Shown here: piece after piece, positions 1 to 64,000 of the stretch
How positions within the stretch are numbered: the stretch's first letter is position 1
How the letters are laid out: every line of letters begins with the position of its first letter
Assembly (NCBI GenBank): GCA_964568665.1
Contig: CAZMPY010000005.1
Location: 742 to 64,741 of the forward strand
From: an uncultured Thermoplasmata archaeon
GTDB taxonomy: Archaea; Thermoplasmatota; Thermoplasmata; UBA10834
DNA length: 64,000 bases
Direction of reading: 5' to 3'
Position numbers and translations under genes: made by a program
Notes under the pieces: model-generated
The model's database searches: none
Told to the model about the DNA's origin: nothing
What the model saw: the letters and a program-made list of their open reading frames with translations, nothing else

Positions 1-879
1 GCGGCCACGAGGCCGCACTTCCTCCTGGGAGGGGTGCTGATGAACCTGGTCGGCATGGCTCTGGCGGTCCACCTCGGATACCCGATTGGATGGCCGGAGG
101 CGCTCATCTTCCAGGTCTCCCTGACATCGTTCCAGATCGCCGGGGCGCTGGTGAACGAGTACGCAGACTCTGAGGCGGACCAAACGAACCTGAACAGGAC
201 GATGCTGACGGGCGGGAGCGGGGCGCTGTCCCCTGGGCGCCTGGACAGTTCTGCGGCCCTCACCGTCGCGCTGCCGTTCGCCGCGCTCGGCATCTCCGCC
301 GCGGCCGTCCTGCCGATCGCATACGGCGTCCCGATCGAAGTGCCCGTGCTCGGGTTCCTCGGGTTCCTGGCAGCCATGGCGTACTCGTCGCCGGCCATCA
401 GGCTCTCCCGGACGGTCGTCGGGGATCCGATGATGGCCGTCTCCATCGGGTTCCTCGCGCCCGCGTCCGCGTTCCTGGTGCACTCGGGCGGCTGGGACAT
501 CCATGTGCTCGGGCTGACATCCGTAATCGTGCTCCAGCTCATGGCCCTGATGGTCCTCTTCGAGTACCCGGACATGGAGTCGGACCTCGCAGCCGGGAGG
601 AGGAACATCGTCTGCACGGTCGGCAGGGCGAGCGCGTGGTGGCTCGTGATAGGGTTCCTGACGCTGGGCGCGACGGTCGCCCTCGCGACCTATCATACGG
701 GGATGCCGATCGAGGTGGCCGGGGTGATGTCCCTCACCCTCCTCGAGGAGACGGCGTTCCTGCTGGCGTTCAGAAGGAGGTTCCGGAGCAGGAATGGCTA
801 TGCCCAGATGACCATGCTCGGGGCGGCGTTCTTCGTGCTCCTGCTGGTGACCGCGACCGTGACCCTGTGGGACTACTAG
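1..879 (+). CDS. UbiA-family prenyltransferase (integral membrane), probably 5'-truncated by the window edge
   Basis: The frame is open from nt 1. Multi-TM hydrophobic protein with NEYADSEAD (NxxxDxxxD-type) and a second Asp-rich motif YPDMESDLAAGRRN, typical of the UbiA superfamily. The first motif lies close to the GTG at 34, which suggests the real start is upstream of the window. Confidence 0.7.
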   Translation, partial: AATRPHFLLGGVLMNLVGMALAVHLGYPIGWPEALIFQVSLTSFQIAGALVNEYADSEADQTNLNRTMLTGGSGALSPGRLDSSAALTVALPFAALGISAAAVLPIAYGVPIEVPVLGFLGFLAAMAYSSPAIRLSRTVVGDPMMAVSIGFLAPASAFLVHSGGWDIHVLGLTSVIVLQLMALMVLFEYPDMESDLAAGRRNIVCTVGRASAWWLVIGFLTLGATVALATYHTGMPIEVAGVMSLTLLEETAFLLAFRRRFRSRNGYAQMTMLGAAFFVLLLVTATVTLWDY

Positions 880-888
880 AAGCGGGGG

Positions 889-999
889 TCACTTCTTCCT
901 GTGTATCGGGCACGGGATGCCGAGCCTGCAGTACCTGCACTTGTCCTCCTTCACGGGCATGATGGGCATGACCATGTGGCCGTACTTCCGCCTCGGCAT
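889..999 (-). CDS. Possible 36-aa small zinc-knuckle protein (MPRRKYGHMVMPIMPVKEDKCRYCRLGIPCPIHRKK)
   Basis: Hand-translated ORF below the ORF-track size cutoff. Basic termini and a C-x2-C-x5-C-x2-H arrangement. It sits in an otherwise empty intergenic gap. No homology check was possible. Confidence 0.3.
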   Translation of the reverse strand: MPRRKYGHMVMPIMPVKEDKCRYCRLGIPCPIHRKK

Positions 1000-1064
1000 C
1001 GGTTTCCCCTGCTCACGGTGAACGCCAAAATCCTACAAATAAGTGGGGGTGCGCGCGCCGGGCG

Positions 1065-3209
1065 TCACGCCTTGGGCAGGGTGATGTTGTAGACGCAGCC
1101 CTTCGACGGGTCGCCCCGGACCATGTCCGTCACCCACATCTGGCCGAGGTATCTCTCAGCGATGCCTCTGGAGGTCGCGAGCCCGATGCCGAAACCCCCG
1201 CCGAGCTCGGACTTGGCCGCCTTGACCATCCTCAGGACATCCGCCTTGAGGTGGTCGGGGATCACCCTGTTCGGCTGGGACACCTTGATCCACCACATGT
1301 CCCGCCTCCCCTCGCGCCTCGACTCGGCCATGACCACGAGCCTCGGGCGGTCCTGCCGATCCGACCGCAGCGCCGTGAGGAAGAGATTGTTGAATATCTC
1401 GACCAGCATCTCGTCCGCGAGGACCTCCAGCCGGCCCTCCGGGAGCGTGACCTCGATGTCGACGGGCTTCATGCCCCGCAGGCCCTTGACGCCCGCCGCG
1501 GCTGATGCGACCGCCGTCCTCAGGTCCGTCCTCGTGAGCGGTCGGACCGCGTTCTCCCTGAGCCTGCCCATGATCCGCACCATCTGGACCAGGCGCATGA
1601 TGCTCTCGACCTGGGCCAGAGACCTGTCGACCTTGTCCCGCACGCCGTCGTCCAGGCCCGGGCTCCGCCCGATGGTCTCGAGGTAGGCGGAGACGGGCGT
1701 CGTGAGGTTCGCGATGTCGTGCGAGAGCAGGTCGATGTGCAGCTCGACCTGGTCCCTCGCCCCGAGCACCTCCTTGAGCAGCCGGGCGTTCTCGATGGCC
1801 ACGGCGGCGTGGTTCGCGAACAGGGTGGCTATCTCCAGGTCCTCGTTCGAGAAGTTGTCCGGCGGGTACTTGAGCAGCTCGATCACGCCCAGGACATCCT
1901 TCCTGCCGACCAGGGGCACCGCGAGCATGCGCGAGTGGGTCGTTGGCGTGCCCGGGATGTAGTCCCCGCGCGGGTCGGCCTCGGTGTCCTGGACGATCTC
2001 GGCGCGCTTGGTCCGGGCGACATGGCCGCATATGCCGACATCCATCGGGAAGTTGTGGTCCTCCATGACCTCGGAGGCATAGGGCCCGAACGCGTAGACC
2101 GGGTTGCCCACGTGCCGGCTCCAGTCGAACATGTAGAACGCGAGCTCGTTGCTCGGTATCAGCTCGATGATCCTGTTCCCCACGATCCGGTAGATCTCCT
2201 CGGACTCAATCTCCCTCTGGAGCGTGACCGCCGTGTCGATGAGTGCCTTCTGGGCCCTGGACCTGATCGTGAGGATCTCGAACATCTCGGAGTTCTCGAT
2301 GACCCTCTGGACGTAGTCCCCGAGCTCCTGCGCCATGCCCACCTCGTCCATGGTGTAGGCCGTGCTCCTCGAGTTGTCCGCGAGGAACAGCAGGCCGACC
2401 ACCCTGTCCCCGACATCCATGGGCACGGCGATGCAGTGCTCGTAGGAGAACTGGCCCAGGCTCTTCTTCTTGGGCCCGCCCTCGCGGGCGGCGTCGAGGC
2501 AGGTCCTGACCTTCCGCAGGCCGATGGCCTCCGCGGCCACGGGGAAGGTGTCGAGCATGATCCTCCGGTCCTTGGACAGCGAGACGCCTTTGGCGGCGCA
2601 GGCCGTCACGACCAGCTCCCTGGTGCCCTCGCTGAACCTGAACACCGCGGCGAAGTCGGCGTCGAAGTAGTCCATCGCGTTCCTGCAGAACCTCGCGAGG
2701 ACATGGTCCAGCTCCGCTCGCTCGGTCGGGGCGCATGTGAGGCAGCGCATGAGCACGCCCTGGGTCTCCGCGAACTCCTCGAGCAGGAGGACAATCTCCT
2801 CGATGCTCCTGTCGACCATGGCCTCGATGGCGGTCCTGGAGCTGTCCCTCGCCAGCTCGGGCAGGTTCCTCTCGGCGACGCCGTACAGGATGCCCCGGAG
2901 AATGTGCTGGTTCCTGATGACGCTGCTGAGGTTCAGGCTCCTGAGGTGCTCCGTCCGGATGGTGCTCCTCAGGATCTCGTGCGCCCGCTTCGAGCCCGGG
3001 TCCCCCATGCGCTCGAGCACCGCGTCGAGGTACGCCCTCATCCGGTCGATCCGCGCCTCGAGCGGTATGGAGAAGTCCGCGGCCTTCGTGAAAGGTATCT
3101 TGGTGGATTCGGCCGCCCAGAGCTCGATGATCTCTTTCGTGTGCGCCCTGAGGACGCCAGGCAGCGATATGGCGCCCGCGCCGGGTTCGTGGGAAGGTGA
3201 AGGGTGCAT
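1065..3209 (-). CDS. Sensor histidine kinase with tandem GAF-like sensor domains
   Basis: 714-aa ORF. H-box LLSHDIANLTTPVSAYLE, followed by an HATPase_c-like C-terminus (NLFLTALRS..., GGGFGIGLATSRGIAERY). Two GAF-like regions lie upstream. The overlapping ORFs on the other strand have Arg/Gly/Pro-rich shadow composition. Confidence 0.85.
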   Translation of the reverse strand: MHPSPSHEPGAGAISLPGVLRAHTKEIIELWAAESTKIPFTKAADFSIPLEARIDRMRAYLDAVLERMGDPGSKRAHEILRSTIRTEHLRSLNLSSVIRNQHILRGILYGVAERNLPELARDSSRTAIEAMVDRSIEEIVLLLEEFAETQGVLMRCLTCAPTERAELDHVLARFCRNAMDYFDADFAAVFRFSEGTRELVVTACAAKGVSLSKDRRIMLDTFPVAAEAIGLRKVRTCLDAAREGGPKKKSLGQFSYEHCIAVPMDVGDRVVGLLFLADNSRSTAYTMDEVGMAQELGDYVQRVIENSEMFEILTIRSRAQKALIDTAVTLQREIESEEIYRIVGNRIIELIPSNELAFYMFDWSRHVGNPVYAFGPYASEVMEDHNFPMDVGICGHVARTKRAEIVQDTEADPRGDYIPGTPTTHSRMLAVPLVGRKDVLGVIELLKYPPDNFSNEDLEIATLFANHAAVAIENARLLKEVLGARDQVELHIDLLSHDIANLTTPVSAYLETIGRSPGLDDGVRDKVDRSLAQVESIMRLVQMVRIMGRLRENAVRPLTRTDLRTAVASAAAGVKGLRGMKPVDIEVTLPEGRLEVLADEMLVEIFNNLFLTALRSDRQDRPRLVVMAESRREGRRDMWWIKVSQPNRVIPDHLKADVLRMVKAAKSELGGGFGIGLATSRGIAERYLGQMWVTDMVRGDPSKGCVYNITLPKA

Positions 3210-3441
3210 GCGCGTCTCATTTCCTCCAAGACGCCGCCCCGGGGCGGTGTGATGGCCAGCGCTTATGATGGCTGTACGTGGTTAAATCGGTTTGCTCATG
3301 GATGTGCATCCGGGGCACTCGGCTCTACCGGAAACGGTGGTCCTGGACGGGTGTGCCAGACGGCCGGCGCTGAGTTATGGTTTAGGTCGAATACGCTTAT
3401 ATCGGCGCATCCGATAGCGAGTTTCAGGAGTGGTGTATTCG

Positions 3442-4464
3442 ATGTCGACGCAACACGCTCAGGTCAAGACCATGCTCCTGACAGGGAAGCAGGTCAAGAA
3501 GCTGCTGGATATGAAGGATGTACTCGGTGCGGTCGAGAACGCCTTCAAGCACAAGGGCCTCGGAAAGGTGCAGATGCCGCCGAAGCTCTACCTGTTCTAT
3601 GAGAAGTTCGATGGCGACCTAAGGACCATGCCCTCGTACGTCGAGGACATGGACGTATCCGCCGTCAAGATAGTCAACGTGCACCCGCAGAACCAGAAGA
3701 ACTTCGGGATGCGCACGGTGATGGCGCTCCTGGTGCTCATCAACCCGCACACGGGCGCCCCGCTGGCGGTCATGGACGCCACGCACATCACGGACATGAG
3801 GACCGGCGCGGCGAGCGGGATCGCATCGAAGTACCTCGCCCGGCCGGACCCGAGGATCCTCGGCATCGTGGGCGCGGGCAACCAGGCCAAGACGCAGATG
3901 CTCGCACTCATCACGCAGTTCGGGAAGTTCGACGAGGTCAGGATCTACGACCTGTTCCCCGAGAAGGCCAAGGCCACCGCGAGGGAGTTCAGGCGGCACT
4001 ACAAGGACAGGGTCGGGAAGATCAAGGCGGTCGGGAGCGCGAAGGACGCGGTCTCGGACGCTGACATCATAGTCACATGCACGTCCTCCAGGGCGCCCGT
4101 CGTCATGGAGGACTGGGTCAAGCCCGGCGCGCACATCAACTGCATAGGTGCGGACGCCCCCGGGAAGCAGGAGATGGACCCGAAGGTGCTCAAGAAGGCC
4201 TTCCTGGTCATAGACGACTGGGAGCAGGCGAGCCACTCGGGCGAGATCAACGTCCCGCTGACCAAGGGCGAGCTCACCAAGGAGGATGTCGACGCCGAGA
4301 TCGGCCAGGTCGTGGCAGGCCTCAAGAAGGGCAGGGAGAGCGACGACCAGATCACGGTCTTCTGCTCGACGGGCCTCGCGGTCCAGGACTGCCTCACGGC
4401 CAAGCTCGCGTACGACGCCGCCCTGCAGCAGAAGATGGGCAGGTACATGCAGCTCGTCCTGTAG
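3442..4464 (+). CDS. Ornithine cyclodeaminase/mu-crystallin family protein (archaeal-type alanine dehydrogenase-like)
   Basis: GIVGAGNQAKTQM Rossmann motif and overall OCD-family layout, similar to my recollection of A. fulgidus AF1665. Start ambiguous: GTG 3430, ATG 3442 or ATG 3472. GGAG lies upstream of 3442. Confidence 0.8.
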   Translation: MSTQHAQVKTMLLTGKQVKKLLDMKDVLGAVENAFKHKGLGKVQMPPKLYLFYEKFDGDLRTMPSYVEDMDVSAVKIVNVHPQNQKNFGMRTVMALLVLINPHTGAPLAVMDATHITDMRTGAASGIASKYLARPDPRILGIVGAGNQAKTQMLALITQFGKFDEVRIYDLFPEKAKATAREFRRHYKDRVGKIKAVGSAKDAVSDADIIVTCTSSRAPVVMEDWVKPGAHINCIGADAPGKQEMDPKVLKKAFLVIDDWEQASHSGEINVPLTKGELTKEDVDAEIGQVVAGLKKGRESDDQITVFCSTGLAVQDCLTAKLAYDAALQQKMGRYMQLVL

Positions 4465-4472
4465 GCGCACGG

Positions 4473-4492
4473 AGAGGCCGAGCGCCTCTTTT
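4473..4492 (+). terminator. Hairpin plus T-tract downstream of the OCD-family gene
   Basis: AGAGGC-cgagc-GCCTCT stem-loop followed directly by TTT(C). It lies 9 nt after the stop codon. Confidence 0.4.
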
Positions 4493-4726
4493 CAAACCCC
4501 TCAAACCCCACCTTTCTCCACATCCTTTCGCAGCATGAGGGCGCTCCGCCGACAGGCTCCACCGGAAGCGCAGGTTGGACACTGGCGGCAACCGTTAAGT
4601 GCTCAAAAACCGGTACTGGGGGTCCGTCCTTGCGGGAGTCGCCCTTGAGCGGGGTTTTTTCCGAAAGGGGACTTGCGGGACAAGGAAAAGAAGCATGTTT
4701 AGGGGGAATCTGAACTGAGGAAAAGT

Positions 4727-5863
4727 ATGATTGGGATAGTGGCAGCTCTAGCGATGGTACTCCCGGCGATGGTGATGGCCGTGCCGGCGAGGGCGGAGAC
4801 CGTGCCCGACTCGTGGACCGTCATGATCTACATGGCGGGGGACAACACGCTGTCGTCGGCCACGGTGACAGACCTGGGCGAGCTCATGGTGGTGGGCTCG
4901 AGCGCTGATGTGAACTTCGTCGTCATGCTCGACACGGCCGACGGACCGGCCAGCCTGCTCTACGTCAACCAGGGCAGCACGACCGTGCTCGCCGATTGGG
5001 GCGAGGTCAACACGGGCGACCCGGCGGTCCTGACGAGGCTCATCACGGACGCCAAGACGCTGTACCCGGCAAACAGGTACGCGCTGGACCTGTGGGACCA
5101 CGGCAACGGCATCATGGGCATATGCTACGACGACACCTCCGGCGACAAGATCACCATGCCCGAGATGAGGTCCGCCATAGTCAGCGGCGGGGTCGTCTTC
5201 GAGTCGGTGATATTCGACGCGTGCGTCATGGGCTCGGTCGAGGTCGCGCACCAGCTCCAGGGATATGCGAACACCTGCGTGTTCAGCCAGGACTTCGTCT
5301 ACGGGGCAGGGTTCCCCTACGACCAGGTCGCCGCTGGCGTCGTGGCCGACCCGGCCATGGACGGCAAGACCTTCTCGGTCATGTCCGCGACCGTGTTCAT
5401 GGAGTACTACGACGCCCTCGGCTGGAACGGCGTCGCGATAACCGCCTACGACAACGCGTACCTGACGACCGTGTCGAGCGCGGTCCAGAGCTTCGCGGGC
5501 GCGCAGATCGCCACGATGGCCCAGTTCTACAAGGCGTACAAGGCCTGCAGGCTCTCGACGGTGGAGATCAACTGCGCCGCGGACCTCGCTGGCTACGCCA
5601 AGCTGGTCGCCGCGAGCACGAAGATCACCAGCACGACGGTCAAGAACGCCGCGAACGCGGTGGTGGCCGCGGTCGGCTCCTCCGTGATGTACGAGTGGCA
5701 CACGACCGACAACGCTGGACTGACCGGTGCGGGCATCTGGTTCCCGGTTAACTCGCTCTCGTACTACTGGAGCGCGAGCATGGAGACCATGTACCGCGGG
5801 ATGCTGTTCGACCAGGCCACAGGCTGGGCGAACTTCCTCGACTCGTACTACGCGAAGGCCTGA
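4727..5863 (+). CDS. Secreted clostripain-like cysteine peptidase (family C11), paralog 1
   Basis: N-terminal signal-like segment. WTVMIYMAGDNTLS block. Catalytic dyad contexts LWDHGNG (His) and FDACVMGSVE (Cys), typical of C11. Confidence 0.8.
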   Translation: MIGIVAALAMVLPAMVMAVPARAETVPDSWTVMIYMAGDNTLSSATVTDLGELMVVGSSADVNFVVMLDTADGPASLLYVNQGSTTVLADWGEVNTGDPAVLTRLITDAKTLYPANRYALDLWDHGNGIMGICYDDTSGDKITMPEMRSAIVSGGVVFESVIFDACVMGSVEVAHQLQGYANTCVFSQDFVYGAGFPYDQVAAGVVADPAMDGKTFSVMSATVFMEYYDALGWNGVAITAYDNAYLTTVSSAVQSFAGAQIATMAQFYKAYKACRLSTVEINCAADLAGYAKLVAASTKITSTTVKNAANAVVAAVGSSVMYEWHTTDNAGLTGAGIWFPVNSLSYYWSASMETMYRGMLFDQATGWANFLDSYYAKA

Positions 5864-6098
5864 GCGCGCGGGACGGCCGGACGAAACCCTACAAAACCCT
5901 TCCCTTGTTTTCACACCGGACCGACGGGAGTCAGTAGCATCCGGTGGACGGAGTTGGACAGCAGGATTTAATACTGTTATCTCAGATACACACCGTCCAG
6001 TCCTCGCGGGGTATCCCAGGCACTTTTTTCCGGGGGACCGCGGGACGCAGAGAGGACAAGAGGGGGGGTACTGACTGAAAAAGGGTGTCTTAGGAGTA

Positions 6099-7226
6099 GT
6101 GGCAGCCGTACTGATGATCATGCCCGCGTTCGTGCTCGCCGCGCCTGCGCGCGCGGAGACCATGCCTGACGCGTGGACCGTGATGGTCTACATGGACGGG
6201 GACAACAACGTGGAGTCCTACGCGCTCATGGACCTGGACGAGATGATGCTCACCGGGTCGAGCGCCGATGTGAACATGATCGTCCTGCTCGACACGCTGA
6301 GCGGGCCGGCCAACCTGCTCTACGTGAATGAGGGCAGCACGACGACGCTTGCGGCTTGGGGCGAGGTCAACATGGGTGACCCGGCCACGATGACGAGGTT
6401 CATCACGAGCTCGAAGGCGCTCTACCCGGCCAACAACTACGCGCTCATCATCTGGGACCACGGCGGCGGCATAATGGGCCTCTGCTGGGACGACACATCC
6501 GCATCGGACAAGCTGACGATGGCGGAGCTCAGGTCCGGGGTCGCCGGTGGCGCGACGGTGTTCGATGTGCTGGTGTTCAACGCGTGCGTCATGGCTACCG
6601 CAGAGGTGGCCCACCAGGTGACTGGCTACGCGGACTATGTCATATTCAGCCAGGAGAACATGTACGCGCTCGGGTTCCCGTACGACAGGGTCGCAGCCGA
6701 CCTCGAGGCCAACCCGGCCATGGACGGAAGGACCATGGCCCTGATGATGGCCCAGGACTACACGAGCTACTACATCTCGATCGGCTACAGCGGCGTGACG
6801 ATCAGCGTCTACGACATGACCCAGCTGACGACGGTCGCGAACGCCGTCAAGGCGTTCGCCGGCGCCCAGGTCTCGACCATGAGCACCAACTACAAGGCGT
6901 TCATGAAGATCAGGCACTCCGTGCCCGACCCGAACAACCAGGCCGACCTGGTGACCTACGCCCAGCTGGTGGCTGCAAGCGCGGACATCACGAGCACGAC
7001 GGTCAAGACGGCTGCCGGAGCGGTCGAGACCGCGGTGGATGCGGCGATCATCTACGAGTGGCACTCGGCCGATGTCAAGGGCGAGAACGGCCTGGGGATC
7101 TGGTTCCCGACCAAGTCCGTGACATACTACTGGAGCGCGTCCCTGGAGACCATGTACCGGGCGATGCCGTTCAGCGCCGCATCGGGCTGGGCGGACTTCC
7201 TCGACTCGTACTACGCCAAGGCCTAG
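6099..7226 (+). CDS. Secreted clostripain-like cysteine peptidase (family C11), paralog 2 (tandem duplicate)
   Basis: Collinear with 4727-5863 along its whole length: WTVMVYMDGDNNVE, IWDHGGG, FNACVMATAE, C-terminal ...FLDSYYAKA in both. GGAG precedes the GTG start. Confidence 0.8.
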   Translation: MAAVLMIMPAFVLAAPARAETMPDAWTVMVYMDGDNNVESYALMDLDEMMLTGSSADVNMIVLLDTLSGPANLLYVNEGSTTTLAAWGEVNMGDPATMTRFITSSKALYPANNYALIIWDHGGGIMGLCWDDTSASDKLTMAELRSGVAGGATVFDVLVFNACVMATAEVAHQVTGYADYVIFSQENMYALGFPYDRVAADLEANPAMDGRTMALMMAQDYTSYYISIGYSGVTISVYDMTQLTTVANAVKAFAGAQVSTMSTNYKAFMKIRHSVPDPNNQADLVTYAQLVAASADITSTTVKTAAGAVETAVDAAIIYEWHSADVKGENGLGIWFPTKSVTYYWSASLETMYRAMPFSAASGWADFLDSYYAKA

Positions 7227-7294
7227 ACGACACGCGGGAAGGCGGACGAAACCCTCGAAACCCTTTCACGGTATTCCCACGGCGGTGTCGGTGA

Positions 7295-8401
<1,107 letters not shown>

Positions 8402-8743
8402 CGCCGACCGGGCCCGGATTTCAGCCCGGAATTTACCCATAACTAAGACTGGAAGCCATAATCTTCAAAGCGCAATACGAACCAAGCCACTACGGGATTC
8501 TTTGACGGTGAAGAAATGAGGTGGGGCTCTCGGCAGTGTCGACCGCTGCTTTGGCGATCTCAAGGGCTGTCTCGGCCACCTTTACGATGATAGCGACTTA
8601 AAGGACATCACCTGCGAGGTCGGCCGCTGAACCAAGGATTGAACTGGCGGCGTTGCAGGTGCTATCTGCGGTGCTGTTGAAGCCCAATAGCGCATTTAGA
8701 TGTATTGAAAATCATTATAAACTCACAATTACATTGATTAGCC

Positions 8744-10126
8744 GTGAACGAAAGGCTCGTGAGACAGATGGCGATCTCGAACCCACAGTGGACAGGTGGG
8801 TCACTCAATGAAGAAGTGAAAGACATCGTCCCGAGAGAATCGATTGAGGAGCTGAACAACTACACCGCTGATCGACAGATTGTGCTCGTCACCGGACCGA
8901 GGAGATCAGGAAAGACGACGGCCATGGTAGGGACGATTCAGGAGCTGCTCAATAGGGGCATCAACCCTAAGAACACACTGTACTTCTCCTTCGACGAGGT
9001 ACTATCGAGGGAACACATGGTGCTCGAAGATGTCGTATCGTATTTCCTCGGAAACGTGGTTCCGACTAGACCGTCGAAGAAGGTGCCGGCATTCCTGTTC
9101 CTAGACGAGATACAATTCATCCATGACTGGCCCACCATTCTCAAGCGCATCTATGAGACGAGGCCGAACGTTAAGATATTCGCATCGGGGTCCTCTTCGC
9201 TCAGAGTGAGGAAGGGTATGGGTGAGAGCCTTGCGGGAAGGGCGTTCGACATCACCATCCCGACTCTGTCGTTCCGCGAGTACCTCGCGTTCAAAGGGAT
9301 TGAAGTGCCGCATATCCCCCCTATCTGGTCGGACGAGCCGGTCCCAGAGTCATTCATGCTCGTCCAGAACGAGGTCACGAACGCGTTGGCGAGCTACCTA
9401 GTGAGGGGGGGTTATCCGGAAACGGTCGACATGCGCCCCGTCTCGAAGGTGCACAGATACATCCGACAATCCGTCTTGGACAGGGTGGTGTATCACGACC
9501 TCCCGGAGACGGAGAGCATTGCGAACCCCGCGAGCATGATGCACCTCCTGAAGATACTGGCGGCGATGAGCTCGCAGAGGTTCGAGATTGCCAACATCGC
9601 GCCCGACATCGGCTTGAAGGCACAGACGGCTTCGAAGTACCTGTCAATCCTGGAACGCGCGATGCTCCTCTCGACGTGCTACAACTACACCAAGAGCATG
9701 GTCAAACAGGCTCGATCCTCGAAACGAGCGTATCTGACAGACACTGGGCTCATCAGCTCCCTCCTTGGACTGGATGATACGACAGGGAGTCAAGAGCTCG
9801 GAAGGTTGGCGGAGACCGCTGCGTACAACCACCTCTCGAGGACATCGCAGGTCTTCTTCTGGAGAGACCCGCAGGGGAACGAGGTGGACATGGTGTTGCC
9901 GTCAAGACGCGGGCCGATCCCGATCGAGCTGAAGTATCAGACTAGCATATACAAATCGGACGCTAAGGGACTCGCGAGGTTCTGCGAGGTGCATGGCTGC
10001 GGCAAGGCATTCCTCATCACCAAGGACAATGATGGAACCATGGAGCTGGGCGATGTCGCCATCACCATTCTCCCTCTGTGGAGACTCATGCTTTCGACGC
10101 AAGAGATTGTCGATAGGCACCCGTGA
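8744..10126 (+). CDS. AAA-family ATPase with DUF4143-like C-terminal domain (AAA_14 type)
   Basis: Walker A GPRRSGKTT, Walker B FLFLDEIQ, and the NPQW N-terminal motif common in this archaeal ATPase family. It is preceded by about 300 nt of AT-richer non-coding DNA. Confidence 0.75.
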   Translation: MNERLVRQMAISNPQWTGGSLNEEVKDIVPRESIEELNNYTADRQIVLVTGPRRSGKTTAMVGTIQELLNRGINPKNTLYFSFDEVLSREHMVLEDVVSYFLGNVVPTRPSKKVPAFLFLDEIQFIHDWPTILKRIYETRPNVKIFASGSSSLRVRKGMGESLAGRAFDITIPTLSFREYLAFKGIEVPHIPPIWSDEPVPESFMLVQNEVTNALASYLVRGGYPETVDMRPVSKVHRYIRQSVLDRVVYHDLPETESIANPASMMHLLKILAAMSSQRFEIANIAPDIGLKAQTASKYLSILERAMLLSTCYNYTKSMVKQARSSKRAYLTDTGLISSLLGLDDTTGSQELGRLAETAAYNHLSRTSQVFFWRDPQGNEVDMVLPSRRGPIPIELKYQTSIYKSDAKGLARFCEVHGCGKAFLITKDNDGTMELGDVAITILPLWRLMLSTQEIVDRHP

Positions 10127-10217
10127 CTATGCCTTCGCCGCGATTTCTGCCCGCACATTAATCAACGACAACATATTAAAATGTGCGAGGGCCCGAACCC
10201 ACGATGCCCGGATATGC

Positions 10218-10997
10218 CTAGCTGCCCCTGAGCGTCCCCCCGAACACCTGCCACGCGAGCGCCGACTTGGCCACGAGGCTCAGGATGATGTACACCCTCT
10301 CGCCGTGCAGATAATCCTTCCACCTGCCCTTGGCACGGTACTGCAGCACCATGTTCACGGCGAATATGTTGAAGAACACCGCAAGCGACACGAAGATGAA
10401 GTACACGAACGTCGGCACGGAGCTGCCGGACGGGAGTATCGCGCCGAAGAAGTAGATGCCCAGGACTATCCAGGGCACGATGCCGGCGAAGCAGCCGAAT
10501 ATGAACGCCGTCCAGTCGGTCTTCTCCGTGGTAAGGTTGTGCTTCTCCATCATCAGGCCGAACAGGTTCATGGTCGCGTTGAGCGCGAATATCAGTATGA
10601 GGGACGACAGCTCGTAGATCCCGCACAGCATGGCGATCACGATGATCATGATCGAAGAGCTGATGGCGTACTCGTACCAGCGGGCGTAGTTGATCCCGAG
10701 TTTGAGGTTGCGCACATACCACTTGTAGCCTGCTGGGGTCGAGACCGAGAAGTGCGCGACCGCCGACACGAAAAGGAACATGGCCACGAGCGGTCCGATC
10801 TGCAGGTTGACGATGACATCGACCGCGCGCTCGAGCGATTGCGTGGCGGCGTTGTAGTGCAGGAAGGTCGTCTCGACCGGCAGCGAGTACGAGTTGCTCA
10901 GCCACAGCATCAGCCCGCCCTGCAACAGGTGCAGGAAACCCATGGAGATGTTGAACTTCCTCAGCCCAGCGAACTTCTTCTCCTCGGATGCATCCAT
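10218..10997 (-). CDS. Heliorhodopsin (7-TM retinal protein)
   Basis: Collinear by eye with heliorhodopsin 48C12 as I remember it. Matching blocks: FLHLLQGG, AHFSVS, RWYEYAISSSIMIIVIA, FGCFAGIVPWIVLGIY, GERVYIILSLVAKSALAWQVFGGTL. The Schiff-base Lys in SLVAKS and the Glu in WYEY are present. GGAGG lies about 11 nt upstream of the ATG at 10997. The ORF-track N-terminal extension to 11408 is non-membrane shadow sequence that overlaps sfsA. Confidence 0.9.
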   Translation of the reverse strand: MDASEEKKFAGLRKFNISMGFLHLLQGGLMLWLSNSYSLPVETTFLHYNAATQSLERAVDVIVNLQIGPLVAMFLFVSAVAHFSVSTPAGYKWYVRNLKLGINYARWYEYAISSSIMIIVIAMLCGIYELSSLILIFALNATMNLFGLMMEKHNLTTEKTDWTAFIFGCFAGIVPWIVLGIYFFGAILPSGSSVPTFVYFIFVSLAVFFNIFAVNMVLQYRAKGRWKDYLHGERVYIILSLVAKSALAWQVFGGTLRGS

Positions 10998-11145
10998 GCC
11001 AACCACTTCCTCCGCCCCAACCAAACCCGAAATGGTCCTAGGACGTATTTCAGGTGATTGCCTCATCAGGAAGGGTCCGGAGTCGACCTTCGCGCGTCCT
11101 CCGACAAGGCTTAAGTCGCGAGCGGTCGTAGCCGGAGGCATGGGC

Positions 11146-11886
11146 ATGCCGACCAAGCTTATGTTCCCTCGGAGACTGGTCCAGGGCACCGTCACGTCGA
11201 GGCCGAACCGGTTCATCATGATGGTCGACATCGGCGGCGAGGTCCTGAGATGCCACTGCCCCGTGACTGGGAGGATCGGAGACCTGGTGTTCGACGAGAT
11301 CCCGTGCCTCGTCGCGATGGCCTCCGGCCCCGGCAGGATCACCGCAGGCACGGTAGAGGCCATATCCCTCGACCCGGCCGGGAAGGGGAAGAAGTCCTGG
11401 ATCGGCATCGACCAGACCAGGGCGAACGACTATGTCGACTTCTTCCTGCGGTCCGGACCGCTCACCGACATGATCGGCAAGGTCGACGAGGTCACGCGCG
11501 AGGTCCGGTTGGGGAGCTCGCGCATAGACTTCCTGGTCAACGGGCGGGACTACCTGGAGGTCAAGACGCTCCTGTTCGACCTGCCCTGCGAGGGCCACCC
11601 GAGCTGCAGGGCCCGGCGTCACCCGCTCACGCACTTCGACCGCATGATAAGGCACTTCGGGGACATCTCCGGGAGCGTGGCGAGGGGTTCCCGCGCGGTC
11701 CTTCTCCTCTGCTACCTCTACGATGCGAGGCCGTTCGAGGTGCCCGCGCCCACGAAGAAGTCAGGGAGGATAGTGAGGGCCGCCAAGAAGGCCGTCTCGA
11801 AAGGGATGGAGCAATGGCAGCTCAACCTGAAGGTGGACGACGAGGGCGTCGAGTTCATAAGGTGCTTCGAGCTCGATCTGTTCTGA
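11146..11886 (+). CDS. sfsA: SfsA family protein (sugar fermentation stimulation / nuclease-like)
   Basis: SRPNRFIMMV, HCPVTGRIG, GSSRIDFLV and YLEVKT motifs. GGAGG at 11134-11138. ATG candidates at 11140, 11146 and 11161. Confidence 0.8.
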   Translation: MPTKLMFPRRLVQGTVTSRPNRFIMMVDIGGEVLRCHCPVTGRIGDLVFDEIPCLVAMASGPGRITAGTVEAISLDPAGKGKKSWIGIDQTRANDYVDFFLRSGPLTDMIGKVDEVTREVRLGSSRIDFLVNGRDYLEVKTLLFDLPCEGHPSCRARRHPLTHFDRMIRHFGDISGSVARGSRAVLLLCYLYDARPFEVPAPTKKSGRIVRAAKKAVSKGMEQWQLNLKVDDEGVEFIRCFELDLF

Positions 11887-11918
11887 GCTTCCGGACGAGG
11901 GACCGTCGGGCCGCCTAC

Positions 11919-12437
11919 TCACACGCGGACGGCCTTGGAGTCCTCGAACTGCTTCGACGACTTGGCTATGAGCACCAGGCCAGGTATCCCGAAGAAGAAC
12001 GCCGGACCCATGATCGCGCACGCGGCTCCGAGCACGGCGAACGGGAACTGCATCTTCATGAGGGCCAGTATGCCGCCCAGGACACCGAGGAACGCGCACG
12101 AGTACAGGAGCGAGGCCATCGCAGCGCCCTCAGGCGACAGGTTGCCGGCCGTGGAGACGATGATGGTCGTGAGCACGATCGAGAGCACACCCGCGACCGT
12201 CGTGAGCACGCCACCGACGACGAGATAGTCCTTCGTGGCGTCCTTCCCGGGAGCCCTGTAGTCGTGTCCGCAGTACTGGCACAGGTCGACGTCCCAGGGC
12301 ATCGCCCTGCCGCAGCCCACGCAGTGCCTGCTCCTCACCTCGCCGGTCGAGACCGCTGGCGGGACCATGGCCTTGCCGCAGTTCCCGCAGAACTTCATGC
12401 CATCCAGGCTCTCCGCGCCGCATGCCGCGCACCTCAT
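11919..12437 (-). CDS. Double zinc-ribbon membrane protein
   Basis: MRCAACGAES..FCGNCG and CVGCG..CQYCGHD zinc ribbons, followed by 3-4 hydrophobic helices. Confidence 0.6.
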   Translation of the reverse strand: MRCAACGAESLDGMKFCGNCGKAMVPPAVSTGEVRSRHCVGCGRAMPWDVDLCQYCGHDYRAPGKDATKDYLVVGGVLTTVAGVLSIVLTTIIVSTAGNLSPEGAAMASLLYSCAFLGVLGGILALMKMQFPFAVLGAACAIMGPAFFFGIPGLVLIAKSSKQFEDSKAVRV

Positions 12438-12556
12438 GTCATTACCCCTTTCATCTCCACGACCATCAATCACACCCGACAGCGTGTTAACATCGTTCTA
12501 GGCCTAGAATAAGATTGCCCCCTGAGGGGCATCGGGGACTTCACATCTGGTGGGCG

Positions 12557-13900
12557 TCAGCTCATCTGCTTGCCCACGATCTCGTCTACCGCCGCGAGGA
12601 ACTCCTGGTCCTTGCCCTCCGGGAGCGTCGCGCCGGACGCGACCGCGTGCCCGCCGCCGGACCCCCCGACCTTCTCCGAGGCCTTCTTCAGGGCTGCGGA
12701 GAGGTCCAGGCCCTTGGAGACGAGGTACTTCGTCCCCCGGCTCGAGACCTTGACCTTGCCGGGCACGTGCGAGAGCGCGAGCGTCGGCTTCCCCTGGTCC
12801 AGGATGTACTGCATCGCGAGGCCGCACTGGGCGCCCGCGAGGGAGCCGTCGGGCGCGTCGAGGAACTGTATGTGGGCCATCTGCTGGACGCCGTCCGCCT
12901 CGATGGCCAGGAGCTTCTCGAGCAGCTTGGAGTTGTAGGCCACGCGCAGCTCGTTCGCCTGTTCGAGGGCGTCCTTGTCGCCCATGCACAAAGCGATCCC
13001 GAGGCCCTCGTGGTCCATCCGGCCGCAGGCGTTGAGCAGGTCCGCGAGGTCCGATGCGCTCAATTCCAGCGCCGGTATCCAGTGCACGTCCGTCACGAGC
13101 TCCTCGACCGTCTCGGGCCGGCAGCCCTGGCCCATGAGACGGAGCGAGAGCATGGATGTGAGCTTACGTCTGTGATACTCCTGCAGCGAACCCATGGGCG
13201 TGTCCGGCCCTAGCTGCATGGATTCGAGGAACGCGAGCACGTTCTCCTCGCGGCCCGACAGGCCCACGAAGTACGGGTCCACCGAGTTGCCGATGGCCTT
13301 CGAGATGGTCGTGCCCTGGAGGTTGAGCCCGCGCTGGACGGCTATGAACTTCTTTTCGACCGCCTGGTCGAGTATCTGCTGGTTGATGCCCTTGAGCCCG
13401 CCCATGTGCTGCCTGTCGCCGACGATGCCCGCCATCGCTATGGGCGCCAGGTCCCAGTTGCAGCCGTCCACCATCGCCGCGAAGAGCATGGACAGCGTGG
13501 ACGCGCAGCACTCGGTCATCCCGTCGACGCCGTGGAAGTGCGGGTTGACCTGGAGGACCTTCTTGGACTTCCTGATGGGCTTGTGGTGGTCGAGGGCGAC
13601 GACCTTCGCGTCGAGCGACTCGAGCGCGTCGATCTGCCCCGAGCCCATGTCCAGGAAGACCACGAGCTCGTTCCCCTCCTTCGCGATGCGCTCGACATGC
13701 TCCCTCTCGAGCCCCTTGCTGAGCGTGAGGTGGAACTGCTTGTTCATCCTGGAAAGGGTGCCTGTCATCACGGCGCCCGCGCCGAGCCCGTCGGCATCGT
13801 AGTGAGATATAACGCGCACGGAGCCTGCGGCCTCGACGGTCCGGATGGCCTGCTTGAGCACATCCGAGAATTCAGCCGGGAGTTGTACGCTCCCGTTCAT
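12557..13900 (-). CDS. DHH/DHHA1 phosphoesterase, archaeal RecJ/GAN (Cdc45-like) family
   Basis: HYDADGLGAGAV (motif I/II), LDMGSG, ALDHHKP (DHH), and the C-terminal GGGHAVASGA DHHA1 motif. It lies immediately downstream of rps15. Confidence 0.85.
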   Translation of the reverse strand: MNGSVQLPAEFSDVLKQAIRTVEAAGSVRVISHYDADGLGAGAVMTGTLSRMNKQFHLTLSKGLEREHVERIAKEGNELVVFLDMGSGQIDALESLDAKVVALDHHKPIRKSKKVLQVNPHFHGVDGMTECCASTLSMLFAAMVDGCNWDLAPIAMAGIVGDRQHMGGLKGINQQILDQAVEKKFIAVQRGLNLQGTTISKAIGNSVDPYFVGLSGREENVLAFLESMQLGPDTPMGSLQEYHRRKLTSMLSLRLMGQGCRPETVEELVTDVHWIPALELSASDLADLLNACGRMDHEGLGIALCMGDKDALEQANELRVAYNSKLLEKLLAIEADGVQQMAHIQFLDAPDGSLAGAQCGLAMQYILDQGKPTLALSHVPGKVKVSSRGTKYLVSKGLDLSAALKKASEKVGGSGGGHAVASGATLPEGKDQEFLAAVDEIVGKQMS

Positions 13901-13906
13901 CGAGGA

Positions 13907-14362
13907 TCACTCGACCTGCAGCGCAGCGGTCGAGAGAGAGTAGTTCCACGTCTCCGGCAGGATGCCTTCGCGCTTGTAGTACTTCGCGAGCCTGCGTATC
14001 TTGGACTCGATGAGGTGCCGCCCGCGGATGTTATGGTAGTCCTTGCGGTTCTCCTTGACATGGGTGCTCATCCGGACCGCCCTCTTCATGAGGTTCGAAA
14101 GGTCCTCTGGAATCTCGAACTTGACGCCCTTCTCAGTCAGGACATCCTTCATGCTCAGCCCGGTCGCGAGCCTGACGTCGGGGACACCGTACTGGTCACG
14201 CAGGACCAGGCCGATCATCGCCATGGTCTTGCCCTCTGCTGCCAACTTCGCCACGAGTCCCTTGACCTCGTCCGCGGACTGCTGAACCCACTCCGGGTTC
14301 TTGTCCAGCATGGGCTTCTTCGAGCCCGACGAGCCCTTCTTCCTGCAATGCATCCTTGACAT
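13907..14362 (-). CDS. rps15p: 30S ribosomal protein S15 (uS15, S15P/S13e type)
   Basis: MSRMHCRKKGSSGSKKP N-terminus, LRDQYGVPDV, and the HNIRGRHLIESKIRRLAKYY C-terminal block. Confidence 0.95.
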   Translation of the reverse strand: MSRMHCRKKGSSGSKKPMLDKNPEWVQQSADEVKGLVAKLAAEGKTMAMIGLVLRDQYGVPDVRLATGLSMKDVLTEKGVKFEIPEDLSNLMKRAVRMSTHVKENRKDYHNIRGRHLIESKIRRLAKYYKREGILPETWNYSLSTAALQVE

Positions 14363-14431
14363 CGTCTGTATCTCCTGTCGATATGTAACTGGTTTGACCT
14401 GTGGCGAGGCAATGGCGACTATATTCTTCCT

Positions 14432-14794
14432 TCATTTAAAGGTTTCCATGAGGAGGGACGCCTGTGCCAGCAGGGCCCGGTACTCCACCATGGGGAACGA
14501 CAGCTCCCCCGGGAGCTCCCTGAAGTCCCTGACCTCGGCTATCTCCCTGGTCCTGAAGGCTGCGACGCGGTCTCCCGCGGTCCCGACGAACACCTTGCCC
14601 CCGGGTACGTCCAAGCTCCCGAGGACCTTCAGCCGGGCCCCGGTCTCCTCCGAGAACTCCCGCACGGCCGCCTGCTCCGGGGTCTCGCCGGGCTCTATCC
14701 TCCCGCCCGGCATCTCCCACGCGCGCTCCTGGTGACGGACCATGACGAACTGGCCGCCCCGGAAGGCTATGACATAGACGAAGCCGACCGCCAA
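14432..14794 (-). CDS. NUDIX hydrolase
   Basis: NUDIX box GGRIEPGETPEQAAVREFSEETG. The start lies 1 nt after the fibrillarin stop. Confidence 0.85.
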   Translation of the reverse strand: MAVGFVYVIAFRGGQFVMVRHQERAWEMPGGRIEPGETPEQAAVREFSEETGARLKVLGSLDVPGGKVFVGTAGDRVAAFRTREIAEVRDFRELPGELSFPMVEYRALLAQASLLMETFK

Positions 14795-14795
14795 C

Positions 14796-15473
14796 TCATG
14801 CCTCCACGATGAACGCCGCGTGGTCCTTGGAGTACTGGTCGATGTCCACGACCTGCTTGACGGTGAGGTTCTTCGCGGTCAGGTGCCTCCTGACCTCTGC
14901 GAAGACGTCCTTCGGGTCCCTGTTGACATCGATGCACCTGGACTTGACCATGAGTATCCCGTGCTCGGCCTCGAACGCGAACATGTTCTTCACGAATATG
15001 TCCGCCTGGTTCCTCTGGGCGATGTCCTGGTAGACGAACTCGACGCCTTCGATCTCGTGGGCGTAGGTGTCCGGCCGGTTCGCATCGGCCATGATCGGTA
15101 TCATGTTCTTCCGCCGCTCGCAGACCTTGACCAGGTCCCTGAAGCTCCTCTGGGCGATCTCGACGCAGTAGACGAACCCGCCCGAGAGCATGTCGGAGAC
15201 ATGCGAGGCCGTGGTCCCGGACGCGGCCCCGAGGTAGAGCGCCTTGCTCTTGCTGTCGAGCCCGATGTCCCGGGCGCCCTGGAGTATCATGGCGGCGAGC
15301 TTGGACCTGTGGGGGTCCCATGAGCGGTACTGGACGCCTCCGAACTCCAGGAGTATCTCCCCGTAGACGTTCTGGCCGGGGGCGGCGTTGATCGTCAGAA
15401 GGGACCTGCCGCCTGTGTAGACTCCGGGCACTCCCTGGAGCTCGGCGAACGGGTTCCTGAAGCCCTGCGTCAC
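14796..15473 (-). CDS. flpA: Fibrillarin-like rRNA/tRNA 2'-O-methyltransferase
   Basis: YRSWDPHRSKLAA, VLYLGAASGTTASHVSD SAM-binding motif, and the VYQDIAQRNQADI block. Confidence 0.95.
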   Translation of the reverse strand: MTQGFRNPFAELQGVPGVYTGGRSLLTINAAPGQNVYGEILLEFGGVQYRSWDPHRSKLAAMILQGARDIGLDSKSKALYLGAASGTTASHVSDMLSGGFVYCVEIAQRSFRDLVKVCERRKNMIPIMADANRPDTYAHEIEGVEFVYQDIAQRNQADIFVKNMFAFEAEHGILMVKSRCIDVNRDPKDVFAEVRRHLTAKNLTVKQVVDIDQYSKDHAAFIVEA

Positions 15474-15535
15474 GATGCCATCATGGCGAACCTGGATAAA
15501 AGAGTTATACCCGCGAGAGGAATCCGAGAGGGACG

Positions 15536-16015
15536 ATGCCCGAGGACGAACTGCAGGGCCAGATCAGGGCCCTCGCGGAGAAGATGGAGACCGTCGAGGA
15601 GTCGATGAAGCTCGTGGCTGCGCCCTACTCGCAGCTGCTCGAGTACATCGAGCGTTTCCAGAAGATATCCTCGAGCTACTTCCGGCTCCTGGAGCTCTAC
15701 CAGCGGCACGGTGAGATCTCCCCGGACCTGCTCATACCCGGCGTCAAGGACTCCATCTCGAGGGAGATCGTGAAGATACTCTTCGAGCGGGACGGTCAGA
15801 ACATATCCCAGATCGCGGAGAAGCTGAGGGACCGGAGGGGGACCTCGTCCCGGAGGATCGTCCGGGAGCGCCTGAAGATGCTGGAGGAGAGGGGCGTCGT
15901 GAAGGGGAAGGGGTCCGAGCGGTCCAAGGAATTCTGGCTGACGGAGGAGTACGTGAGGAAGTGGTACGATCTCCTGGGGCTCGGGACGGCGAAGGGACCC
16001 GGCGACAGGAAGTGA
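15536..16015 (+). CDS. Winged-helix transcriptional regulator
   Basis: ISREIVKILFERDGQNISQIAEKLRDRRGTSSRRIVRERLKMLEERGVVK resembles a wHTH (ArsR/TrmB-like) domain. Divergent from flpA. Confidence 0.6.
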   Translation: MPEDELQGQIRALAEKMETVEESMKLVAAPYSQLLEYIERFQKISSSYFRLLELYQRHGEISPDLLIPGVKDSISREIVKILFERDGQNISQIAEKLRDRRGTSSRRIVRERLKMLEERGVVKGKGSERSKEFWLTEEYVRKWYDLLGLGTAKGPGDRK

Positions 16016-16136
16016 CACGGGACCTGCCTGAAGGGGCGTGTGAACGCCTGTCGGCCACTTGTTTCCACTTCCCTTATGAACTGGGAAGGTCGTAGTGTGT
16101 GTCAGAAGGCCCGAAAGGGCGCGAAGGTGGAAATCG

Positions 16137-16520
16137 ATGAGCGACGAAGAGAAGAAGAAGGAGAAGAAGGACGACTTCGACGTGAACGAGTTCATGTCCA
16201 ACAAGAACGACGCGCGGGAGGTCCGGGAGATCCTCGAGGTGGTCTCGACCGAGATACCGAAGCTGCTCGATTCGATCAGCAAGACGCTGTACAACCCCCA
16301 GAACGCCGAGTCGCTGGGCAAGAGCGTCGCCCAGTTCTACAAGCAGATGACGGAGGCCGGCATGGACGAGAAGCTGGCCTACGACCTGACCCAGAAGTTC
16401 ATGGCGAACTTCAGCATGGGCTCGATGATCTCGGAGATGCTCGGCGGCGCGATCAAGCAAGGCGTGAAGCACGGCGACAAGCACGATGATGACGACGAGG
16501 ACGACGACAAGGACGAATGA
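16137..16520 (+). CDS. Hypothetical acidic protein
   Basis: Coding-like composition with a poly-Asp/Glu tail. The ATG at 16137 (MSDEEKKK) is preferred over 16095. The stop overlaps the next start (ATGA). Confidence 0.5.
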   Translation: MSDEEKKKEKKDDFDVNEFMSNKNDAREVREILEVVSTEIPKLLDSISKTLYNPQNAESLGKSVAQFYKQMTEAGMDEKLAYDLTQKFMANFSMGSMISEMLGGAIKQGVKHGDKHDDDDEDDDKDE

Positions 16521-16852
16521 GCGGGCGGGCTCCGAAAGACGGTGACTCGAAGATGAACGGCACGAACGCCAGTGGCAAGGACGGCGGGAGCGACACGCCC
16601 AAGCTCCTCGCGACGATGGCGGTCAAGGTACCCTTGATGGTCATCCGGATCGGCTGGCCCTACCTCATGATGAAGCGCCGGGCCAACAAGTGCTCGAGAC
16701 GCCTCAGGAAGCAGCTGGTCGAGGGCGGCATGCCCCCGCACCTGGCGGCCAAGATGGCAGACAACTACGCGTCCGAGCTGTCAATCAGGAAGTTCATGTC
16801 CAACATGGACTTCAAAGGGCTCCGAATGCGCTTGGACGACGACAAGCCATGA
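16517..16852 (+). CDS. Hypothetical basic protein
   Basis: ATGA-coupled to the preceding ORF. No recognisable motif. Confidence 0.45.
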   Translation: MSGRAPKDGDSKMNGTNASGKDGGSDTPKLLATMAVKVPLMVIRIGWPYLMMKRRANKCSRRLRKQLVEGGMPPHLAAKMADNYASELSIRKFMSNMDFKGLRMRLDDDKP

Positions 16853-16899
16853 TACCTGCTCGGGGAAGCTAATATACCCGCTCGCCCGATACTCTGGCC

Positions 16900-17682
16900 G
16901 TGAAAGAGAAGCTGGCGAGGATCGCCGACAGGGTCATGGACGAGTACCGCCTCCTCCCGAAGGACTTCGGCGGGCACATCGAGGTCGGCAGGGGCGCTAG
17001 CGGCTCGGCCACATCCAAGATAGACCGATGGGCCGAGGACATCGTCCTCGGGCTGGTCGAGAAGGAGGGGCTCAATCTCAACGTCCTGAGCGAGGAGCGG
17101 GGGTTCATCGACCGCGGGTTCAAGAAGATCCTCGTGCTCGATCCCATCGACGGCACCCTGAACTGCACCCGGGCCATACCATTCTTCTCCATATCGATGG
17201 CCGTGTGCACCAAGACCATGGCCGACTGCGACTTCGCGCACATCAAGAACCTTTACACCGGCGACACCTACACCGCGGCCAGGGGCCGGGGGGCGGAGCT
17301 GAACGGCCACAGGATCGCGATATCAAGGTACGACAGGGACGACGCGGTCTTCCTCATGTTCGACGGACGCGATGTGGCCCCGGACTCGGAGAGGGTCAAG
17401 CAGCTGGCCAAGAGGGTGCGGACCATGGGCTGCGCGTCCCTCGAGATGAGCCTCGTGGCCCAGGGTTCGGCCCAGGCGCACTACATGAACTGCACCAATT
17501 TCAAGAGGATGATACGCGTTGTGGACATAGCCGCGAGCGCGCTCGTGCTGCGCGAGGCGGGCGGTGAGGCCGTGGACCTGGCCACCGGCGAGAAGCTGGA
17601 CATGGACCTCACGCTCGACGACCGGAGGAACTTCCTCGCGTACGGAGACCCGCGGATCAAGGAGTTGGTCCTACGAGGATAG
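16900..17682 (+). CDS. Inositol monophosphatase family protein (IMPase/FBPase/NADP-phosphatase type)
   Basis: LDPIDGTLNC metal-binding motif, EERG, and the GCASLEM block. GTG start about 25 nt after an AATATAC TATA-like box. Confidence 0.85.
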   Translation: MKEKLARIADRVMDEYRLLPKDFGGHIEVGRGASGSATSKIDRWAEDIVLGLVEKEGLNLNVLSEERGFIDRGFKKILVLDPIDGTLNCTRAIPFFSISMAVCTKTMADCDFAHIKNLYTGDTYTAARGRGAELNGHRIAISRYDRDDAVFLMFDGRDVAPDSERVKQLAKRVRTMGCASLEMSLVAQGSAQAHYMNCTNFKRMIRVVDIAASALVLREAGGEAVDLATGEKLDMDLTLDDRRNFLAYGDPRIKELVLRG

Positions 17683-17768
17683 GCATCGCAGGCACGCCGG
17701 AGCTGAAGAACTTCAAGCCAGTCTCGAAGACAGTCATAGACACGCTCAAGCTCAAGGGCGCGGATTAT

Positions 17769-18509
17769 GTGCTGGAGCAGGGCATCGCCAAGGAGCTCGG
17801 GGGCGATGGCGTCCCGCTGGCGAAGATGAAGGTCGACGTCATCATCACCATCGGCGGGGACGGGACCATCCTGAGGACCCTGCAGGGCACCGACCTGCCG
17901 ATACTCGGCGTGAACGCCGGGGTCCTGGGGTTCCTGACCGAGGTGCAGCCGGACGAGGTCGCCACCGCCATCACGCGCCTGCTCGCGAAGAAGTACTCCA
18001 TCGACACACGGCTGAAGCTGAAGACCGTCGTGGACGGGAAGCGGCTCGAGGACGCGACGAACGAGACGGTCATACACACTTCGCAGATCGCGAAGCTCAG
18101 GCACTTCGCGATGTCCATAGACGGCACGCCCGCGACGGAGATGCGCGCGGACGGGATCATAGTCGCGACCCCCACGGGCTCCACAAGCTACGCCATGAGC
18201 GTCGGCTCGTCCATCATAGACCCGCGCGTGGAGGCGCTCGTGTTCGCGCCCATCGCGCCGTTCAGGCTCTCCGCGCGCCCGCTCGTGGTGCCCTCGACGA
18301 GCAAGATGTCCGTGCGGATCAAGGACCCGAGGCCGTGCTCGCTCGTGGTCGACGGGCAGCTCGAGAGGCAGCTGACGGGGGACGAGGAGATCGTCTTCAC
18401 CGGTTCCGAGAAGAAGGCCAGGTTCGTGACATTCAACAAGGACGACTTCTACATCAACCTGGAGCACAAACTGATGGCATGGTCGCCGTACTCGGTCCAG
18501 AGGCAGTGA
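17769..18509 (+). CDS. nadK: NAD kinase (as called from the first canonical start; the conserved N-terminal strand lies upstream with no canonical start)
   Basis: GGDGTILR motif, TPTGSTSYAMSVG, and NAD-kinase C-terminal blocks. The same frame is open from 17568 and encodes RIGIAGTPELKNFKPVSKTVIDTLKLKGADY upstream of the GTG at 17769. Confidence 0.85.
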   Translation: MLEQGIAKELGGDGVPLAKMKVDVIITIGGDGTILRTLQGTDLPILGVNAGVLGFLTEVQPDEVATAITRLLAKKYSIDTRLKLKTVVDGKRLEDATNETVIHTSQIAKLRHFAMSIDGTPATEMRADGIIVATPTGSTSYAMSVGSSIIDPRVEALVFAPIAPFRLSARPLVVPSTSKMSVRIKDPRPCSLVVDGQLERQLTGDEEIVFTGSEKKARFVTFNKDDFYINLEHKLMAWSPYSVQRQ

Positions 18510-18519
18510 GGGACAGGAC

Positions 18520-19056
18520 ATGACCGCCAGGGCCGTACCCGCAGTCAGGATAGACTATCCGAAGCACTGGTTCATGGTCGGTTCGGCGATGCTCGTCTTC
18601 GTCATCGCCTACGCCACATACAGCTACACCGTGGCGCTGGAGGACTTCGCCAGGTACTTCTGGCTCGGCGCTGGGGCCGCCGCCGGGGCCGTGCTCCTGC
18701 TGTTCTTCGGGCCGCCCCTGTTCACGCACCATCTGCTCGGGGAGAAGGGCATGAAGGTCAGGATGGGGCTACTGATCAACGCGACCGTCCCCTACGAGTC
18801 CGTCACGGAGGTCAGGGAGACCTCGGTCAAGCGCGCATCGCTCAGCGTCGGCCTCGGGGTGAAGTACTCGAGCATCCTGGCGACCGTCTTCGTGGTCTCC
18901 TCGTTCGGGGACTTCGTGTCCGTCAGGCTCGACAAGCCGCGCAGGCTGGGCGGCCTGATGGGGCCCGAGGTCTCGCAGATCGTCCTGAGCGTGAGCGACA
19001 AGGCGCTGCTGATGGCCACGCTCAAGGAGAGGCTCCTCGGGAAGCAGGAGGATTGA
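18520..19056 (+). CDS. Membrane protein with possible bacterial-PH-like (bPH/DUF304-type) domain
   Basis: Two N-terminal TM helices followed by a soluble beta-rich domain. The assignment is tentative. Confidence 0.5.
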   Translation: MTARAVPAVRIDYPKHWFMVGSAMLVFVIAYATYSYTVALEDFARYFWLGAGAAAGAVLLLFFGPPLFTHHLLGEKGMKVRMGLLINATVPYESVTEVRETSVKRASLSVGLGVKYSSILATVFVVSSFGDFVSVRLDKPRRLGGLMGPEVSQIVLSVSDKALLMATLKERLLGKQED

Positions 19057-19059
19057 GCC

Positions 19060-19461
19060 TTGCCGCTCTTCGACTTCTCGAAGGACGACAGGGCGAACGT
19101 GAAGTCCATCAAGAAGCGCACCCTGAAGATGATCGTCGAGGCCTCGAAGTCCAGCTACCCGAACGAGTTCGGGGCGGTCCTGAGGGCGGAGAAGGGCGTG
19201 ATCAAGGAGCTGATGCTGGTCCCGGGCACGGAGTCCGGGGCACACTCCGCCCTGTTCCACATGCACATGCTGCCGCTCGACTACACGATCGTCGGGACCG
19301 TGCACTCGCATCCGTCCGGCGTGATCAGGCCTTCCGATGCGGACCTGGACCTGTTCCGCAGGTTCGGCTGGGTGCACATCATCGTGGGCGCCCCGTTCAA
19401 CATGGCGAGCTGGAGGGCGTTCGACGCGTTCGGCAGGCCCAGGCCGCTCGATGTCGTGTGA
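19060..19461 (+). CDS. JAB/MPN (JAMM) metalloprotease domain protein
   Basis: JAMM motif HSHPSGVIRPSDAD with an upstream Glu (NEFG). TTG start 3 nt after the previous stop, with AGGAGGA upstream. Confidence 0.8.
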   Translation: MPLFDFSKDDRANVKSIKKRTLKMIVEASKSSYPNEFGAVLRAEKGVIKELMLVPGTESGAHSALFHMHMLPLDYTIVGTVHSHPSGVIRPSDADLDLFRRFGWVHIIVGAPFNMASWRAFDAFGRPRPLDVV

Positions 19462-19511
19462 GCGGACGGGGCGCATTCCTCAGCCATTAATATCTTGACA
19501 TCCATTCTGAG

Positions 19512-20678
19512 ATGGTCCAAGGGGACGCGCAGGAGGGCTCGGGTTTGTCGAAGAGGAAGTTGGTCATAGTGGCGACGGTCGTCGTGGTCGCGTTGGTGCT
19601 TCTGATCGCGGCCATGGCCGGACAGAAGGACGATGGCGTGACGGTGCCTCCCAGGAGCGAGACGATACCTGCGGACGCCGTCAAGATGACGCCCGCGACC
19701 GACAGCTTCGCGCCGGTCCTGCACTCGACCGAGTGGCAGGACCCCGTACCGATGCCCGGGCCGGTCAACACAGCGGGGGCCGAGGACTCCCCGTTCATCA
19801 CGCCGGACGGCGAGAGGTTCTTCTTCTTCTTCACGCCCGATGTCCGGGTGCCTGTCCAGGAGCAGCTCCTGGACGAGGTCACTGGCATCTGGTGGTGTCA
19901 GAACGTGGGAGGCTCGTGGACCGAGCCGGAGCGCATACTGCTTAACGACGACCTCTCGCTCGAAGGTGCCGAATTCGTGCAGGACGACACCATGTGGTTC
20001 GCATCGGCCAGGGCGGGGAACTACGGCGAGATCGACATCTACACGGCTGAGTACGCGGACGGCGAGTGGGGGGACGTCGAGAACACCGGCGAGCAGCTGA
20101 ACGTGGACTACGACATAGGCGAGTTCCACATCACGGCCGACGGACAGACCATGTACTTCCACACTGGCGAGTGGTCCGTCGGAGGGGACATGGACCTGTG
20201 GACGACCGAGAGGACCGCCATCGGATGGAGCCAGCCGGTCGAGGTGCCCGGGGTGAACACCGCGTCCAACGAAGGCTATCCGTTCGTCACCGAGGACGGC
20301 AGCGAGCTGTGGTACACCGGCGACAGCGGGCTCGGATACACCGGGCCCGCGCTCTACAGATGCCTCTGGGACGGCGACGCCTGGGGTCCGGCCGAGGAGA
20401 TGGTCTCGAACTTCGCGGGCGAGTGCACCATGGACGAAGCCGGAAACCTGTACTTCGTGCACCACTACTTCACCGAGGACGTGACGATGATCGAGGCGGA
20501 CATCTATGTGGCCTACAGGAACGCGGACGCATCGGCCGCTTCGGACAGCACCGCTGACATCACGGCACTCCAAGAGGCGGGGGCGTGTTCCGAACCGGTC
20601 GCGGCCGTCCGGGAATCGGACGGGGCTGATGCGAGCCGGCGGGCACCTTCGCCGGCCCCCGGCCAAACCGTTCTCTAG
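19512..20678 (+). CDS. Membrane-anchored TolB-like beta-propeller (PD40 repeat) protein
   Basis: N-terminal TM anchor. Four repeats of the pattern xPFITPDGERFFF / FHITADGQTMYFH / YPFVTEDGSELWYT / CTMDEAGNLYFV. Confidence 0.7.
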   Translation: MVQGDAQEGSGLSKRKLVIVATVVVVALVLLIAAMAGQKDDGVTVPPRSETIPADAVKMTPATDSFAPVLHSTEWQDPVPMPGPVNTAGAEDSPFITPDGERFFFFFTPDVRVPVQEQLLDEVTGIWWCQNVGGSWTEPERILLNDDLSLEGAEFVQDDTMWFASARAGNYGEIDIYTAEYADGEWGDVENTGEQLNVDYDIGEFHITADGQTMYFHTGEWSVGGDMDLWTTERTAIGWSQPVEVPGVNTASNEGYPFVTEDGSELWYTGDSGLGYTGPALYRCLWDGDAWGPAEEMVSNFAGECTMDEAGNLYFVHHYFTEDVTMIEADIYVAYRNADASAASDSTADITALQEAGACSEPVAAVRESDGADASRRAPSPAPGQTVL

Positions 20679-20721
20679 GTGCGACGCGATGTCATCTCCG
20701 AGAGACGCCCGCAGGAGCAGG

Positions 20722-21078
20722 ATGCCGATGAGGAGAGAGGATGTGAGGACGGAGAAGGACATCAGGGAGTATCTTGCGGGATGGTCCGAGTTCGAGAGGG
20801 ATGTCTATGTGGCCGCCTCCAAGATACCCGAAGGGAAGGTGACCACCTACGGCAGGCTCGCGAAGGCCGCCGGGAGGCCAAGGGCCTCGAGGGCCGTCGC
20901 GAACGCCATGCACGACAACCCGCTCTATCCGCTCGTGCCGTGCCACAGGGTGGTCAAGGCCGACGGCGGGTTCGGGGGTGACCCGAAGCGAGCGGCTGGT
21001 AGGCGGAAGCACGTGGTCGACGAGGGCGTCCCCGTAAAGGACGGCAAGGTCGTCATGACGGACGACGTCTTGTACTGA
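20722..21078 (+). CDS. ogt: Methylated-DNA-protein-cysteine methyltransferase family protein (short MGMT/Ogt DNA-binding domain type)
   Basis: TTYGRLAKAAGRPRASRAVANAM helix-turn-helix block and the active-site PCHRVV. AGGAG lies 5 nt upstream of the ATG at 20722. The ATG at 20689 is an alternative start. Confidence 0.8.
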   Translation: MPMRREDVRTEKDIREYLAGWSEFERDVYVAASKIPEGKVTTYGRLAKAAGRPRASRAVANAMHDNPLYPLVPCHRVVKADGGFGGDPKRAAGRRKHVVDEGVPVKDGKVVMTDDVLY

Positions 21079-21153
21079 CGCAGGCACGGGCCGTCCCAGG
21101 GAAAAGTCATTGAGGCGGGTCGACGATTCGGACAGTCGTAGGAGGAGCGGGAA

Positions 21154-21633
21154 ATGACAAGGGTATTGATCGTGTACGATTCGAGGACCGGGAACACGGA
21201 GAAGATGGCCCTGGCGGTGGCCGTGGGCGCGAAGAAGGTGAAGGGAGCCGATGTCGTCGTCATGAGCGTCGACAAGGCGAAGAACAAGGACCTCCTGGAG
21301 GCCGACGCCATCATCCTGGGCTCGCCCACGTACTACGGGGACATGAGCGGCAAGATGAAGGAGTTCATCGACCAGTCGGTCAAGGTCCACGGGAAGCTGA
21401 AGGGGAAGGTCGGAGGGGCATTCACCAGCTCCGGAGGGACCGCATGTGGCGCGGAGACCACGGTCCTGTCCATGCTGAAGGCGCTCCTGGTGCACGGCAT
21501 GATCGTCCAGGGGAGGCACGACGACAAGCACTACGGCGCGACCGCCGTCGAGTCGCCGGACAAGGAGGAGCTGGGGCACTGCAGAGAGCTCGGGGAGCGG
21601 GTCGCGGCCCTCGCCGCGGCTCTCGCCAGATGA
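21154..21633 (+). CDS. Flavodoxin-fold protein (WrbA/NADPH-dependent FMN reductase-like)
   Basis: VLIVYDSRTGNTEKMA FMN-binding loop and LGSPTYYGDMSGKMKEFID. Confidence 0.8.
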   Translation: MTRVLIVYDSRTGNTEKMALAVAVGAKKVKGADVVVMSVDKAKNKDLLEADAIILGSPTYYGDMSGKMKEFIDQSVKVHGKLKGKVGGAFTSSGGTACGAETTVLSMLKALLVHGMIVQGRHDDKHYGATAVESPDKEELGHCRELGERVAALAAALAR

Positions 21634-21694
21634 CCTGACCCGCCAGGCCTCCGGCTGGAGGCATTACCGCACGGACCCGCCCGTCAGGCTGGAC

Positions 21695-22885
21695 TCAGAG
21701 CGCGTTGTAGTCCACCAGGAACTCGCCCCACCCGGTCTCGGCCGGGAACCAGAGCGTGGTCGTGTAGAACACCTCGTAGGTGTCCCACCCGCTCGCCGAG
21801 CCCCACCAGATCGACAGGCCCTGGCAGTCGCGCGTGACCGCGCCCGTCGACAGGGACTTCACTGACAATTCGAACGCGTCTATCACGGCAAGTGTGGAAT
21901 CCGCGAGCGCGGTCCTCTCGACGCTCACCGGGTAGCTCCCGAGCTCCTCGTAGAGCAGCTGGGCGAACTCCAGGAAGTCTATCTGGTACTGCGAAGCCGA
22001 CATCTGGTACGCGTGCTTCGCGGCCCTGTTGTACGCCTTGCTGAACGTGTCCAGGCCCGCACCCATGTCGGAGACCCAGTCCTCGAACGGGACGATGGCC
22101 GCCCTGTAGGCCGCCAGGTCTATCGCAGCCAGCTCGACCTTCTGCGAGGGCCCGAAGAACGCCTCCCAGCCCAGGACCATGTCGTCCGCGAGCTGCGCGG
22201 GCGTCCTCGATGAGTCCGCCACGACCGGCTCGAACATGAGGTCGTACGGCAGGCCGAACCCGGGCACGAGCTCCTCGGAGGCCACCACGAAGTCCACTAG
22301 CCCCGCCCGGTCGATCTCGTACATGCGCTCCATACTGGCCATCAGGCAGGCGTCGAACCCGAGCACGTCTATGTGGACGTTCGCATCGGTCAGCGCGTGC
22401 ACGAACTGCGGGCCGTACATGCGCTCCTCGTCGATGTTGAACACAGTCCACGCGGTCCCGTGGTCCCACATGACGACCGCGAGATGGTCCGACGGATAGG
22501 TGCCGTCGGCCCACACGAGGAAGTCCGTGACCGTCGTGACGTTACCGAACGCGAGCTCCTCCTCGCAATACACCGTGGTCGTGTCGACGCCCGAGAACTC
22601 GACGACCTCGTAGCCGTCGACGCTGGCCCTGTCGACCCACGCGACGATGTTGACGTCAGGGTTGTCCTCGAGGTTCAGCAGGAACGGCAGGCTGAAGTCG
22701 TCCCAGCATGCCTCCAGGTTGTTGTCCGCGTTGATGTACAACGCTATCGTCCAATCGGCGACGGCCGTGTCGGCTTCATCCGCCGCGGACGCCCGCATGC
22801 CGGACCCGCCCGGACCTGCGAGCACGATTGCGATCGCAGCTACCACTAACCCTCTCACAAGTAATGCTCTAGCCAATCCCCGCAA
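21695..22885 (-). CDS. Secreted clostripain-like cysteine peptidase (family C11), paralog 3
   Basis: WTIALYINADNNLE, VVMWDHGTAW (His) and LGFDACLMASME (Cys). N-terminal signal-like segment. Confidence 0.8.
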   Translation of the reverse strand: MRGLARALLVRGLVVAAIAIVLAGPGGSGMRASAADEADTAVADWTIALYINADNNLEACWDDFSLPFLLNLEDNPDVNIVAWVDRASVDGYEVVEFSGVDTTTVYCEEELAFGNVTTVTDFLVWADGTYPSDHLAVVMWDHGTAWTVFNIDEERMYGPQFVHALTDANVHIDVLGFDACLMASMERMYEIDRAGLVDFVVASEELVPGFGLPYDLMFEPVVADSSRTPAQLADDMVLGWEAFFGPSQKVELAAIDLAAYRAAIVPFEDWVSDMGAGLDTFSKAYNRAAKHAYQMSASQYQIDFLEFAQLLYEELGSYPVSVERTALADSTLAVIDAFELSVKSLSTGAVTRDCQGLSIWWGSASGWDTYEVFYTTTLWFPAETGWGEFLVDYNAL

Positions 22886-23008
22886 ATGCGCTACCCCCCT
22901 CTAAGGCTGTCAACCGAATCGACTGGATGCTATAAATAGGATTCTTGGCGCCCCGGACAAGCACCAGGACACGGGTTGCCGCGGATACCTTCATGACCCC
23001 CGGCAGGA

Positions 23009-23263
23009 ATGCTCCCTGGAGGCGGTGGCGACAGTATGGACTCGGGAGCCGACAGTATCATCGCGATGAAGGATGCACAGACGAAGGCCATGATAGCCAA
23101 CCTGGAGACCAAGAGAGTGGCGGACGGCAGGTTGCGCGACATAAAGACCGGGGCGGAGAACGCCGGGATACGCGCGCGGATGAGGAACGAACTGCTCTTC
23201 GGAATCGGCCTGCTCCTGGCCATCGCGTTGCTGACCTTCGTGTTCTTCTTCATGGTGCTGTGA
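23009..23263 (+). CDS. Hypothetical small protein with C-terminal TM helix
   Basis: Reasonable composition and a C-terminal LLFGIGLLLAIALLTFVFFFMVL helix. No motif recognised. Confidence 0.35.
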   Translation: MLPGGGGDSMDSGADSIIAMKDAQTKAMIANLETKRVADGRLRDIKTGAENAGIRARMRNELLFGIGLLLAIALLTFVFFFMVL

Positions 23264-23486
23264 GCCGCCGCGTACTGATGGAACGGACCGTCACGATGTC
23301 CATCAAGAGCGTTCGTCATCTAAGCGTGTCGAGCACGAGGAACCTCTGGGGCTTGTTCGCGTCGACGAGGAGGGTGACATTCAGGCCGGTCTGGCACTCG
23401 AGCCGTCGCTTCGGCATGTACCCGCCCACCATCTTCGTGCTCTTGATGGCCCCCGCCCGCCATCTGCGTTGCTGGTCTCGCAGGGC

Positions 23487-24998
23487 TCAGACGAGCATCA
23501 GGAACGTCGATGCGGGGACGGTGGAGTATTCCCTGTATTCGCCGAAATCGCCCTTTGACACGAGCACCCCGTGCCCGAACTGGAAGAGGGAGGACAGGTC
23601 GCTCCTGTCGACCGAGGACCTGTACTTGACCTCGACAGGATAGAGCTCATCCCCGCGTCTGAGGACGAAATCCGTCTCGCGGTCCTTCTTCTCGCTCCTG
23701 AAGAACATCACCCGCTCGTGATGTGAGAATATGTCGCTCGGATCCGCCTCATAGCTCAGCCGGACGAGGTGCTCCCCCACGGCCATCTCTACGAGCTTGC
23801 TCCTCTCGACCGGGTCTCTGAGCGCGTCCACGGTCCGCTCGTGGTATCTCTGGGAACCGTCGAGCCAGCCCCTTACCGAGTGGTACAGGAACGGGTCCTT
23901 GAAGTAGACCTTCTTGCTGCGCCTGTACATCGGGAGCGAGTCGTCCCCCGACATCTGGTAGAACACATTCAGCACGAAGGACCCTTCGAGCGCCTCGAGG
24001 TATGACGACACGGTGTTGTGCGACTGTATCTCGGTGTCCTTCACGATCGAGTTGAGCGTGATCCTCGTCGTCATCTTGTCGACGACGGCCCTGAGCACCT
24101 GTTTGGCGATGTTCTCCTGGAAGCGCCACTTCATCAGGTCGCCCATGAGCGCACGGACATACAGCTCGTACGTGGACTGCGGGATGCTCCCCTGGGAGAA
24201 GCGCTCGGACATGGCGCGTGCGATCCCACCCGTGAACAGATAGTCATCCAGCAGGGGCGTGAGGTCTCTCTCGCAGAGCATGAGCGCATCCCTGAGCTTG
24301 GGGTCGATGCGGCCCCTGCAGAGCTCCGAGAGAGTGCGCATCCTCAGACTCGGAGTCGTGTGATATACAGGGGACAGCCGGTCTCTGAGCTTCGGGGCGA
24401 CCGCGGCCACGTACTCCGAGAAGGTCATCGGCAGCAGGAGCTTGTTGACGATCCCGTCCCCCTCCCCGCGCCTTCCCGGCAGCAGTTCCGCCGCCCGCCT
24501 AATGTCGAGGGAATGGGAGCCCGTGAGCACGACCGTCTTGCCTATGAGCGCGCCGCTGTCGGCGAGGTGTTTCATCGACCGTTCCCAGCCTGCGACTGAC
24601 GATATCTCGTCGATGAGGAGGACGCAGCGGGACAGCTCGGATCTGCCTGCGAACTCGCCATAGGTCTTCACGACCTGCGCGAGGTCGTCCCCCTTCCCGA
24701 GGGAATCGCAGTTGAAGTAGAACACCGATCTCGGGTCCCGCTCCTCATCGACGATCATCTTCTGGGCAAGGAGTTTGAGCAGGGTTGTCTTGCCCACCTG
24801 ACGGGGACCGCGGAGGGTGTAGACGCGGTCCTTGGTGACATCGAACTCCCCGAGCTCCTTCGGGACCCATCTGAGCCTGCTGCCCTGCAATCCCTTGATC
24901 TGGGGGTCGCTCTTGATCAGGACGGGTTCGCCCCACCAAGGGTTCTGCGAGGCAAGGTCTCTGAGGTCCATCTCCTGTCCATCTCCAGTCCGGCGCAT
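23487..24998 (-). CDS. AAA-family ATPase with DUF4143-like domain (second copy of this family in the window)
   Basis: NPWW N-terminal motif, Walker A GPRQVGKTTLLK, Walker B VLLIDEIS. Same architecture as 8744-10126. Confidence 0.75.
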   Translation of the reverse strand: MRRTGDGQEMDLRDLASQNPWWGEPVLIKSDPQIKGLQGSRLRWVPKELGEFDVTKDRVYTLRGPRQVGKTTLLKLLAQKMIVDEERDPRSVFYFNCDSLGKGDDLAQVVKTYGEFAGRSELSRCVLLIDEISSVAGWERSMKHLADSGALIGKTVVLTGSHSLDIRRAAELLPGRRGEGDGIVNKLLLPMTFSEYVAAVAPKLRDRLSPVYHTTPSLRMRTLSELCRGRIDPKLRDALMLCERDLTPLLDDYLFTGGIARAMSERFSQGSIPQSTYELYVRALMGDLMKWRFQENIAKQVLRAVVDKMTTRITLNSIVKDTEIQSHNTVSSYLEALEGSFVLNVFYQMSGDDSLPMYRRSKKVYFKDPFLYHSVRGWLDGSQRYHERTVDALRDPVERSKLVEMAVGEHLVRLSYEADPSDIFSHHERVMFFRSEKKDRETDFVLRRGDELYPVEVKYRSSVDRSDLSSLFQFGHGVLVSKGDFGEYREYSTVPASTFLMLV

Positions 24999-25041
24999 GC
25001 CTGGACGGCATATCTAGGGGCATCCAGTATATAAATAAGTT

Positions 25042-25123
25042 GTCATCATGATGACCAGTCATTTATAAAGGACCGGTCATCGCATTGACCACCCACCTAT
25101 AAACAGCCTGTCAACGCGTTGAC
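25042..25123. promoter_or_regulatory. Cluster of palindromes built on GTCA/TGAC half-sites, interleaved with TATA-like boxes
   Basis: GTCATCATGATGAC (25042-25055), ATGACCAGTCAT (25051-25062), GACCGGTC (25071-25078) and GTCAACGCGTTGAC (25110-25123). TATA-like TATATAAATAA and TTTATAAA lie nearby. The cluster is upstream of the AAA ATPase start at 24998. Confidence 0.4.
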
Positions 25124-25180
25124 TGAAACTGCATCCCGACAGACGACACCGAGAGCTCTCGAAGTGCCCTGGAGAGAGGC

Positions 25181-25315
25181 TCAGAGTATCCTGCTCCTTG
25201 GGCGATGATGTCCGTCTTGACATCGCCCCCAATGATCACCCCGATCTTCATCCTGCCGGACCCGGCCCTGACGCCGTCGACGACGACCATGGCCTCACGC
25301 TCGCCCAGCCTGAGG
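25181..25315 (-). pseudogene. Relic copy of the 3' end of the glmU-like gene (left-handed beta-helix region) with an internal deletion
   Basis: TCAGAGTATCCTGCT plus about 120 nt align by eye with 26476-26686. Shared segments include CCGTCTTGACATCG..ATGATCACCCCGA..CCTGCCGGACCCGG.CCTGACGCCGTCGACGACGACCATG..CCTGAGG. About 76 nt are missing relative to the intact gene. Confidence 0.7.
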
Positions 25316-25449
25316 AAAAGGGCAGGGGTTGATCCCACGGGGACCGCCGCACCACGGATGCAGGCCGGGACTGGCCGACACATACCGCAAGTGCATGTAA
25401 GCCTACAGGCAGTGCAAACGACCATGGGGACCCATCCGATGCGCACATC

Positions 25450-26088
25450 ATGGTCCGCCCCGTCGAGTACATCTATGTCGACGAGAGCGGGGACATCGGC
25501 GTCGGCCCGAGGAGTTCCGCGTTCTTCGTCGTCGGCGCAACCGTAACCAATGACAAGCGCACCTTGGAGAGATTAGCGAAGAGGACCCGGAGGTCACTCG
25601 GCGTGATGGAGCGACGGGCTGCAGAGCTGAAGTTCTCACGGAGCTCGATCGCTGTTCGACGACGCGTCCTGAAGTCCTATGGCCGCACGGATCTGCGTTT
25701 CCTCTGGGTCGGACTTAGGAAGGACAGGTTCCAGGTGAACGATGCATATGCTCGCAGGGGCGTGCTCCAGGACGGATACTCTCACCTGTTCACGGCGCTC
25801 CTCTCGGACCGAGACATCGACTGCGACCATATCGTCATCGACTCGCGGAAGGAGGGATGGATGAACGAGCTCATGGCCACCCAAGGGACGAGGTTCTTCC
25901 GGACAGGCCCCGGAGCACGGGCACGCGCTCCAGATGCCATCATCACGAGGGCCGACTCGACGAGGTCGGCGGGACTGCAGATCACTGACTTCGCGGTCGG
26001 CGCCGTATTCCAGATGCTCGAGAGAGACAATGAGGAGTACTACGACCTGATCAGGGACAGGGTATGCTTCGGGCGACTGCTTGAATGA
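25450..26088 (+). CDS. DUF3800 domain protein
   Basis: The N-terminal YIYVDESGDIG motif is characteristic of DUF3800. It lies between the relic and the intact glmU-like 3' ends. Confidence 0.65.
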   Translation: MVRPVEYIYVDESGDIGVGPRSSAFFVVGATVTNDKRTLERLAKRTRRSLGVMERRAAELKFSRSSIAVRRRVLKSYGRTDLRFLWVGLRKDRFQVNDAYARRGVLQDGYSHLFTALLSDRDIDCDHIVIDSRKEGWMNELMATQGTRFFRTGPGARARAPDAIITRADSTRSAGLQITDFAVGAVFQMLERDNEEYYDLIRDRVCFGRLLE

Positions 26089-26091
26089 AAA

Positions 26092-26167
26092 GGTAGCAGC
26101 CCCCGGACGGATTCTGCGCATGGGCACCCCATTCCGGAGTCCACTCTACCGCCCGGGACTTACCTGC
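26092..26167 (-). ncRNA. Structured-RNA-like element A (about 76 nt, class unknown)
   Basis: On the minus strand: GCAGGTAAGTCCCGGGCGG...CCGTCCGGGGGCTGCTACC followed by TTTT. A long terminal helix is predicted by eye (GCAG/CTGC and CCCGGGCGG/CCGTCCGGGGG), plus an apical hairpin with a GGAAT loop. TTATATAT lies about 25 nt upstream. It is a paralog of element B. Confidence 0.35.
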
Positions 26168-26192
26168 TGAAAGATAGATTCGACTCCACGAG

Positions 26193-26201
26193 ATATATAA
26201 G
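26193..26201 (-). promoter_or_regulatory. TATA box upstream of RNA-like element A
   Basis: CTTATATATC on the minus strand, 25 nt before the GCAGG 5' end of element A, with an A-rich BRE-like stretch upstream. Confidence 0.4.
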
Positions 26202-26319
26202 TTTGCTGCGGACGTAGGCTGCAACCCAATACGAAGCACGCACCGTTCCTGAAGGGACTTGCTGCCTCCCGCACGAGAATGCTAGCCTGCAGGCAACACA
26301 CCGGAACTGTCAGAAAAAT

Positions 26320-26391
26320 GGTGCAGCCCCCGGACGGAGTGTTTGATGGGGCACCATTCCGGAGCCCGCTATACCGCCGGGACTTACCTGC
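26320..26391 (-). ncRNA. Structured-RNA-like element B (about 72 nt, class unknown)
   Basis: GCAGGTAAGTCCCGGCGG...CCGTCCGGGGGCTGCACC followed by ATTTTT. Same predicted helices as element A, with indel and base differences that keep the pairing. It lies about 85 nt downstream of the glmU-like stop. Confidence 0.35.
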
Positions 26392-26475
26392 AGATCGTCA
26401 TTGAAGCCCACGCAACATGAACCTATCGTCCAGATGTAGCATATGGCCTGTACGTCCGTGCCGGCGTCGCCCGGC

Positions 26476-27702
26476 TCAGAGTATCCTGCTATTCGGGGCG
26501 ATGACGCCCCTGGCGATGGCCCCCATGCCTATGAACGAGCCCTCGCCTATGACCGTGCCGACATCGATGGTGGCGTTGATGCCCGTCTTGACATCGTCCC
26601 CCATGATCACCCCGAGCTTCCTCCTGCCGGACCCGGTCCTGACGCCGTCGACGACGACCATGACCTCGCGCTCGTCGAGCCTGAGGTTCGCGACCTTGGT
26701 CCCCGCGCCCAGGTTGCACCGCTCGCCTATGACGCTGTCCCCGACATAGCTCAGGTGGGGCACCTTGCTGTGGTCCATGAGGATGGAGTTCTTGAGCTCG
26801 ACCGCGTTCCCGACCTTGCAGTGGTTCCCGACGGACGTGCTCGGACGGAGGTAGGCGTTCGGACCGACCTCGCACTCCTCGCCTATGATGACCGGGCCCT
26901 CGATGTAGGACCCCGCCTTGACGTGCGTGCCCTTGCCCACCTGCAGGGGCCCGACGACCGTGGCCTTCTCGGACACCTCGCCCTCGATCCTCGTCTCGAT
27001 GTCCTTCATCAGTATCCTGTTCGCCTCGAGCAGGTCCCACGGGCGCGCGACGTCTATCCACTCGCCCGTGAGCCTGTGCGTGTACAGGTGGCTCTTGGCC
27101 ATGAGTATCTTGAAAGAATCGGTGACCTCGTACTCACCGCGGACTGACCGCTTGGTCTCCGCGATGGCGTCGAACACCTCGGGCCCGAGCACGTAGGCGC
27201 CCGCGTTGACCAGGTTCCCCTCGGGCACCTCCGGCTTCTCGACTATGTCGGTGACGACGCCGTCCTCGACCTTGACGACCCCGTACCGTCTCGGGTCCTC
27301 GACCGAGGTCAGGGCCATGACGCTCCCCTTGACCTTGTGGTGGTGCGCGACAAGGCCCTTGACGCTCTCCTTGGTCAGGACGACATCGCCGTACATGCAC
27401 AGGAACGGGGAGTCGACCTTGTCCCTGATCATGCCTATGGCATGGGCCGTGCCCAGGCGCTCCTTCTGCTCGACATACTCGATCCTGACGCCGAACGCCT
27501 TCCCGTCCCCGAAGTGCTCCCTGACCCTGGGGGCCTTCCAGCCTACGAGGAGCATGATGTCCCTGATGCCGGCCTCCTTGAGCGACTCGACGTTGTGCTC
27601 CAGGAACGGCCTGCCCGCGACGGGCAGGAGGGGCTTCGGGATGTTCGATGTCAGAGGGCGCATCCTGACGCCCTCGCCGGCCGCGAGTATGTAGCCCTTC
27701 AT
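26476..27702 (-). CDS. Bifunctional sugar-1-phosphate nucleotidylyltransferase/acetyltransferase (archaeal GlmU-like)
   Basis: MKGYILAAGEGVRMRPLTSNIPKPLLPV nucleotidyltransferase N-terminus and a C-terminal hexapeptide-repeat (LbH) domain. The ATG at 27702 overlaps the glmM stop (ATGA). The longer ORF-track start at 27879 lies inside glmM. Confidence 0.85.
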   Translation of the reverse strand: MKGYILAAGEGVRMRPLTSNIPKPLLPVAGRPFLEHNVESLKEAGIRDIMLLVGWKAPRVREHFGDGKAFGVRIEYVEQKERLGTAHAIGMIRDKVDSPFLCMYGDVVLTKESVKGLVAHHHKVKGSVMALTSVEDPRRYGVVKVEDGVVTDIVEKPEVPEGNLVNAGAYVLGPEVFDAIAETKRSVRGEYEVTDSFKILMAKSHLYTHRLTGEWIDVARPWDLLEANRILMKDIETRIEGEVSEKATVVGPLQVGKGTHVKAGSYIEGPVIIGEECEVGPNAYLRPSTSVGNHCKVGNAVELKNSILMDHSKVPHLSYVGDSVIGERCNLGAGTKVANLRLDEREVMVVVDGVRTGSGRRKLGVIMGDDVKTGINATIDVGTVIGEGSFIGMGAIARGVIAPNSRIL

Positions 27703-29009
27703 GGCCCGACGCACCCCTTGACCACACCGGTCAGCTTCGCCATGATCGCCTCGGCCCTCTCCTTCTTCCGGGCCTCGGCCATGATGCGTACCTTGGGCTC
27801 CGTCCCCGACACCCTGACCAGGCCCCAGCCGTCCGAGCACTGCACCCTGAAGCCGTCTGTGGTCTCGAGCTTCCTGCACTCGACCGAGCGCATGGTCCTC
27901 GCGAGCTTCTTCAGGACCGCGTCCCTGCGCTTGGCATCGAACGGGACCGCGGACCTCAGGGTCGGATAGACCGGTATGGGCTTCCTGAGCTGCGACAGGG
28001 TCTTCTTCTTCGATGCGAGCTCCACGAGCCGCGCGGCGGCCAGTATGCCGTCCGGGCAGTAGGTCTGGTCCGGGAATATCCAGGTGCCCGATGGCTCCCC
28101 GCCGAACTCGGCCTTCGATGTCTTGACGGCCTCGCTCACGAACGCGTCCCCGACGCGGGTCCTGATGACCTTCGCCCGGATGTAGTCGTCCACGGCCATC
28201 GATGTGTCGACGGTCGCGACTATCCTCTTCTTCGCGTAGTTCTTCGCGAAGAGCGCCAGGAGCTGGTCCCCGCCCAGGAAGACGCCCTTGTCGTCGACCG
28301 CGACCATGCGGTCCGCATCGCCGTCGTGGGCGATGCCCAGGGCGGCCTTCATCGAGACGACCGCGCGCTTCAGGTCCGTGAGGTTCTCCTCGACGGGTTC
28401 GGGGGGTCTCCCCGGGAAGTGCCCGTCGGGGTTCGAGTTGAGCGTGATGACCTTGCAGCCCATGCGCTGCAGGACGATGGGCGTGATCGTGGAAGCGGGC
28501 CCGTTGGCGCAGTCGACGACGACCCTGAGCCTGGACTCGCCCACGCCCGCCAGTATGCGCTCCGCGTGGCGCTCGACGGCGTCCGGCAGGACCTGCGACC
28601 TGCCCACGCGGTCCCAGCGCTGGAGCTTGAACTTATGGGACGATATGGCCCTCTCGATGGCCTTCGCCTGGTCCGTGCTGACGCCCATGCCGTCCGGGTT
28701 CCAGAACTTGACCCCGGCGTACTCCGGCGGGTTGTGGCTCGCGGTGATCATGACGCCGCAGCACATATCCCTGGCGGCCTCGGCAAGCGTGGGGGTGGTG
28801 ACGAGCCCGGCCCTGTGGACGCGGCTCCCGGCGGCCGTCAGGCCGCCCACGAGTGCGGCCTCCATCAGCTGCCCCGAGGTCCTCGAGTCCATGCCGATGA
28901 CGACCTCCTCGGCCATGGAACCGATGGCCATGCCTATGTCCATGGCGAGCTCAGGGGTCATGTCCTGGTTGACGACGCCGCGTATGCCAGACGATCCAAA
29001 AAGGCCCAT
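27699..29009 (-). CDS. glmM: Phosphoglucosamine mutase / phosphohexomutase family
   Basis: Active-site TASHNP, metal-binding HDGDADR, and the GEPSGTWIF sugar-binding loop. Confidence 0.85.
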   Translation of the reverse strand: MGLFGSSGIRGVVNQDMTPELAMDIGMAIGSMAEEVVIGMDSRTSGQLMEAALVGGLTAAGSRVHRAGLVTTPTLAEAARDMCCGVMITASHNPPEYAGVKFWNPDGMGVSTDQAKAIERAISSHKFKLQRWDRVGRSQVLPDAVERHAERILAGVGESRLRVVVDCANGPASTITPIVLQRMGCKVITLNSNPDGHFPGRPPEPVEENLTDLKRAVVSMKAALGIAHDGDADRMVAVDDKGVFLGGDQLLALFAKNYAKKRIVATVDTSMAVDDYIRAKVIRTRVGDAFVSEAVKTSKAEFGGEPSGTWIFPDQTYCPDGILAAARLVELASKKKTLSQLRKPIPVYPTLRSAVPFDAKRRDAVLKKLARTMRSVECRKLETTDGFRVQCSDGWGLVRVSGTEPKVRIMAEARKKERAEAIMAKLTGVVKGCVGP

Positions 29010-29086
29010 CTCTCTTTCCCTTCGCCTCTCGGATGACTCTTCATGATTATATTACATCTCGTCGGGAGGGGCCGGGCTGGGGGTGT

Positions 29087-29138
29087 GCGGACGGACCGAT
29101 AAGCACGCGGACGGGTGGGCCGCAGGATGCGCGGACGG
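29087..29138. repeat. Three direct GCGGACGG octamers upstream of the glmM operon promoter
   Basis: GCGGACGG at 29087, 29107 and 29131. A TAATATAAT TATA-like box for the minus-strand operon lies at about 29046-29056. Confidence 0.4.
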
Positions 29139-29337
29139 GGGCACTGGCTATGACGGAAAACACAGCCAGATACGCTGGCTGAGGACCTCACGTGACGCGC
29201 GCGGATAATAGCCAGATAGTCTCAAAAAACGAGCCAGCAAACGCAAAGATATATATATCGCACAGCTTGATACATATCTGGACCATGCCTGGATGGCGTG
29301 GACAGAAGGACCGAACATATATCGGAGGGATGAAAAC

Positions 29338-29562
29338 ATGGTTATGGAGCCCATAAGTGTGGACAAGGCGATTGAGATCGCGAAGAAGAAGGGCATCAAA
29401 CCCGGCCGCGTAAAGGACACGAACGGTGTTCAGTTCACGAAGGGAAGGAACCCCCGCCTCGAGACAATCGACTGGGACGAGTTCAGGACCACCCTGTCGA
29501 AGAGGAAGCTCGCCGTTTACGAGAGCGGCGGCTGGATGAAGATCATGAAGGCAAAGAGATAG
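29338..29562 (+). CDS. Hypothetical small protein (74 aa)
   Basis: GGAGGG lies 8 nt upstream of the ATG at 29338. Lys-rich, coding-like composition. An ATATATATAT TATA-like tract lies upstream. Confidence 0.5.
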   Translation: MVMEPISVDKAIEIAKKKGIKPGRVKDTNGVQFTKGRNPRLETIDWDEFRTTLSKRKLAVYESGGWMKIMKAKR

Positions 29563-29754
29563 GCAGGTTGCCTATCTCTCCTAAACTCTTTCCCAAACCC
29601 CCATCAACCACTTCTTCTCGGTGATCACCTCGAGGCGCAGCTCACGGCTCCGTGCCGCGCTCGAGACCGCGGGAGACGCACTTCGCGTCCTCCCCGGACC
29701 GGACCTTGCCGCACCTCGGGGAAGGTTTATATCGCGTCACTGCCGATTGGTAGG

Positions 29755-30354
29755 ATGGGCACGTCAGAGCCAAGGAGATGCGGGGAAATGGCCGATGAGG
29801 GAGTACGCACCGCGGAGGACCGAACCGGGGGCAGCGGCGGAACGGGGACCAGCCGCAGAAGATGGTCCCTGAGCACGGACGACGGTTGCCCCTGGCACGC
29901 CGCCAGACAGGGCAAACTGCGCGTTGGGGGCATGCTCATCATCCTGGCGGCCCTGACCGCGCTCGCAGGGAGCAGCATCATGCTCACAGATCACTTCACC
30001 CATGAATCGATATATGACGTCCTGGAGGACCACCGCTCTTGGCCGTTCCTGGTTCTCGAATCCGCGACGATAGCCATATCCGTCGTCGCGTTGGCAGGAG
30101 GCGTCTCCACCATCAGGAGGAGGAGGTGGAGGCTCTCGATGCTCGGCGGAGTGATGGCGGCCATCGCAGTCATCATTCCCGGCCCGCTCATCTTCGTCGC
30201 GCCCCTGTGGGCCTTAGTCGCCTTTCCGATGTTCTTCGGGGCGGTCCTCGGCACGTGCAGGGTACGGGCCTTCAGAGGAGAGTTCACGGACGGTGCAGAT
30301 ACCGCCGGGAGGGACGGGCCCGCGGACGACCTCGCGGCCCGAGCTCGCGATTGA
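29755..30354 (+). CDS. Hypothetical membrane protein
   Basis: Four predicted TM helices in the C-terminal two-thirds. Start uncertain: 29755, 29788 or later. Confidence 0.4.
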   Translation: MGTSEPRRCGEMADEGVRTAEDRTGGSGGTGTSRRRWSLSTDDGCPWHAARQGKLRVGGMLIILAALTALAGSSIMLTDHFTHESIYDVLEDHRSWPFLVLESATIAISVVALAGGVSTIRRRRWRLSMLGGVMAAIAVIIPGPLIFVAPLWALVAFPMFFGAVLGTCRVRAFRGEFTDGADTAGRDGPADDLAARARD

Positions 30355-30629
30355 CGGCGTCAAGGGCGAGACAGGATTATATCGCCGCCAGTGATACTGA
30401 CCTGTGCGTCGGACAGCTTCGTCCGACGGCGCAAGTGACGAGGGGAGTCCCGTGTCTCACAGAAGGATTGTTGCGTTCATAACCGCCCTGATCTCGATCA
30501 TTCCGGCGATTGCGTTCGCGGCACCCGCATGCGCGGAGGACATGCGCCCCGAGTGGACCGTGGATGGGGAGACTTACTCCGCCCTCCCGTTCGTGGAGCT
30601 CACAGGCTGGGACGGGTTCCTCGCGGCGT

Positions 30630-32306
30630 TCATGCCTGCTTCCTGCGCGTCCGCGCGATGACCGCGAACAATCCGACCATGGCTAGCACGGGCAGGACGA
30701 CCGTCCCGAACTCCGGGATCGCGTACTCCGAGACGACGAGGTCGAAGAAGGCGAAACCGCTCAGGCCCGAGCCGTCCCTGACCTCGAGCAGGACCGTGTA
30801 GTTGCCCGGGGCAGGATACTGCCGGGTGATGTTCCCGTCGTCCGACCAGTCGCTGTCCCACTGGCCGTCACCCTGCAGGTCCCAGCGGTACTCCTGGAAC
30901 GGGTCGCCGCAGCCGTCATCGGGGTCGTATGACTCCGTCCCGTTGAGGTTGATGTCCGTCGATGTGTCCCCGGACGAGGGTGTGACCGCGAGGATCGCAA
31001 CCGGCTTCGTGTCGACCGGTGGCGGCGTCGTGAGCGGGTACTCATCGGAGCAGTCCGAGTCGAACAAGTAGGGGTTGTCCACGATCCCGTCCGCGCCGAG
31101 GCCATCGTCCTGCGTGGCCCCTCCGCTCGCATCGGGCGCAGTCCAGTTATCCCAGAAGTTACCGCCGTCTGGATACGACAGGTTCCACAGGTTGACCAGC
31201 GGGCCCGCATCGTCCTCCGCCTGGCAGGGCGTGTTGTCGACGAACCTGTTGTGATACACCCTGACGCCCACGCAGGCCTCGAGGGACACTCCCCCTCCCA
31301 CGAAGTCGACCGGGGAGGTGGCCGTGTTGTTCGAGAACGTGTTGTTCCGTATGACGACGCCGACGGAGTCCTCGAGCAGGATCGCGGAGTATCCGTGGGT
31401 GCCGTTCAGGAGGTTGTGGGCCACGGTCACGTTGTACGTGCACCTGTCGATGTTCATCCCGTACTGCACGCTCCCCTGGATCCTGTTGGCGAGCACGGAC
31501 ACGTTTCCACAATCGGCCAGGACGATGCCGGACCAGACTGGCGTGCAGTCGTTGCCCATGACGGTCACGTTCGAGCAGCCAGCGACCTGGACGCAGTAGT
31601 ACACGCCCGTGAAGGTGTTCTGTGCGGCGAGGACGCCGTCGCTGCCCTGGAAAAGGACGCCGACCTCGAGCGAGGCCATCTGGTTGAGTATCACCGTGCA
31701 GTCCGTGCAATCAGTCGCGTAGACGCCGTTCGCAGTGCCGAACGTGTTCGCCACGATGTGGACGCGCTCGCAGGAGCTCATCACGATGGCCCAGCCCCAC
31801 ATCTCCGAGAAGTCGTTCCTGACAAGGGACAGGTCCCGGCAGTCGGTGAGCGTTATGCCAGGATAGGTGCGGTTCGCGAAGGAGTAGGACAGCATCCCGT
31901 TGGACACGTTGGTCATCACGAGCGCGTACGAAGGATACGACATGGATGCCGTGCCGTTCATGCGGACGTCGGTGATGACGAAGTGCGCGGTGGTGTTCCT
32001 GACGGTCACGGCCGCCCCAACGCTGACGGGTATGTCCCATCCCGAGATGACGTACGGGTCGGCGGGGGTCCCCGAACCGCCCACGACGCCGTTCTCGGTC
32101 GTGAAGGCCGCGTCCCCGACGATCACGATGGGGCCGCGGGCCGTGCGCGCCGCGCTGGTCCCCGACGGGGCGAGCGCGAGGAACGCGAGGCCGGAGAGCA
32201 CGACGACGAGGACGATGCCGATGCTGGCGAGGCCGACGAGCGACGGGCCACGTGCAACCCTACCTGGCGGCGCCTTCCTTCCAGCGGTGAGCCCGTTGTG
32301 GGCCAC
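30630..32306 (-). CDS. Cell-surface protein: right-handed beta-helix (PbH1/NosD-like) repeats, a PKD-like domain and a PEF-CTERM-like sorting signal
   Basis: Repeated ..N.F..N..G-type beta-helix units. PKD-like DPDDG..RWDLQGDG..Y..PG.YTV.LEV. C-terminal tripartite IPEFGTVVLPVLAMVGLFAVIARTRRKQA. The GTG at 32306 precedes the signal-anchor helix. The ORF-track start at 32522 would overlap the divergent gene. Confidence 0.75.
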   Translation of the reverse strand: MAHNGLTAGRKAPPGRVARGPSLVGLASIGIVLVVVLSGLAFLALAPSGTSAARTARGPIVIVGDAAFTTENGVVGGSGTPADPYVISGWDIPVSVGAAVTVRNTTAHFVITDVRMNGTASMSYPSYALVMTNVSNGMLSYSFANRTYPGITLTDCRDLSLVRNDFSEMWGWAIVMSSCERVHIVANTFGTANGVYATDCTDCTVILNQMASLEVGVLFQGSDGVLAAQNTFTGVYYCVQVAGCSNVTVMGNDCTPVWSGIVLADCGNVSVLANRIQGSVQYGMNIDRCTYNVTVAHNLLNGTHGYSAILLEDSVGVVIRNNTFSNNTATSPVDFVGGGVSLEACVGVRVYHNRFVDNTPCQAEDDAGPLVNLWNLSYPDGGNFWDNWTAPDASGGATQDDGLGADGIVDNPYLFDSDCSDEYPLTTPPPVDTKPVAILAVTPSSGDTSTDINLNGTESYDPDDGCGDPFQEYRWDLQGDGQWDSDWSDDGNITRQYPAPGNYTVLLEVRDGSGLSGFAFFDLVVSEYAIPEFGTVVLPVLAMVGLFAVIARTRRKQA

Positions 32307-32479
32307 GGTCGCACTGCGGTCGATGATACCTCCCGTCGAACCACTCCCGATAGCCAATCTATCCTCCGGACCGTGATTGCCGTCTGGGATTATGAGGCTT
32401 GTGAGACAGGGAGACACAGGGTTGATATGTCGCGACCGGCATCCCCGGCGCGGATCGGGTCCGGGGGAGCGAGGGGAGC

Positions 32480-33154
32480 ATGGATTGTCCCAAGTGCGGG
32501 GTCCACCACAGGGCGGACGCATCGGCCTGCAGGATGTGCGGCCATCAGTTCATCACAGCGGTCAGCCGTGAGTTCCGGGGGATCAGATGCCCCACGTGCG
32601 GGGCGGACAACCCGCCGGGCGAGAAGGACTGCTCCGTCTGCCGCAGGCCGATGAGGCCGAAGGCGGCGAAGAAGGATGTCGAGGACCCCGACGCGTGGAA
32701 GAGGCCGCAGAGTACCTACGCCGACTACCCGTCGTCGGCGAGCAGGACGGCGAGGGTCGGCACCGGGGGAGTGCTCATCATCATGGCCGGGTTCTTCACG
32801 ATCGCGGACATAATCATGACGCTGATGATCACCTATGACGCCACTCAGATGGCCGACTACAGGGACCTGACGCGGCAGTACCCCTACCTGGAGGAGGCGG
32901 TGGGGACCATGGTCGCGTGCCAGGCGCTGAGGCTGATGTTCGCCGTCCCGGCCCTTCTCGGAGGGATGTTCGCCATCCAGAAGAAGAGGTGGGGGCTCGC
33001 CATGCTCGGCGGGGTTCTGGGGACGCTCGCGGTGGTGTCGACCCTGCTCGGGCTCGTCATCCCCTTCTGGGGACTGATCGCGGTCCTGCTGTTCTTCGGG
33101 GGCATAGTGGGGACGGTCCTGGTCGGGGTCTCGAGAAGGGAGTTCGTGATCTGA
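32480..33154 (+). CDS. Double zinc-ribbon membrane protein
   Basis: CPKCG..CRMCGH and CPTCG..CSVCRRP ribbons followed by 4 TM helices. Same architecture as 11919-12437. Confidence 0.6.
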   Translation: MDCPKCGVHHRADASACRMCGHQFITAVSREFRGIRCPTCGADNPPGEKDCSVCRRPMRPKAAKKDVEDPDAWKRPQSTYADYPSSASRTARVGTGGVLIIMAGFFTIADIIMTLMITYDATQMADYRDLTRQYPYLEEAVGTMVACQALRLMFAVPALLGGMFAIQKKRWGLAMLGGVLGTLAVVSTLLGLVIPFWGLIAVLLFFGGIVGTVLVGVSRREFVI

Positions 33155-33243
33155 GCCATCCGTCCTGCGAGGGTAGCCCATGATAGCTTCATACGCTCCG
33201 GCAGCGATGATGAACTGGTGGCTCGACGGGTAGTCGGTATACA

Positions 33244-33444
33244 TTGCCCCAGATGATTATGGAATCCAAGGAGACCCTCAGGAACGACGGTTTCAGGAGG
33301 AGGACCTCCGGGTTCAAATACTGGCTTCTCGTCCCTCTGGCATCCGTTTTCATCTACATGGGGATTGCCTGGTTCGCGTTCATCGGCATGTCTGCCATGG
33401 CCGAGAAGCTGCACGCCAGGCTAGACAGATGGGCCGCGCGCTGA
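33244..33444 (+). CDS. Hypothetical small membrane protein
   Basis: One central hydrophobic helix. Support is weak. Confidence 0.3.
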   Translation: MPQMIMESKETLRNDGFRRRTSGFKYWLLVPLASVFIYMGIAWFAFIGMSAMAEKLHARLDRWAAR

Positions 33445-33463
33445 GAAGGATGCGGGGCGGAGC

Positions 33464-34618
33464 TCAGTAATAGGCGTAGCCCGAGTAATAACATCGGGTT
33501 TCTTGTGAGATCCAGGAGTCCATGTGCCCGTCGTGGAACACGAAGCTGACCTCCCAGGCAGCATAGTCATAGACCGCACGGGTATCCGTCAAGTTGGTCC
33601 TCCAGCGAAGTCGGTAGACTACGTCCTCAGCGAATGCCGTACCGTCCTGCGCCGTCACCACGAGCCTGTCCCCGGGACCGGACCTACCGTCGCCCAGGCG
33701 GTCGATTACCGTGAGGGACACGTTCAGGGACCCGATGGATTCCCTCCCCAGGGAGAGAACTGACCAGACGCCTCCGTCCAGCCCGGTGGTCTGGAAGGTC
33801 CATCCGACGTAGGACTCACCGTCGTTCATCGACAGACGGGAGTTCCCCCAGGAACTAACCACCATCAGGGGCTTATCCCTGGACAGCTCCAGGACGACCC
33901 CTCCTTCAACCGTGTCCAGGGGCGGTTCGTCCCTTAGGAAATCGTGCTGCTGGAGAGCGAGGACGAGCGAGACGAGCATGAATGCGACCAGCATCGCCAC
34001 CCACTTCCTCCGGGAGGACAAGAAGCCCTTCAGGTCCGCGGCGGACATCTTCGGCTTCCATGCGATATCGCGCTTCATGCGGGGTCCGTGATACCTGTAG
34101 GTCCGCTTTCGGCGCGGCCTGCCATCCGAGAAGACCCTGAGCCTGCGCATGATATCGACACGAGTGGACCCGAAGCCCGGACCCATGGGACGGACGAGGC
34201 TTCCGAGGACGAGGGCGGCGGAGACGACCCCCGCGTAGAACCCGACCGAGAGACCGAATTCGATCGTCCCGTCAGAATGCGCGGATACCTCGGCTGCCCT
34301 GTCCATGACGCTGACGGCATATGCCACAAGCCCTCCGGCCTGGACCACTCCCGACAGGGGGGTGACGATGGCCAAGGCAGTGCCGAGTATGAACAACTGT
34401 ACGCCAGTGGAACTGAGGGACGCATGCGGGGGTGGCACGAAGAACGAAGAACTGAAGGAGTCAGGATCGGAGAGATAGGTCCAAGTACAGAACATCGCGG
34501 CCAGGCCGAGCACGAGGCCGCATAGACATAGGACGTTGGTCGAACGGACATAAGTGGTCGTAACCTCGTCTGACCGTGGCTTGGACTGATCTGCCCCCGC
34601 AACATCCTCCAGATCCAT
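33464..34618 (-). CDS. Hypothetical multi-pass membrane protein with C-terminal extracellular-like domain
   Basis: 384-aa ORF with several TM helices in the N-terminal half and coding-like composition. No motif recognised. Confidence 0.55.
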   Translation of the reverse strand: MDLEDVAGADQSKPRSDEVTTTYVRSTNVLCLCGLVLGLAAMFCTWTYLSDPDSFSSSFFVPPPHASLSSTGVQLFILGTALAIVTPLSGVVQAGGLVAYAVSVMDRAAEVSAHSDGTIEFGLSVGFYAGVVSAALVLGSLVRPMGPGFGSTRVDIMRRLRVFSDGRPRRKRTYRYHGPRMKRDIAWKPKMSAADLKGFLSSRRKWVAMLVAFMLVSLVLALQQHDFLRDEPPLDTVEGGVVLELSRDKPLMVVSSWGNSRLSMNDGESYVGWTFQTTGLDGGVWSVLSLGRESIGSLNVSLTVIDRLGDGRSGPGDRLVVTAQDGTAFAEDVVYRLRWRTNLTDTRAVYDYAAWEVSFVFHDGHMDSWISQETRCYYSGYAYY

Positions 34619-34774
34619 AGGAACCGCCTGCTATCGAATGATTCGGCACAACGCTATATGAAGTCCGCGCTGACATGTCGACGGGAGGTCTTACGTGCGG
34701 GAAGGGGTCTGTCGGTCCATTCGAGACGTGCCGAGAGTGGGTGGACGGGGATGGGTGGCGAGGGAGAGACAGAG

Positions 34775-34783
34775 TTATTTATA
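34775..34783 (+). promoter_or_regulatory. TATA box of tRNA-Leu
   Basis: TTATTTATA about 30 nt upstream of tRNA position 1. Confidence 0.5.
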
Positions 34784-34813
34784 CGACCACCATAATCACA
34801 GCTTCTCCGGGAT

Positions 34814-34898
34814 GCAGGGATAGCCAAGCCTGGTCAACGGCGCTAGATTCAGGGTCTAGTCGCGCAGGCGTCCGCCGGTTCAAATCCGGCTCCCTGCA
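34814..34898 (+). tRNA. tRNA-Leu (anticodon CAG), class II with long variable arm
   Basis: Cloverleaf folded by hand. Acceptor GCAGGGA/TCCCTGC. Anticodon stem CTAGA/TCTAG with loop TTCAGGG. 14-nt variable arm. T-arm GCCGG-TTCAAAT-CCGGC. Discriminator A. No encoded CCA. Confidence 0.9.
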
Positions 34899-34935
34899 CA
34901 TCTCTCCATCTGTGCCCTTCTCAATCCGCAACCTT
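34886..34935 (+). repeat. attL-type core: tRNA-Leu 3' end plus about 37 nt downstream (reference copy)
   Basis: CCGGCTCCCTGCACATCT..TGTGCCCTTCTCAATCCGCAACCTT recurs nearly identically at 45971-46018. The tRNA part also recurs at 43281-43310 and 55181-55206. Confidence 0.8.
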
Positions 34936-35019
34936 ATGCAGCAGGGCCATACTCTGAATTAGAGTACTAGGCTGATTATGACAAAGTCACCTGAATTCTT
35001 AAAGCTGTTTGGTTGCTGT

Positions 35020-36027
35020 TTAGGTCAGTCCTTTGTCCGGCCCTGGATGATTGTCATCATGTCCGACCGTTACAACGACTTTCCCTTTTACGAGCCCTTT
35101 TGAAAAATCCCTGAGAGCCTCCGGAACCTCACTGAGGTCGATTCGTCTGTCTATGACGGGTGAGAGTCTCCCCTTCCCGTTGAGTTCGAGCAAGAACCGC
35201 AGGTCCTCCTCGGTGTTCACGTTCATTGGGTTGATGCCCATCTTCTTCTTGCTCGCAATGGAGACAAGAGGCCCCAGGAGCATCGCCTGCATTATGGCGT
35301 ATCTTGAGCCTCCCAACAGGACGAACAGGCCATCGGGGGCCATGACGCGCCTGTAGTCGAAGATCGACCGGCGCGTGGCCATATCCAGGATGAGGTCGTA
35401 GCGCTCCCCGCTCCTTGTGCAATCCTCCCGGGCGTAATCGATGACGTGGTCGGCTCCGATGGCGCGAAGCATCTCGAGCTTCCCAATGCTGTCCACGCCC
35501 GTTACCTCGGCCCCGTAATACTTCGCGATCTGCACAGCGAACGTGCCCATGCCGCCGCCGGCGCCGTTGATCAGGACCTTCTGCCCTTTCTTGATGGGGC
35601 GCCTGCCGCGAAGGCCCTGAAGGGCGATCTTGGCCGCCTGGGGGAGGGTGGCAGCGTCCTCAAAGGATATGCTGTCCGGTTTCCGCATCAATGCATCTTC
35701 AGGTACTGCCACGTACTCCGCAAAAGCGCCGAAGCCGCACGTGAACAGGTCCCCGAAGACCGCATCGCCTTCCTTCAACCGCTTGATGTCCCTCCCGACT
35801 GCCACGACCCGACCCGCGACGTCCGATCCGGGTATCCTGTGTCGTGGCCTGAAGGGGCCGCCGATGCGGGCCAAGACCGAGCCGCCCAGGATCTCGAAAT
35901 CGGCGGCATTCAGTGACGAAGCGTGGACCCTCACCAGTACCTGGTTGTCTCGGGGGGTCGGTCTCTCCACCTCCTCGAGTCGGAGGATTTCCGGCGGGCC
36001 GTATCTGTCGCAGACAATGGCTTTCAT
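35020..36027 (-). CDS. Zinc-type/quinone-oxidoreductase-like medium-chain dehydrogenase/reductase (MDR), copy 1
   Basis: MKAIVCDRYGPPEIL N-terminus, GSDVAGRVVAVG, and LINGAGGGMGTFAVQIAK Rossmann motif. Confidence 0.8.
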   Translation of the reverse strand: MKAIVCDRYGPPEILRLEEVERPTPRDNQVLVRVHASSLNAADFEILGGSVLARIGGPFRPRHRIPGSDVAGRVVAVGRDIKRLKEGDAVFGDLFTCGFGAFAEYVAVPEDALMRKPDSISFEDAATLPQAAKIALQGLRGRRPIKKGQKVLINGAGGGMGTFAVQIAKYYGAEVTGVDSIGKLEMLRAIGADHVIDYAREDCTRSGERYDLILDMATRRSIFDYRRVMAPDGLFVLLGGSRYAIMQAMLLGPLVSIASKKKMGINPMNVNTEEDLRFLLELNGKGRLSPVIDRRIDLSEVPEALRDFSKGLVKGKVVVTVGHDDNHPGPDKGLT

Positions 36028-36041
36028 GGTGCGGTAGCGTC

Positions 36042-36962
36042 TCAGCCACCGTCATCACCAATCACGGCTATAACCACATTGCCCCTCTTGTGTCCAGTAT
36101 CGACGTACCTGTGGGCTTGCACCACCTCATCCAACGGATACGTCCTGTCGATGACAGGGCGTATCTTTCCCGCCTCCACGAGCTCTTTCAGGTGGATGAG
36201 ATCTTCATTCGACTCTCTCGTGAGAGAGAACGACGATATGAAGACCCCGTTTTCCCCCAGGGACTTATTGCACCCCGATTTCTTAAGCTTCCGTACGGTG
36301 TCGAAGACGACATCATAGGTCTCGCCATTCTTCTTGAAATCCTCTTTGGAGTAGTCTATCACCTCGTCGGCGCCGATGGATCTCACCAGGTCGAGATTGG
36401 CACCGCTGCATACTCCCGTCACATGGGCCCCGTAGTGCTTCGCCAGCTGCACGGCATAGGTGCCAACGGAACCGGACGCCCCGTAGATGAGGACCCTATC
36501 CCCCTTCCTGACATTCCCCGATCTGAGTATCTGGAGGGCGGTCATCCCTCCGATGGGAATGGCGGCAGCCTCCCCGAAGGATACATTGGCTGGTTTCCTG
36601 GCCACCATCCCCCTTCCCCCCTTCTCTGGGATGCAGACATACTCGGCGTTGGATCCGCATTTGAGCCCCGTGGTCGTTCCAAAGACATGATCGCCTTTCC
36701 TGAATGACTTGATATCCCTGCCCACCGCCTCGACCACACCTGCAAGCTCATGACCTGCGATCTTCTTCAGCTTGAAGCCCATCGGGATCATGAGTGGAGC
36801 CATTAGGAATCGGGGCATCTTCCTGAGGATGGCGTCCCCTATGGTCACCGTCGAGGCGTGGACCCTGACCAGCATCTCGTTGTCCCGGGGTGCGGGCTTT
36901 TCCACTTCCCTGAGCTCCAGAACCTCTGGCGGTCCGCTTCCAGTTACCACTATGGCTTTCAT
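36042..36962 (-). CDS. MDR-family NAD(P)-dependent oxidoreductase, copy 2
   Basis: MKAIVVTGSGPPEVL, GHELAGVVEAVG and LIYGASGSVGTYAVQLAK. The ATG at 36962 is preferred over 36995. Confidence 0.8.
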   Translation of the reverse strand: MKAIVVTGSGPPEVLELREVEKPAPRDNEMLVRVHASTVTIGDAILRKMPRFLMAPLMIPMGFKLKKIAGHELAGVVEAVGRDIKSFRKGDHVFGTTTGLKCGSNAEYVCIPEKGGRGMVARKPANVSFGEAAAIPIGGMTALQILRSGNVRKGDRVLIYGASGSVGTYAVQLAKHYGAHVTGVCSGANLDLVRSIGADEVIDYSKEDFKKNGETYDVVFDTVRKLKKSGCNKSLGENGVFISSFSLTRESNEDLIHLKELVEAGKIRPVIDRTYPLDEVVQAHRYVDTGHKRGNVVIAVIGDDGG

Positions 36963-37001
36963 TCTATCACCCACATTTCTACAGCCAGTATCCAACTCAC
37001 A

Positions 37002-37487
37002 TCAGTTCCCAACCGCACCGTACCTTTGGACCTTGGGCCACTTCCATGCATTCCAGATAATCAGTGCAATAAGCACACCTTCTATGATCATGTACAATGC
37101 ATAATAGGCCCAAATTCCTGCTGATACGAGCGTTGTAGTGAGCAGGACACCAGCAAGGAATACACCTGCGATGATGTTCGCCCGGCGATTCGCTTCAGCC
37201 TTCAATGTCAGGGACAGGAAGACCATGAGACTAGGAATCGCCATCAATACTGCAGCGCCCAACAGGAATGCCTGATTGAGCTCTATGCCTTCCATCGATC
37301 CCGGCTGAAAAAGTGTGAAAACATCATTGTACAAATAGAAGAACATCAGAATTACCCATAGTCCTGCAAGCTTCGTCTTGATGTCTATCTTCGGATCCTC
37401 CAAGATCGTTGCGGTCTTCCCGTCCTCGTCCCTCACGTTCTTCTTCTTGCCCATGCCCGTTCCAATCGTCTGATCATGTTCTGCCAT
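37002..37487 (-). CDS. Hypothetical membrane protein (4 TM)
   Basis: Hydrophobic helices and coding-like composition. Immediately upstream of MDR copy 2 on the same strand. Confidence 0.55.
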   Translation of the reverse strand: MAEHDQTIGTGMGKKKNVRDEDGKTATILEDPKIDIKTKLAGLWVILMFFYLYNDVFTLFQPGSMEGIELNQAFLLGAAVLMAIPSLMVFLSLTLKAEANRRANIIAGVFLAGVLLTTTLVSAGIWAYYALYMIIEGVLIALIIWNAWKWPKVQRYGAVGN

Positions 37488-37602
37488 TTTGCATCACTCG
37501 GCGGTTCTCGCCGATTGTGACAAGGCCGAGTAAGTACCAGCAAATTGGGGCATACATGTATTATAGTTTAAATACGGATGGCACATTCAGAGAAACGATG
37601 CC

Positions 37603-38262
37603 ATGAGAACGCTCACCCTGGAACTCGAGCCCTTCGAGACCGTGAAAGAGGAAATGGCCGAGACCTTCGTCAAAGTCCGCTCCTACTCGATACTCGAGAC
37701 TCTGAAGATGGACTACGAGGAAGGCATATGCATTGAGATTGTGGAGCTCACTCTGAAAGAGGGTGTGTCGATCCACGATATCAGGACAGTAGGCAACATG
37801 GAAATCCTGAGCGTCCTGAAGTCCATTGACAGCAAGCACACCTGCCTCACCAGATACACGGAACCGGAAAAGTCAAAAGGACAGTTCCAGGAATCCGACC
37901 TGGGTCTGGTGCACACAACACCCACAATCATCTCACCGGAGAAATTCACTCTCAGCATGATGGGAGAGCAGAAGAACCTGTCTGACTTTGTCGAGATGAT
38001 CAGGAACGCCGGCACCATACTGAAGATGTCCTTCAGGAGAGCCGCCTACCAGAAGGCTGACATCCTAGCTGTCCTGACCGACAAGCAGAGGGAAGTGATG
38101 GTAGCGGCGTTTCAGAACGGTTACTATGATTTTCCCAAGAAGATCAGCAGCAAGGAGCTGTGCCGGAAGGTCAGCATCAGCAAACCCACCCTCCTGCAGC
38201 ACATGAGGAAGGCCGAGGGGCGGATACTCAAGGAGATAATGACGGGGTACTCCAACGCTTAG
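37603..38262 (+). CDS. HTH_10 (bacterio-opsin-activator-type) transcriptional regulator
   Basis: The C-terminal LTDKQREVMVAAFQNGYYDFPKKISSKELCRKVSISKPTLLQHMRKAEGRILKEI is the typical HTH_10 signature. Confidence 0.8.
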   Translation: MRTLTLELEPFETVKEEMAETFVKVRSYSILETLKMDYEEGICIEIVELTLKEGVSIHDIRTVGNMEILSVLKSIDSKHTCLTRYTEPEKSKGQFQESDLGLVHTTPTIISPEKFTLSMMGEQKNLSDFVEMIRNAGTILKMSFRRAAYQKADILAVLTDKQREVMVAAFQNGYYDFPKKISSKELCRKVSISKPTLLQHMRKAEGRILKEIMTGYSNA

Positions 38263-38689
38263 AGTGATCACGGGTATGGCGGGACACGCAGGGGCTCCGT
38301 ACCGGCATTCGATTGAAAACCACCATCTGGCTTTACCATTGAGTTGGCCCGGGTCGACCAACTCAGCTCATACGATCGAAAAGCCCCATACTGAGGTTCA
38401 GAATCACCCGAAGTGCAGCTCGAGGACGAGTGCGCCAATCGTTGACGAAAAAGAGAACGCAAGAGGTTCTTATCTCGGTACCTGAAACCCCGAATTGAAA
38501 AATAGCCAGACGTCTCGGCTCATGTCCAGCTCAACGCGCCACCTATGGCTTGGACATTGCTGGGCACGGAGAGAGCATATGACCAGGTCATTCTAGGCGC
38601 CCATCAAGCCGCTGCATGAGGCCAATGGGACGGTCTTCCTCTGTCAGTTTCCTCAATCCGTGCTCCACTTGCTTTGGCCATAGAGAGCA

Positions 38690-39640
38690 TTAGGAGGACC
38701 GCGCTACAGTCACTGCAACTCCTCCCTTCTTATGTCCTTTGCCAACATACCTGTGAGCCTCGACGATCTCTTCAAGGCGATAGCATTTATCAACAATCGG
38801 TCTTATGTGTCCAGCTTCGACCAGCTCTTTGATTGAAGCAAGACGCTTGGAGTCCAACATCAGGTGTCCATCATCAATTGACACGTATCTTCCTCTTGGA
38901 GCAAGAGCTTTCTTGCATGCAACTTTCAATTTTGAAGTCTTTATCGTTCCAACGGCATCAAGCACGAGATCATATTGAACGCCTGGGTCCAAAGTGTCCA
39001 CTTTGGTGTAGTCAATCACAGCTTCAGCTCCCAGAGATTTCACCAACTCCAGATTTGTCGAACTGCACACTCCAGTAACTCTAGCTCCCAAGTGATTAGC
39101 TAATTGAACTGCCATTGTTCCTGACGTTCCTGAAGCTCCATAGATCAGTACCTTTTGTCCACGCTGGATGTTTCCTTTTTCGACATACTGAAATGCCAGA
39201 AGCCCACCATAAGCAGCCACGGTTGCTTCTTCATAGGAGATATTGACTGGCTTCATTGCCAAACAACCGTGCGTTGAATCTGTCTCTTTCATGCATTTAT
39301 ACTCAGCATAGGCGCCAAGTCCAAATCCTGTAAGCCCATAAACTTGGTCACCTGTTTTGAATCTCTTCACGTCTCTACCTGTTGATTCGATCTCTCCTGC
39401 TAACACCAATCCAATAATGGACTTCCTCGGCTTTGTCAAACCCATATAGAGGCGCATCGGAATGAGAAACTGGATAGGTATCTGAGAGCCTCGGATGAAG
39501 ATGTCACTTGCAGTCACAGCCGTTGCGTGTATCTTTATGAGGACTTCGTCATCCTTTGGAGTTGGTTTCTCTACTTCTCTCAATTGAAGAACTTCTGGTG
39601 GCCCGTATCTAGTGCATATGATTGCTTTCATTTTTTCCAT
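38690..39640 (-). CDS. MDR-family NAD(P)-dependent oxidoreductase, copy 3 (AT-richer)
   Basis: MKAIICTRYGPPEVL, GLVLAGEIESTG and LIYGASGTSGTMAVQLAN. GGAAGTGA lies upstream of the ATG at 39640. 13 nt downstream of the ABC permease stop. Confidence 0.8.
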   Translation of the reverse strand: MEKMKAIICTRYGPPEVLQLREVEKPTPKDDEVLIKIHATAVTASDIFIRGSQIPIQFLIPMRLYMGLTKPRKSIIGLVLAGEIESTGRDVKRFKTGDQVYGLTGFGLGAYAEYKCMKETDSTHGCLAMKPVNISYEEATVAAYGGLLAFQYVEKGNIQRGQKVLIYGASGTSGTMAVQLANHLGARVTGVCSSTNLELVKSLGAEAVIDYTKVDTLDPGVQYDLVLDAVGTIKTSKLKVACKKALAPRGRYVSIDDGHLMLDSKRLASIKELVEAGHIRPIVDKCYRLEEIVEAHRYVGKGHKKGGVAVTVARSS

Positions 39641-39653
39641 ATCATCACTTCCG

Positions 39654-40412
39654 CTAAGCAAGTTCCTTCTCCCTGAAGAGATACACTCCCAGGACGAGGA
39701 GGAAGACCGTCAACCCGAGCAGCAACGCAGCGGAACCCGACATGCTAGAAGCCTGATCCCACCTGCTGATGTCCCCGAATTCCAGCCATCCGGATCCCAG
39801 GCTCCTCAGGTAGTGCTTGACGGATGCGTTCTGGATCGCGCCGGACAGCGACCCGATGTACCCTTCCCAGATGAACGCATAGAAGAGGCCGACCATGACT
39901 GGTTTGTTGAACAACACGCTGATAGCAAGGAACAGCGACGAGTACACGAAAGAACCGATGACCACGAGCGCGACGATTACCACGTATGTCTCGAGCGTTT
40001 CAGATCCAAATCCGTGTTGTCCGAAGAAGGCGACGAAGCCCACGGAGCTGATTGCCACCATGGACAAGGCCACTGCTATCGCCAAAGGCAGGTAATAACC
40101 CACATATGAGAACGCGCGGTCCAGAGGGGCTGTCGCGACGTGCGTGATGCTCTTGTCGTCGATCTCATCGCGTATCAGAGCGGAGCCGAAGATCATCGCC
40201 ATCACTGGCATGAAGAAGAAGAGGATGAGAGTGTCTATCAGGTTCGTCCCATCTTCGAGGGGATTATCACTCTGTGACCCTGCGTAGGCCATGACTGCAG
40301 CTACGAACAGGGCGACGAGCATCGTTATGATCACCTTCTTGCCGAACAGCAGCTTCTTCAATAGATGGAATGTCAGCGCGTATATCCCGATGAGGCCCCT
40401 TTTCATATCCAT
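39654..40412 (-). CDS. ABC-2-type transporter permease
   Basis: Six hydrophobic segments. It follows its ATPase with a 4-nt gap. Confidence 0.65.
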   Translation of the reverse strand: MDMKRGLIGIYALTFHLLKKLLFGKKVIITMLVALFVAAVMAYAGSQSDNPLEDGTNLIDTLILFFFMPVMAMIFGSALIRDEIDDKSITHVATAPLDRAFSYVGYYLPLAIAVALSMVAISSVGFVAFFGQHGFGSETLETYVVIVALVVIGSFVYSSLFLAISVLFNKPVMVGLFYAFIWEGYIGSLSGAIQNASVKHYLRSLGSGWLEFGDISRWDQASSMSGSAALLLGLTVFLLVLGVYLFREKELA

Positions 40413-40416
40413 ACGT

Positions 40417-41367
40417 CTACCTCCCCACGAGATACCTGAAGACGGCTTCCAAGTTGTCGTCCAGGCTGTACATCTTGGTCACGGAGCATTTGGCCGTGTC
40501 GATGAGTGCCGGCAGGCCGTTGAAGAAATCATCGGGTCTTGACACTTGGACGGTCACGCTGTTCTTGTTGTCGTTATACGAAATGGACACGACATAGTCC
40601 TGGTCGAGCAGGAGCTTGGCCAGAGCGGTCGTCCCCTCACCCTCTATGATGATGTTGTGCGGATGCCTGTCCATGAGGTTCCTTATCTCCGATATGTCTC
40701 CGGACGCCACTGCTCTGCCTCTGTAGACCAACGCCACGTTGTGAGTCATCTGCTCAATCTCGAACAGTACGTGAGAGCTCACGATGATGTCGTGCCCGTG
40801 CTCCTTGTTGAGCCTCTTCACGAGATCGATGATGTTCTTCCGCACCAACGGGTCAGTACCGCTGAGCGGCTCGTCGAGAATGAGCAGCTCAGGGTCGTGG
40901 ATGAGCGCCCCCGCGATCTTCATCCTCTGCCTCATGCCCTTGCTGTAGCCCCCGGTCTTCCTGTCAAGGGCCTTGACCATCTCGACCAACTTGCCGACCT
41001 CATGGATGCGCTTCGACAGGTCAGTTCCGTGCATCATGTGTAGCCTTCCGACGAGGGTCAGATACTCTCTCCCGGTCGAGTCCGCAGGGAGCGATTCGTA
41101 GTCAGGGCAGAAGCCGATTGATGAGTGCAGGTCGGAGTTCTTCCATGGGCTCTTGCCGAGGACGGTGATGCTACCCGCATTTGGCTTGATCAGGCCCAAG
41201 ACGACCTTGAAGAAGGTGCTCTTGCCGGAGCCGTTGGGGCCGACGATGCCGGTTATGCCCGGCATGACTCTGAGCGCAAACTTGTTCAGGCCGATGACCT
41301 GCCCGTACCATTTGCTGAGGTCAGACGCCTGAATGATGGGCGCGATGTCATTCCCCTGGGCCGTCAC
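40417..41367 (-). CDS. ABC transporter ATP-binding protein
   Basis: Walker A GPNGSGKST, signature YSKGMRQR, Walker B LLILDEPLSG. Confidence 0.9.
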   Translation of the reverse strand: MTAQGNDIAPIIQASDLSKWYGQVIGLNKFALRVMPGITGIVGPNGSGKSTFFKVVLGLIKPNAGSITVLGKSPWKNSDLHSSIGFCPDYESLPADSTGREYLTLVGRLHMMHGTDLSKRIHEVGKLVEMVKALDRKTGGYSKGMRQRMKIAGALIHDPELLILDEPLSGTDPLVRKNIIDLVKRLNKEHGHDIIVSSHVLFEIEQMTHNVALVYRGRAVASGDISEIRNLMDRHPHNIIIEGEGTTALAKLLLDQDYVVSISYNDNKNSVTVQVSRPDDFFNGLPALIDTAKCSVTKMYSLDDNLEAVFRYLVGR

Positions 41368-42185
41368 TTGCCGACCACCTGCCTGATTAGTCTGAAGTAG
41401 ACAACGGCGGCCGGAACGATGATCAGGGACGCCAGGATCGCTACAAGGGCTCCCTTATCGACATAGCTGGGGACATCTCCCTCGAACACCCAACTGAAGA
41501 GGAATGACAGCGAATCGATCGGGCTGATGACTCTCCATCCCTGGGCGAACTCGGAGAACAGGGTCGCGACTATGGCCAGGACGAAGAACGACATGAAGGT
41601 GCCGACCGCTGCGTAGCTCTTCCTCTTGGTGAAGGACGACAGCATTAGGCCGTACGGCACGAAGAACAGGGTGACGAAGGCTCCGACCAATGCAGTCTTA
41701 CCCAGGATCCCGAGGCTGTCCGAGTAGTCGTTGCCGGTCTGGGTCGCCATCGACACGAAAGCGACGATGACCGGGGGAATGGCGCACAGGAGACTCATCA
41801 CGGCCAGCGCGCCAACAGTCTTGCCGGCCAGATAGTCTCTGATCTTGAGCGCTCTTGAGAAGTACAGCACGAACGAGTTGCTCGCCAAGTCCTCCGCTAT
41901 GAGGTCGGAGGTCACGACAGCGGCCAGTAACATCGCGAAAATCGCAAAGAAGCCGCTGCCCAGGTAGGTGTTCATGTCGGAGGCAGTCAGACTCTCGTGA
42001 GAAACGAGGACAATCATTATCAGGTACTGTGTATGGACGAGCAGGAACCCGAGAACGAGGAGAGCGATCACGCCGAGCGACCTGACCTTGTGTCTGATGA
42101 TGCTTCTAGCGATGACGTAGAATCGAAGGTTCTGGGCGGTCCTCTCACCCTTCCAGGGGCGATACTCGATAGGGTTAATGCCCAT
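41364..42185 (-). CDS. ABC-2-type transporter permease
   Basis: Multi-TM protein overlapping both flanking ATPase genes (4 nt and 11 nt). Confidence 0.65.
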   Translation of the reverse strand: MGINPIEYRPWKGERTAQNLRFYVIARSIIRHKVRSLGVIALLVLGFLLVHTQYLIMIVLVSHESLTASDMNTYLGSGFFAIFAMLLAAVVTSDLIAEDLASNSFVLYFSRALKIRDYLAGKTVGALAVMSLLCAIPPVIVAFVSMATQTGNDYSDSLGILGKTALVGAFVTLFFVPYGLMLSSFTKRKSYAAVGTFMSFFVLAIVATLFSEFAQGWRVISPIDSLSFLFSWVFEGDVPSYVDKGALVAILASLIIVPAAVVYFRLIRQVVGK

Positions 42186-43146
42186 CTCTCATGCCCCCTT
42201 CGAAAGCGCGCAGGAACACCTCTTCGAGGTCCAGCATCTCCGGGTGGAAACTCCTCACCTGGACTCCCTTCTCTGCTGCCAATAGGAAGACCGTCTTCCC
42301 GTCATCACATCCTCGGACCAGCAAAGTGATCTGATCTCCGGGCTCGTCCTCCCTGTCAACTATTTGGCAGACCTGCTCCAGAGCCTGGATATATCGTGAC
42401 AAAGCCGGCGCGCTGCCTCGAATGGTAAGGCTCCGGACTCCCTCTTCGCCGGTCAGGAGAGTCTTCATATCACCGGAACGGACCAGCTTTCCGTTGTCGA
42501 TTATGACTGCGTAGTCGCAGATCCGCTCGACCTCCTGAAGGATATGAGACGAGACTATGATCGTCTTCTCGGATGACGCCATCTTCTTCACAAGGGCGAG
42601 CAACTCCTCCCGTCCCTGGGGGTCCATGCCGCTGGTCGGCTCGTCAAGGAACATGAGCTTGGGATCGTGGACTATCGCTTGCGCGAGCTTCACCTTCTGC
42701 TTCATGCCAGTGGAGTAAGACTTGATCGGTCTGTACCTCTCTTCACCGATCCCTACAAAATCCAGCATCTCATGGCTGCGCTGCATCGCGTCAATGGACT
42801 CCATGCCCGAGATCATTCCCAGATAGGACACTAGCTCCACCGCGTTGACGGAGGATATCAGGCAATCGTGTTCGGGCATGTAGCCGATGCTGTCTCGAAT
42901 CTGGAGACTCTGGACTTGGGAGTCCAGTCCGCCGACTGATATTGTTCCTTTGTCAAGGGTGAGGAGTCCCAGAGAAGCCTTGATGAAAGTGCTCTTACCC
43001 GCCCCGTTCGGTCCTAAGAGGCCGACGATTCCTCGAGGGATATCCGCAGTGAACCCGTCGAGAGCCGTCACCGTCCCGAAGCTGACGGACACATCTCTAG
43101 CTGAGACGTGTATCAGATTCTCATTGGAGGCCGTCTGCCCTATCAT
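42175..43146 (-). CDS. ABC transporter ATP-binding protein
   Basis: Walker A GPNGAGKST, signature YSTGMKQK, Walker B LMFLDEPTSGMD. Confidence 0.9.
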   Translation of the reverse strand: MIGQTASNENLIHVSARDVSVSFGTVTALDGFTADIPRGIVGLLGPNGAGKSTFIKASLGLLTLDKGTISVGGLDSQVQSLQIRDSIGYMPEHDCLISSVNAVELVSYLGMISGMESIDAMQRSHEMLDFVGIGEERYRPIKSYSTGMKQKVKLAQAIVHDPKLMFLDEPTSGMDPQGREELLALVKKMASSEKTIIVSSHILQEVERICDYAVIIDNGKLVRSGDMKTLLTGEEGVRSLTIRGSAPALSRYIQALEQVCQIVDREDEPGDQITLLVRGCDDGKTVFLLAAEKGVQVRSFHPEMLDLEEVFLRAFEGGMRDGH

Positions 43147-43278
43147 CGGTCAGGGGAGGCGCTCGGATGATTTAAGCGTATTCGAGTGTTCCCTCAAGAA
43201 ACCGCAATGAGAACTGAATCAAGGAAAGAGAAGAAGGGTTTAGCTCGGTGCTAGAATCGCGAAATTGAAATTTGGCCA

Positions 43279-43872
43279 GTGTTCAAAATCCAAACCCGGC
43301 TCCCTGCACACAAAGGCGAGACCATTATCTTATGCCACGCGGTTCTCAGAGCCGTGGTAGACTCGATCGAGTACGAGGTCGAGAGGTCCGACAGGTCTCT
43401 GGAGATCCGCAGATACCCGAGCATGGTCCTCGCGACGGTGTACGGCCGCTCCGACTACGACGCCTTCAGCATATTGTTCGATTACATCTCAGGCGACAAC
43501 ACGCCCAGAAGCAAGATACCCATGACCGCCCCCGTGATATCCTCTGAGAAGATAGCCATGACCGTCCCTGTGATATCCGACGGCCGGTCCTTCTCGTTCG
43601 TGATGCCCTCGGGTCAAGGCGCGGACACGATCCCTGAGCCCCGGGATGCGAGGGTGAAACTCGAGGCGTTCCCCGCGAGGAGGATGGCAGTGGTCAGGTT
43701 CCGAGGCCGCGCGCGGGAGAAGGCCGTCAGGGAGAGGACCTCCGAACTCATATCGTACGTTGAGGGCCTGGGCCTGAAGGTCAAGGGAGAGCCGTCCCTG
43801 ATGAGGTACAACCCGCCCTTCACGCCGGGGTTCCTGAGAAGGAACGAGCTGGCGGTCGAGGTCGCACAGTAG
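43279..43872 (+). CDS. SOUL heme-binding family protein
   Basis: IEYEV..LEIRRYPSMVLATV, FSILFDYISGDN..IPMTAPV (twice), and a C-terminal YNPPFTPGFLRRNE block. The real start may be the GTG at 43354, because the 5' end of the ORF runs through the att remnant. Confidence 0.75.
   Translation: MFKIQTRLPAHKGETIILCHAVLRAVVDSIEYEVERSDRSLEIRRYPSMVLATVYGRSDYDAFSILFDYISGDNTPRSKIPMTAPVISSEKIAMTVPVISDGRSFSFVMPSGQGADTIPEPRDARVKLEAFPARRMAVVRFRGRAREKAVRERTSELISYVEGLGLKVKGEPSLMRYNPPFTPGFLRRNELAVEVAQ
43281..43310 (+). repeat. Degenerate copy of the tRNA-Leu 3' half (att remnant between island A and islet B)
   Basis: GTTCAAA(atccaaac)CCGGCTCCCTGCACA compared with tRNA GGTTCAAATCCGGCTCCCTGCACA. Confidence 0.75.
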
Positions 43873-45962
43873 ATCGGCGGCCTCCCTTGTGGACCGTACC
43901 CTTCGGACCGAGCTCAGCCGGCCGTCCTGACCGGCGCGGTCCAGGCGGTTATCCTTCAATCTCCCCGTTCAGAGGCGACACAGTCGTCACCCGGACGAAG
44001 AAGTACTTCAACTGTGACTCTCCGCGTGATGCGCGGTGCGGGAGTCCCATCCGTCACTCCGGGAACATGTCCGCCGACAACTGCTAATACGGCCGCGGCC
44101 CCTAGCTGACCCGGGTTCAGGAGGACATGAGCATGACCAGTCCGAAGAAGCGGAGAAGGGGCCTCACCACGGCGTTCGGGAGGCCCGTGGGAGACGACCA
44201 GAACAGCGAGACCGCGGGTGCGCGCGGCCCAGTCCTCATGCAGGACTCGCACCTGCTCGAGAAGCTAGGGCATTTCGACCGCGAGCGAATACCCGAGCGC
44301 GTCGTGCACGCGAAGGGCGCCGGGGCTCACGGCTACTTCGAGGTCACGGCCGATGTCTCGAGGTACACCAAGGCGAAGTTCCTGTCCAAGGTCGGCAAGA
44401 GGACCGAGGTCTTCGTCCGGTTCTCCACCGTGGGCGGGGAGAAGGGCTCGGCCGACGCCGAGCGCGATCCGCGGGGCTTCGCGGTCAAGTTCTACACCGA
44501 GGAGGGCAACTACGACCTCGTGGGGAACAACACCCCGGTGTTCTTCATCAGGGACCCGCTCAAGTTCCCCGACTTCATACACACGCAGAAGAGGAACCCG
44601 GCCACGAACCTCAAGGACCCGGACATGTTCTGGGATTTCCTGTCCCTGACGCCGGAGTCGGTGCACCAGGTCACTATCCTGTTCTCCGACAGGGGCACCC
44701 CCGCGACCTTCAGGAACATGAACGGCTACAGCAGCCACGCCTACAGGTGGTACAACGAGAAGGGGGAGCAGTCCTGGGTGCAGTACCACTTCAAGACCGA
44801 CCAAGGAATCAAGAACCTGACTAGGCAGGAGGCGGACGCCATGAGGTCGAAGGACCCTGACCACGCGACGAGGGACCTGCGCAACGCCATCGAACGGGGC
44901 GAGTATCCCTCATGGACCCTGGAGATGCAGATAATGCCGGCCGACAAGGCCGAGGACTACAGGTGGGACGTGTTCGACATCACCAAGGTGTGGCCCCACG
45001 GCGACTACCCGACCATGAAGATCGGGAAGCTCGTCCTGAACAGGAACCCGGTGAACTACTTCGCCGAGGTGGAGCAGGCGGCCTTCGCGCCCAGCAACTT
45101 CGTCCCCGGGATAGGGCCGTCGCCGGACAAGCTCCTCCAGGGGAGACTCTTCTCGTACCACGACACGCACCTCCACAGGCTCGGCCCGAACTACCAGCTC
45201 ATACCCGTGAACGCCCCGAGGAACGCACAGGAGCTGAACTACCAGCGGGACGGGGCGATGAGGGTCGATGCAGGCGGCGGCGCCGGCCCGAACTACTGGC
45301 CAAACACCATGGGCGGGCCCGGGCCCGACATGGCCGTGAAGGACCCCGCGTTCGACGTCTCCGGGAAGGCCGAGAGACAACCCTACGCCCACCCGAACGA
45401 CGACTTCGCCCAGCCAGGGGCGCTGTACAGGGAGGTGATGACCGGGAAGGACCGGGAACACCTCGTGGGCAACATCGTGGCCCACCTCGGCGGCGCGCAG
45501 AAGCGGATACAGCTCAGGCAGGCCGCCCTGTTCTTCAAGGTGGACCCGGACTACGGCAGCAGGGTGGCCAAGGGGCTCGGCCTCAGTGTCAAGGAGGTCG
45601 AGAGGCTCGCGAAGATGTCCCAGGAGGACCGCGTCAAGACGACGAGCTGACGCGGCGCGCCGGCCGTATCCTCAGGGGACTCCCCCGCGCTACGACGACA
45701 GCCCGAGGGCCGTGTCGGAGTCGAACAGGGCGGAGACGGCGGAGGCCGAATACATCTTGTACTTCGGAGACCCGCACTCGCACGAGTCCTACTCGGACGG
45801 CACCGCCCTGACGAACGACGCGCACGCGAAGGCGATGGGCGCGGACTTCAGCTTCGTCTTCGCCCCGGAAGACAGGAACTGATCCCGCGGCCGGAGCCCG
45901 TGATGGAACATCGAGCCGTGCGGGGCCATCCAGCCTGATTGAAAGCGAACTGGACGTCGCGT
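43311..45962. mobile_element. Islet B (SOUL protein plus catalase) between two att remnants
   Basis: Flanked by tRNA-Leu 3'-half copies at 43281-43310 and 45971-46018. Confidence 0.5.
44127..45650 (+). CDS. katA: Monofunctional heme catalase (small-subunit, clade-3-like)
   Basis: Active-site [23 protein letters not shown] and the proximal heme-ligand signature [14 protein letters not shown]. Confidence 0.95.
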
Positions 45963-45970
45963 ATAAAAGT

Positions 45971-46018
45971 CGGTTCCCTGCACATCTATATCCTGTGCCC
46001 TTCTCAATCCGCAACCTT
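45971..46018 (+). repeat. att copy (attL of island C1) overlapping the integrase 3' end
   Basis: CGGTTCCCTGCACATCTATATCCTGTGCCCTTCTCAATCCGCAACCTT is near-identical to 34887-34935. The last six integrase codons (QKVAD-stop) lie inside it. Confidence 0.8.
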
Positions 46019-47002
46019 CTGTGCAGAAGTCTTCGCGCGGTGAGCGGACTCGTACGCCTCGTCGAGGATCCGGAAGGCGTGGTCGGCCCGTATCCTCGCG
46101 TAGTAGAGCTCGGTCGTGCGTGTGGTCTTGTGCCTCAGCGCCCTAGAGACCGCGTCGGGGCGGCCGCCCCAGTCTATACACATCTGCCCGAATGTCGCCC
46201 GGAGGGTCTGGATCCGGAACCTGATCCCCGTCCACCTCTCGGCATCCTTCTTGACCTTGCCCCACATCCCGTCGGTCCAGTATTCCGCGGCGCCTTCCGT
46301 GATCTTCGGGACCAGGGCCTCGCACGACTCGACATCCTGCTCGGCCAGATATCGTTGCCTCGTCTCCAGGAACTCGATGACCGTCCCGCGCGCGGGGCGC
46401 AGGATCCGGGCGGGGGCAGCGACGGCCCATCTGCCCTCGCCCTTGGGGTGGGTGACGACGATGGTCCATGTGTCGACGCTCAGGTCCTCCAACCTCGCCA
46501 GGCGCAGTTCAGACCTCCTGAGCCCAGAATACGCGTACATCGCCACCATGAACCGCGCCATCGCGCCATGATAGCCCGGCATTTCCCTCAGCCTCGAGCG
46601 CAACTCCTCGACTCTCGATTCTGACATCACCCTGACCTCTGGAGGCACCTTCTTGGGGAAGCGCACGATGCGCATCTTCCTCATCTGGTCGATGATCCCG
46701 TTGTTCTCGAACCTGAGGAACCCATTGAGGTATTCGATGTAGTTCACCTGGGTCCCGTATGCAAGGCCAGTGCCGAGACGGGTCTTTCTCCTTCTCATCC
46801 ACTCCAAGAAGGCTGCGATGTCGGCCTCTGTCAGCTTCCTGGGGTCGGTCGTGCCGACCTTGCCGTCCCTCCTCAGCTCGAGGAAGGCGCCGCGTATGGA
46901 CCTGAAACCCCGTTCCATGACGTCCAGGGTTCTAGGTGAATAATAACTCGTCATCGCCCCGAGGTAGGTCTGCTGAAGTCGGATCCACGGATCTCTGCCC
47001 AC
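46004..47002 (-). CDS. int: Tyrosine-type site-specific integrase
   Basis: GLRRSELRLARLEDL (catalytic Arg region), LRATFG, and ALRHKTTRTTELYYARI (His-x-x-Arg and Tyr). Adjacent to the att site. Confidence 0.85.
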   Translation of the reverse strand: MGRDPWIRLQQTYLGAMTSYYSPRTLDVMERGFRSIRGAFLELRRDGKVGTTDPRKLTEADIAAFLEWMRRRKTRLGTGLAYGTQVNYIEYLNGFLRFENNGIIDQMRKMRIVRFPKKVPPEVRVMSESRVEELRSRLREMPGYHGAMARFMVAMYAYSGLRRSELRLARLEDLSVDTWTIVVTHPKGEGRWAVAAPARILRPARGTVIEFLETRQRYLAEQDVESCEALVPKITEGAAEYWTDGMWGKVKKDAERWTGIRFRIQTLRATFGQMCIDWGGRPDAVSRALRHKTTRTTELYYARIRADHAFRILDEAYESAHRAKTSAQKVAD

Positions 47003-47053
47003 GGCGCTCCTACACGCCTAGGGCCATAGTCATGGTTTGGACTACCTGTAACG

Positions 47054-47395
47054 CTACCTCTTCTTGAGTTCCTCGACCTTGCCCTTCTCGAGGACCTCCG
47101 AGATGGTGCGACCAAGCGCCGCGGAGAGCCTCTGGCCGGCCACGTGGGTCATGTACACCCTGACCCCGCTCACGACCATGCGGCCGTCCTTCTTCACACC
47201 GGGCATCTCCAGGAAGTCGATGTAGAGGTCTCGCGGCGTGACCTGGATATAGGCCAGGTTCGAGTACTTCGTGGTGTCGATGTCCGTGACGACGTCCTTC
47301 GCGTCGAACTCGTATATCCCCCTCAGGTCGACCGCGACCTTCGAATCCCCGGGAGGCGGGACCTCCTTTGCTTCAGACTTCTTCCTACCTGCCAT
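47054..47395 (-). CDS. Hypothetical protein, possibly DUF3467-like
   Basis: YSNLAYIQVTPRDLYIDFLEMPG...VRVYMTHVAGQRLSAAL resembles my recollection of DUF3467. Not verified. Confidence 0.45.
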   Translation of the reverse strand: MAGRKKSEAKEVPPPGDSKVAVDLRGIYEFDAKDVVTDIDTTKYSNLAYIQVTPRDLYIDFLEMPGVKKDGRMVVSGVRVYMTHVAGQRLSAALGRTISEVLEKGKVEELKKR

Positions 47396-47398
47396 TTC

Positions 47399-47941
47399 CT
47401 ACACCCCTACTGCAGCGACGACGTACCTCGGATCGGCTGAGAACGACCTTCCGGCGATATCCTGGTAGGATTCGCCCGTCACGCCGGCGACCCCTACTGG
47501 CTCGAATTCGAGATATGATGAGTGGGTCGTCTCGTAGTAGTACTTGACCGCGTCCCCGAGGTGGTCCTCGCCGCAGTTGTCGTCCAGAACCGCATAGCTG
47601 AGGAACATCAGTGCTACCAGCCTCTTCGAGTCCAAGTTCACTTGGTAGACGGGCCGCATTCTCCTGCGAGAGATGTTTCTGACGATTCCGAGCCTGACCA
47701 GGGCGGCGACGGCTTCTCGGACGGTCGGCTCCGTGAGCTCCGTCAGCTCAGTGAGGTCCCTCGGCGTGTAGGTCGAATACGGATCAGCGACCAGCTCCTG
47801 GAGCACCCTCTGCTGGGAGAGGTTTCCGAACAATCCTTCGAACGGAACGTCGGCCATGCCTTCAACGGCTCGTCCCGAGTCCTCGCTCAGTTTCCTCTTC
47901 ACGACCATGTCGGAACACTTCTCAGTCACATCAATATTCAA
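47399..47941 (-). CDS. Winged-helix DNA-binding protein (putative island regulator)
   Basis: YTPRDLTELTELTEPTVREAVAALVRLGIVRNIS is wHTH-like. 3 nt upstream of the next gene. Confidence 0.55.
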   Translation of the reverse strand: MNIDVTEKCSDMVVKRKLSEDSGRAVEGMADVPFEGLFGNLSQQRVLQELVADPYSTYTPRDLTELTELTEPTVREAVAALVRLGIVRNISRRRMRPVYQVNLDSKRLVALMFLSYAVLDDNCGEDHLGDAVKYYYETTHSSYLEFEPVGVAGVTGESYQDIAGRSFSADPRYVVAAVGV

Positions 47942-48074
47942 CCGTATATATCTTTTTTGTTACAGTAATTCTTCTTTCCGTTTCAAATGCTGGGCATGAT
48001 GCAGCACCTTCATGTCGTAGGCCTTTGCCAACTCATCCACCCAGCAGACTGGAATGCGGGTTCCGTTCATCCGT

Positions 48075-49010
48075 CTAGGTGGACAGTATCTCCTGTCTTA
48101 GCGACTTGAGTTGGTTGTGTATCCGAACCGCCTCGACGTCGAAATCATCAGGAATCTTCTTCAACATCAATTTCTCTTCGGCGTTGGTCAGAACATGTTC
48201 ATCTGGGAACTCCATCTTCATGAGACTATTGCGATACTTGGCGTACAAGTCTAGCATATATTTCGTCTTCCTGACGATTGAATCTCGATACTTCTCAATG
48301 GTGAAATCAAACTTCCTCTCCATCATGTATATGTCGAGTATGTCACGAGGCTTGTACACAATCCTTGTCATCGCCGCCCTGCATTTCTCAGTGAATATCT
48401 CCCTCGAATCATAGCAAGGGAGGACGACTTCTCTGCAGTACTCGTCACATGGCTCTCTGAACACTGGCCTTAGACGCTCCAAGTCGAATCCGTCTACGTA
48501 GCTCTTCAGCGAAGTCTCTACAATAGGGAACTCTATCATGTCAACGAGATTCACCTGGACCTTGATCTTGACGGGGATCTCCAACACAACCGAGTTGTAT
48601 TTCAACCACAAGTCCAACATCTTGCCGCCACCGCGTACGTTCACGTCACCACCGTTAGCCAGGCCTTTTGACTTGTCTCCGGAAAATCCAAGTCCGAGAT
48701 TCAGCGAGATGTCTTTGAACTCCTTCAGATACCTGGAAATCTCGGCTGAGCACTGCTTTCCCCTGCCCGCCTTCCTGACCTGCTGCCAATTCGTATCCTG
48801 CCGTCTTGTGAAATCAACATCCTCGGAGAATCTGTAGTATCCTGTGTAGGCTTTGACCAGACAGGTGCCGCCCTTGAAGACAAGACAGTCATTGAGGAGC
48901 TTGTTCTGTGAGATGCTATGGAGGAGTCTGTGAAGGTGGTAGTCCTTCTCGATCACTTCTGTACTGACTGAACCACCGACCTTCCGCAGCCCACCAAAGA
49001 ACTCCTTCAT
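48075..49010 (-). CDS. abiEii: AbiEii/AbiGii-family nucleotidyltransferase toxin (type IV TA, DUF1814)
   Basis: EKDYHLHRLL...LVFKGGTCLVKAY...YRFSEDVDFT N-terminal signature. The start overlaps the upstream antitoxin stop (ATGA). Confidence 0.8.
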   Translation of the reverse strand: MKEFFGGLRKVGGSVSTEVIEKDYHLHRLLHSISQNKLLNDCLVFKGGTCLVKAYTGYYRFSEDVDFTRRQDTNWQQVRKAGRGKQCSAEISRYLKEFKDISLNLGLGFSGDKSKGLANGGDVNVRGGGKMLDLWLKYNSVVLEIPVKIKVQVNLVDMIEFPIVETSLKSYVDGFDLERLRPVFREPCDEYCREVVLPCYDSREIFTEKCRAAMTRIVYKPRDILDIYMMERKFDFTIEKYRDSIVRKTKYMLDLYAKYRNSLMKMEFPDEHVLTNAEEKLMLKKIPDDFDVEAVRIHNQLKSLRQEILST

Positions 49011-49648
49011 AACATCTTCCTCACGAGCTCCTGTATCTTCGCAGGATATTCCACAAGGTACTGACGCACTTTGGCATTCTCAAGCATCTTCTCGTATTCG
49101 ATGAATGGCGATATTGCGTTCCGCTCATCTCTGCTATCAAGATATCGTTTGTAGACCAGATCCAAGACTGTCTTCTCCTTGTCTGAAAACTTCAGCTCGT
49201 ATTCTCTCCTTATTCCTGACTGGAAATGGCTACCAGACCATTTGAGAAACTGGTACCTTGCATCTGCAATTCTGATGATTTTCGTCGTCCTGTAGGAATC
49301 AGTGATGATGTAGTTGACTGTGAAATACTCATGAGTGAGTCCGTTGATTCTGAGCGCGGTCTCCAAACCCAGGTACCAATGCTTAACTGACTTAAGAGCC
49401 AGTGCCTCTGCCACAATTCTGAGGACCGGACGATCCGGAGTCCCGGCATCTCGCTCATCTGGGGAGTTCACATAGAATATTCCCCGGAAGATCCTCACCA
49501 AGTAGTCATGCTCCAGCAGATACCTCAAGCTCCGGGTGTAATCCTTCCCCATGCTCTGCGAAATCTGCCGAACGTGCTCCGAGGTGACGACCTTGCTGCC
49601 GTCAACCCGCAACTTCCTCCAGATGAGCACGGAACTGGTTCGTGTCAC
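49007..49648 (-). CDS. abiEi: AbiEi-like antitoxin / transcriptional regulator
   Basis: Position and size match the cognate partner immediately upstream of AbiEii. N-terminal wHTH-like segment. The call rests mainly on gene context. Confidence 0.65.
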   Translation of the reverse strand: MTRTSSVLIWRKLRVDGSKVVTSEHVRQISQSMGKDYTRSLRYLLEHDYLVRIFRGIFYVNSPDERDAGTPDRPVLRIVAEALALKSVKHWYLGLETALRINGLTHEYFTVNYIITDSYRTTKIIRIADARYQFLKWSGSHFQSGIRREYELKFSDKEKTVLDLVYKRYLDSRDERNAISPFIEYEKMLENAKVRQYLVEYPAKIQELVRKML

Positions 49649-49815
49649 AATAGCCCACTAATTGGGATATTATGACTCAATGTACTTATAACATACCATC
49701 AAGACTCGGCAATTCGGTGCTAATGTCTACATTCAGGTTTGTATGCACCATACATACAGATACATAATAGCGCACACATACGCATACTAATGTATACTGA
49801 TATCGAAGGGAGAAG

Positions 49816-50070
49816 ATGAAGAATTCACAGGCAAGTTACAGATCACTTAGACTCAAAGACGATGAATACCAGAGGATCAAGGACCTCCAGAGATACCTCC
49901 GCAGAAAGGGAACAGACACAGTGGATTGGCAAGAACTCAGAAGGCAGAACATCATTGAATTGCCTGATGACAAGGTGGAAGACTCCATCGATGATCTGAC
50001 TATGGGATCCGTCGTTGGTCTCGGAGCTGCTGCTCTAGCATACCTGATCTGGAAAGGCACTCAGAGATAG
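49816..50070 (+). CDS. Hypothetical small protein with C-terminal TM helix
   Basis: GGGAGAAG upstream of the ATG. Charged N-terminal part plus the GSVVGLGAAALAYLIW helix. Confidence 0.45.
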   Translation: MKNSQASYRSLRLKDDEYQRIKDLQRYLRRKGTDTVDWQELRRQNIIELPDDKVEDSIDDLTMGSVVGLGAAALAYLIWKGTQR

Positions 50071-50373
50071 AATCGACCGGAGTCAGCGCCTTCCAACTCC
50101 GGAACAATCCACGAGAGGAGGAGCCCGGCATCGCGGACTCTGGAGCAACATGAGTTCGAAGACCAGATTGAGACTGGCGAACCGGATCGAGCATGACTGA
50201 CCATTGAATGTCCTGCAACCTGCATGTGACTATTGCCGACCGAAAGTCAAGTCTGCATCCCATTGCATGCAGAACGGTCAACAACATTCACGAGCGTCTC
50301 ATTCTCCCAGCCATGCTCGAAATCAACCTGAAACCTTCCTACATGTGACTTCAGCTGCTACTTCTAAGGGAAT

Positions 50374-51975
50374 TCAGTCTTTGAACTTCAAGTCAAAGAG
50401 CTTCTTCAGGACCTTCTCAGTCACCGATCTGAAATCATTCATGTCATCGTCAGAGATTCCAGCCGAAGCTCTCTCGTGAATGAGCTTGCATCTCCGGTCA
50501 TGGTAGTGGGTCATCTTCTTCCAGTCTGTATTACTGATGCTCACGTACTTCTTCACTTCATTTACCACTTGATGGCGATGTGAGAAGATATTCAGCAATT
50601 CCTTATCAGAATAGTACTGCCCAGATTCATTGACAAGATAATCCTTGAAAGCAATCTCCAGAGTGCTATCGAGAATGATCAAGCATATCCGATTCTTCTC
50701 TTCAATATCCTTTCTGGAGATGAGATCGACTGCTATTATCGAAGAAAGGTGTCCTTTTGCCCATGGCTTGTTCGAGATCACATTCTTGTTTGCCTCTCGC
50801 AGGTGTTCTCCACGACTATGCTTTGATCTCGGAAGCTCTGCATAGTAGTCCATGTTCGCAAGCGGAAATGAAGTGATCACCTCATGCCTAATCGCGCCGG
50901 CATTGTACGCAAACACCTTATTCGGCCATTGACGTGATGTCCTGCGAGAAAGAGAAGTCCAGTACTTCACGTTCTCTATGAGGAAACTCTGCAATCCAAC
51001 GAACACGGGATGACTTGTATTGATTCCAGATTTGCTGCTGTTCCAAGGCATGGCAATTGCCGGGCCGTTGAGATGGACGAATATTCTTGCAAGCGAGAGA
51101 GCTTGGTGCGGAACACCAGCTTGCCCCTTGGCAAAACCCACTGATATGTCCTTCAAAGCCCGCGCGACGAGTCTCCCGTTACAGTACAAATACAACCCAT
51201 ATTCGACCGTGCTTGAAGACTGTGAAAGACCAGCAGTGACTTGCACTTTGACCGTGTCACCTCTTGTTGTCTGGAGACTACCCACTTGCGTAACGGGCTC
51301 GAAGTCGGGAGGATATGCCCAATTTTCCAGGTCGATCGGTCTGAGCTGAACTCCATTTACCTTCACAGTCAGCTGCTTGTCATCAAGAAACAGGGCATAG
51401 GTGGTCGATAGGTGTTCTTTCAGCTGCTCAATCACTCCCACATTCAGAGCCTTTCTCAAGCTCTTGAGTTCGAGAATCGTATGACCTTCGTCGATGTCGT
51501 CGGTCTCGTAGTACGGGAGGTACCAGTCGTCATTCTTCAACCAAGATTCTTCCACTTCGATCAGGAAGGTCATCTTGCTTCTTCTCGGCCTCGTGATAAT
51601 CCTGGCATCTTGAGACAGTGCGACGATAGCTCGCTTGGTACCCACCCCAAAGTACCCTATCGACTCCATCTTTTCGTCTATCTTCGTGTATCCTGGGGCC
51701 ACAAGAAGACTCAAGTCGTCTTCATCGACCCCCCCAGCGTTGTCCTCGAATCTGATCATCTGCTGTGTCGTATCCAAAGCTATGTCCACAGATAGCTGAC
51801 GGGATTTGCCCTGAATCTGCCATATATCCAAGACGTTGTCCATCAGCTCGCAAATCGCGCGGTTCAAATCATAGTCTGCGATTATGGATTGAAAAAGACG
51901 TTTTGCGGGCACGGCGTCGAGCAGTCCACGCTCCTTCTTCATAGAACTCGCGCTCCTATACCTCGCCAATGGCAA
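50374..51975 (-). CDS. GHKL-superfamily ATPase (HATPase_c_3 / MORC-like N-terminus) with a large uncharacterised C-terminal region
   Basis: N-box ICELMDNVLDIW, G1 box FEDNAGGVDEDDL, G2 box GYFGVGTKRAIVAL. The ATG at 51942 is an alternative start. Confidence 0.7.
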   Translation of the reverse strand: MPLARYRSASSMKKERGLLDAVPAKRLFQSIIADYDLNRAICELMDNVLDIWQIQGKSRQLSVDIALDTTQQMIRFEDNAGGVDEDDLSLLVAPGYTKIDEKMESIGYFGVGTKRAIVALSQDARIITRPRRSKMTFLIEVEESWLKNDDWYLPYYETDDIDEGHTILELKSLRKALNVGVIEQLKEHLSTTYALFLDDKQLTVKVNGVQLRPIDLENWAYPPDFEPVTQVGSLQTTRGDTVKVQVTAGLSQSSSTVEYGLYLYCNGRLVARALKDISVGFAKGQAGVPHQALSLARIFVHLNGPAIAMPWNSSKSGINTSHPVFVGLQSFLIENVKYWTSLSRRTSRQWPNKVFAYNAGAIRHEVITSFPLANMDYYAELPRSKHSRGEHLREANKNVISNKPWAKGHLSSIIAVDLISRKDIEEKNRICLIILDSTLEIAFKDYLVNESGQYYSDKELLNIFSHRHQVVNEVKKYVSISNTDWKKMTHYHDRRCKLIHERASAGISDDDMNDFRSVTEKVLKKLFDLKFKD

Positions 51976-52355
51976 ACCACGTGGACCCGAAGCTCAGAGT
52001 CGTTCGTAGCCCCATTCCCCCTCTTACCGTAGCTGGGAGAGTAGTTAAGATGATTTCGGCACCTTGTTTTGAACCGTACATGTGATGCAGAAAATCCGTT
52101 ATGCGTGCCAGGCCAGTGCGTGAGGGGGCCTATGAAGGCTGCAATTCGAACCTGGCTCATTAGCCACCATCAATATGACTTCTGAGTTCATGTCCTGTCC
52201 CCTGCATTCCACCAACATGTGAACCCCCGAGTTCAAGCACATCCCCGCTCGCCTATAGTGGCAACGTCACGAATACCCGGCGTCCCCCACCCAGTCTTCA
52301 TTCTACGCCCAATCTTCGAGAATGGGTTTTCATACCGGGAGAAGCATGACGTGCC

Positions 52356-52790
52356 GTGACAGAGCCCATAGACATTCTCCTCGAAATGGCTTGGAGGAGG
52401 TATGATGAGTCTTGCCAAGAGCGAAGGGATCTGGGTGTAGCAACCGGTGTAATCCTCGCTGTGGATGGTGTGCTGCTGGGAATATGCTTCCAAATCCCGG
52501 ACTTGTCCGGCTGGGTCTTGTTCGCGATTGCAGCGATTCTAATCTCAACCATATTCGCGGTCCTAACCTTTGCGGGGCAGAGATACAACGTGACCGACAC
52601 GATTGCGATATGGAGGGAACTAAGCACCGAAGCAAAGACTAAGGACGACTTTCAAGCTCGAATAATCTCTGCTATCTGTGCAATTGAAAAAGCGAACACG
52701 GAAAAGACTCAGCGTCTGTGGTGTCCTCTAGGTCTCTCAATAGCGGAGTTGACGAGCGCGCTCATCTTTCTCGCGCTATCTCTTCTCTAG
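52356..52790 (+). CDS. Hypothetical 3-TM membrane protein
   Basis: N-terminal amphipathic helix, two adjacent TM helices, a soluble helical insert and a C-terminal TM helix. Divergent from the GHKL ATPase gene. Confidence 0.5.
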   Translation: MTEPIDILLEMAWRRYDESCQERRDLGVATGVILAVDGVLLGICFQIPDLSGWVLFAIAAILISTIFAVLTFAGQRYNVTDTIAIWRELSTEAKTKDDFQARIISAICAIEKANTEKTQRLWCPLGLSIAELTSALIFLALSLL

Positions 52791-53061
52791 CTCAATGAGC
52801 CTCTTCTTCTTCTCTTCCATTCCTTTTACAATCTCCCTTCCAAGGGACGCCTTTGGCGCAGGAGGAGGAGGCTCGATTAGAACCTGAACCTTGGCTCTCT
52901 TCTCGTCCGATTTCTCATCAGACATTTTCATCCACGCTCTACTTTGACAATGCACACAGAGTATTAGAAATGTTCATTGAGGCTGCTGAAACAAGAGGCG
53001 TCATGCTGTACAGTGCATCGTAAGCGCCGAACGCCTTCTCGTCCGCATGCCTAGCCTGAGA

Positions 53062-53484
53062 TCAACGCATCTTCTCTAGCTTCTGCCCAGCTCGGAAATA
53101 CTCGGAGGTGTGCCACTCGTCCTTGTCCTGCAGGTCCGTGGCCATCAACCCTCTACCCAATCCGATGATGAACGGTTTGTGTTTCTTCTTGCCACGAGCA
53201 ACGAGCAGCTCTCCCAGTGCCCCATGATGAAGCCACCTGACCGTCCACCATAAATCCCTCGACTGGGACGAGCATGCCTGATATTGGTTGACGAAGTACC
53301 GTCCGATGATCTGGCCTGCCTTTTGGCCAGCCGGTTCTTCAAACATGCCTAGAAGCTTGTTCCCCTTCACCAATGGCACAACTATTTCTCGGTATCTGCG
53401 TTCGAGCCACCTCACCATCTTCACGATGTCTCTAGAGGTGTAGATTTCAAGGAACTCCGTTGCATCAACAACGTCATCGAACAT
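53062..53484 (-). CDS. Hypothetical protein
   Basis: Last gene of a co-directional three-gene cassette. No motif recognised. Confidence 0.45.
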   Translation of the reverse strand: MFDDVVDATEFLEIYTSRDIVKMVRWLERRYREIVVPLVKGNKLLGMFEEPAGQKAGQIIGRYFVNQYQACSSQSRDLWWTVRWLHHGALGELLVARGKKKHKPFIIGLGRGLMATDLQDKDEWHTSEYFRAGQKLEKMR

Positions 53485-53541
53485 AGGCCCGCTCTTTCAG
53501 ATCTTGGTACACGCGCATCCTCGCCCTGACAACGATTGACC

Positions 53542-54276
53542 TCAACTGGAGGGACCCGCCCCGGGATTGCATTCTCCGTCGTCTTGATCCAGCTTCTCTT
53601 TCGGTATTCTGCACTCCAGTTGATTTCTGTGATAAGCCTCGAGCTCCTCGCAAAGTCTCTTATCTCTGAGCTTGATTCCAAACGTCACTGAAGGCACTTT
53701 TACCTCCGGGGCCGCGAAGCTCAGGAGAACCTCGTTCTTGTCGACGAGGAACATTTCGATGGCGGGGGGTGACGGTTCCCCATGTCGATGCTGGTGGTAA
53801 TTGTCAAGACCCGAGTATTGACGGCGAATCTGCTCGAAGCGCTTCCTCCATTCCTCGGTGTCCCGATGAAAGATAACCCGAATGAATCTTGACTTAGGGC
53901 TGTTCGTGAGAAAGCTGACGACGCACTTGTCCCACCTATTCTCCGTCATCGGCTGAGGAAGGAATGAGTTTACTGTTCTTATCACATGAGGTCGTTCCTT
54001 GTCGAGCCCATCCAGCATTCGTTCGAATTCGTTGTAGATGTCCTCGTTACTCTTTATCATCCTGATTCGCTCTGGCCCCGAAGGGAGCAAGCGACCTACC
54101 AGAATCACCACAATCGAGGCAATCAGCGACGCCCCAATCGCCAAGACTACGGTGAAGGCTTCGCTGTAGTCACGGATCAGAAAAGCGACGGCGACAAGCA
54201 GTAGACCCAAGAACGTGGCTGCGACCAACGGCCAGAAACCGCGGCTCTCCCTAATGTCGTCTTCCTTCATCCCCAT
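53542..54276 (-). CDS. Hypothetical protein with two N-terminal TM helices and a cytoplasmic domain
   Basis: WPLVAATFLGLLLVAVAFLI and VVLAIGASLIASIVVILVG helices. 6 nt downstream of the preceding gene. Confidence 0.5.
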   Translation of the reverse strand: MGMKEDDIRESRGFWPLVAATFLGLLLVAVAFLIRDYSEAFTVVLAIGASLIASIVVILVGRLLPSGPERIRMIKSNEDIYNEFERMLDGLDKERPHVIRTVNSFLPQPMTENRWDKCVVSFLTNSPKSRFIRVIFHRDTEEWRKRFEQIRRQYSGLDNYHQHRHGEPSPPAIEMFLVDKNEVLLSFAAPEVKVPSVTFGIKLRDKRLCEELEAYHRNQLECRIPKEKLDQDDGECNPGAGPSS

Positions 54277-54282
54277 TCCTCC

Positions 54283-54771
54283 CTAAGTCCTCCTGTTTAT
54301 GAAGCACCAGCTCCCTACCCCACGGGCGAGGCTCTCTGCGCTCCAGATTGCGTTCCCGCATATGCTGCATGATCCCGTTCCTACGCGCTCCCCTCTCCCC
54401 TGAGCTTCCGCATAGCAAGGAGAATCCATCAATCGCCTTGCTGCTCGAAGATCACCCCTTAGAATCCTAGCCCCCGCTCCGTAGTTCGCGTCACCTGTCA
54501 CGACTCCTGCTGCATGGCCCAGCGGGTCGCCCTCCGCGCTGGGCTCCGTGTGAGCGTAGACTTCAACTCTGTTTCCAGTCCTTACTACCTGGACATGTAT
54601 CCATCGGTTTCCTAAATCGGGTCGGTCGCGCACGTAGGTTTCTATTTCCCCCTCCTTCTTGAATCCTGGGACTATTCGCGGTCGGTATCCCGCGACCTCC
54701 AGGCGCCTCTTCACATCCGGATATTCTTGAATGTCTGTCGTCACGGCCGGCGTCTTTCCCTCAACCACCAT
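54283..54771 (-). CDS. Hypothetical protein with a C-terminal Cys cluster
   Basis: C-terminal SCSICGNAIWSAESLARGVGSWC. First gene of the cassette. Confidence 0.45.
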   Translation of the reverse strand: MVVEGKTPAVTTDIQEYPDVKRRLEVAGYRPRIVPGFKKEGEIETYVRDRPDLGNRWIHVQVVRTGNRVEVYAHTEPSAEGDPLGHAAGVVTGDANYGAGARILRGDLRAARRLMDSPCYAEAQGRGERVGTGSCSICGNAIWSAESLARGVGSWCFINRRT

Positions 54772-54902
54772 CGACTCCCTCCGAGTGCCGAGAGCATTGG
54801 AGGGATTTCAACCTGTCCCTCCACTATTGGATTCTGAGTCTTTGTGATGATAACTACGGGATCAGACTCAGACTTCAGAGTGATGGTATTGCACGTTGAG
54901 AG

Positions 54903-55154
54903 ATGGTCTCTGTCAGACCACCCCAAGGCTCTTGTGTAGCTGCGCAAATCCCGACGTGGCGGCCGGGCAGACTTGCCGTGTCGTTGCAGGAGGTGGACCC
55001 ATTGTTTGCGGCTGACGGACAGGTGATAGGTCTGAAGAAGAAGATTTGGAGGTATAAGGACATCGTCAGAAAACTCTTGAACGGGGAGCCTCTGACAGCG
55101 GACGAGAAGGACTTCGTGAGGAAAGGGGGCGTCATCCACGGGAGAGGGCGCTAG
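54903..55154 (+). CDS. Hypothetical small protein
   Basis: Only the C-terminal half (KKKIWRYKDIVRKLLNGEPLTADEKDFVRKGG) looks coding. It competes with an antisense ORF at 54741-55157. Confidence 0.25.
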   Translation: MVSVRPPQGSCVAAQIPTWRPGRLAVSLQEVDPLFAADGQVIGLKKKIWRYKDIVRKLLNGEPLTADEKDFVRKGGVIHGRGR

Positions 55155-55180
55155 CAATCAAGTTCTTGGTGGGCTTCCGC

Positions 55181-55206
55181 AGCGTTCGCATCCTGTTCCC
55201 TGCACA
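55181..55206 (+). repeat. Degenerate tRNA-Leu 3'-half copy (attR-type boundary between islands C1 and C2)
   Basis: AGCGTTCGCATCCTGTTCCCTGCACA matches CCGGTTCAAATCCGGCTCCCTGCACA at 19 of 26 positions. That includes a 12-nt run identical to the 45973 copy (GTTCCCTGCACA). Confidence 0.6.
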
Positions 55207-55460
55207 GACCGATCCTCACCCGCGTCGGAGAGTCCCAGGCCCTCATTCAGGGATACCTGAAGCTTGTGCAATACTTGTGGTCTGCACGCCGTCCGATGCA
55301 TAGGTAAGAATCCAATCAACGCGTTCAGCGGCTCTCGGATTCCGTCAAAGTCTAGAATAGAAGAGCGCATCCCACAGGCAGGCGGCCGCTTCCCAAAATC
55401 ATAAAGGGGTTCATCAAGTCAGAGAGGAGAGTCCACTGTCGGTCATGGAATGAGACGATC

Positions 55461-55521
55461 TGGCCCTCATGTTAATAAAGGGCCATCATCATACTCCTAG
55501 GGAGTTGGGCGAGCCCAACTC
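55461..55521 (+). promoter_or_regulatory. Promoter/operator region of the five-gene operon
   Basis: TATA-like TTAATAAA (55472-55479) is embraced by the inverted repeat TGGCCCT/AGGGCCA (55461-55467 and 55479-55485). It is followed by the perfect inverted repeat GAGTTGGGC-GA-GCCCAACTC (55502-55521), 24 nt before the ATG. Confidence 0.45.
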
Positions 55522-55544
55522 AGGTCATTCTGGGTGGAAGGGTC

Positions 55545-56627
55545 ATGGCCAAAGAGCGGACAAACACCGAGCATTTGGTGCGCGCTGAGGAGAACGTGTA
55601 CCGCATGGAGGTGCCAATTGACGGCGTCCCTGAGTTAGTCGAACTAAGGGATGTTCCGATCGACGATATCCTCCTGGATGAGGAGAATCCCAGGATTGGA
55701 TACTGGCATGACAATATTGCGCGGTATGTTGAATCCACCAATCAGAAGGATCTTGAATTAGCCATCAGAGCAGGCGGAATCGAAGAATACAATAGACTGA
55801 AACGAAGCATTGAGGCGGGCGGCGGCGCAACCGAGCTGATTTGGCTCATGAGAAGAGGAGACGGATACGTGTGCATCGATGGAAACACGAGAGTCATGAT
55901 ATATCGCGATCTCCGGGACAAGTACGCAAAGAAAGAGTGTTTCAAGAAGATTAAGGCAAGAATCCTACCCGAAGGGACCGACGAGCGCGCAAGGAATTTC
56001 ATCCGCTTGATTGCCCACCTACGTGCACAGAATGACTGGCAGGCATATGAAAGAGCCAGAATGCTTTACATCTTGTGGGAAAAGAAGGGATACACCATCG
56101 AAGAACTGCTCAACACGACAAAACTCAAGTTGAACGATATCAAGAGATGGATCCTGGCATACAAGATGATGAACGACCAATTCCTTCCAGTCTACGGCAG
56201 CAAACCCGAAGCCCTCATGAAGTTCTCATATTTCGTGGAATACGAATCAAAGCGGATAAAGGACGGAATGAAACGGCATAGTCTTGAGGATAAGGATTTC
56301 TGCGATTGGGTCGGTAACGATGAGATTACCAGGGCGCAAGATGTTAGAGATCTCAAGAACATATTCGACAACGAAAGAGCCAGCGAGATCCTTGTCGAGG
56401 AGGGGTTCCAGGCAGCACGGGAGGAACTCAGAGTCTCTGTGCCAGCATATGGTTCAAGGCTGTTTGAGCATATCGAGAAATGCATCGAGGGGCTCAGAAG
56501 CATGCCAAGAGAGGAAGAAAGGAGCATCATCACAGGAGAGGAACCGAAGAAGAAAGAGGATATCCGACTTCTGCATAAGGAACTCTCTGGCCTCATGGAT
56601 TTGATCGAGAAATTCGATAAGGGGTAG
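55545..56627 (+). CDS. ParB/Srx-fold N-terminal domain protein (ParB-like nuclease/NTPase domain), paralog 1
   Basis: VPIDDILLDEENPRIGYW (the I..L...NPR box) and YVCIDGNTRVMIYRDL (equivalent to the ParB GxRR box), with a helical C-terminal region. Confidence 0.7.
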   Translation: MAKERTNTEHLVRAEENVYRMEVPIDGVPELVELRDVPIDDILLDEENPRIGYWHDNIARYVESTNQKDLELAIRAGGIEEYNRLKRSIEAGGGATELIWLMRRGDGYVCIDGNTRVMIYRDLRDKYAKKECFKKIKARILPEGTDERARNFIRLIAHLRAQNDWQAYERARMLYILWEKKGYTIEELLNTTKLKLNDIKRWILAYKMMNDQFLPVYGSKPEALMKFSYFVEYESKRIKDGMKRHSLEDKDFCDWVGNDEITRAQDVRDLKNIFDNERASEILVEEGFQAAREELRVSVPAYGSRLFEHIEKCIEGLRSMPREEERSIITGEEPKKKEDIRLLHKELSGLMDLIEKFDKG

Positions 56628-56632
56628 GAATA

Positions 56633-57064
56633 TTGCCCTCGAACGCCCATAAGATGCTAGTGGACCTAATCGCGAGGAAGATGCAAGATAAGGGATATCT
56701 TCCAGTGGCATTTGACGGAAAGTATCTTGTCATTGAGGACGAAGTCATACACATTCCTCCGAGAATCGGAAGACATCGACCTGATGTGATCGGAATCAAA
56801 CCCTCGACGAAACGACTTTGCCTAGGAGAGGCAAAAACTCTCGATGATCTGAGAACTCAAAGGACTCGAGAACAATTCACTGACTATTCGAGGGTCATCG
56901 GACAGACATCTGGTGAGATCGCCGAGTTGATTATTGGCACTACAAGTGAGGCAGTAGACAGTCTGCATCAGATTCTCGCCGGGCTTGGAATGTGCGACAA
57001 CCCCAATGTCACGTATGTCATATTGCCTGAGGAGTTGGTGGATAATGGGCAAGGTAACCTTTGA
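56633..57064 (+). CDS. Small PD-(D/E)xK nuclease-fold protein (predicted)
   Basis: HRPDVIGI (Asp) and LCLGEAKT (Glu-x-Lys), spaced as in restriction-endonuclease-like folds. TTG start 5 nt after the previous stop; the ATG at 56654 is an alternative. Confidence 0.5.
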   Translation: MPSNAHKMLVDLIARKMQDKGYLPVAFDGKYLVIEDEVIHIPPRIGRHRPDVIGIKPSTKRLCLGEAKTLDDLRTQRTREQFTDYSRVIGQTSGEIAELIIGTTSEAVDSLHQILAGLGMCDNPNVTYVILPEELVDNGQGNL

Positions 57065-58484
57065 CTTCTCTCCAAGAACAAAACCCCTCCCCCACCAAAT
57101 TGACGCTATATCATACGTGGCTACTCATCAGAATGTGCCCCTCTTCGATGAGCAGGGACTCGGAAAAAGCAAGATTATAATCGACGCTCTCTGCCGGAAT
57201 TTGAGGGACCGAGAGATAGATGGGGCGATAATCGTCTGCAAGAAGACCCTGCTTTACATGTGGAGAAACGAAATCAAGAAACACTCGAATCTCTTGGCTA
57301 TTGTCCTGGATGGCGCAAAGAGACAAAGAGGTCGAAGTCTCATTACTTTTGGCCAATTCTACATAGTAAATTATGAGACCCTCATTCGTGAAATTGAGTT
57401 GATTGGCCTTTTGTTGAAGCACAGACGCTTCGCTCTGGTGCTGGACGAATCTCAACGAATCAAGAATCCTGAGTCAGAAGCTGCAAAAGCATTGCTGTCT
57501 CTCAGAGAGTCATCCTCAAAGCGTGTGATAATCACCGGCACTCCAATCGCAAACCGACCCGAAGATCTCTGGGCACAGTTCTACTTTCTAGACGGAGGTG
57601 CAACGCTCGGGAAAGACTTCGCATCATTCAAGAAACGGTTCGAAGTCTCTCTCAAGGGTGTACAGGACATGAAACCATTTGAAGACGAACTAAGGGAATT
57701 GAGGAAGCGAATTGGCGAAGTGGCCATACGTAGAACCAAAGAAGTCCTTGAACTCCCAGAGAAAGTCTATGAGAATGTTCCAGTCGAGATGGCCACAAAG
57801 CAGAAACGCATGTATGAGACAGCGCGCAAGGAGATGTACGTTGAGATCAGGAATTCTCTTGGGGAACCTGTGGAACAACAAATCGAGAACTATCTTGTGA
57901 AACTCCTACGACTAACTCAGATTGCGAGTAACCCCGCTCTCTTGGATCCGACCTATGACGAGATACCCTGTAAGTTCAGAGTACTAGATCAGTTGATCAA
58001 GAATATGGTAGGCGATCGAGAAAAGGTAATTGTATGGACAAGCTTCACAGGCAATGTAAGATCACTGAGAAAGAGATACGAGGAGTATGGATCACAGATG
58101 CTCTTCGGAGAGATCCCAATTGTCGAAAGGAATCGGACGGTTGACCGATTCATGAAAGAGGAGAACTGCAGGGTTCTGATTGCCAACCCTGCAGCGGCAA
58201 AAGAGGGGCTGACTCTAACCTCGGCAAACAACGCGATATACCTCGACAGGAACTTCAAAATGGATGACTACCTTCAATCGCAAGATCGAATTCACAGAAT
58301 CGGACAAGAGAGAAAGTGCAGAATTGTCAAACTCCAAGCCATCGGAACAGTCGATGAATACACTGACGAGATTCTAGAGAAGAAGGAACTCATTGCGAAG
58401 TACGCAATGGGAGATTCAGATCACATCGAAGGCAGGCGTGACTATCTCTCGATAGATGATCTCCTGAGGATTATCGGAGGTTAG
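57045..58484 (+). CDS. SNF2-family helicase/translocase
   Basis: LPHQIDAISYV (Q motif/Ia), DEQGLGKS (motif I), LVLDESQRIKN (motif II), ITGTPIANRPEDLWAQFYFL (motif III), LTLTSANNAIYLDRNF (motif V), QSQDRIHRIGQ (motif VI). GAGGAG upstream of the ATG. 20-nt overlap with the preceding gene. Confidence 0.9.
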   Translation: MGKVTFDFSPRTKPLPHQIDAISYVATHQNVPLFDEQGLGKSKIIIDALCRNLRDREIDGAIIVCKKTLLYMWRNEIKKHSNLLAIVLDGAKRQRGRSLITFGQFYIVNYETLIREIELIGLLLKHRRFALVLDESQRIKNPESEAAKALLSLRESSSKRVIITGTPIANRPEDLWAQFYFLDGGATLGKDFASFKKRFEVSLKGVQDMKPFEDELRELRKRIGEVAIRRTKEVLELPEKVYENVPVEMATKQKRMYETARKEMYVEIRNSLGEPVEQQIENYLVKLLRLTQIASNPALLDPTYDEIPCKFRVLDQLIKNMVGDREKVIVWTSFTGNVRSLRKRYEEYGSQMLFGEIPIVERNRTVDRFMKEENCRVLIANPAAAKEGLTLTSANNAIYLDRNFKMDDYLQSQDRIHRIGQERKCRIVKLQAIGTVDEYTDEILEKKELIAKYAMGDSDHIEGRRDYLSIDDLLRIIGG

Positions 58485-58487
58485 AAC

Positions 58488-59501
58488 TTGACTGATAAGA
58501 AAGAGGCATACTCAATTGACGGACGTGAGATCGGATACGAATTCAAAATGGTGGACATCAATGATCTCAGGTTCTACGAGGACAATCCCAGAATCGCAAC
58601 GATCATCGGAGAGAAGAAGGATGCCGCCACACAAGAGACCATTGATGAGTGTCTCTGGGATAGAGATGAAACACATAAATGGAAACGCAGAATAGAGACA
58701 GATGGAGGGCTCATCCATCCACTCATTGTGTACGACGGGCAGGTGCTTGAAGGGAACACGAGACTGTGCTGCTATCGACACCTGTACCAGGAGACAAAGA
58801 ACGACTTGTGGAGAACAGTGAAATGCAACGTCATCAAGGATAGGCTGACCAAGGACGACATATACAGACTGCTATGTACCGAGCACATTGAGGGAAAGAT
58901 CCCCTGGGATCCGTATGAAAAGGCAAATTTCTACCGGAAAATGAGAGAGGACGACGGAAAGACTCTTGATGAAATCAAGAGTATCGTTGGAGAGAGCACA
59001 ACTTCGATCAACAACAAGATACGCGCTTTCAAACTAATGGTTGAGAACGGAGTCGTGAACAAAGAGAAATACAGCCACTTTGAGCAACTTGTACTAAACG
59101 GGGACATACGCGACATCAAAGATAACCATGATCCAGATATAGAGGACAAAGTCATCAAGTTGATTAAGAAGGGCACTTGCAAGACTGCCCAAGACATCAG
59201 GAAAATCGGCACAATATACAAACACAAGACCGCGAGGAAGAGAGTCTTCGATGACCTTGAGGACGTTGAGCAAGTCTGGACGGAAGTCAAAGCGAAAGCC
59301 CCGCTGACGGATTCACCGCTAATGAAAGAGATTGAGGATATCATCGTCAGAATCCGAGAATTGTCTCGCGAGGACAGGAACCTGCTCGCAGGCAACGGAC
59401 GAGATCGGTCCAAAGTGAAGGATGTCACCGAGGAATTGATTGCCTTGTGCCATGAAATGGACATCAAGATACATGTTCCAAAAAGCATCCGCAGAGAGTG
59501 A
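58488..59501 (+). CDS. ParB/Srx-fold N-terminal domain protein, paralog 2
   Basis: VDINDLRFYEDNPRI, GGLIHPLIVYDGQVLEGNTRLCCYRHL. TTG start 3 nt after the SNF2 stop; the ATG at 58548 is an alternative. Confidence 0.7.
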   Translation: MTDKKEAYSIDGREIGYEFKMVDINDLRFYEDNPRIATIIGEKKDAATQETIDECLWDRDETHKWKRRIETDGGLIHPLIVYDGQVLEGNTRLCCYRHLYQETKNDLWRTVKCNVIKDRLTKDDIYRLLCTEHIEGKIPWDPYEKANFYRKMREDDGKTLDEIKSIVGESTTSINNKIRAFKLMVENGVVNKEKYSHFEQLVLNGDIRDIKDNHDPDIEDKVIKLIKKGTCKTAQDIRKIGTIYKHKTARKRVFDDLEDVEQVWTEVKAKAPLTDSPLMKEIEDIIVRIRELSREDRNLLAGNGRDRSKVKDVTEELIALCHEMDIKIHVPKSIRRE

Positions 59502-59504
59502 CCA

Positions 59505-60770
59505 ATGAGAGTCCTGTTGGTTGTACCTGACTTCCCTATTCCAAAGAAAAGGAAAATTCATCACGATTTTGTCCCAATTGGCCTTCTGAAGATTGGCACG
59601 TATCTTCGAGACTCGAAGGGTTGTGATGTCGAGCTTGTGTTTGGCAAGAAGACGCCACGCACGAAGCCCGACGAGATCTGGATTACATCCCTATTCACCT
59701 ATTGGTCAAGATATGTTCGCGAAGCCGCAGAGTTCTATCACGATAGATACCCCAAGGCCCGAGTCATCATTGGAGGCATTTATGCAAGTCTAATGCCGGA
59801 GCATACAAGGCATTCAACGGGCCACGAGGCATACGTTGGATTGCACAATGATGCTGAGAAATGGGTGCGAAATCACGGAGTCGACTACTCGATCCTTGGT
59901 CAACAAATTGACTTTCAAATCCTTCATGGTATGCGAGGATGTTTCCGGAGATGCAGGTTCTGCGGAACCTGGAAGATCGAACCTGAGGAGACATTCGATC
60001 CGGCCATTCACGAGCAGATCACCAAGAATCATGTGGTCTTCTATGACAATAACTTTCTGCGTAATCCTAGAATCAAGGAGACTCTTGAAGCTCTATCATC
60101 GATCCGCGTCAACAGAAAACCCGTTCGATTTGAATCGCAGAGCGGATTCGATGGCAGAATACTCAACCCGGAACTGGCGAGACTTCTCAAGAAGGCGCGC
60201 TTCATCAATCCTCGAATTGCATGGGATAATTCCATCCTGGACGAGAAGAAAATTGAGGAGCAGATCAGGATGCTGAAAGATGCTGGGTATAAATCAAAGG
60301 ATATCTATGTATTCATGCTGTACAACTGGGAACATGATTTCGGAACCCTCGAGACAAAGAGGATCAAGTGCTGGAAATGGAAGGTGCAGATCGCGGACTG
60401 CAGATTCAGACCGCTAGATCAGGTATTCGACGAATTCGACTCAAGGAAAGCTCAGAGCTCAGCCGAGTACTACATTCATCCGGATTGGACAGACACTGAA
60501 GTCAAGAAGTTTCGTGCCAATGTCCGAAAACATAACATATGTGTGAGGCATGGTTTTCGGTTCTACTCCAAGTCTCTGGAACTGATGCGACTGTCCAAGA
60601 AACGAACAACTGAGCTCAAGCAAGAGTCAAGAGCTCGAATCAAGGAGGCACTTCCAGACGCTTGGTTTCCGGGTGAGCACCATCCGCCCGCAGGAATTCA
60701 GAAAGGCATAGAGAAATCCTCGAAGCAGGATGAGAGTGAGAATGCGCCTAATGCAGGCGGGACCGCCTGA
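59505..60770 (+). CDS. Radical SAM protein with an N-terminal Rossmann-like (cobalamin-binding-type) domain
   Basis: GMRGCFRRCRFCGTW gives the CxxxCxxC cluster motif. The N-terminal VLLVVPDFP...VPIGLLKIGTYLRDSKGCDVELV resembles the B12-binding domain of class B radical SAM enzymes. ATG 3 nt after the previous stop. Confidence 0.75.
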   Translation: MRVLLVVPDFPIPKKRKIHHDFVPIGLLKIGTYLRDSKGCDVELVFGKKTPRTKPDEIWITSLFTYWSRYVREAAEFYHDRYPKARVIIGGIYASLMPEHTRHSTGHEAYVGLHNDAEKWVRNHGVDYSILGQQIDFQILHGMRGCFRRCRFCGTWKIEPEETFDPAIHEQITKNHVVFYDNNFLRNPRIKETLEALSSIRVNRKPVRFESQSGFDGRILNPELARLLKKARFINPRIAWDNSILDEKKIEEQIRMLKDAGYKSKDIYVFMLYNWEHDFGTLETKRIKCWKWKVQIADCRFRPLDQVFDEFDSRKAQSSAEYYIHPDWTDTEVKKFRANVRKHNICVRHGFRFYSKSLELMRLSKKRTTELKQESRARIKEALPDAWFPGEHHPPAGIQKGIEKSSKQDESENAPNAGGTA

Positions 60771-60967
60771 TCTGTTGGCTGTCAAGCCAAGTCCCGGAAT
60801 TTGACGCGAGAGAAGTCAAGCACGAAGCTGGCATCTCGAAGGCAAACCCAACCAGTGAAAGATACTCAAGCCCAGCTCAATGCACCCAATAGCCGTAGGA
60901 ATTCCAGTTATTACATGTAGTCACAACCAGCTTGTCTCAGACATGTATTGTCGCTGCAGGTGCTGTG

Positions 60968-61153
60968 ATGGGCAGGTATGTCGGAATTGTCCTTTATCAG
61001 GGACTGATTGAAGATGTCATGGCCTTCGATAAGGAAACAGCTGCCAGGGAATGGGTCGCTAGACGAAGGCTCGACTTTGGATTGGAGGAGACTTCGGATT
61101 CTATCATCTGGGACACGGAATTTCGGCTTCCTCTCAGTGTCAACAGCGGTTAG
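60968..61153 (+). CDS. Hypothetical small protein
   Basis: 62-aa ORF (MGRYVGIVLYQGLIEDV...). Weak support. It could be non-coding spacer between convergent units. Confidence 0.25.
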   Translation: MGRYVGIVLYQGLIEDVMAFDKETAAREWVARRRLDFGLEETSDSIIWDTEFRLPLSVNSG

Positions 61154-61250
61154 AATCTTCAGGCCTGGCGGACGAAAGGCGCGGTCTGACTGAACCGACA
61201 ACCATTGATTGACGACGGAGCCAGATGGAGAAGTACAAATTCGATTCGGC

Positions 61251-63134
61251 CTAGGCTTGATGATGCCCCTCGACTCTTGATTTTGCAAACCGTTCCGTGT
61301 CCTTGTCCATGAAGTGGACGTAGCAGCCCTTCATCCCCCTGGTCAGGAGCACGCGATAAGTGTTCTTGACTAGTTCTGCGAATCGGTCCTTCGACCTCTT
61401 CACCACGGAGTCATGGCTGTGCTCGCGCTGGCCCTCCCACTTCTGCGCGTCGAGGTCGTATACCAGGTCGTTGCCGAAGATGACTCCGGCATAATCGAAT
61501 TCGAATCCCTGGGCGGTGTAGATGCAACCGACCTGACGGATGCCGTTGGGGTCCTGGGCCCATGTCACCGCCTTCGGGATGTCCTTCGCTAGCCTCCTCG
61601 CCTCCGGCCTGGCGTTCCACGGCCTCTTATACCCGCCTATGACCACGTCATCCACGAGCGTCCCGTCCGGCTTCGGGTCCGACCACGGCCAGCAGAAGCC
61701 AGCCGTCATCCTACCCGTGTGCCCCTCGGCCACCCTCTCAAATATTGCCTCCTCGACCGCCTCTGGGCTCTTCATGATCCTGAAGTCGAACTCCTCCCTC
61801 TGACTCCAGAGCGCGTTCGCCGTCCTCTCGATACCGAGGGTGTTGTTCACCCAGCCCACGAACGCATCCGACCCGGCGCACCTGAACTGCGTCTCGAGCT
61901 CGTACTCGTAGACGCTGCACCCGAGCCTGCTCGCGCACTCCCTGATGTATTTTACGGAGCCGATCTCCCCCGGCCTCACCACCTGGTGGTCGTCGATGAA
62001 GAACACGCTCACCTTCGCGGCACGCATCAGCTCGTCTATCTGGGGGACCGTGGACCTCTTCTCCTTCGCCGTGAACCTGTTGCTGCTGTTCTCCCGTATC
62101 CTGTGCGCCTCGTCCGCCAGGAGCACGTCGATAGAGTTGTAGTCCGCCTCCGCGTAGCTGTTGAAGTACTTGAACTGGATCCCGCCCCTCGTCCCGATGA
62201 CCTTCCTGAGGGTCTCCGTGAACGCCCTCGAGCCCGTGGCGTACTGCGCGTTGTATCCCTTGAGCAGGAGGTCGGCCATCAGGTTGATCGCTATGACGGA
62301 CTTCCCCGTGCCCGGCCCGCCCTTGACGATCATGACAGACTTCTTTTTGTCGTGGAAGCCGCCCTTGGCGCAGGCGAAGACCCTGTCATAGACCACGAGC
62401 TGGTCGTCCAGGAGTATGTACTCGGGCTTGCCCTTGATCACGCTGCCTACGTGGTCCATCAGCTTCTTGCTAGGGCGGTACTTGCTCTCCTCTATCCTCT
62501 GAAGGGTCTCGAGCCCCTGCCCCTCGCTCAGCCATGAGGTGAGGTAACCCTCGAGGAGGTTCACGTCGTTCATGGTGTACAGGGGGTTCCTCTCGACCAC
62601 CGCCCTGAACTTCGCCGAGAGGATGGCGTCGTCCGCGACGGGGCTGTAGTTGTGGAGGTACGTGCAAGCGTTGAGCACGACGGGGTCGGAGCCTTCGTAG
62701 AAGGCCGTATGGGTGTCTTCGAGGTAGCTCCTGTACTGGCCGACCTGCACGGAAGGGTGCAGCACCTCCCTCTCGGAGCCGCCCACCCATGTGAGAACCT
62801 CGTTCTCTCCCTCGGCAGGGGAGCACTTGTCCCATTGCTTGAGCTCGATGATGACCGCGTTGTCCTTCCGCAACTCGTCGCGGCCGCATATGAGGCAGTC
62901 GAGCCTCTTCGATGTGAGGGGAAGCTGGTATTCCACCATGACGCCGTGGTCCATGAGATTGGCGTGCTGGAGGACCATGGACGCCGCTCTGAGGGAGTTC
63001 CTCCACGAGCCGATCTCCCCGGTGGAAGGATTGTGACCGTATTGCTCGAAGAAAGACGATTTGAGCTTCTCGGCGATCTGGTTCTGGTAGGTGTCCTCGA
63101 CGAACTGCTTGGAGGAGCCGGAGTAGAGCCTCAA
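61251..63134 (-). CDS. DUF2075-type SF1 helicase-like ATPase
   Basis: N-terminal F..D.....I...L...F........GEIGSWRNSL...VMVEYQLPLTSKRLDCLICG pattern. Walker A GGPGTGKS, Walker B LLADEAHRI, and C-terminal YTAQGFEFDYAGVIFG. The TTG at 63134 lies 1 nt after the MazG stop. The ORF-track start at 63422 runs through the mazG gene. Confidence 0.8.
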   Translation of the reverse strand: MRLYSGSSKQFVEDTYQNQIAEKLKSSFFEQYGHNPSTGEIGSWRNSLRAASMVLQHANLMDHGVMVEYQLPLTSKRLDCLICGRDELRKDNAVIIELKQWDKCSPAEGENEVLTWVGGSEREVLHPSVQVGQYRSYLEDTHTAFYEGSDPVVLNACTYLHNYSPVADDAILSAKFRAVVERNPLYTMNDVNLLEGYLTSWLSEGQGLETLQRIEESKYRPSKKLMDHVGSVIKGKPEYILLDDQLVVYDRVFACAKGGFHDKKKSVMIVKGGPGTGKSVIAINLMADLLLKGYNAQYATGSRAFTETLRKVIGTRGGIQFKYFNSYAEADYNSIDVLLADEAHRIRENSSNRFTAKEKRSTVPQIDELMRAAKVSVFFIDDHQVVRPGEIGSVKYIRECASRLGCSVYEYELETQFRCAGSDAFVGWVNNTLGIERTANALWSQREEFDFRIMKSPEAVEEAIFERVAEGHTGRMTAGFCWPWSDPKPDGTLVDDVVIGGYKRPWNARPEARRLAKDIPKAVTWAQDPNGIRQVGCIYTAQGFEFDYAGVIFGNDLVYDLDAQKWEGQREHSHDSVVKRSKDRFAELVKNTYRVLLTRGMKGCYVHFMDKDTERFAKSRVEGHHQA

Positions 63135-63135
63135 C

Positions 63136-63534
63136 CTAATCGTCTCCGTTCCTATCAGACGGTTTCGCGCGGACCGAACGCACCTCGTCCCAGTTCTCTG
63201 CCTTGGCGACCTTCGCGACTGGATACTTGCTCTTGTTCTTGCGAATCTTGTCGAGGAGCGCTTCCGACAAGTCGATGTCAAGGGTGTTGGCCATGCATGC
63301 ACTGTAGATGACCACATCCGCGATTTCTTCGCCGATGCGCGCTCTGATCTCCTTGCCCAGTGCTTCGCCTTCTGGCGGATCGGGTTTCCATTGGAAGAGT
63401 TCGAGGAGTTCCGCAGACTCAATAGCTATCGAAATCGCGATGTCCTTGGGTTTGTGGTACTTCCTCCAATTCCTTTCAGACACATAACCGTCAACAAGCC
63501 GCTGGAAATCCGCAATGCCGAGTTCATTCTTCAT
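63136..63534 (-). CDS. MazG-family nucleotide pyrophosphohydrolase
   Basis: ESAELLELFQW and EEIADVVIYSACMANTLDIDL (EExxE/D metal motifs) with C-terminal KNKSKYP. The ATG at 63534 is preferred; 63600 is possible. Confidence 0.8.
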   Translation of the reverse strand: MKNELGIADFQRLVDGYVSERNWRKYHKPKDIAISIAIESAELLELFQWKPDPPEGEALGKEIRARIGEEIADVVIYSACMANTLDIDLSEALLDKIRKNKSKYPVAKVAKAENWDEVRSVRAKPSDRNGDD

Positions 63535-63608
63535 ATCTATGGCCCCGCTGTGTCCGTCTCGTGCGGAATCACCTTGCGTCAGATTAAGCTTTACAGACAT
63601 AGGATGCC

Positions 63609-64000
63609 ATGAGAGAAGTCCTTAAGTCATCGAAGACAGTCCATAAGATGGAGGGGTGGGTGAAACTGAAATCTGAGATTCCTCTGAGAGACAACGGTTT
63701 TAGAGGCTTCATAACAGTCGGAGAACTCCAGCAGAAGATTCGCAGGCCGATGATCCCCATCTCTGAAGGCGGCAATGCTCGAGGCGTATACGTCGTGTTA
63801 TACCCGTTCAAGGAGAGGCCAGAACTTGCGCTCAACGGGGAGAATGGGTTCAATGGTGGGAACCCAAAACCAAGCAAGAAGGAGCTAGAGTCCAAATGGG
63901 TCGAAGGAACGGATGTGGTCTACATAGGTCAGACAGGTGGCGCCATGAACGGCGCACTGACCAACGGAAGGCTTGGGAAGAGAATCCACGCGTACCTGAG
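63609..64000 (+). CDS. Possible GIY-YIG-superfamily nuclease (3'-truncated by the window edge)
   Basis: Hand-translated frame, open to nt 64000. GVYVVLYP ... VVYIGQTGG ... LGKRIHAY resembles GIY / YIG / Arg-His elements, but with an unusually long insert between GIY and YIG. Confidence 0.35.
   Translation, partial: MREVLKSSKTVHKMEGWVKLKSEIPLRDNGFRGFITVGELQQKIRRPMIPISEGGNARGVYVVLYPFKERPELALNGENGFNGGNPKPSKKELESKWVEGTDVVYIGQTGGAMNGALTNGRLGKRIHAYL

Follow-up and report, generated by a model that had tools for sequence, protein, structure and literature searches.

Five adjacent genes in the DNA analysed here, a window of 64,000 nucleotides from an uncultured Thermoplasmata archaeon, form one strictly conserved unit. 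The cassette is real and unnamed, and its last gene, predicted to encode a radical-SAM enzyme, belongs to a family that is linked to several defence cores, which is a new result. The cassette could be a modification-plus-restriction defence system in which this enzyme marks self DNA, a reading that we hold tentatively and put at a little short of an even chance. A radical-SAM enzyme in the position of the DNA-marking enzyme of other anti-virus systems hints at a new route of self-DNA marking.

Layout and conservation of the cassette

The genes, here called A to E, are all on the forward strand. Gene A (55545-56627, 360 aa) is predicted to encode an N-terminal domain of the ParB/Srx superfamily, an HTH and a helical C-terminal part; gene B (56633-57064, 143 aa, with a TTG start) a minimal PD-(D/E)xK nuclease; gene C (57045-58484, 479 aa, starting at an ATG inside a longer open reading frame at 56985-58484) a bare SNF2-type ATPase core; gene D (58488-59501, 337 aa) a second ParB/Srx-plus-HTH protein; and gene E (59505-60770, 421 aa) a radical-SAM enzyme with an N-terminal Rossmann domain of B12-binding-like type. 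A check of the open reading frames recovered all five co-directional genes with the junctions given in the initial annotation, namely +5 nt for A/B, -20 nt (a 20-nt overlap) for B/C, and +3 nt for both C/D and D/E. The motifs that had been picked out by eye (NPR, DGNTR/EGNTR, PD...GEAK, DEQGLGKS, DESQ, QSQDRIHRIGQ and CxxxCxxC) were also all found in A to E.

The cassette lies in a low-GC island of the archaeal contig (GC of the cassette 0.47-0.49, against 0.61-0.66 for the host genes). Some 340 nt before the start of A, at 55187-55206, there is a 20-nt copy of the 3' end of tRNA-Leu, identical at 16 of 20 positions. This agrees with the AT-richer island after an att remnant that had been described, as does the presence of nearby defence-type genes: the island neighbours in the window are an integrase, AbiEii, a GHKL ATPase and a Schlafen-type helicase with a MazG-like gene. 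There are serial att copies within the island, and the window copy of the cassette sits in a tRNA-Leu integration hotspot with the integrase and att remnants.

It had been suggested that a functional unit should recur in other genomes, and this is what was found. An outward search from gene A showed all five genes in 30 of 30 metagenome loci having at least 4.3 kb of downstream sequence, in the canonical order in 29 of them; contigs with less downstream sequence show only the prefixes A, AB, ABC or ABCD. A search from E found the identical order in five GTDB genomes of Bacteria and Archaea (Actinomycetota, Asgard Atabeyarchaeum, Ignavibacteriaceae, Saccharibacteria and one unclassified bacterium). 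Altogether, 42 complete loci share this gene order, which puts the grouping far beyond chance. No A-B-C-D cluster without the radical-SAM gene was seen, and neither a conserved flanking gene nor a conserved methyltransferase was found beside the 42 cassettes. The best explanation is that the cassette is self-contained and horizontally mobile.

The five predicted proteins

A and D are full-length paralogs within the ParB/Srx superfamily. A carries LDEENPR as box I and IDGNTR as box II, and D carries NPR, LEGNTR and EHIxGK. ParB matches in single-library searches are weak for both (E 0.003-0.03). Profile-profile alignment with hhalign to an annotated plasmid ParB alignment gave 93.4% and E 2.4e-7 over 192 columns for A, and 91.2% and E 9.8e-7 for D, in both cases colinear across boxes I, II and III and the HTH, and A aligned with D over the full length (100%, E 9.5e-42). 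These alignments bear out the two paralogous ParB/Srx-type proteins of the initial annotation. The alignment of A with H. pylori Spo0J (4umk) is also colinear; A matches PD-Lambda-5_A of PADLOC at 1.7e-4, and has 225 relatives in metagenome contigs. D has weak colinear matches to ddrB-ParB and TIGR03764 at residues 11-113, and to HTH_ParB and TIGR00180 at 141-184, and one of its homologs carries the NCBI name 'ParB N-terminal domain-containing protein'. In NCBIfam and PADLOC there was no DndB or DGQHR-family match for A or D, and neither matched the DpdB model at E<=0.1.

B has a minimal PD-(D/E)xK nuclease fold, as had been read from its PD...GEAK signature. Its AlphaFold model (pLDDT 85.6) has only PD-(D/E)xK nucleases as top Foldseek matches (BstEII at 2.9e-3, MunI, CdiA-CT, YaeQ, SdaI and Can2/Card1). 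Alignment of 29 B homologs shows no variation at D51, E66 and K68 of the RPD...GEAK motif, and the stretches P50-D51 and G65-E66-A67-K68 are invariant. There are 220 clusters of B homologs, every one of 132-159 aa. Gene callers place the start at Met8, giving 136 aa; however, P2 and H6, upstream of Met8, are invariant in six cassette copies, and H6 is present in at least 90% of 30 sequences, so the TTG start at 56633 is the better one.

For C, the complete SNF2 ATPase core that had been proposed is upheld by Pfam, with both SNF2-rel_dom (2.4e-34) and Helicase_C (2.8e-13) passing the cut-offs. Motifs I, II and VI are intact (DEQGLGKS, DESQ and QSQDRIHRIGQ). The best PADLOC matches are ZorD (2.6e-56), DpdE (3.3e-38) and DrmD (5.8e-21), in each case to the helicase part of the protein only. 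C and E are both basic (pI 9.0 and 9.4), which we count in favour of the DNA-marking reading.

E is predicted to be a radical-SAM enzyme with an N-terminal Rossmann domain. The barrel carries C146-x3-C150-x2-C153 (CFRRCRFC), and three further cysteines, C289, C299 and C346, are conserved in a C-terminal part of roughly 100 aa that is particular to the subfamily. Its Pfam matches, Radical_SAM (9.6e-6) and B12-binding (5.9e-6), fall just short of the cut-offs, and its only NCBIfam match is BchE at 0.0011. The AlphaFold model (pLDDT 86.1) has as its top match the sugar diol dehydratase AprD4 (1.9e-12, TM 0.60), followed by MtaB/MiaB, TsrM and TokK, all of these being radical-SAM enzymes with an N-terminal Rossmann domain. 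The fold that had been likened to the cobalamin-binding module of class B enzymes is thus upheld, but a dependence of E on cobalamin is perhaps unlikely. C-methylation, thiolation or methylthiolation, and dehydration would all be compatible with these fold matches. There are 2,728 clusters of E homologs, the best 120 of which are at least 49% identical to E, and the clade is bounded, with 2,578 of 1.84 billion representatives at E<=1e-3. Identity is unusually high, at least about 45-50% in Bacteria and Archaea alike and whatever the cassette type.

The radical-SAM family in other defence cores and in phages

A neighbourhood census found 83 non-redundant loci with E. About 31 of these combine a GHKL ATPase and a PP_RS20740-like protein with E; about 20 join PbeA (8.5e-233), PbeC (7e-188) and dnd_assoc_4/PbeD directly to E; 7 to 9 have DrmA (4.9e-95), DrmB, DrmC and a DrmE_C-containing protein; and six are of the ParB-SNF2 type. 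About three quarters of the loci are defence-type cassettes. The bounded E clade supplies the last gene of several defence cores that otherwise differ, at least three besides that of the window, with no recognised methyltransferase therein. The term restriction-like for the GHKL partner is taken from its ATPase domain only, and the PP_RS20740-like partner may conceivably have a cryptic methyltransferase role. In a simple NJ tree that carries no support values, the E sequences are intermixed and do not sort by cassette type, which fits a single enzyme module swapped among cores.

DISARM class 1 comprises the SNF2 protein DrmD, the methylase DrmMI and DrmABC, and class 2 comprises DrmE, DrmABC and the methylase DrmMII, a class 2 composition (DrmE-DrmA-DrmB-DrmC plus DrmMII) that Ofir et al. 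reportedly gave in 2018. In the DISARM-like loci found here, there is no methylase in the operon or the checked flanks. PbeABCD normally partners DndCDEA phosphorothioation, and for solitary copies a partnership with some other modification has been suggested (PMC6459918; PMC10853773); the loci that join PbeA, PbeC and PbeD to E fit this published idea (PMC6459918). Both named-system cores that end in E are therefore of kinds normally paired with a DNA-modifying module, and E stands in the modification-enzyme slot in them. This makes the earlier proposal of modification plus restriction more specific and stronger, with its mechanism still conditional.

The same census bears on the suggestion that E is an ordinary metabolic radical-SAM enzyme, such as a lipid or cofactor methylase, in an accidental neighbourhood. 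Its family matches are indeed generic, being BchE and two Pfam domains below cut-off. However, the suggestion is refuted by a gene order kept in 42 loci, in both domains of life and among unrelated flanks, and by the defence-type setting of about three quarters of the loci with E, where a member of the E family is almost always the last gene; the bounded clade also speaks against it. We consider this suggestion barely credible.

Distant relatives of E are found in phages, as phrog_9298 (9.7e-30). These proteins share the catalytic signature of E but are only 23-33% identical to it, and are without its cysteine-bearing C-terminal part. As in the window, where D lies directly upstream of E with a 3-nt gap, bona fide ParB-like genes stand directly upstream of the phage radical-SAM genes. 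SNF2 helicases are present in 15 of 80 phrog_9298 loci and DNA methyltransferases in 31 of 80; the surroundings are a DNA-modification neighbourhood. Unlike the cassette, the phage modules adjoin terminases and methyltransferases and have no B-like nuclease. In addition, five IMG/VR contigs carry the A-B-C-D core with a divergent long E paralog (open reading frames of 543-651 residues, 26-28% identity) that retains the catalytic signature.

These relatives, the IMG/VR variant and the integration hotspot of the window copy could all be explained by a module that serves a mobile element (phage or integrative element) and not host defence, either by anti-restriction DNA modification, in the manner of the phage modules of ParB, methylase and SNF2 genes, or by maintenance or partition, ParB proteins being classical partition proteins. 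We regard this as distinctly unlikely. None of the 42 cassettes is accompanied by ParA or another partition ATPase or by a replication gene, there is no conserved flank, and the partition-ParB CTPase residues of boxes II and III (GERRxRA, ENLQR) are not retained in the ParB alignments of A and D. A dedicated PD-(D/E)xK nuclease would be unexpected in a partition system. Searches with E itself gave nothing in 72,556 plasmid records and just two weak matches in 50,697 phage genomes. Its close relatives are linked to cores of host defence systems, namely DISARM-like and Pbe cores.

Possible mechanism and relation to named systems

In the modification-plus-restriction system that we favour, E would covalently mark the DNA of its own host, the substrate presumably being DNA rather than a nucleotide or protein, and would be recruited to it by the ParB-like protein D, encoded directly upstream. 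In the restriction arm, A would bind or load on DNA, the SNF2 motor C would translocate, and the small nuclease B would cut DNA without the mark. The roles of A and D are guesses from gene order, and the division of labour among A to D is likewise provisional. A domain for DNA binding or target recognition is not recognisable in E, which counts against this reading, and given its high conservation, any specificity would come from the variable partner encoded upstream.

Two further features count against a DNA mark: such conservation across domains of life would be expected less of a sequence-specific DNA modifier than of an enzyme whose small substrate is universal, and AprD4, the best structural match in the modelling, is a sugar diol dehydratase. 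Both would suit a defence system in which E acts on a free nucleotide or small molecule, in the manner of viperin or AprD4, to give a chain terminator or modified base precursor. The lack of a DNA-recognition domain and the catalytic signature shared with the phage relatives would suit it too, and phage DNA hypermodification pathways include radical-SAM steps on modified nucleotides (PMC8989533). This alternative is unlikely in our view, if not far-fetched. Viperins stand alone and E almost never does; it is tied to DNA-tracking cores (SNF2, DrmA, the PbeC/DndD-like ATPase and GHKL) that have nuclease effectors and no modification enzyme. The cassettes have no DpdA-like transglycosylase or polymerase-type gene for inserting a modified base, and E has no viperin match in NCBIfam or PADLOC.

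Spore photoproduct lyase is a radical-SAM enzyme that acts directly on DNA, and offers a precedent for E as a radical-based effector or regulator that damages or cross-links invading DNA, or modifies a partner protein, with no protective self-mark. The three additional subfamily-specific cysteines would be in keeping with this. PbeABCD has been reported to stop viruses from replicating with no DNA cleavage detected (PMC6459918), so that an effector other than a nuclease is conceivable. Such a role seems very unlikely to us: each of the E-bearing cores has a nuclease of its own (B, DrmC or the HKD domain of PbeA), making a second effector unneeded, while a modification module is what all of them lack, and phages are unlikely to keep a DNA-damaging relative among methyltransferases.

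No name or description of the cassette was found in PADLOC 2.0, NCBIfam 20, Pfam or full-text literature searches, in line with the earlier view that it fits no named system. A, B, D and E have no family in NCBIfam 20 or Pfam, and PADLOC 2.0 gives generic SNF2 matches for C, weak ones for A and D, and none for B or E. Dpd had been named as the closest analogy, but DISARM and Dnd/Pbe are closer.

Like DISARM, the cassette is a multi-gene system of defence islands with an SNF2- or helicase-type motor, a nuclease and a putative DNA-modifying enzyme; the resemblance of C to DrmD lies in the SNF2 core, and the E family closes true DrmA-DrmB-DrmC-DrmE-like operons without a methylase. It differs in having no DrmA, DrmB (DUF1998) or DrmC (PLD), in its PD-(D/E)xK nuclease and two ParB-like proteins, and in a putative modifier that is a radical-SAM enzyme, not a methyltransferase. 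With Dnd/PbeABCD (in the terms of Aravind and co-workers, CxC ABC-ATPase plus DndE systems) it would share the pairing of a modification module with a non-canonical restriction module, and the Dnd modification genes have a companion from the ParB superfamily, DndB (PMC10853773); the window, in contrast, has no DndA, DndC, DndD or DndE, nor any Pbe or sulfur-mobilising gene.

The likeness to Dpd lies in a ParB-like protein, SNF2-like helicases (C matching DpdE) and a radical-SAM enzyme in the precursor pathway. Dpd places 7-deazaguanine in DNA by means of the transglycosylase DpdA, with the ParB-like DpdB and the SNF2-like helicases DpdE and DpdJ, and its precursor pathway includes the radical-SAM enzyme QueE; NCBIfam does not place E in the QueE family. 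The window has no DpdA/TGT-like gene, no DpdC or DpdD and no further Dpd component, PADLOC naming only DpdE, and where Dpd runs to about 11 genes the cassette has 5. Prokaryotic viperins (pVips), which are stand-alone enzymes dehydrating NTPs, are also radical-SAM enzymes employed in antiviral defence, but E has an N-terminal Rossmann domain and is embedded in operons of DNA motors and nucleases.

Five genes as one mobile unit

The six-frame ORF list gives five genes, all on the + strand, at exactly the positions read in the initial annotation and with the same junctions of +5, -20, +3 and +3 nt. Genes A (55545-56627, 360 aa) and D (58488-59501, 337 aa) are the two ParB/Srx-like paralogs. Gene B, the small nuclease, starts at a TTG (56633-57064, 143 aa), gene C, the SNF2 ATPase, at an ATG inside the longer ORF 56985-58484 (57045-58484, 479 aa), and gene E (59505-60770, 421 aa) is the radical-SAM enzyme. 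Public gene calls for the same contig (JGI 3300036982, 289.6 kb) agree for four of the five, and start gene B at Met8, giving 136 aa. However, P2 and H6, which lie upstream of Met8, are conserved in the homologs, where the family N-terminus is MPSxxH (56633-56654), and the TTG at 56633 is therefore the better start. It is likely that automated calls of this small gene are truncated in many databases.

A search starting from E found 189 relatives in GTDB contigs (one genome per species), with A-B-C-D-E in the same order in five genomes, from an actinomycetote, the Asgard archaeon Atabeyarchaeum deiterrae, Ignavibacteriaceae, Saccharibacteria and an unclassified bacterium. A search starting from A found 225 relatives in JGI metagenome contigs. 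The 30 JGI loci with 4.3 kb or more of sequence beyond A all contain the five genes, and the order is canonical in 29; contigs that end sooner hold only prefixes of the cassette (A, AB, ABC or ABCD). Near-duplicate contigs aside, none of the gene families flanking the 42 complete cassettes recurs, nor is a recurrent methyltransferase found beside them. Since all five genes are kept and no flanking family recurs, they form a self-contained, horizontally mobile unit. The proposal of a single functional unit thus holds when co-occurrence is checked from either end of the cassette, and accidental adjacency is refuted.

The GC content of the cassette genes is 0.47-0.49, against 0.61-0.66 for the host genes. 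An AT-rich element, TTAATAAAGGG (55472-55482), some 65 nt before the start codon (ATG) of gene A could be, at a guess, a candidate archaeal TATA box for the operon. The host is archaeal, as the RecJ_archaeal model scores above its curated cut-off, and a haloarchaeon was rejected because the host proteins are not acidic.

Predicted folds and comparison with known systems

Single-profile matches of A and D to ParB are colinear though weak (Pfam, NCBIfam and PDB profile searches). The PDB searches gave only marginal matches, to ParB, Noc and SbnI; the match was lost with a larger gene D profile, and the ParB Pfam model matched just one of 33 gene D homologs. Seven annotated plasmid ParB/KorB genes were then aligned, and hhalign was used for a profile-profile comparison. 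Both A (93.4% probability, E 2.4e-7, 192 columns) and D (91.2%, E 9.8e-7) align colinearly with ParB, with NPR on box I and (D/E)GNTR on GERR (box II), followed by box III, where the ENLQR of ParB is replaced by AHLRG in A and EHIxGK in D, and by the HTH. The HMMER alignment of Spo0J (4umk) agrees with this placement. Because the alignment is colinear through the boxes and the HTH, A and D are assigned from their sequences to the ParB/Srx superfamily, as proteins with predicted box I (xPR), box II (GxxR) and HTH elements. Compared with each other, they prove to be paralogs over their full length (100%, E 9.5e-42). Canonical partition ParB CTPase clamps were considered and rejected, the signature residues GERRxRA and ENLQR not being kept, and no ParA-like gene is conserved beside the 42 cassettes.

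Gene B has no sequence-profile match in any of the libraries searched, Pfam, PADLOC and NCBIfam included. Its family comprises 220 clusters with a tight length range of 132-159 aa, and P50-D51 and G65-E66-A67-K68 are invariant in 29 sequences, D51, E66 and K68 being the catalytic set. The AlphaFold model (pLDDT 85.6) has a secondary-structure order that fits the alpha-beta-beta-beta-alpha-beta core. A Foldseek search of the PDB gave BstEII as the best match (2.9e-3, probability 1.00), followed by MunI, CdiA-CT, YaeQ, SdaI, Card1/Can2, Mus81 and Shedu; the E-values are modest, and all of the best matches are PD-(D/E)xK nucleases. On its model and catalytic residues, gene B qualifies as a predicted PD-(D/E)xK nuclease. 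Gene C matches the Pfam models SNF2-rel_dom (2.4e-34, 119.2 bits, cut-off 24.9) and Helicase_C (2.8e-13, 50.5 bits, cut-off 23.5), and its translation contains DEQGLGKS (motif I), DESQ (II) and QSQDRIHRIGQ (VI); it is an SNF2 ATPase core with no further domains.

In gene E the motif C146-x3-C150-x2-C153 is invariant in 25 homologs, as are many other positions, and the three cysteines are kept also in distant phage relatives. The Pfam scores are just below the cut-off for Radical_SAM (26.3 bits, cut-off 29.5) and below it for B12-binding (26.6 bits, cut-off 32.1). A PDB profile search with the sequence gave nothing useful, and a fold search of BFVD returned only generic "COG1032/B12-binding-like" phage proteins. 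With the AlphaFold model (pLDDT 86.1), Foldseek gave AprD4 as the best match (1.9e-12, TM 0.60), then MtaB/MiaB, TsrM and TokK, at identities of only 10-15%. These matches to radical-SAM structures span E-values from 1.9e-12 to 2.4e-7 and share an N-terminal Rossmann or flavodoxin-like domain, and the predicted fold places gene E in the radical SAM superfamily. TsrM and TokK are cobalamin enzymes, and the B12-like domain of AprD4 binds no cobalamin. The E family is present in genomes of Saccharibacteria and DPANN, lineages in which cobalamin synthesis is generally missing, and this is a weak argument that gene E is B12-independent. An auxiliary Fe-S cluster was rejected as a universal feature, since the three extra cysteines occur within the E subfamily only, neither the phage relatives nor a long paralog having them. 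The modelled fold would allow C-methylation (as in TsrM and TokK), methylthiolation or sulfur insertion (MiaB/MtaB, LipA) or dehydration (AprD4).

The general design of a motor, a nuclease and a modifier is common to DISARM, Dnd-Pbe, Dpd and the window cassette, which by this analogy resembles a multi-gene defence cassette of the modification-restriction type. PADLOC, NCBIfam and Pfam scans placed the five proteins in no named system, and membership tests with PADLOC and NCBIfam bear out the earlier view that they fit none of BREX, DISARM, Dnd/Ssp, Dpd, Zorya, Druantia, viperin or Wadjet. The cassette falls outside DISARM, Dpd, Dnd/Pbe and Zorya, lacking respectively DrmA/B/C, DpdA, the Dnd/Pbe genes and ZorA/B. 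The helicase models that match gene C in PADLOC and NCBIfam (ZorD, DpdE, DrmD and the SCO1167 helicase) do so only over the helicase portions of proteins that are much larger, with scores well under the family cut-offs. For DISARM, the DrmD model (5.8e-21, SNF2 core only) is the sole match and DrmM is also missing from the window cassette, whereas DrmA, DrmB, DrmC and DrmE are present in other E loci. For Dpd, only DpdE models match, on the SNF2 core of C, and none of the five genes resembles the tgt-like DpdA, whose absence had been pointed out from the sequence. For Zorya, C matches ZorD at 2.6e-56 over the helicase part only (84 bits in NCBIfam, where the cut-off is 1500), and ZorA, ZorB and ZorC have no match among the five proteins in either library. 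No Dnd, Ssp or Pbe model in PADLOC or NCBIfam matches any of the five window proteins, whereas Pbe genes accompany E elsewhere. Gene E has neither a PADLOC match nor an NCBIfam viperin match, and its domain architecture differs from that of a prokaryotic viperin. PglZ, BrxC, Dru and Jet have no PADLOC match among the five proteins, the nearest to BREX being a weak match of the BrxH model to the helicase C-lobe of C (8e-15). No model in Pfam, NCBIfam 20 (June 2026) or PADLOC 2.0 represents the family of A, B, D or E. No description of the E family was found in open-access full-text literature; what came up were Ophion (radical SAM, PHP and PRTase), HXS, viperins and the Dnd/Pbe papers, none of which deals with the E family.

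Gene E as the hub of several cassettes

The E family comprises 2,728 clusters at 90% identity, of which the best 120 are all at least 49% identical. The clade is bounded: among 1.84 billion representatives, 2,578 match its profile at E<=1e-3, and 212 still do so at E<=1e-30. Neighbouring genes were clustered and annotated in 83 non-redundant E loci, and E is the terminal, co-directional gene in several different types of cassette. In the commonest (about 31 loci) it follows a GHKL (HATPase_c_3) ATPase and a PP_RS20740-family protein of about 330 aa; in about 20 loci it follows PbeA (8.5e-233), PbeC (7e-188) and dnd_assoc_4/PbeD, which is DndE-like; and in seven to nine it follows DrmA (4.9e-95), DrmB, DrmC and a protein containing DrmE_C (1e-13 to 1e-15). 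The window type, ParB-nuclease-SNF2-ParB, is the fourth, and a minor fifth type has a HAS-barrel (HerA-like) ATPase. No methylase was found in the operon of the DISARM-like E loci or in the flanks checked. In a neighbour-joining tree of 114 sequences, calculated without support values, E proteins from the different cassette types interleave, a pattern that fits one enzyme module exchanged among cores.

Some features of individual loci can be noted. In the GHKL-type cassettes (loci L004-L061) the partner of about 330 aa lies directly upstream of the radical-SAM gene, matches NCBIfam PP_RS20740 at 3.6e-15, which is below the cut-off, and carries a nearly invariant (I)YNLDF motif; a PDB profile search found no relative of it among solved structures. 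The cassettes of loci L016 (7093-11191) and L030 (1055-5133) encode proteins of 389 and 570 aa, the larger with a weak HAS-barrel (HerA-like) match, together with the radical-SAM enzyme, and the one in L016 sits behind type I HsdM/HsdS genes. A Thorarchaeota locus, L010 (9980-12639), has two tandem radical-SAM paralogs (5e-142 and 3e-110 to E) without the usual partner cassettes.

Class 2 DISARM consists of DrmE-DrmA-DrmB-DrmC together with the cytosine methylase DrmMII. PbeABCD acts together with DndCDEA phosphorothioation, and for the many "solitary" PbeABCD copies a pairing with other modifications has been suggested (PMC6459918; re-annotated in PMC10853773). Two of the E-bearing cores, the PbeABCD and the DISARM-like one, are named systems that need a DNA-modifying partner. 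E sits in the marking-enzyme slot of several independent cores, and its family occurs in many phyla of both domains.

The computation shows the five genes to be a unit, gives their folds, makes E a hub and finds no methylases; the best-supported reading, which we hold tentatively and at a little short of an even chance, is a modification-restriction type system. In such a system D, the ParB-like protein encoded directly upstream of E, would bring E to DNA, and E would mark the self DNA, while A (ParB-like), the SNF2 motor C and the PD-(D/E)xK nuclease B would find and cut unmarked DNA. DNA would then be the substrate of E, by one of the chemistries that its fold would allow. However, E has no recognisable DNA-recognition domain, and it is about 45-50% identical across all the cassette types and both domains, which would suit a universal small substrate better. 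Because of this missing domain and unusual conservation, some weight is left to the alternative that E acts on a small molecule or makes a precursor, which we nevertheless consider unlikely. That E is a radical effector or regulator seems to us very improbable.

To our knowledge, self/non-self multi-gene defence systems rely on three DNA marks, namely methylation, phosphorothioation and 7-deazaguanine. If E marks DNA, this would be a new DNA modification chemistry, a radical-based epigenetic mark beside the three known kinds in prokaryotic immunity; we lean against the cassette resting on a chemistry so categorically new, while regarding it as possible. A joint reading to which we would give similar, limited credence is that the E proteins make up a novel class of enzymes that modify DNA, radical-SAM proteins that covalently mark dsDNA, and that this mark labels DNA as self for at least four restriction cores unrelated to one another (ParB-SNF2-nuclease, DISARM-like DrmABCE, PbeABCD, and the GHKL ATPase with its PP_RS20740-like partner), the mark of their distant phage relatives being anti-restriction. 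Candidate marks would be C-methylation, base thiolation or methylthiolation, or a sugar change. DNA marking by E would also account for "solitary" PbeABCD modules and for DISARM-like operons that have no methylase, and would be, for enzymology, a new radical-SAM reaction with a polymer as its substrate. The hub pattern was unexpected and the family is widespread. The ParB-SNF2 cassette, 5.2 kb long and without any further conserved gene at its sides, is the most compact version and is therefore a practical construct with which the DNA-marking idea can be directly tested. The E-bearing system is found mostly in uncultured anaerobes, and has probably been missed for this reason by phage-defence screens in E. 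coli and Bacillus.

Viral relatives and the integration site

IMG/VR contains only three close relatives of E, and more than 300 distant ones at 23-33% identity; E also matches phrog_9298 ("radical SAM domain protein", in the function-unknown class) at 9.7e-30. The distant viral relatives share the catalytic signature of E's N-terminal domain and the barrel, and lack its C-terminal part with the three conserved cysteines. DNA methyltransferases, some of them fused to ParB domains, are neighbours in 31 of 80 such loci, adjacent SNF2 helicases in 15 and cytosine-5 methylases in 10; other neighbours are bona fide ParB-like genes directly upstream, and terminases. Since the ParB-like/SNF2/radical-SAM grouping recurs in the viral relatives, the association is old, and it recurs in DNA-modification settings. 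Five IMG/VR contigs (L198, L200, L202, L208 and L238) have a variant cassette, in which A-B-C-D are joined by a divergent long E paralog (ORFs of 543-651 residues, 26-28% identical to E) that lacks the cysteine-rich C-terminal part and is adjoined by a GHKL ATPase gene.

In the window, the 3' end of tRNA-Leu(CAG) (34881-34900; region 34814-34938) is repeated three times downstream, at 43291-43310 (95%), 45965-45984 (80%) and 55187-55206 (80%), and a 29-nt repeat just after the tRNA (34910-34938) recurs at 45993-46021 (97%). From this pattern it looks as if at least two or three elements have integrated one after another at the same tRNA gene. The last tRNA-Leu copy lies about 340 nt upstream of A, and is the att remnant recognised in the initial annotation.

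It is because of the phage relatives and this integration hotspot that we retain, as improbable, the possibility that the cassette serves the mobile element itself, in anti-restriction or maintenance. However, it has no ParA and no replication genes, E is absent from plasmids (no match in PLSDB), the phage GenBank set has only two weak matches, and elsewhere E is partnered with DISARM-like and Pbe cores.

The surroundings of the cassette are a defence island. A tyrosine integrase (46004-47002) directly follows an att-like repeat, and is followed by an AbiEii-type nucleotidyltransferase toxin (48075-49010, - strand) and, 3.5 kb upstream of the cassette, by a GHKL (HATPase_c_3) ATPase (50374-51975, - strand, 533 aa). 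GHKL ATPases are the commonest partners of the E family elsewhere; the one in the window was rejected as the same partner as in the GHKL-type cassettes, the similarity not being significant (best E 2.6e-4). Next to the cassette on its downstream side, a MazG-like gene (63136-63600, - strand) is paired with a Schlafen-group-3/DUF2075-type helicase (61251-63422, - strand, Pfam 9.6e-89). In the metagenome loci L144 and L145 the cassette is likewise adjoined by this pair, which may be a defence module of two genes, distinct from the cassette but travelling with it.

Between the GHKL gene and the att remnant (52356-54771) there are four ORFs, of 144 aa (+ strand) and 140, 244 and 162 aa (- strand), with no Pfam match; membrane helices seem to lie at the N-terminus of the 244-aa protein. 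The 43.3-46.0 kb segment contains a catalase HPII-like gene (44127-45650). A second low-GC stretch of the window (0.50-0.57) extends over 36000-43200, and within it five co-directional ORFs on the - strand (38690-43146) lie between the tRNA-Leu gene and the first att-like repeat.
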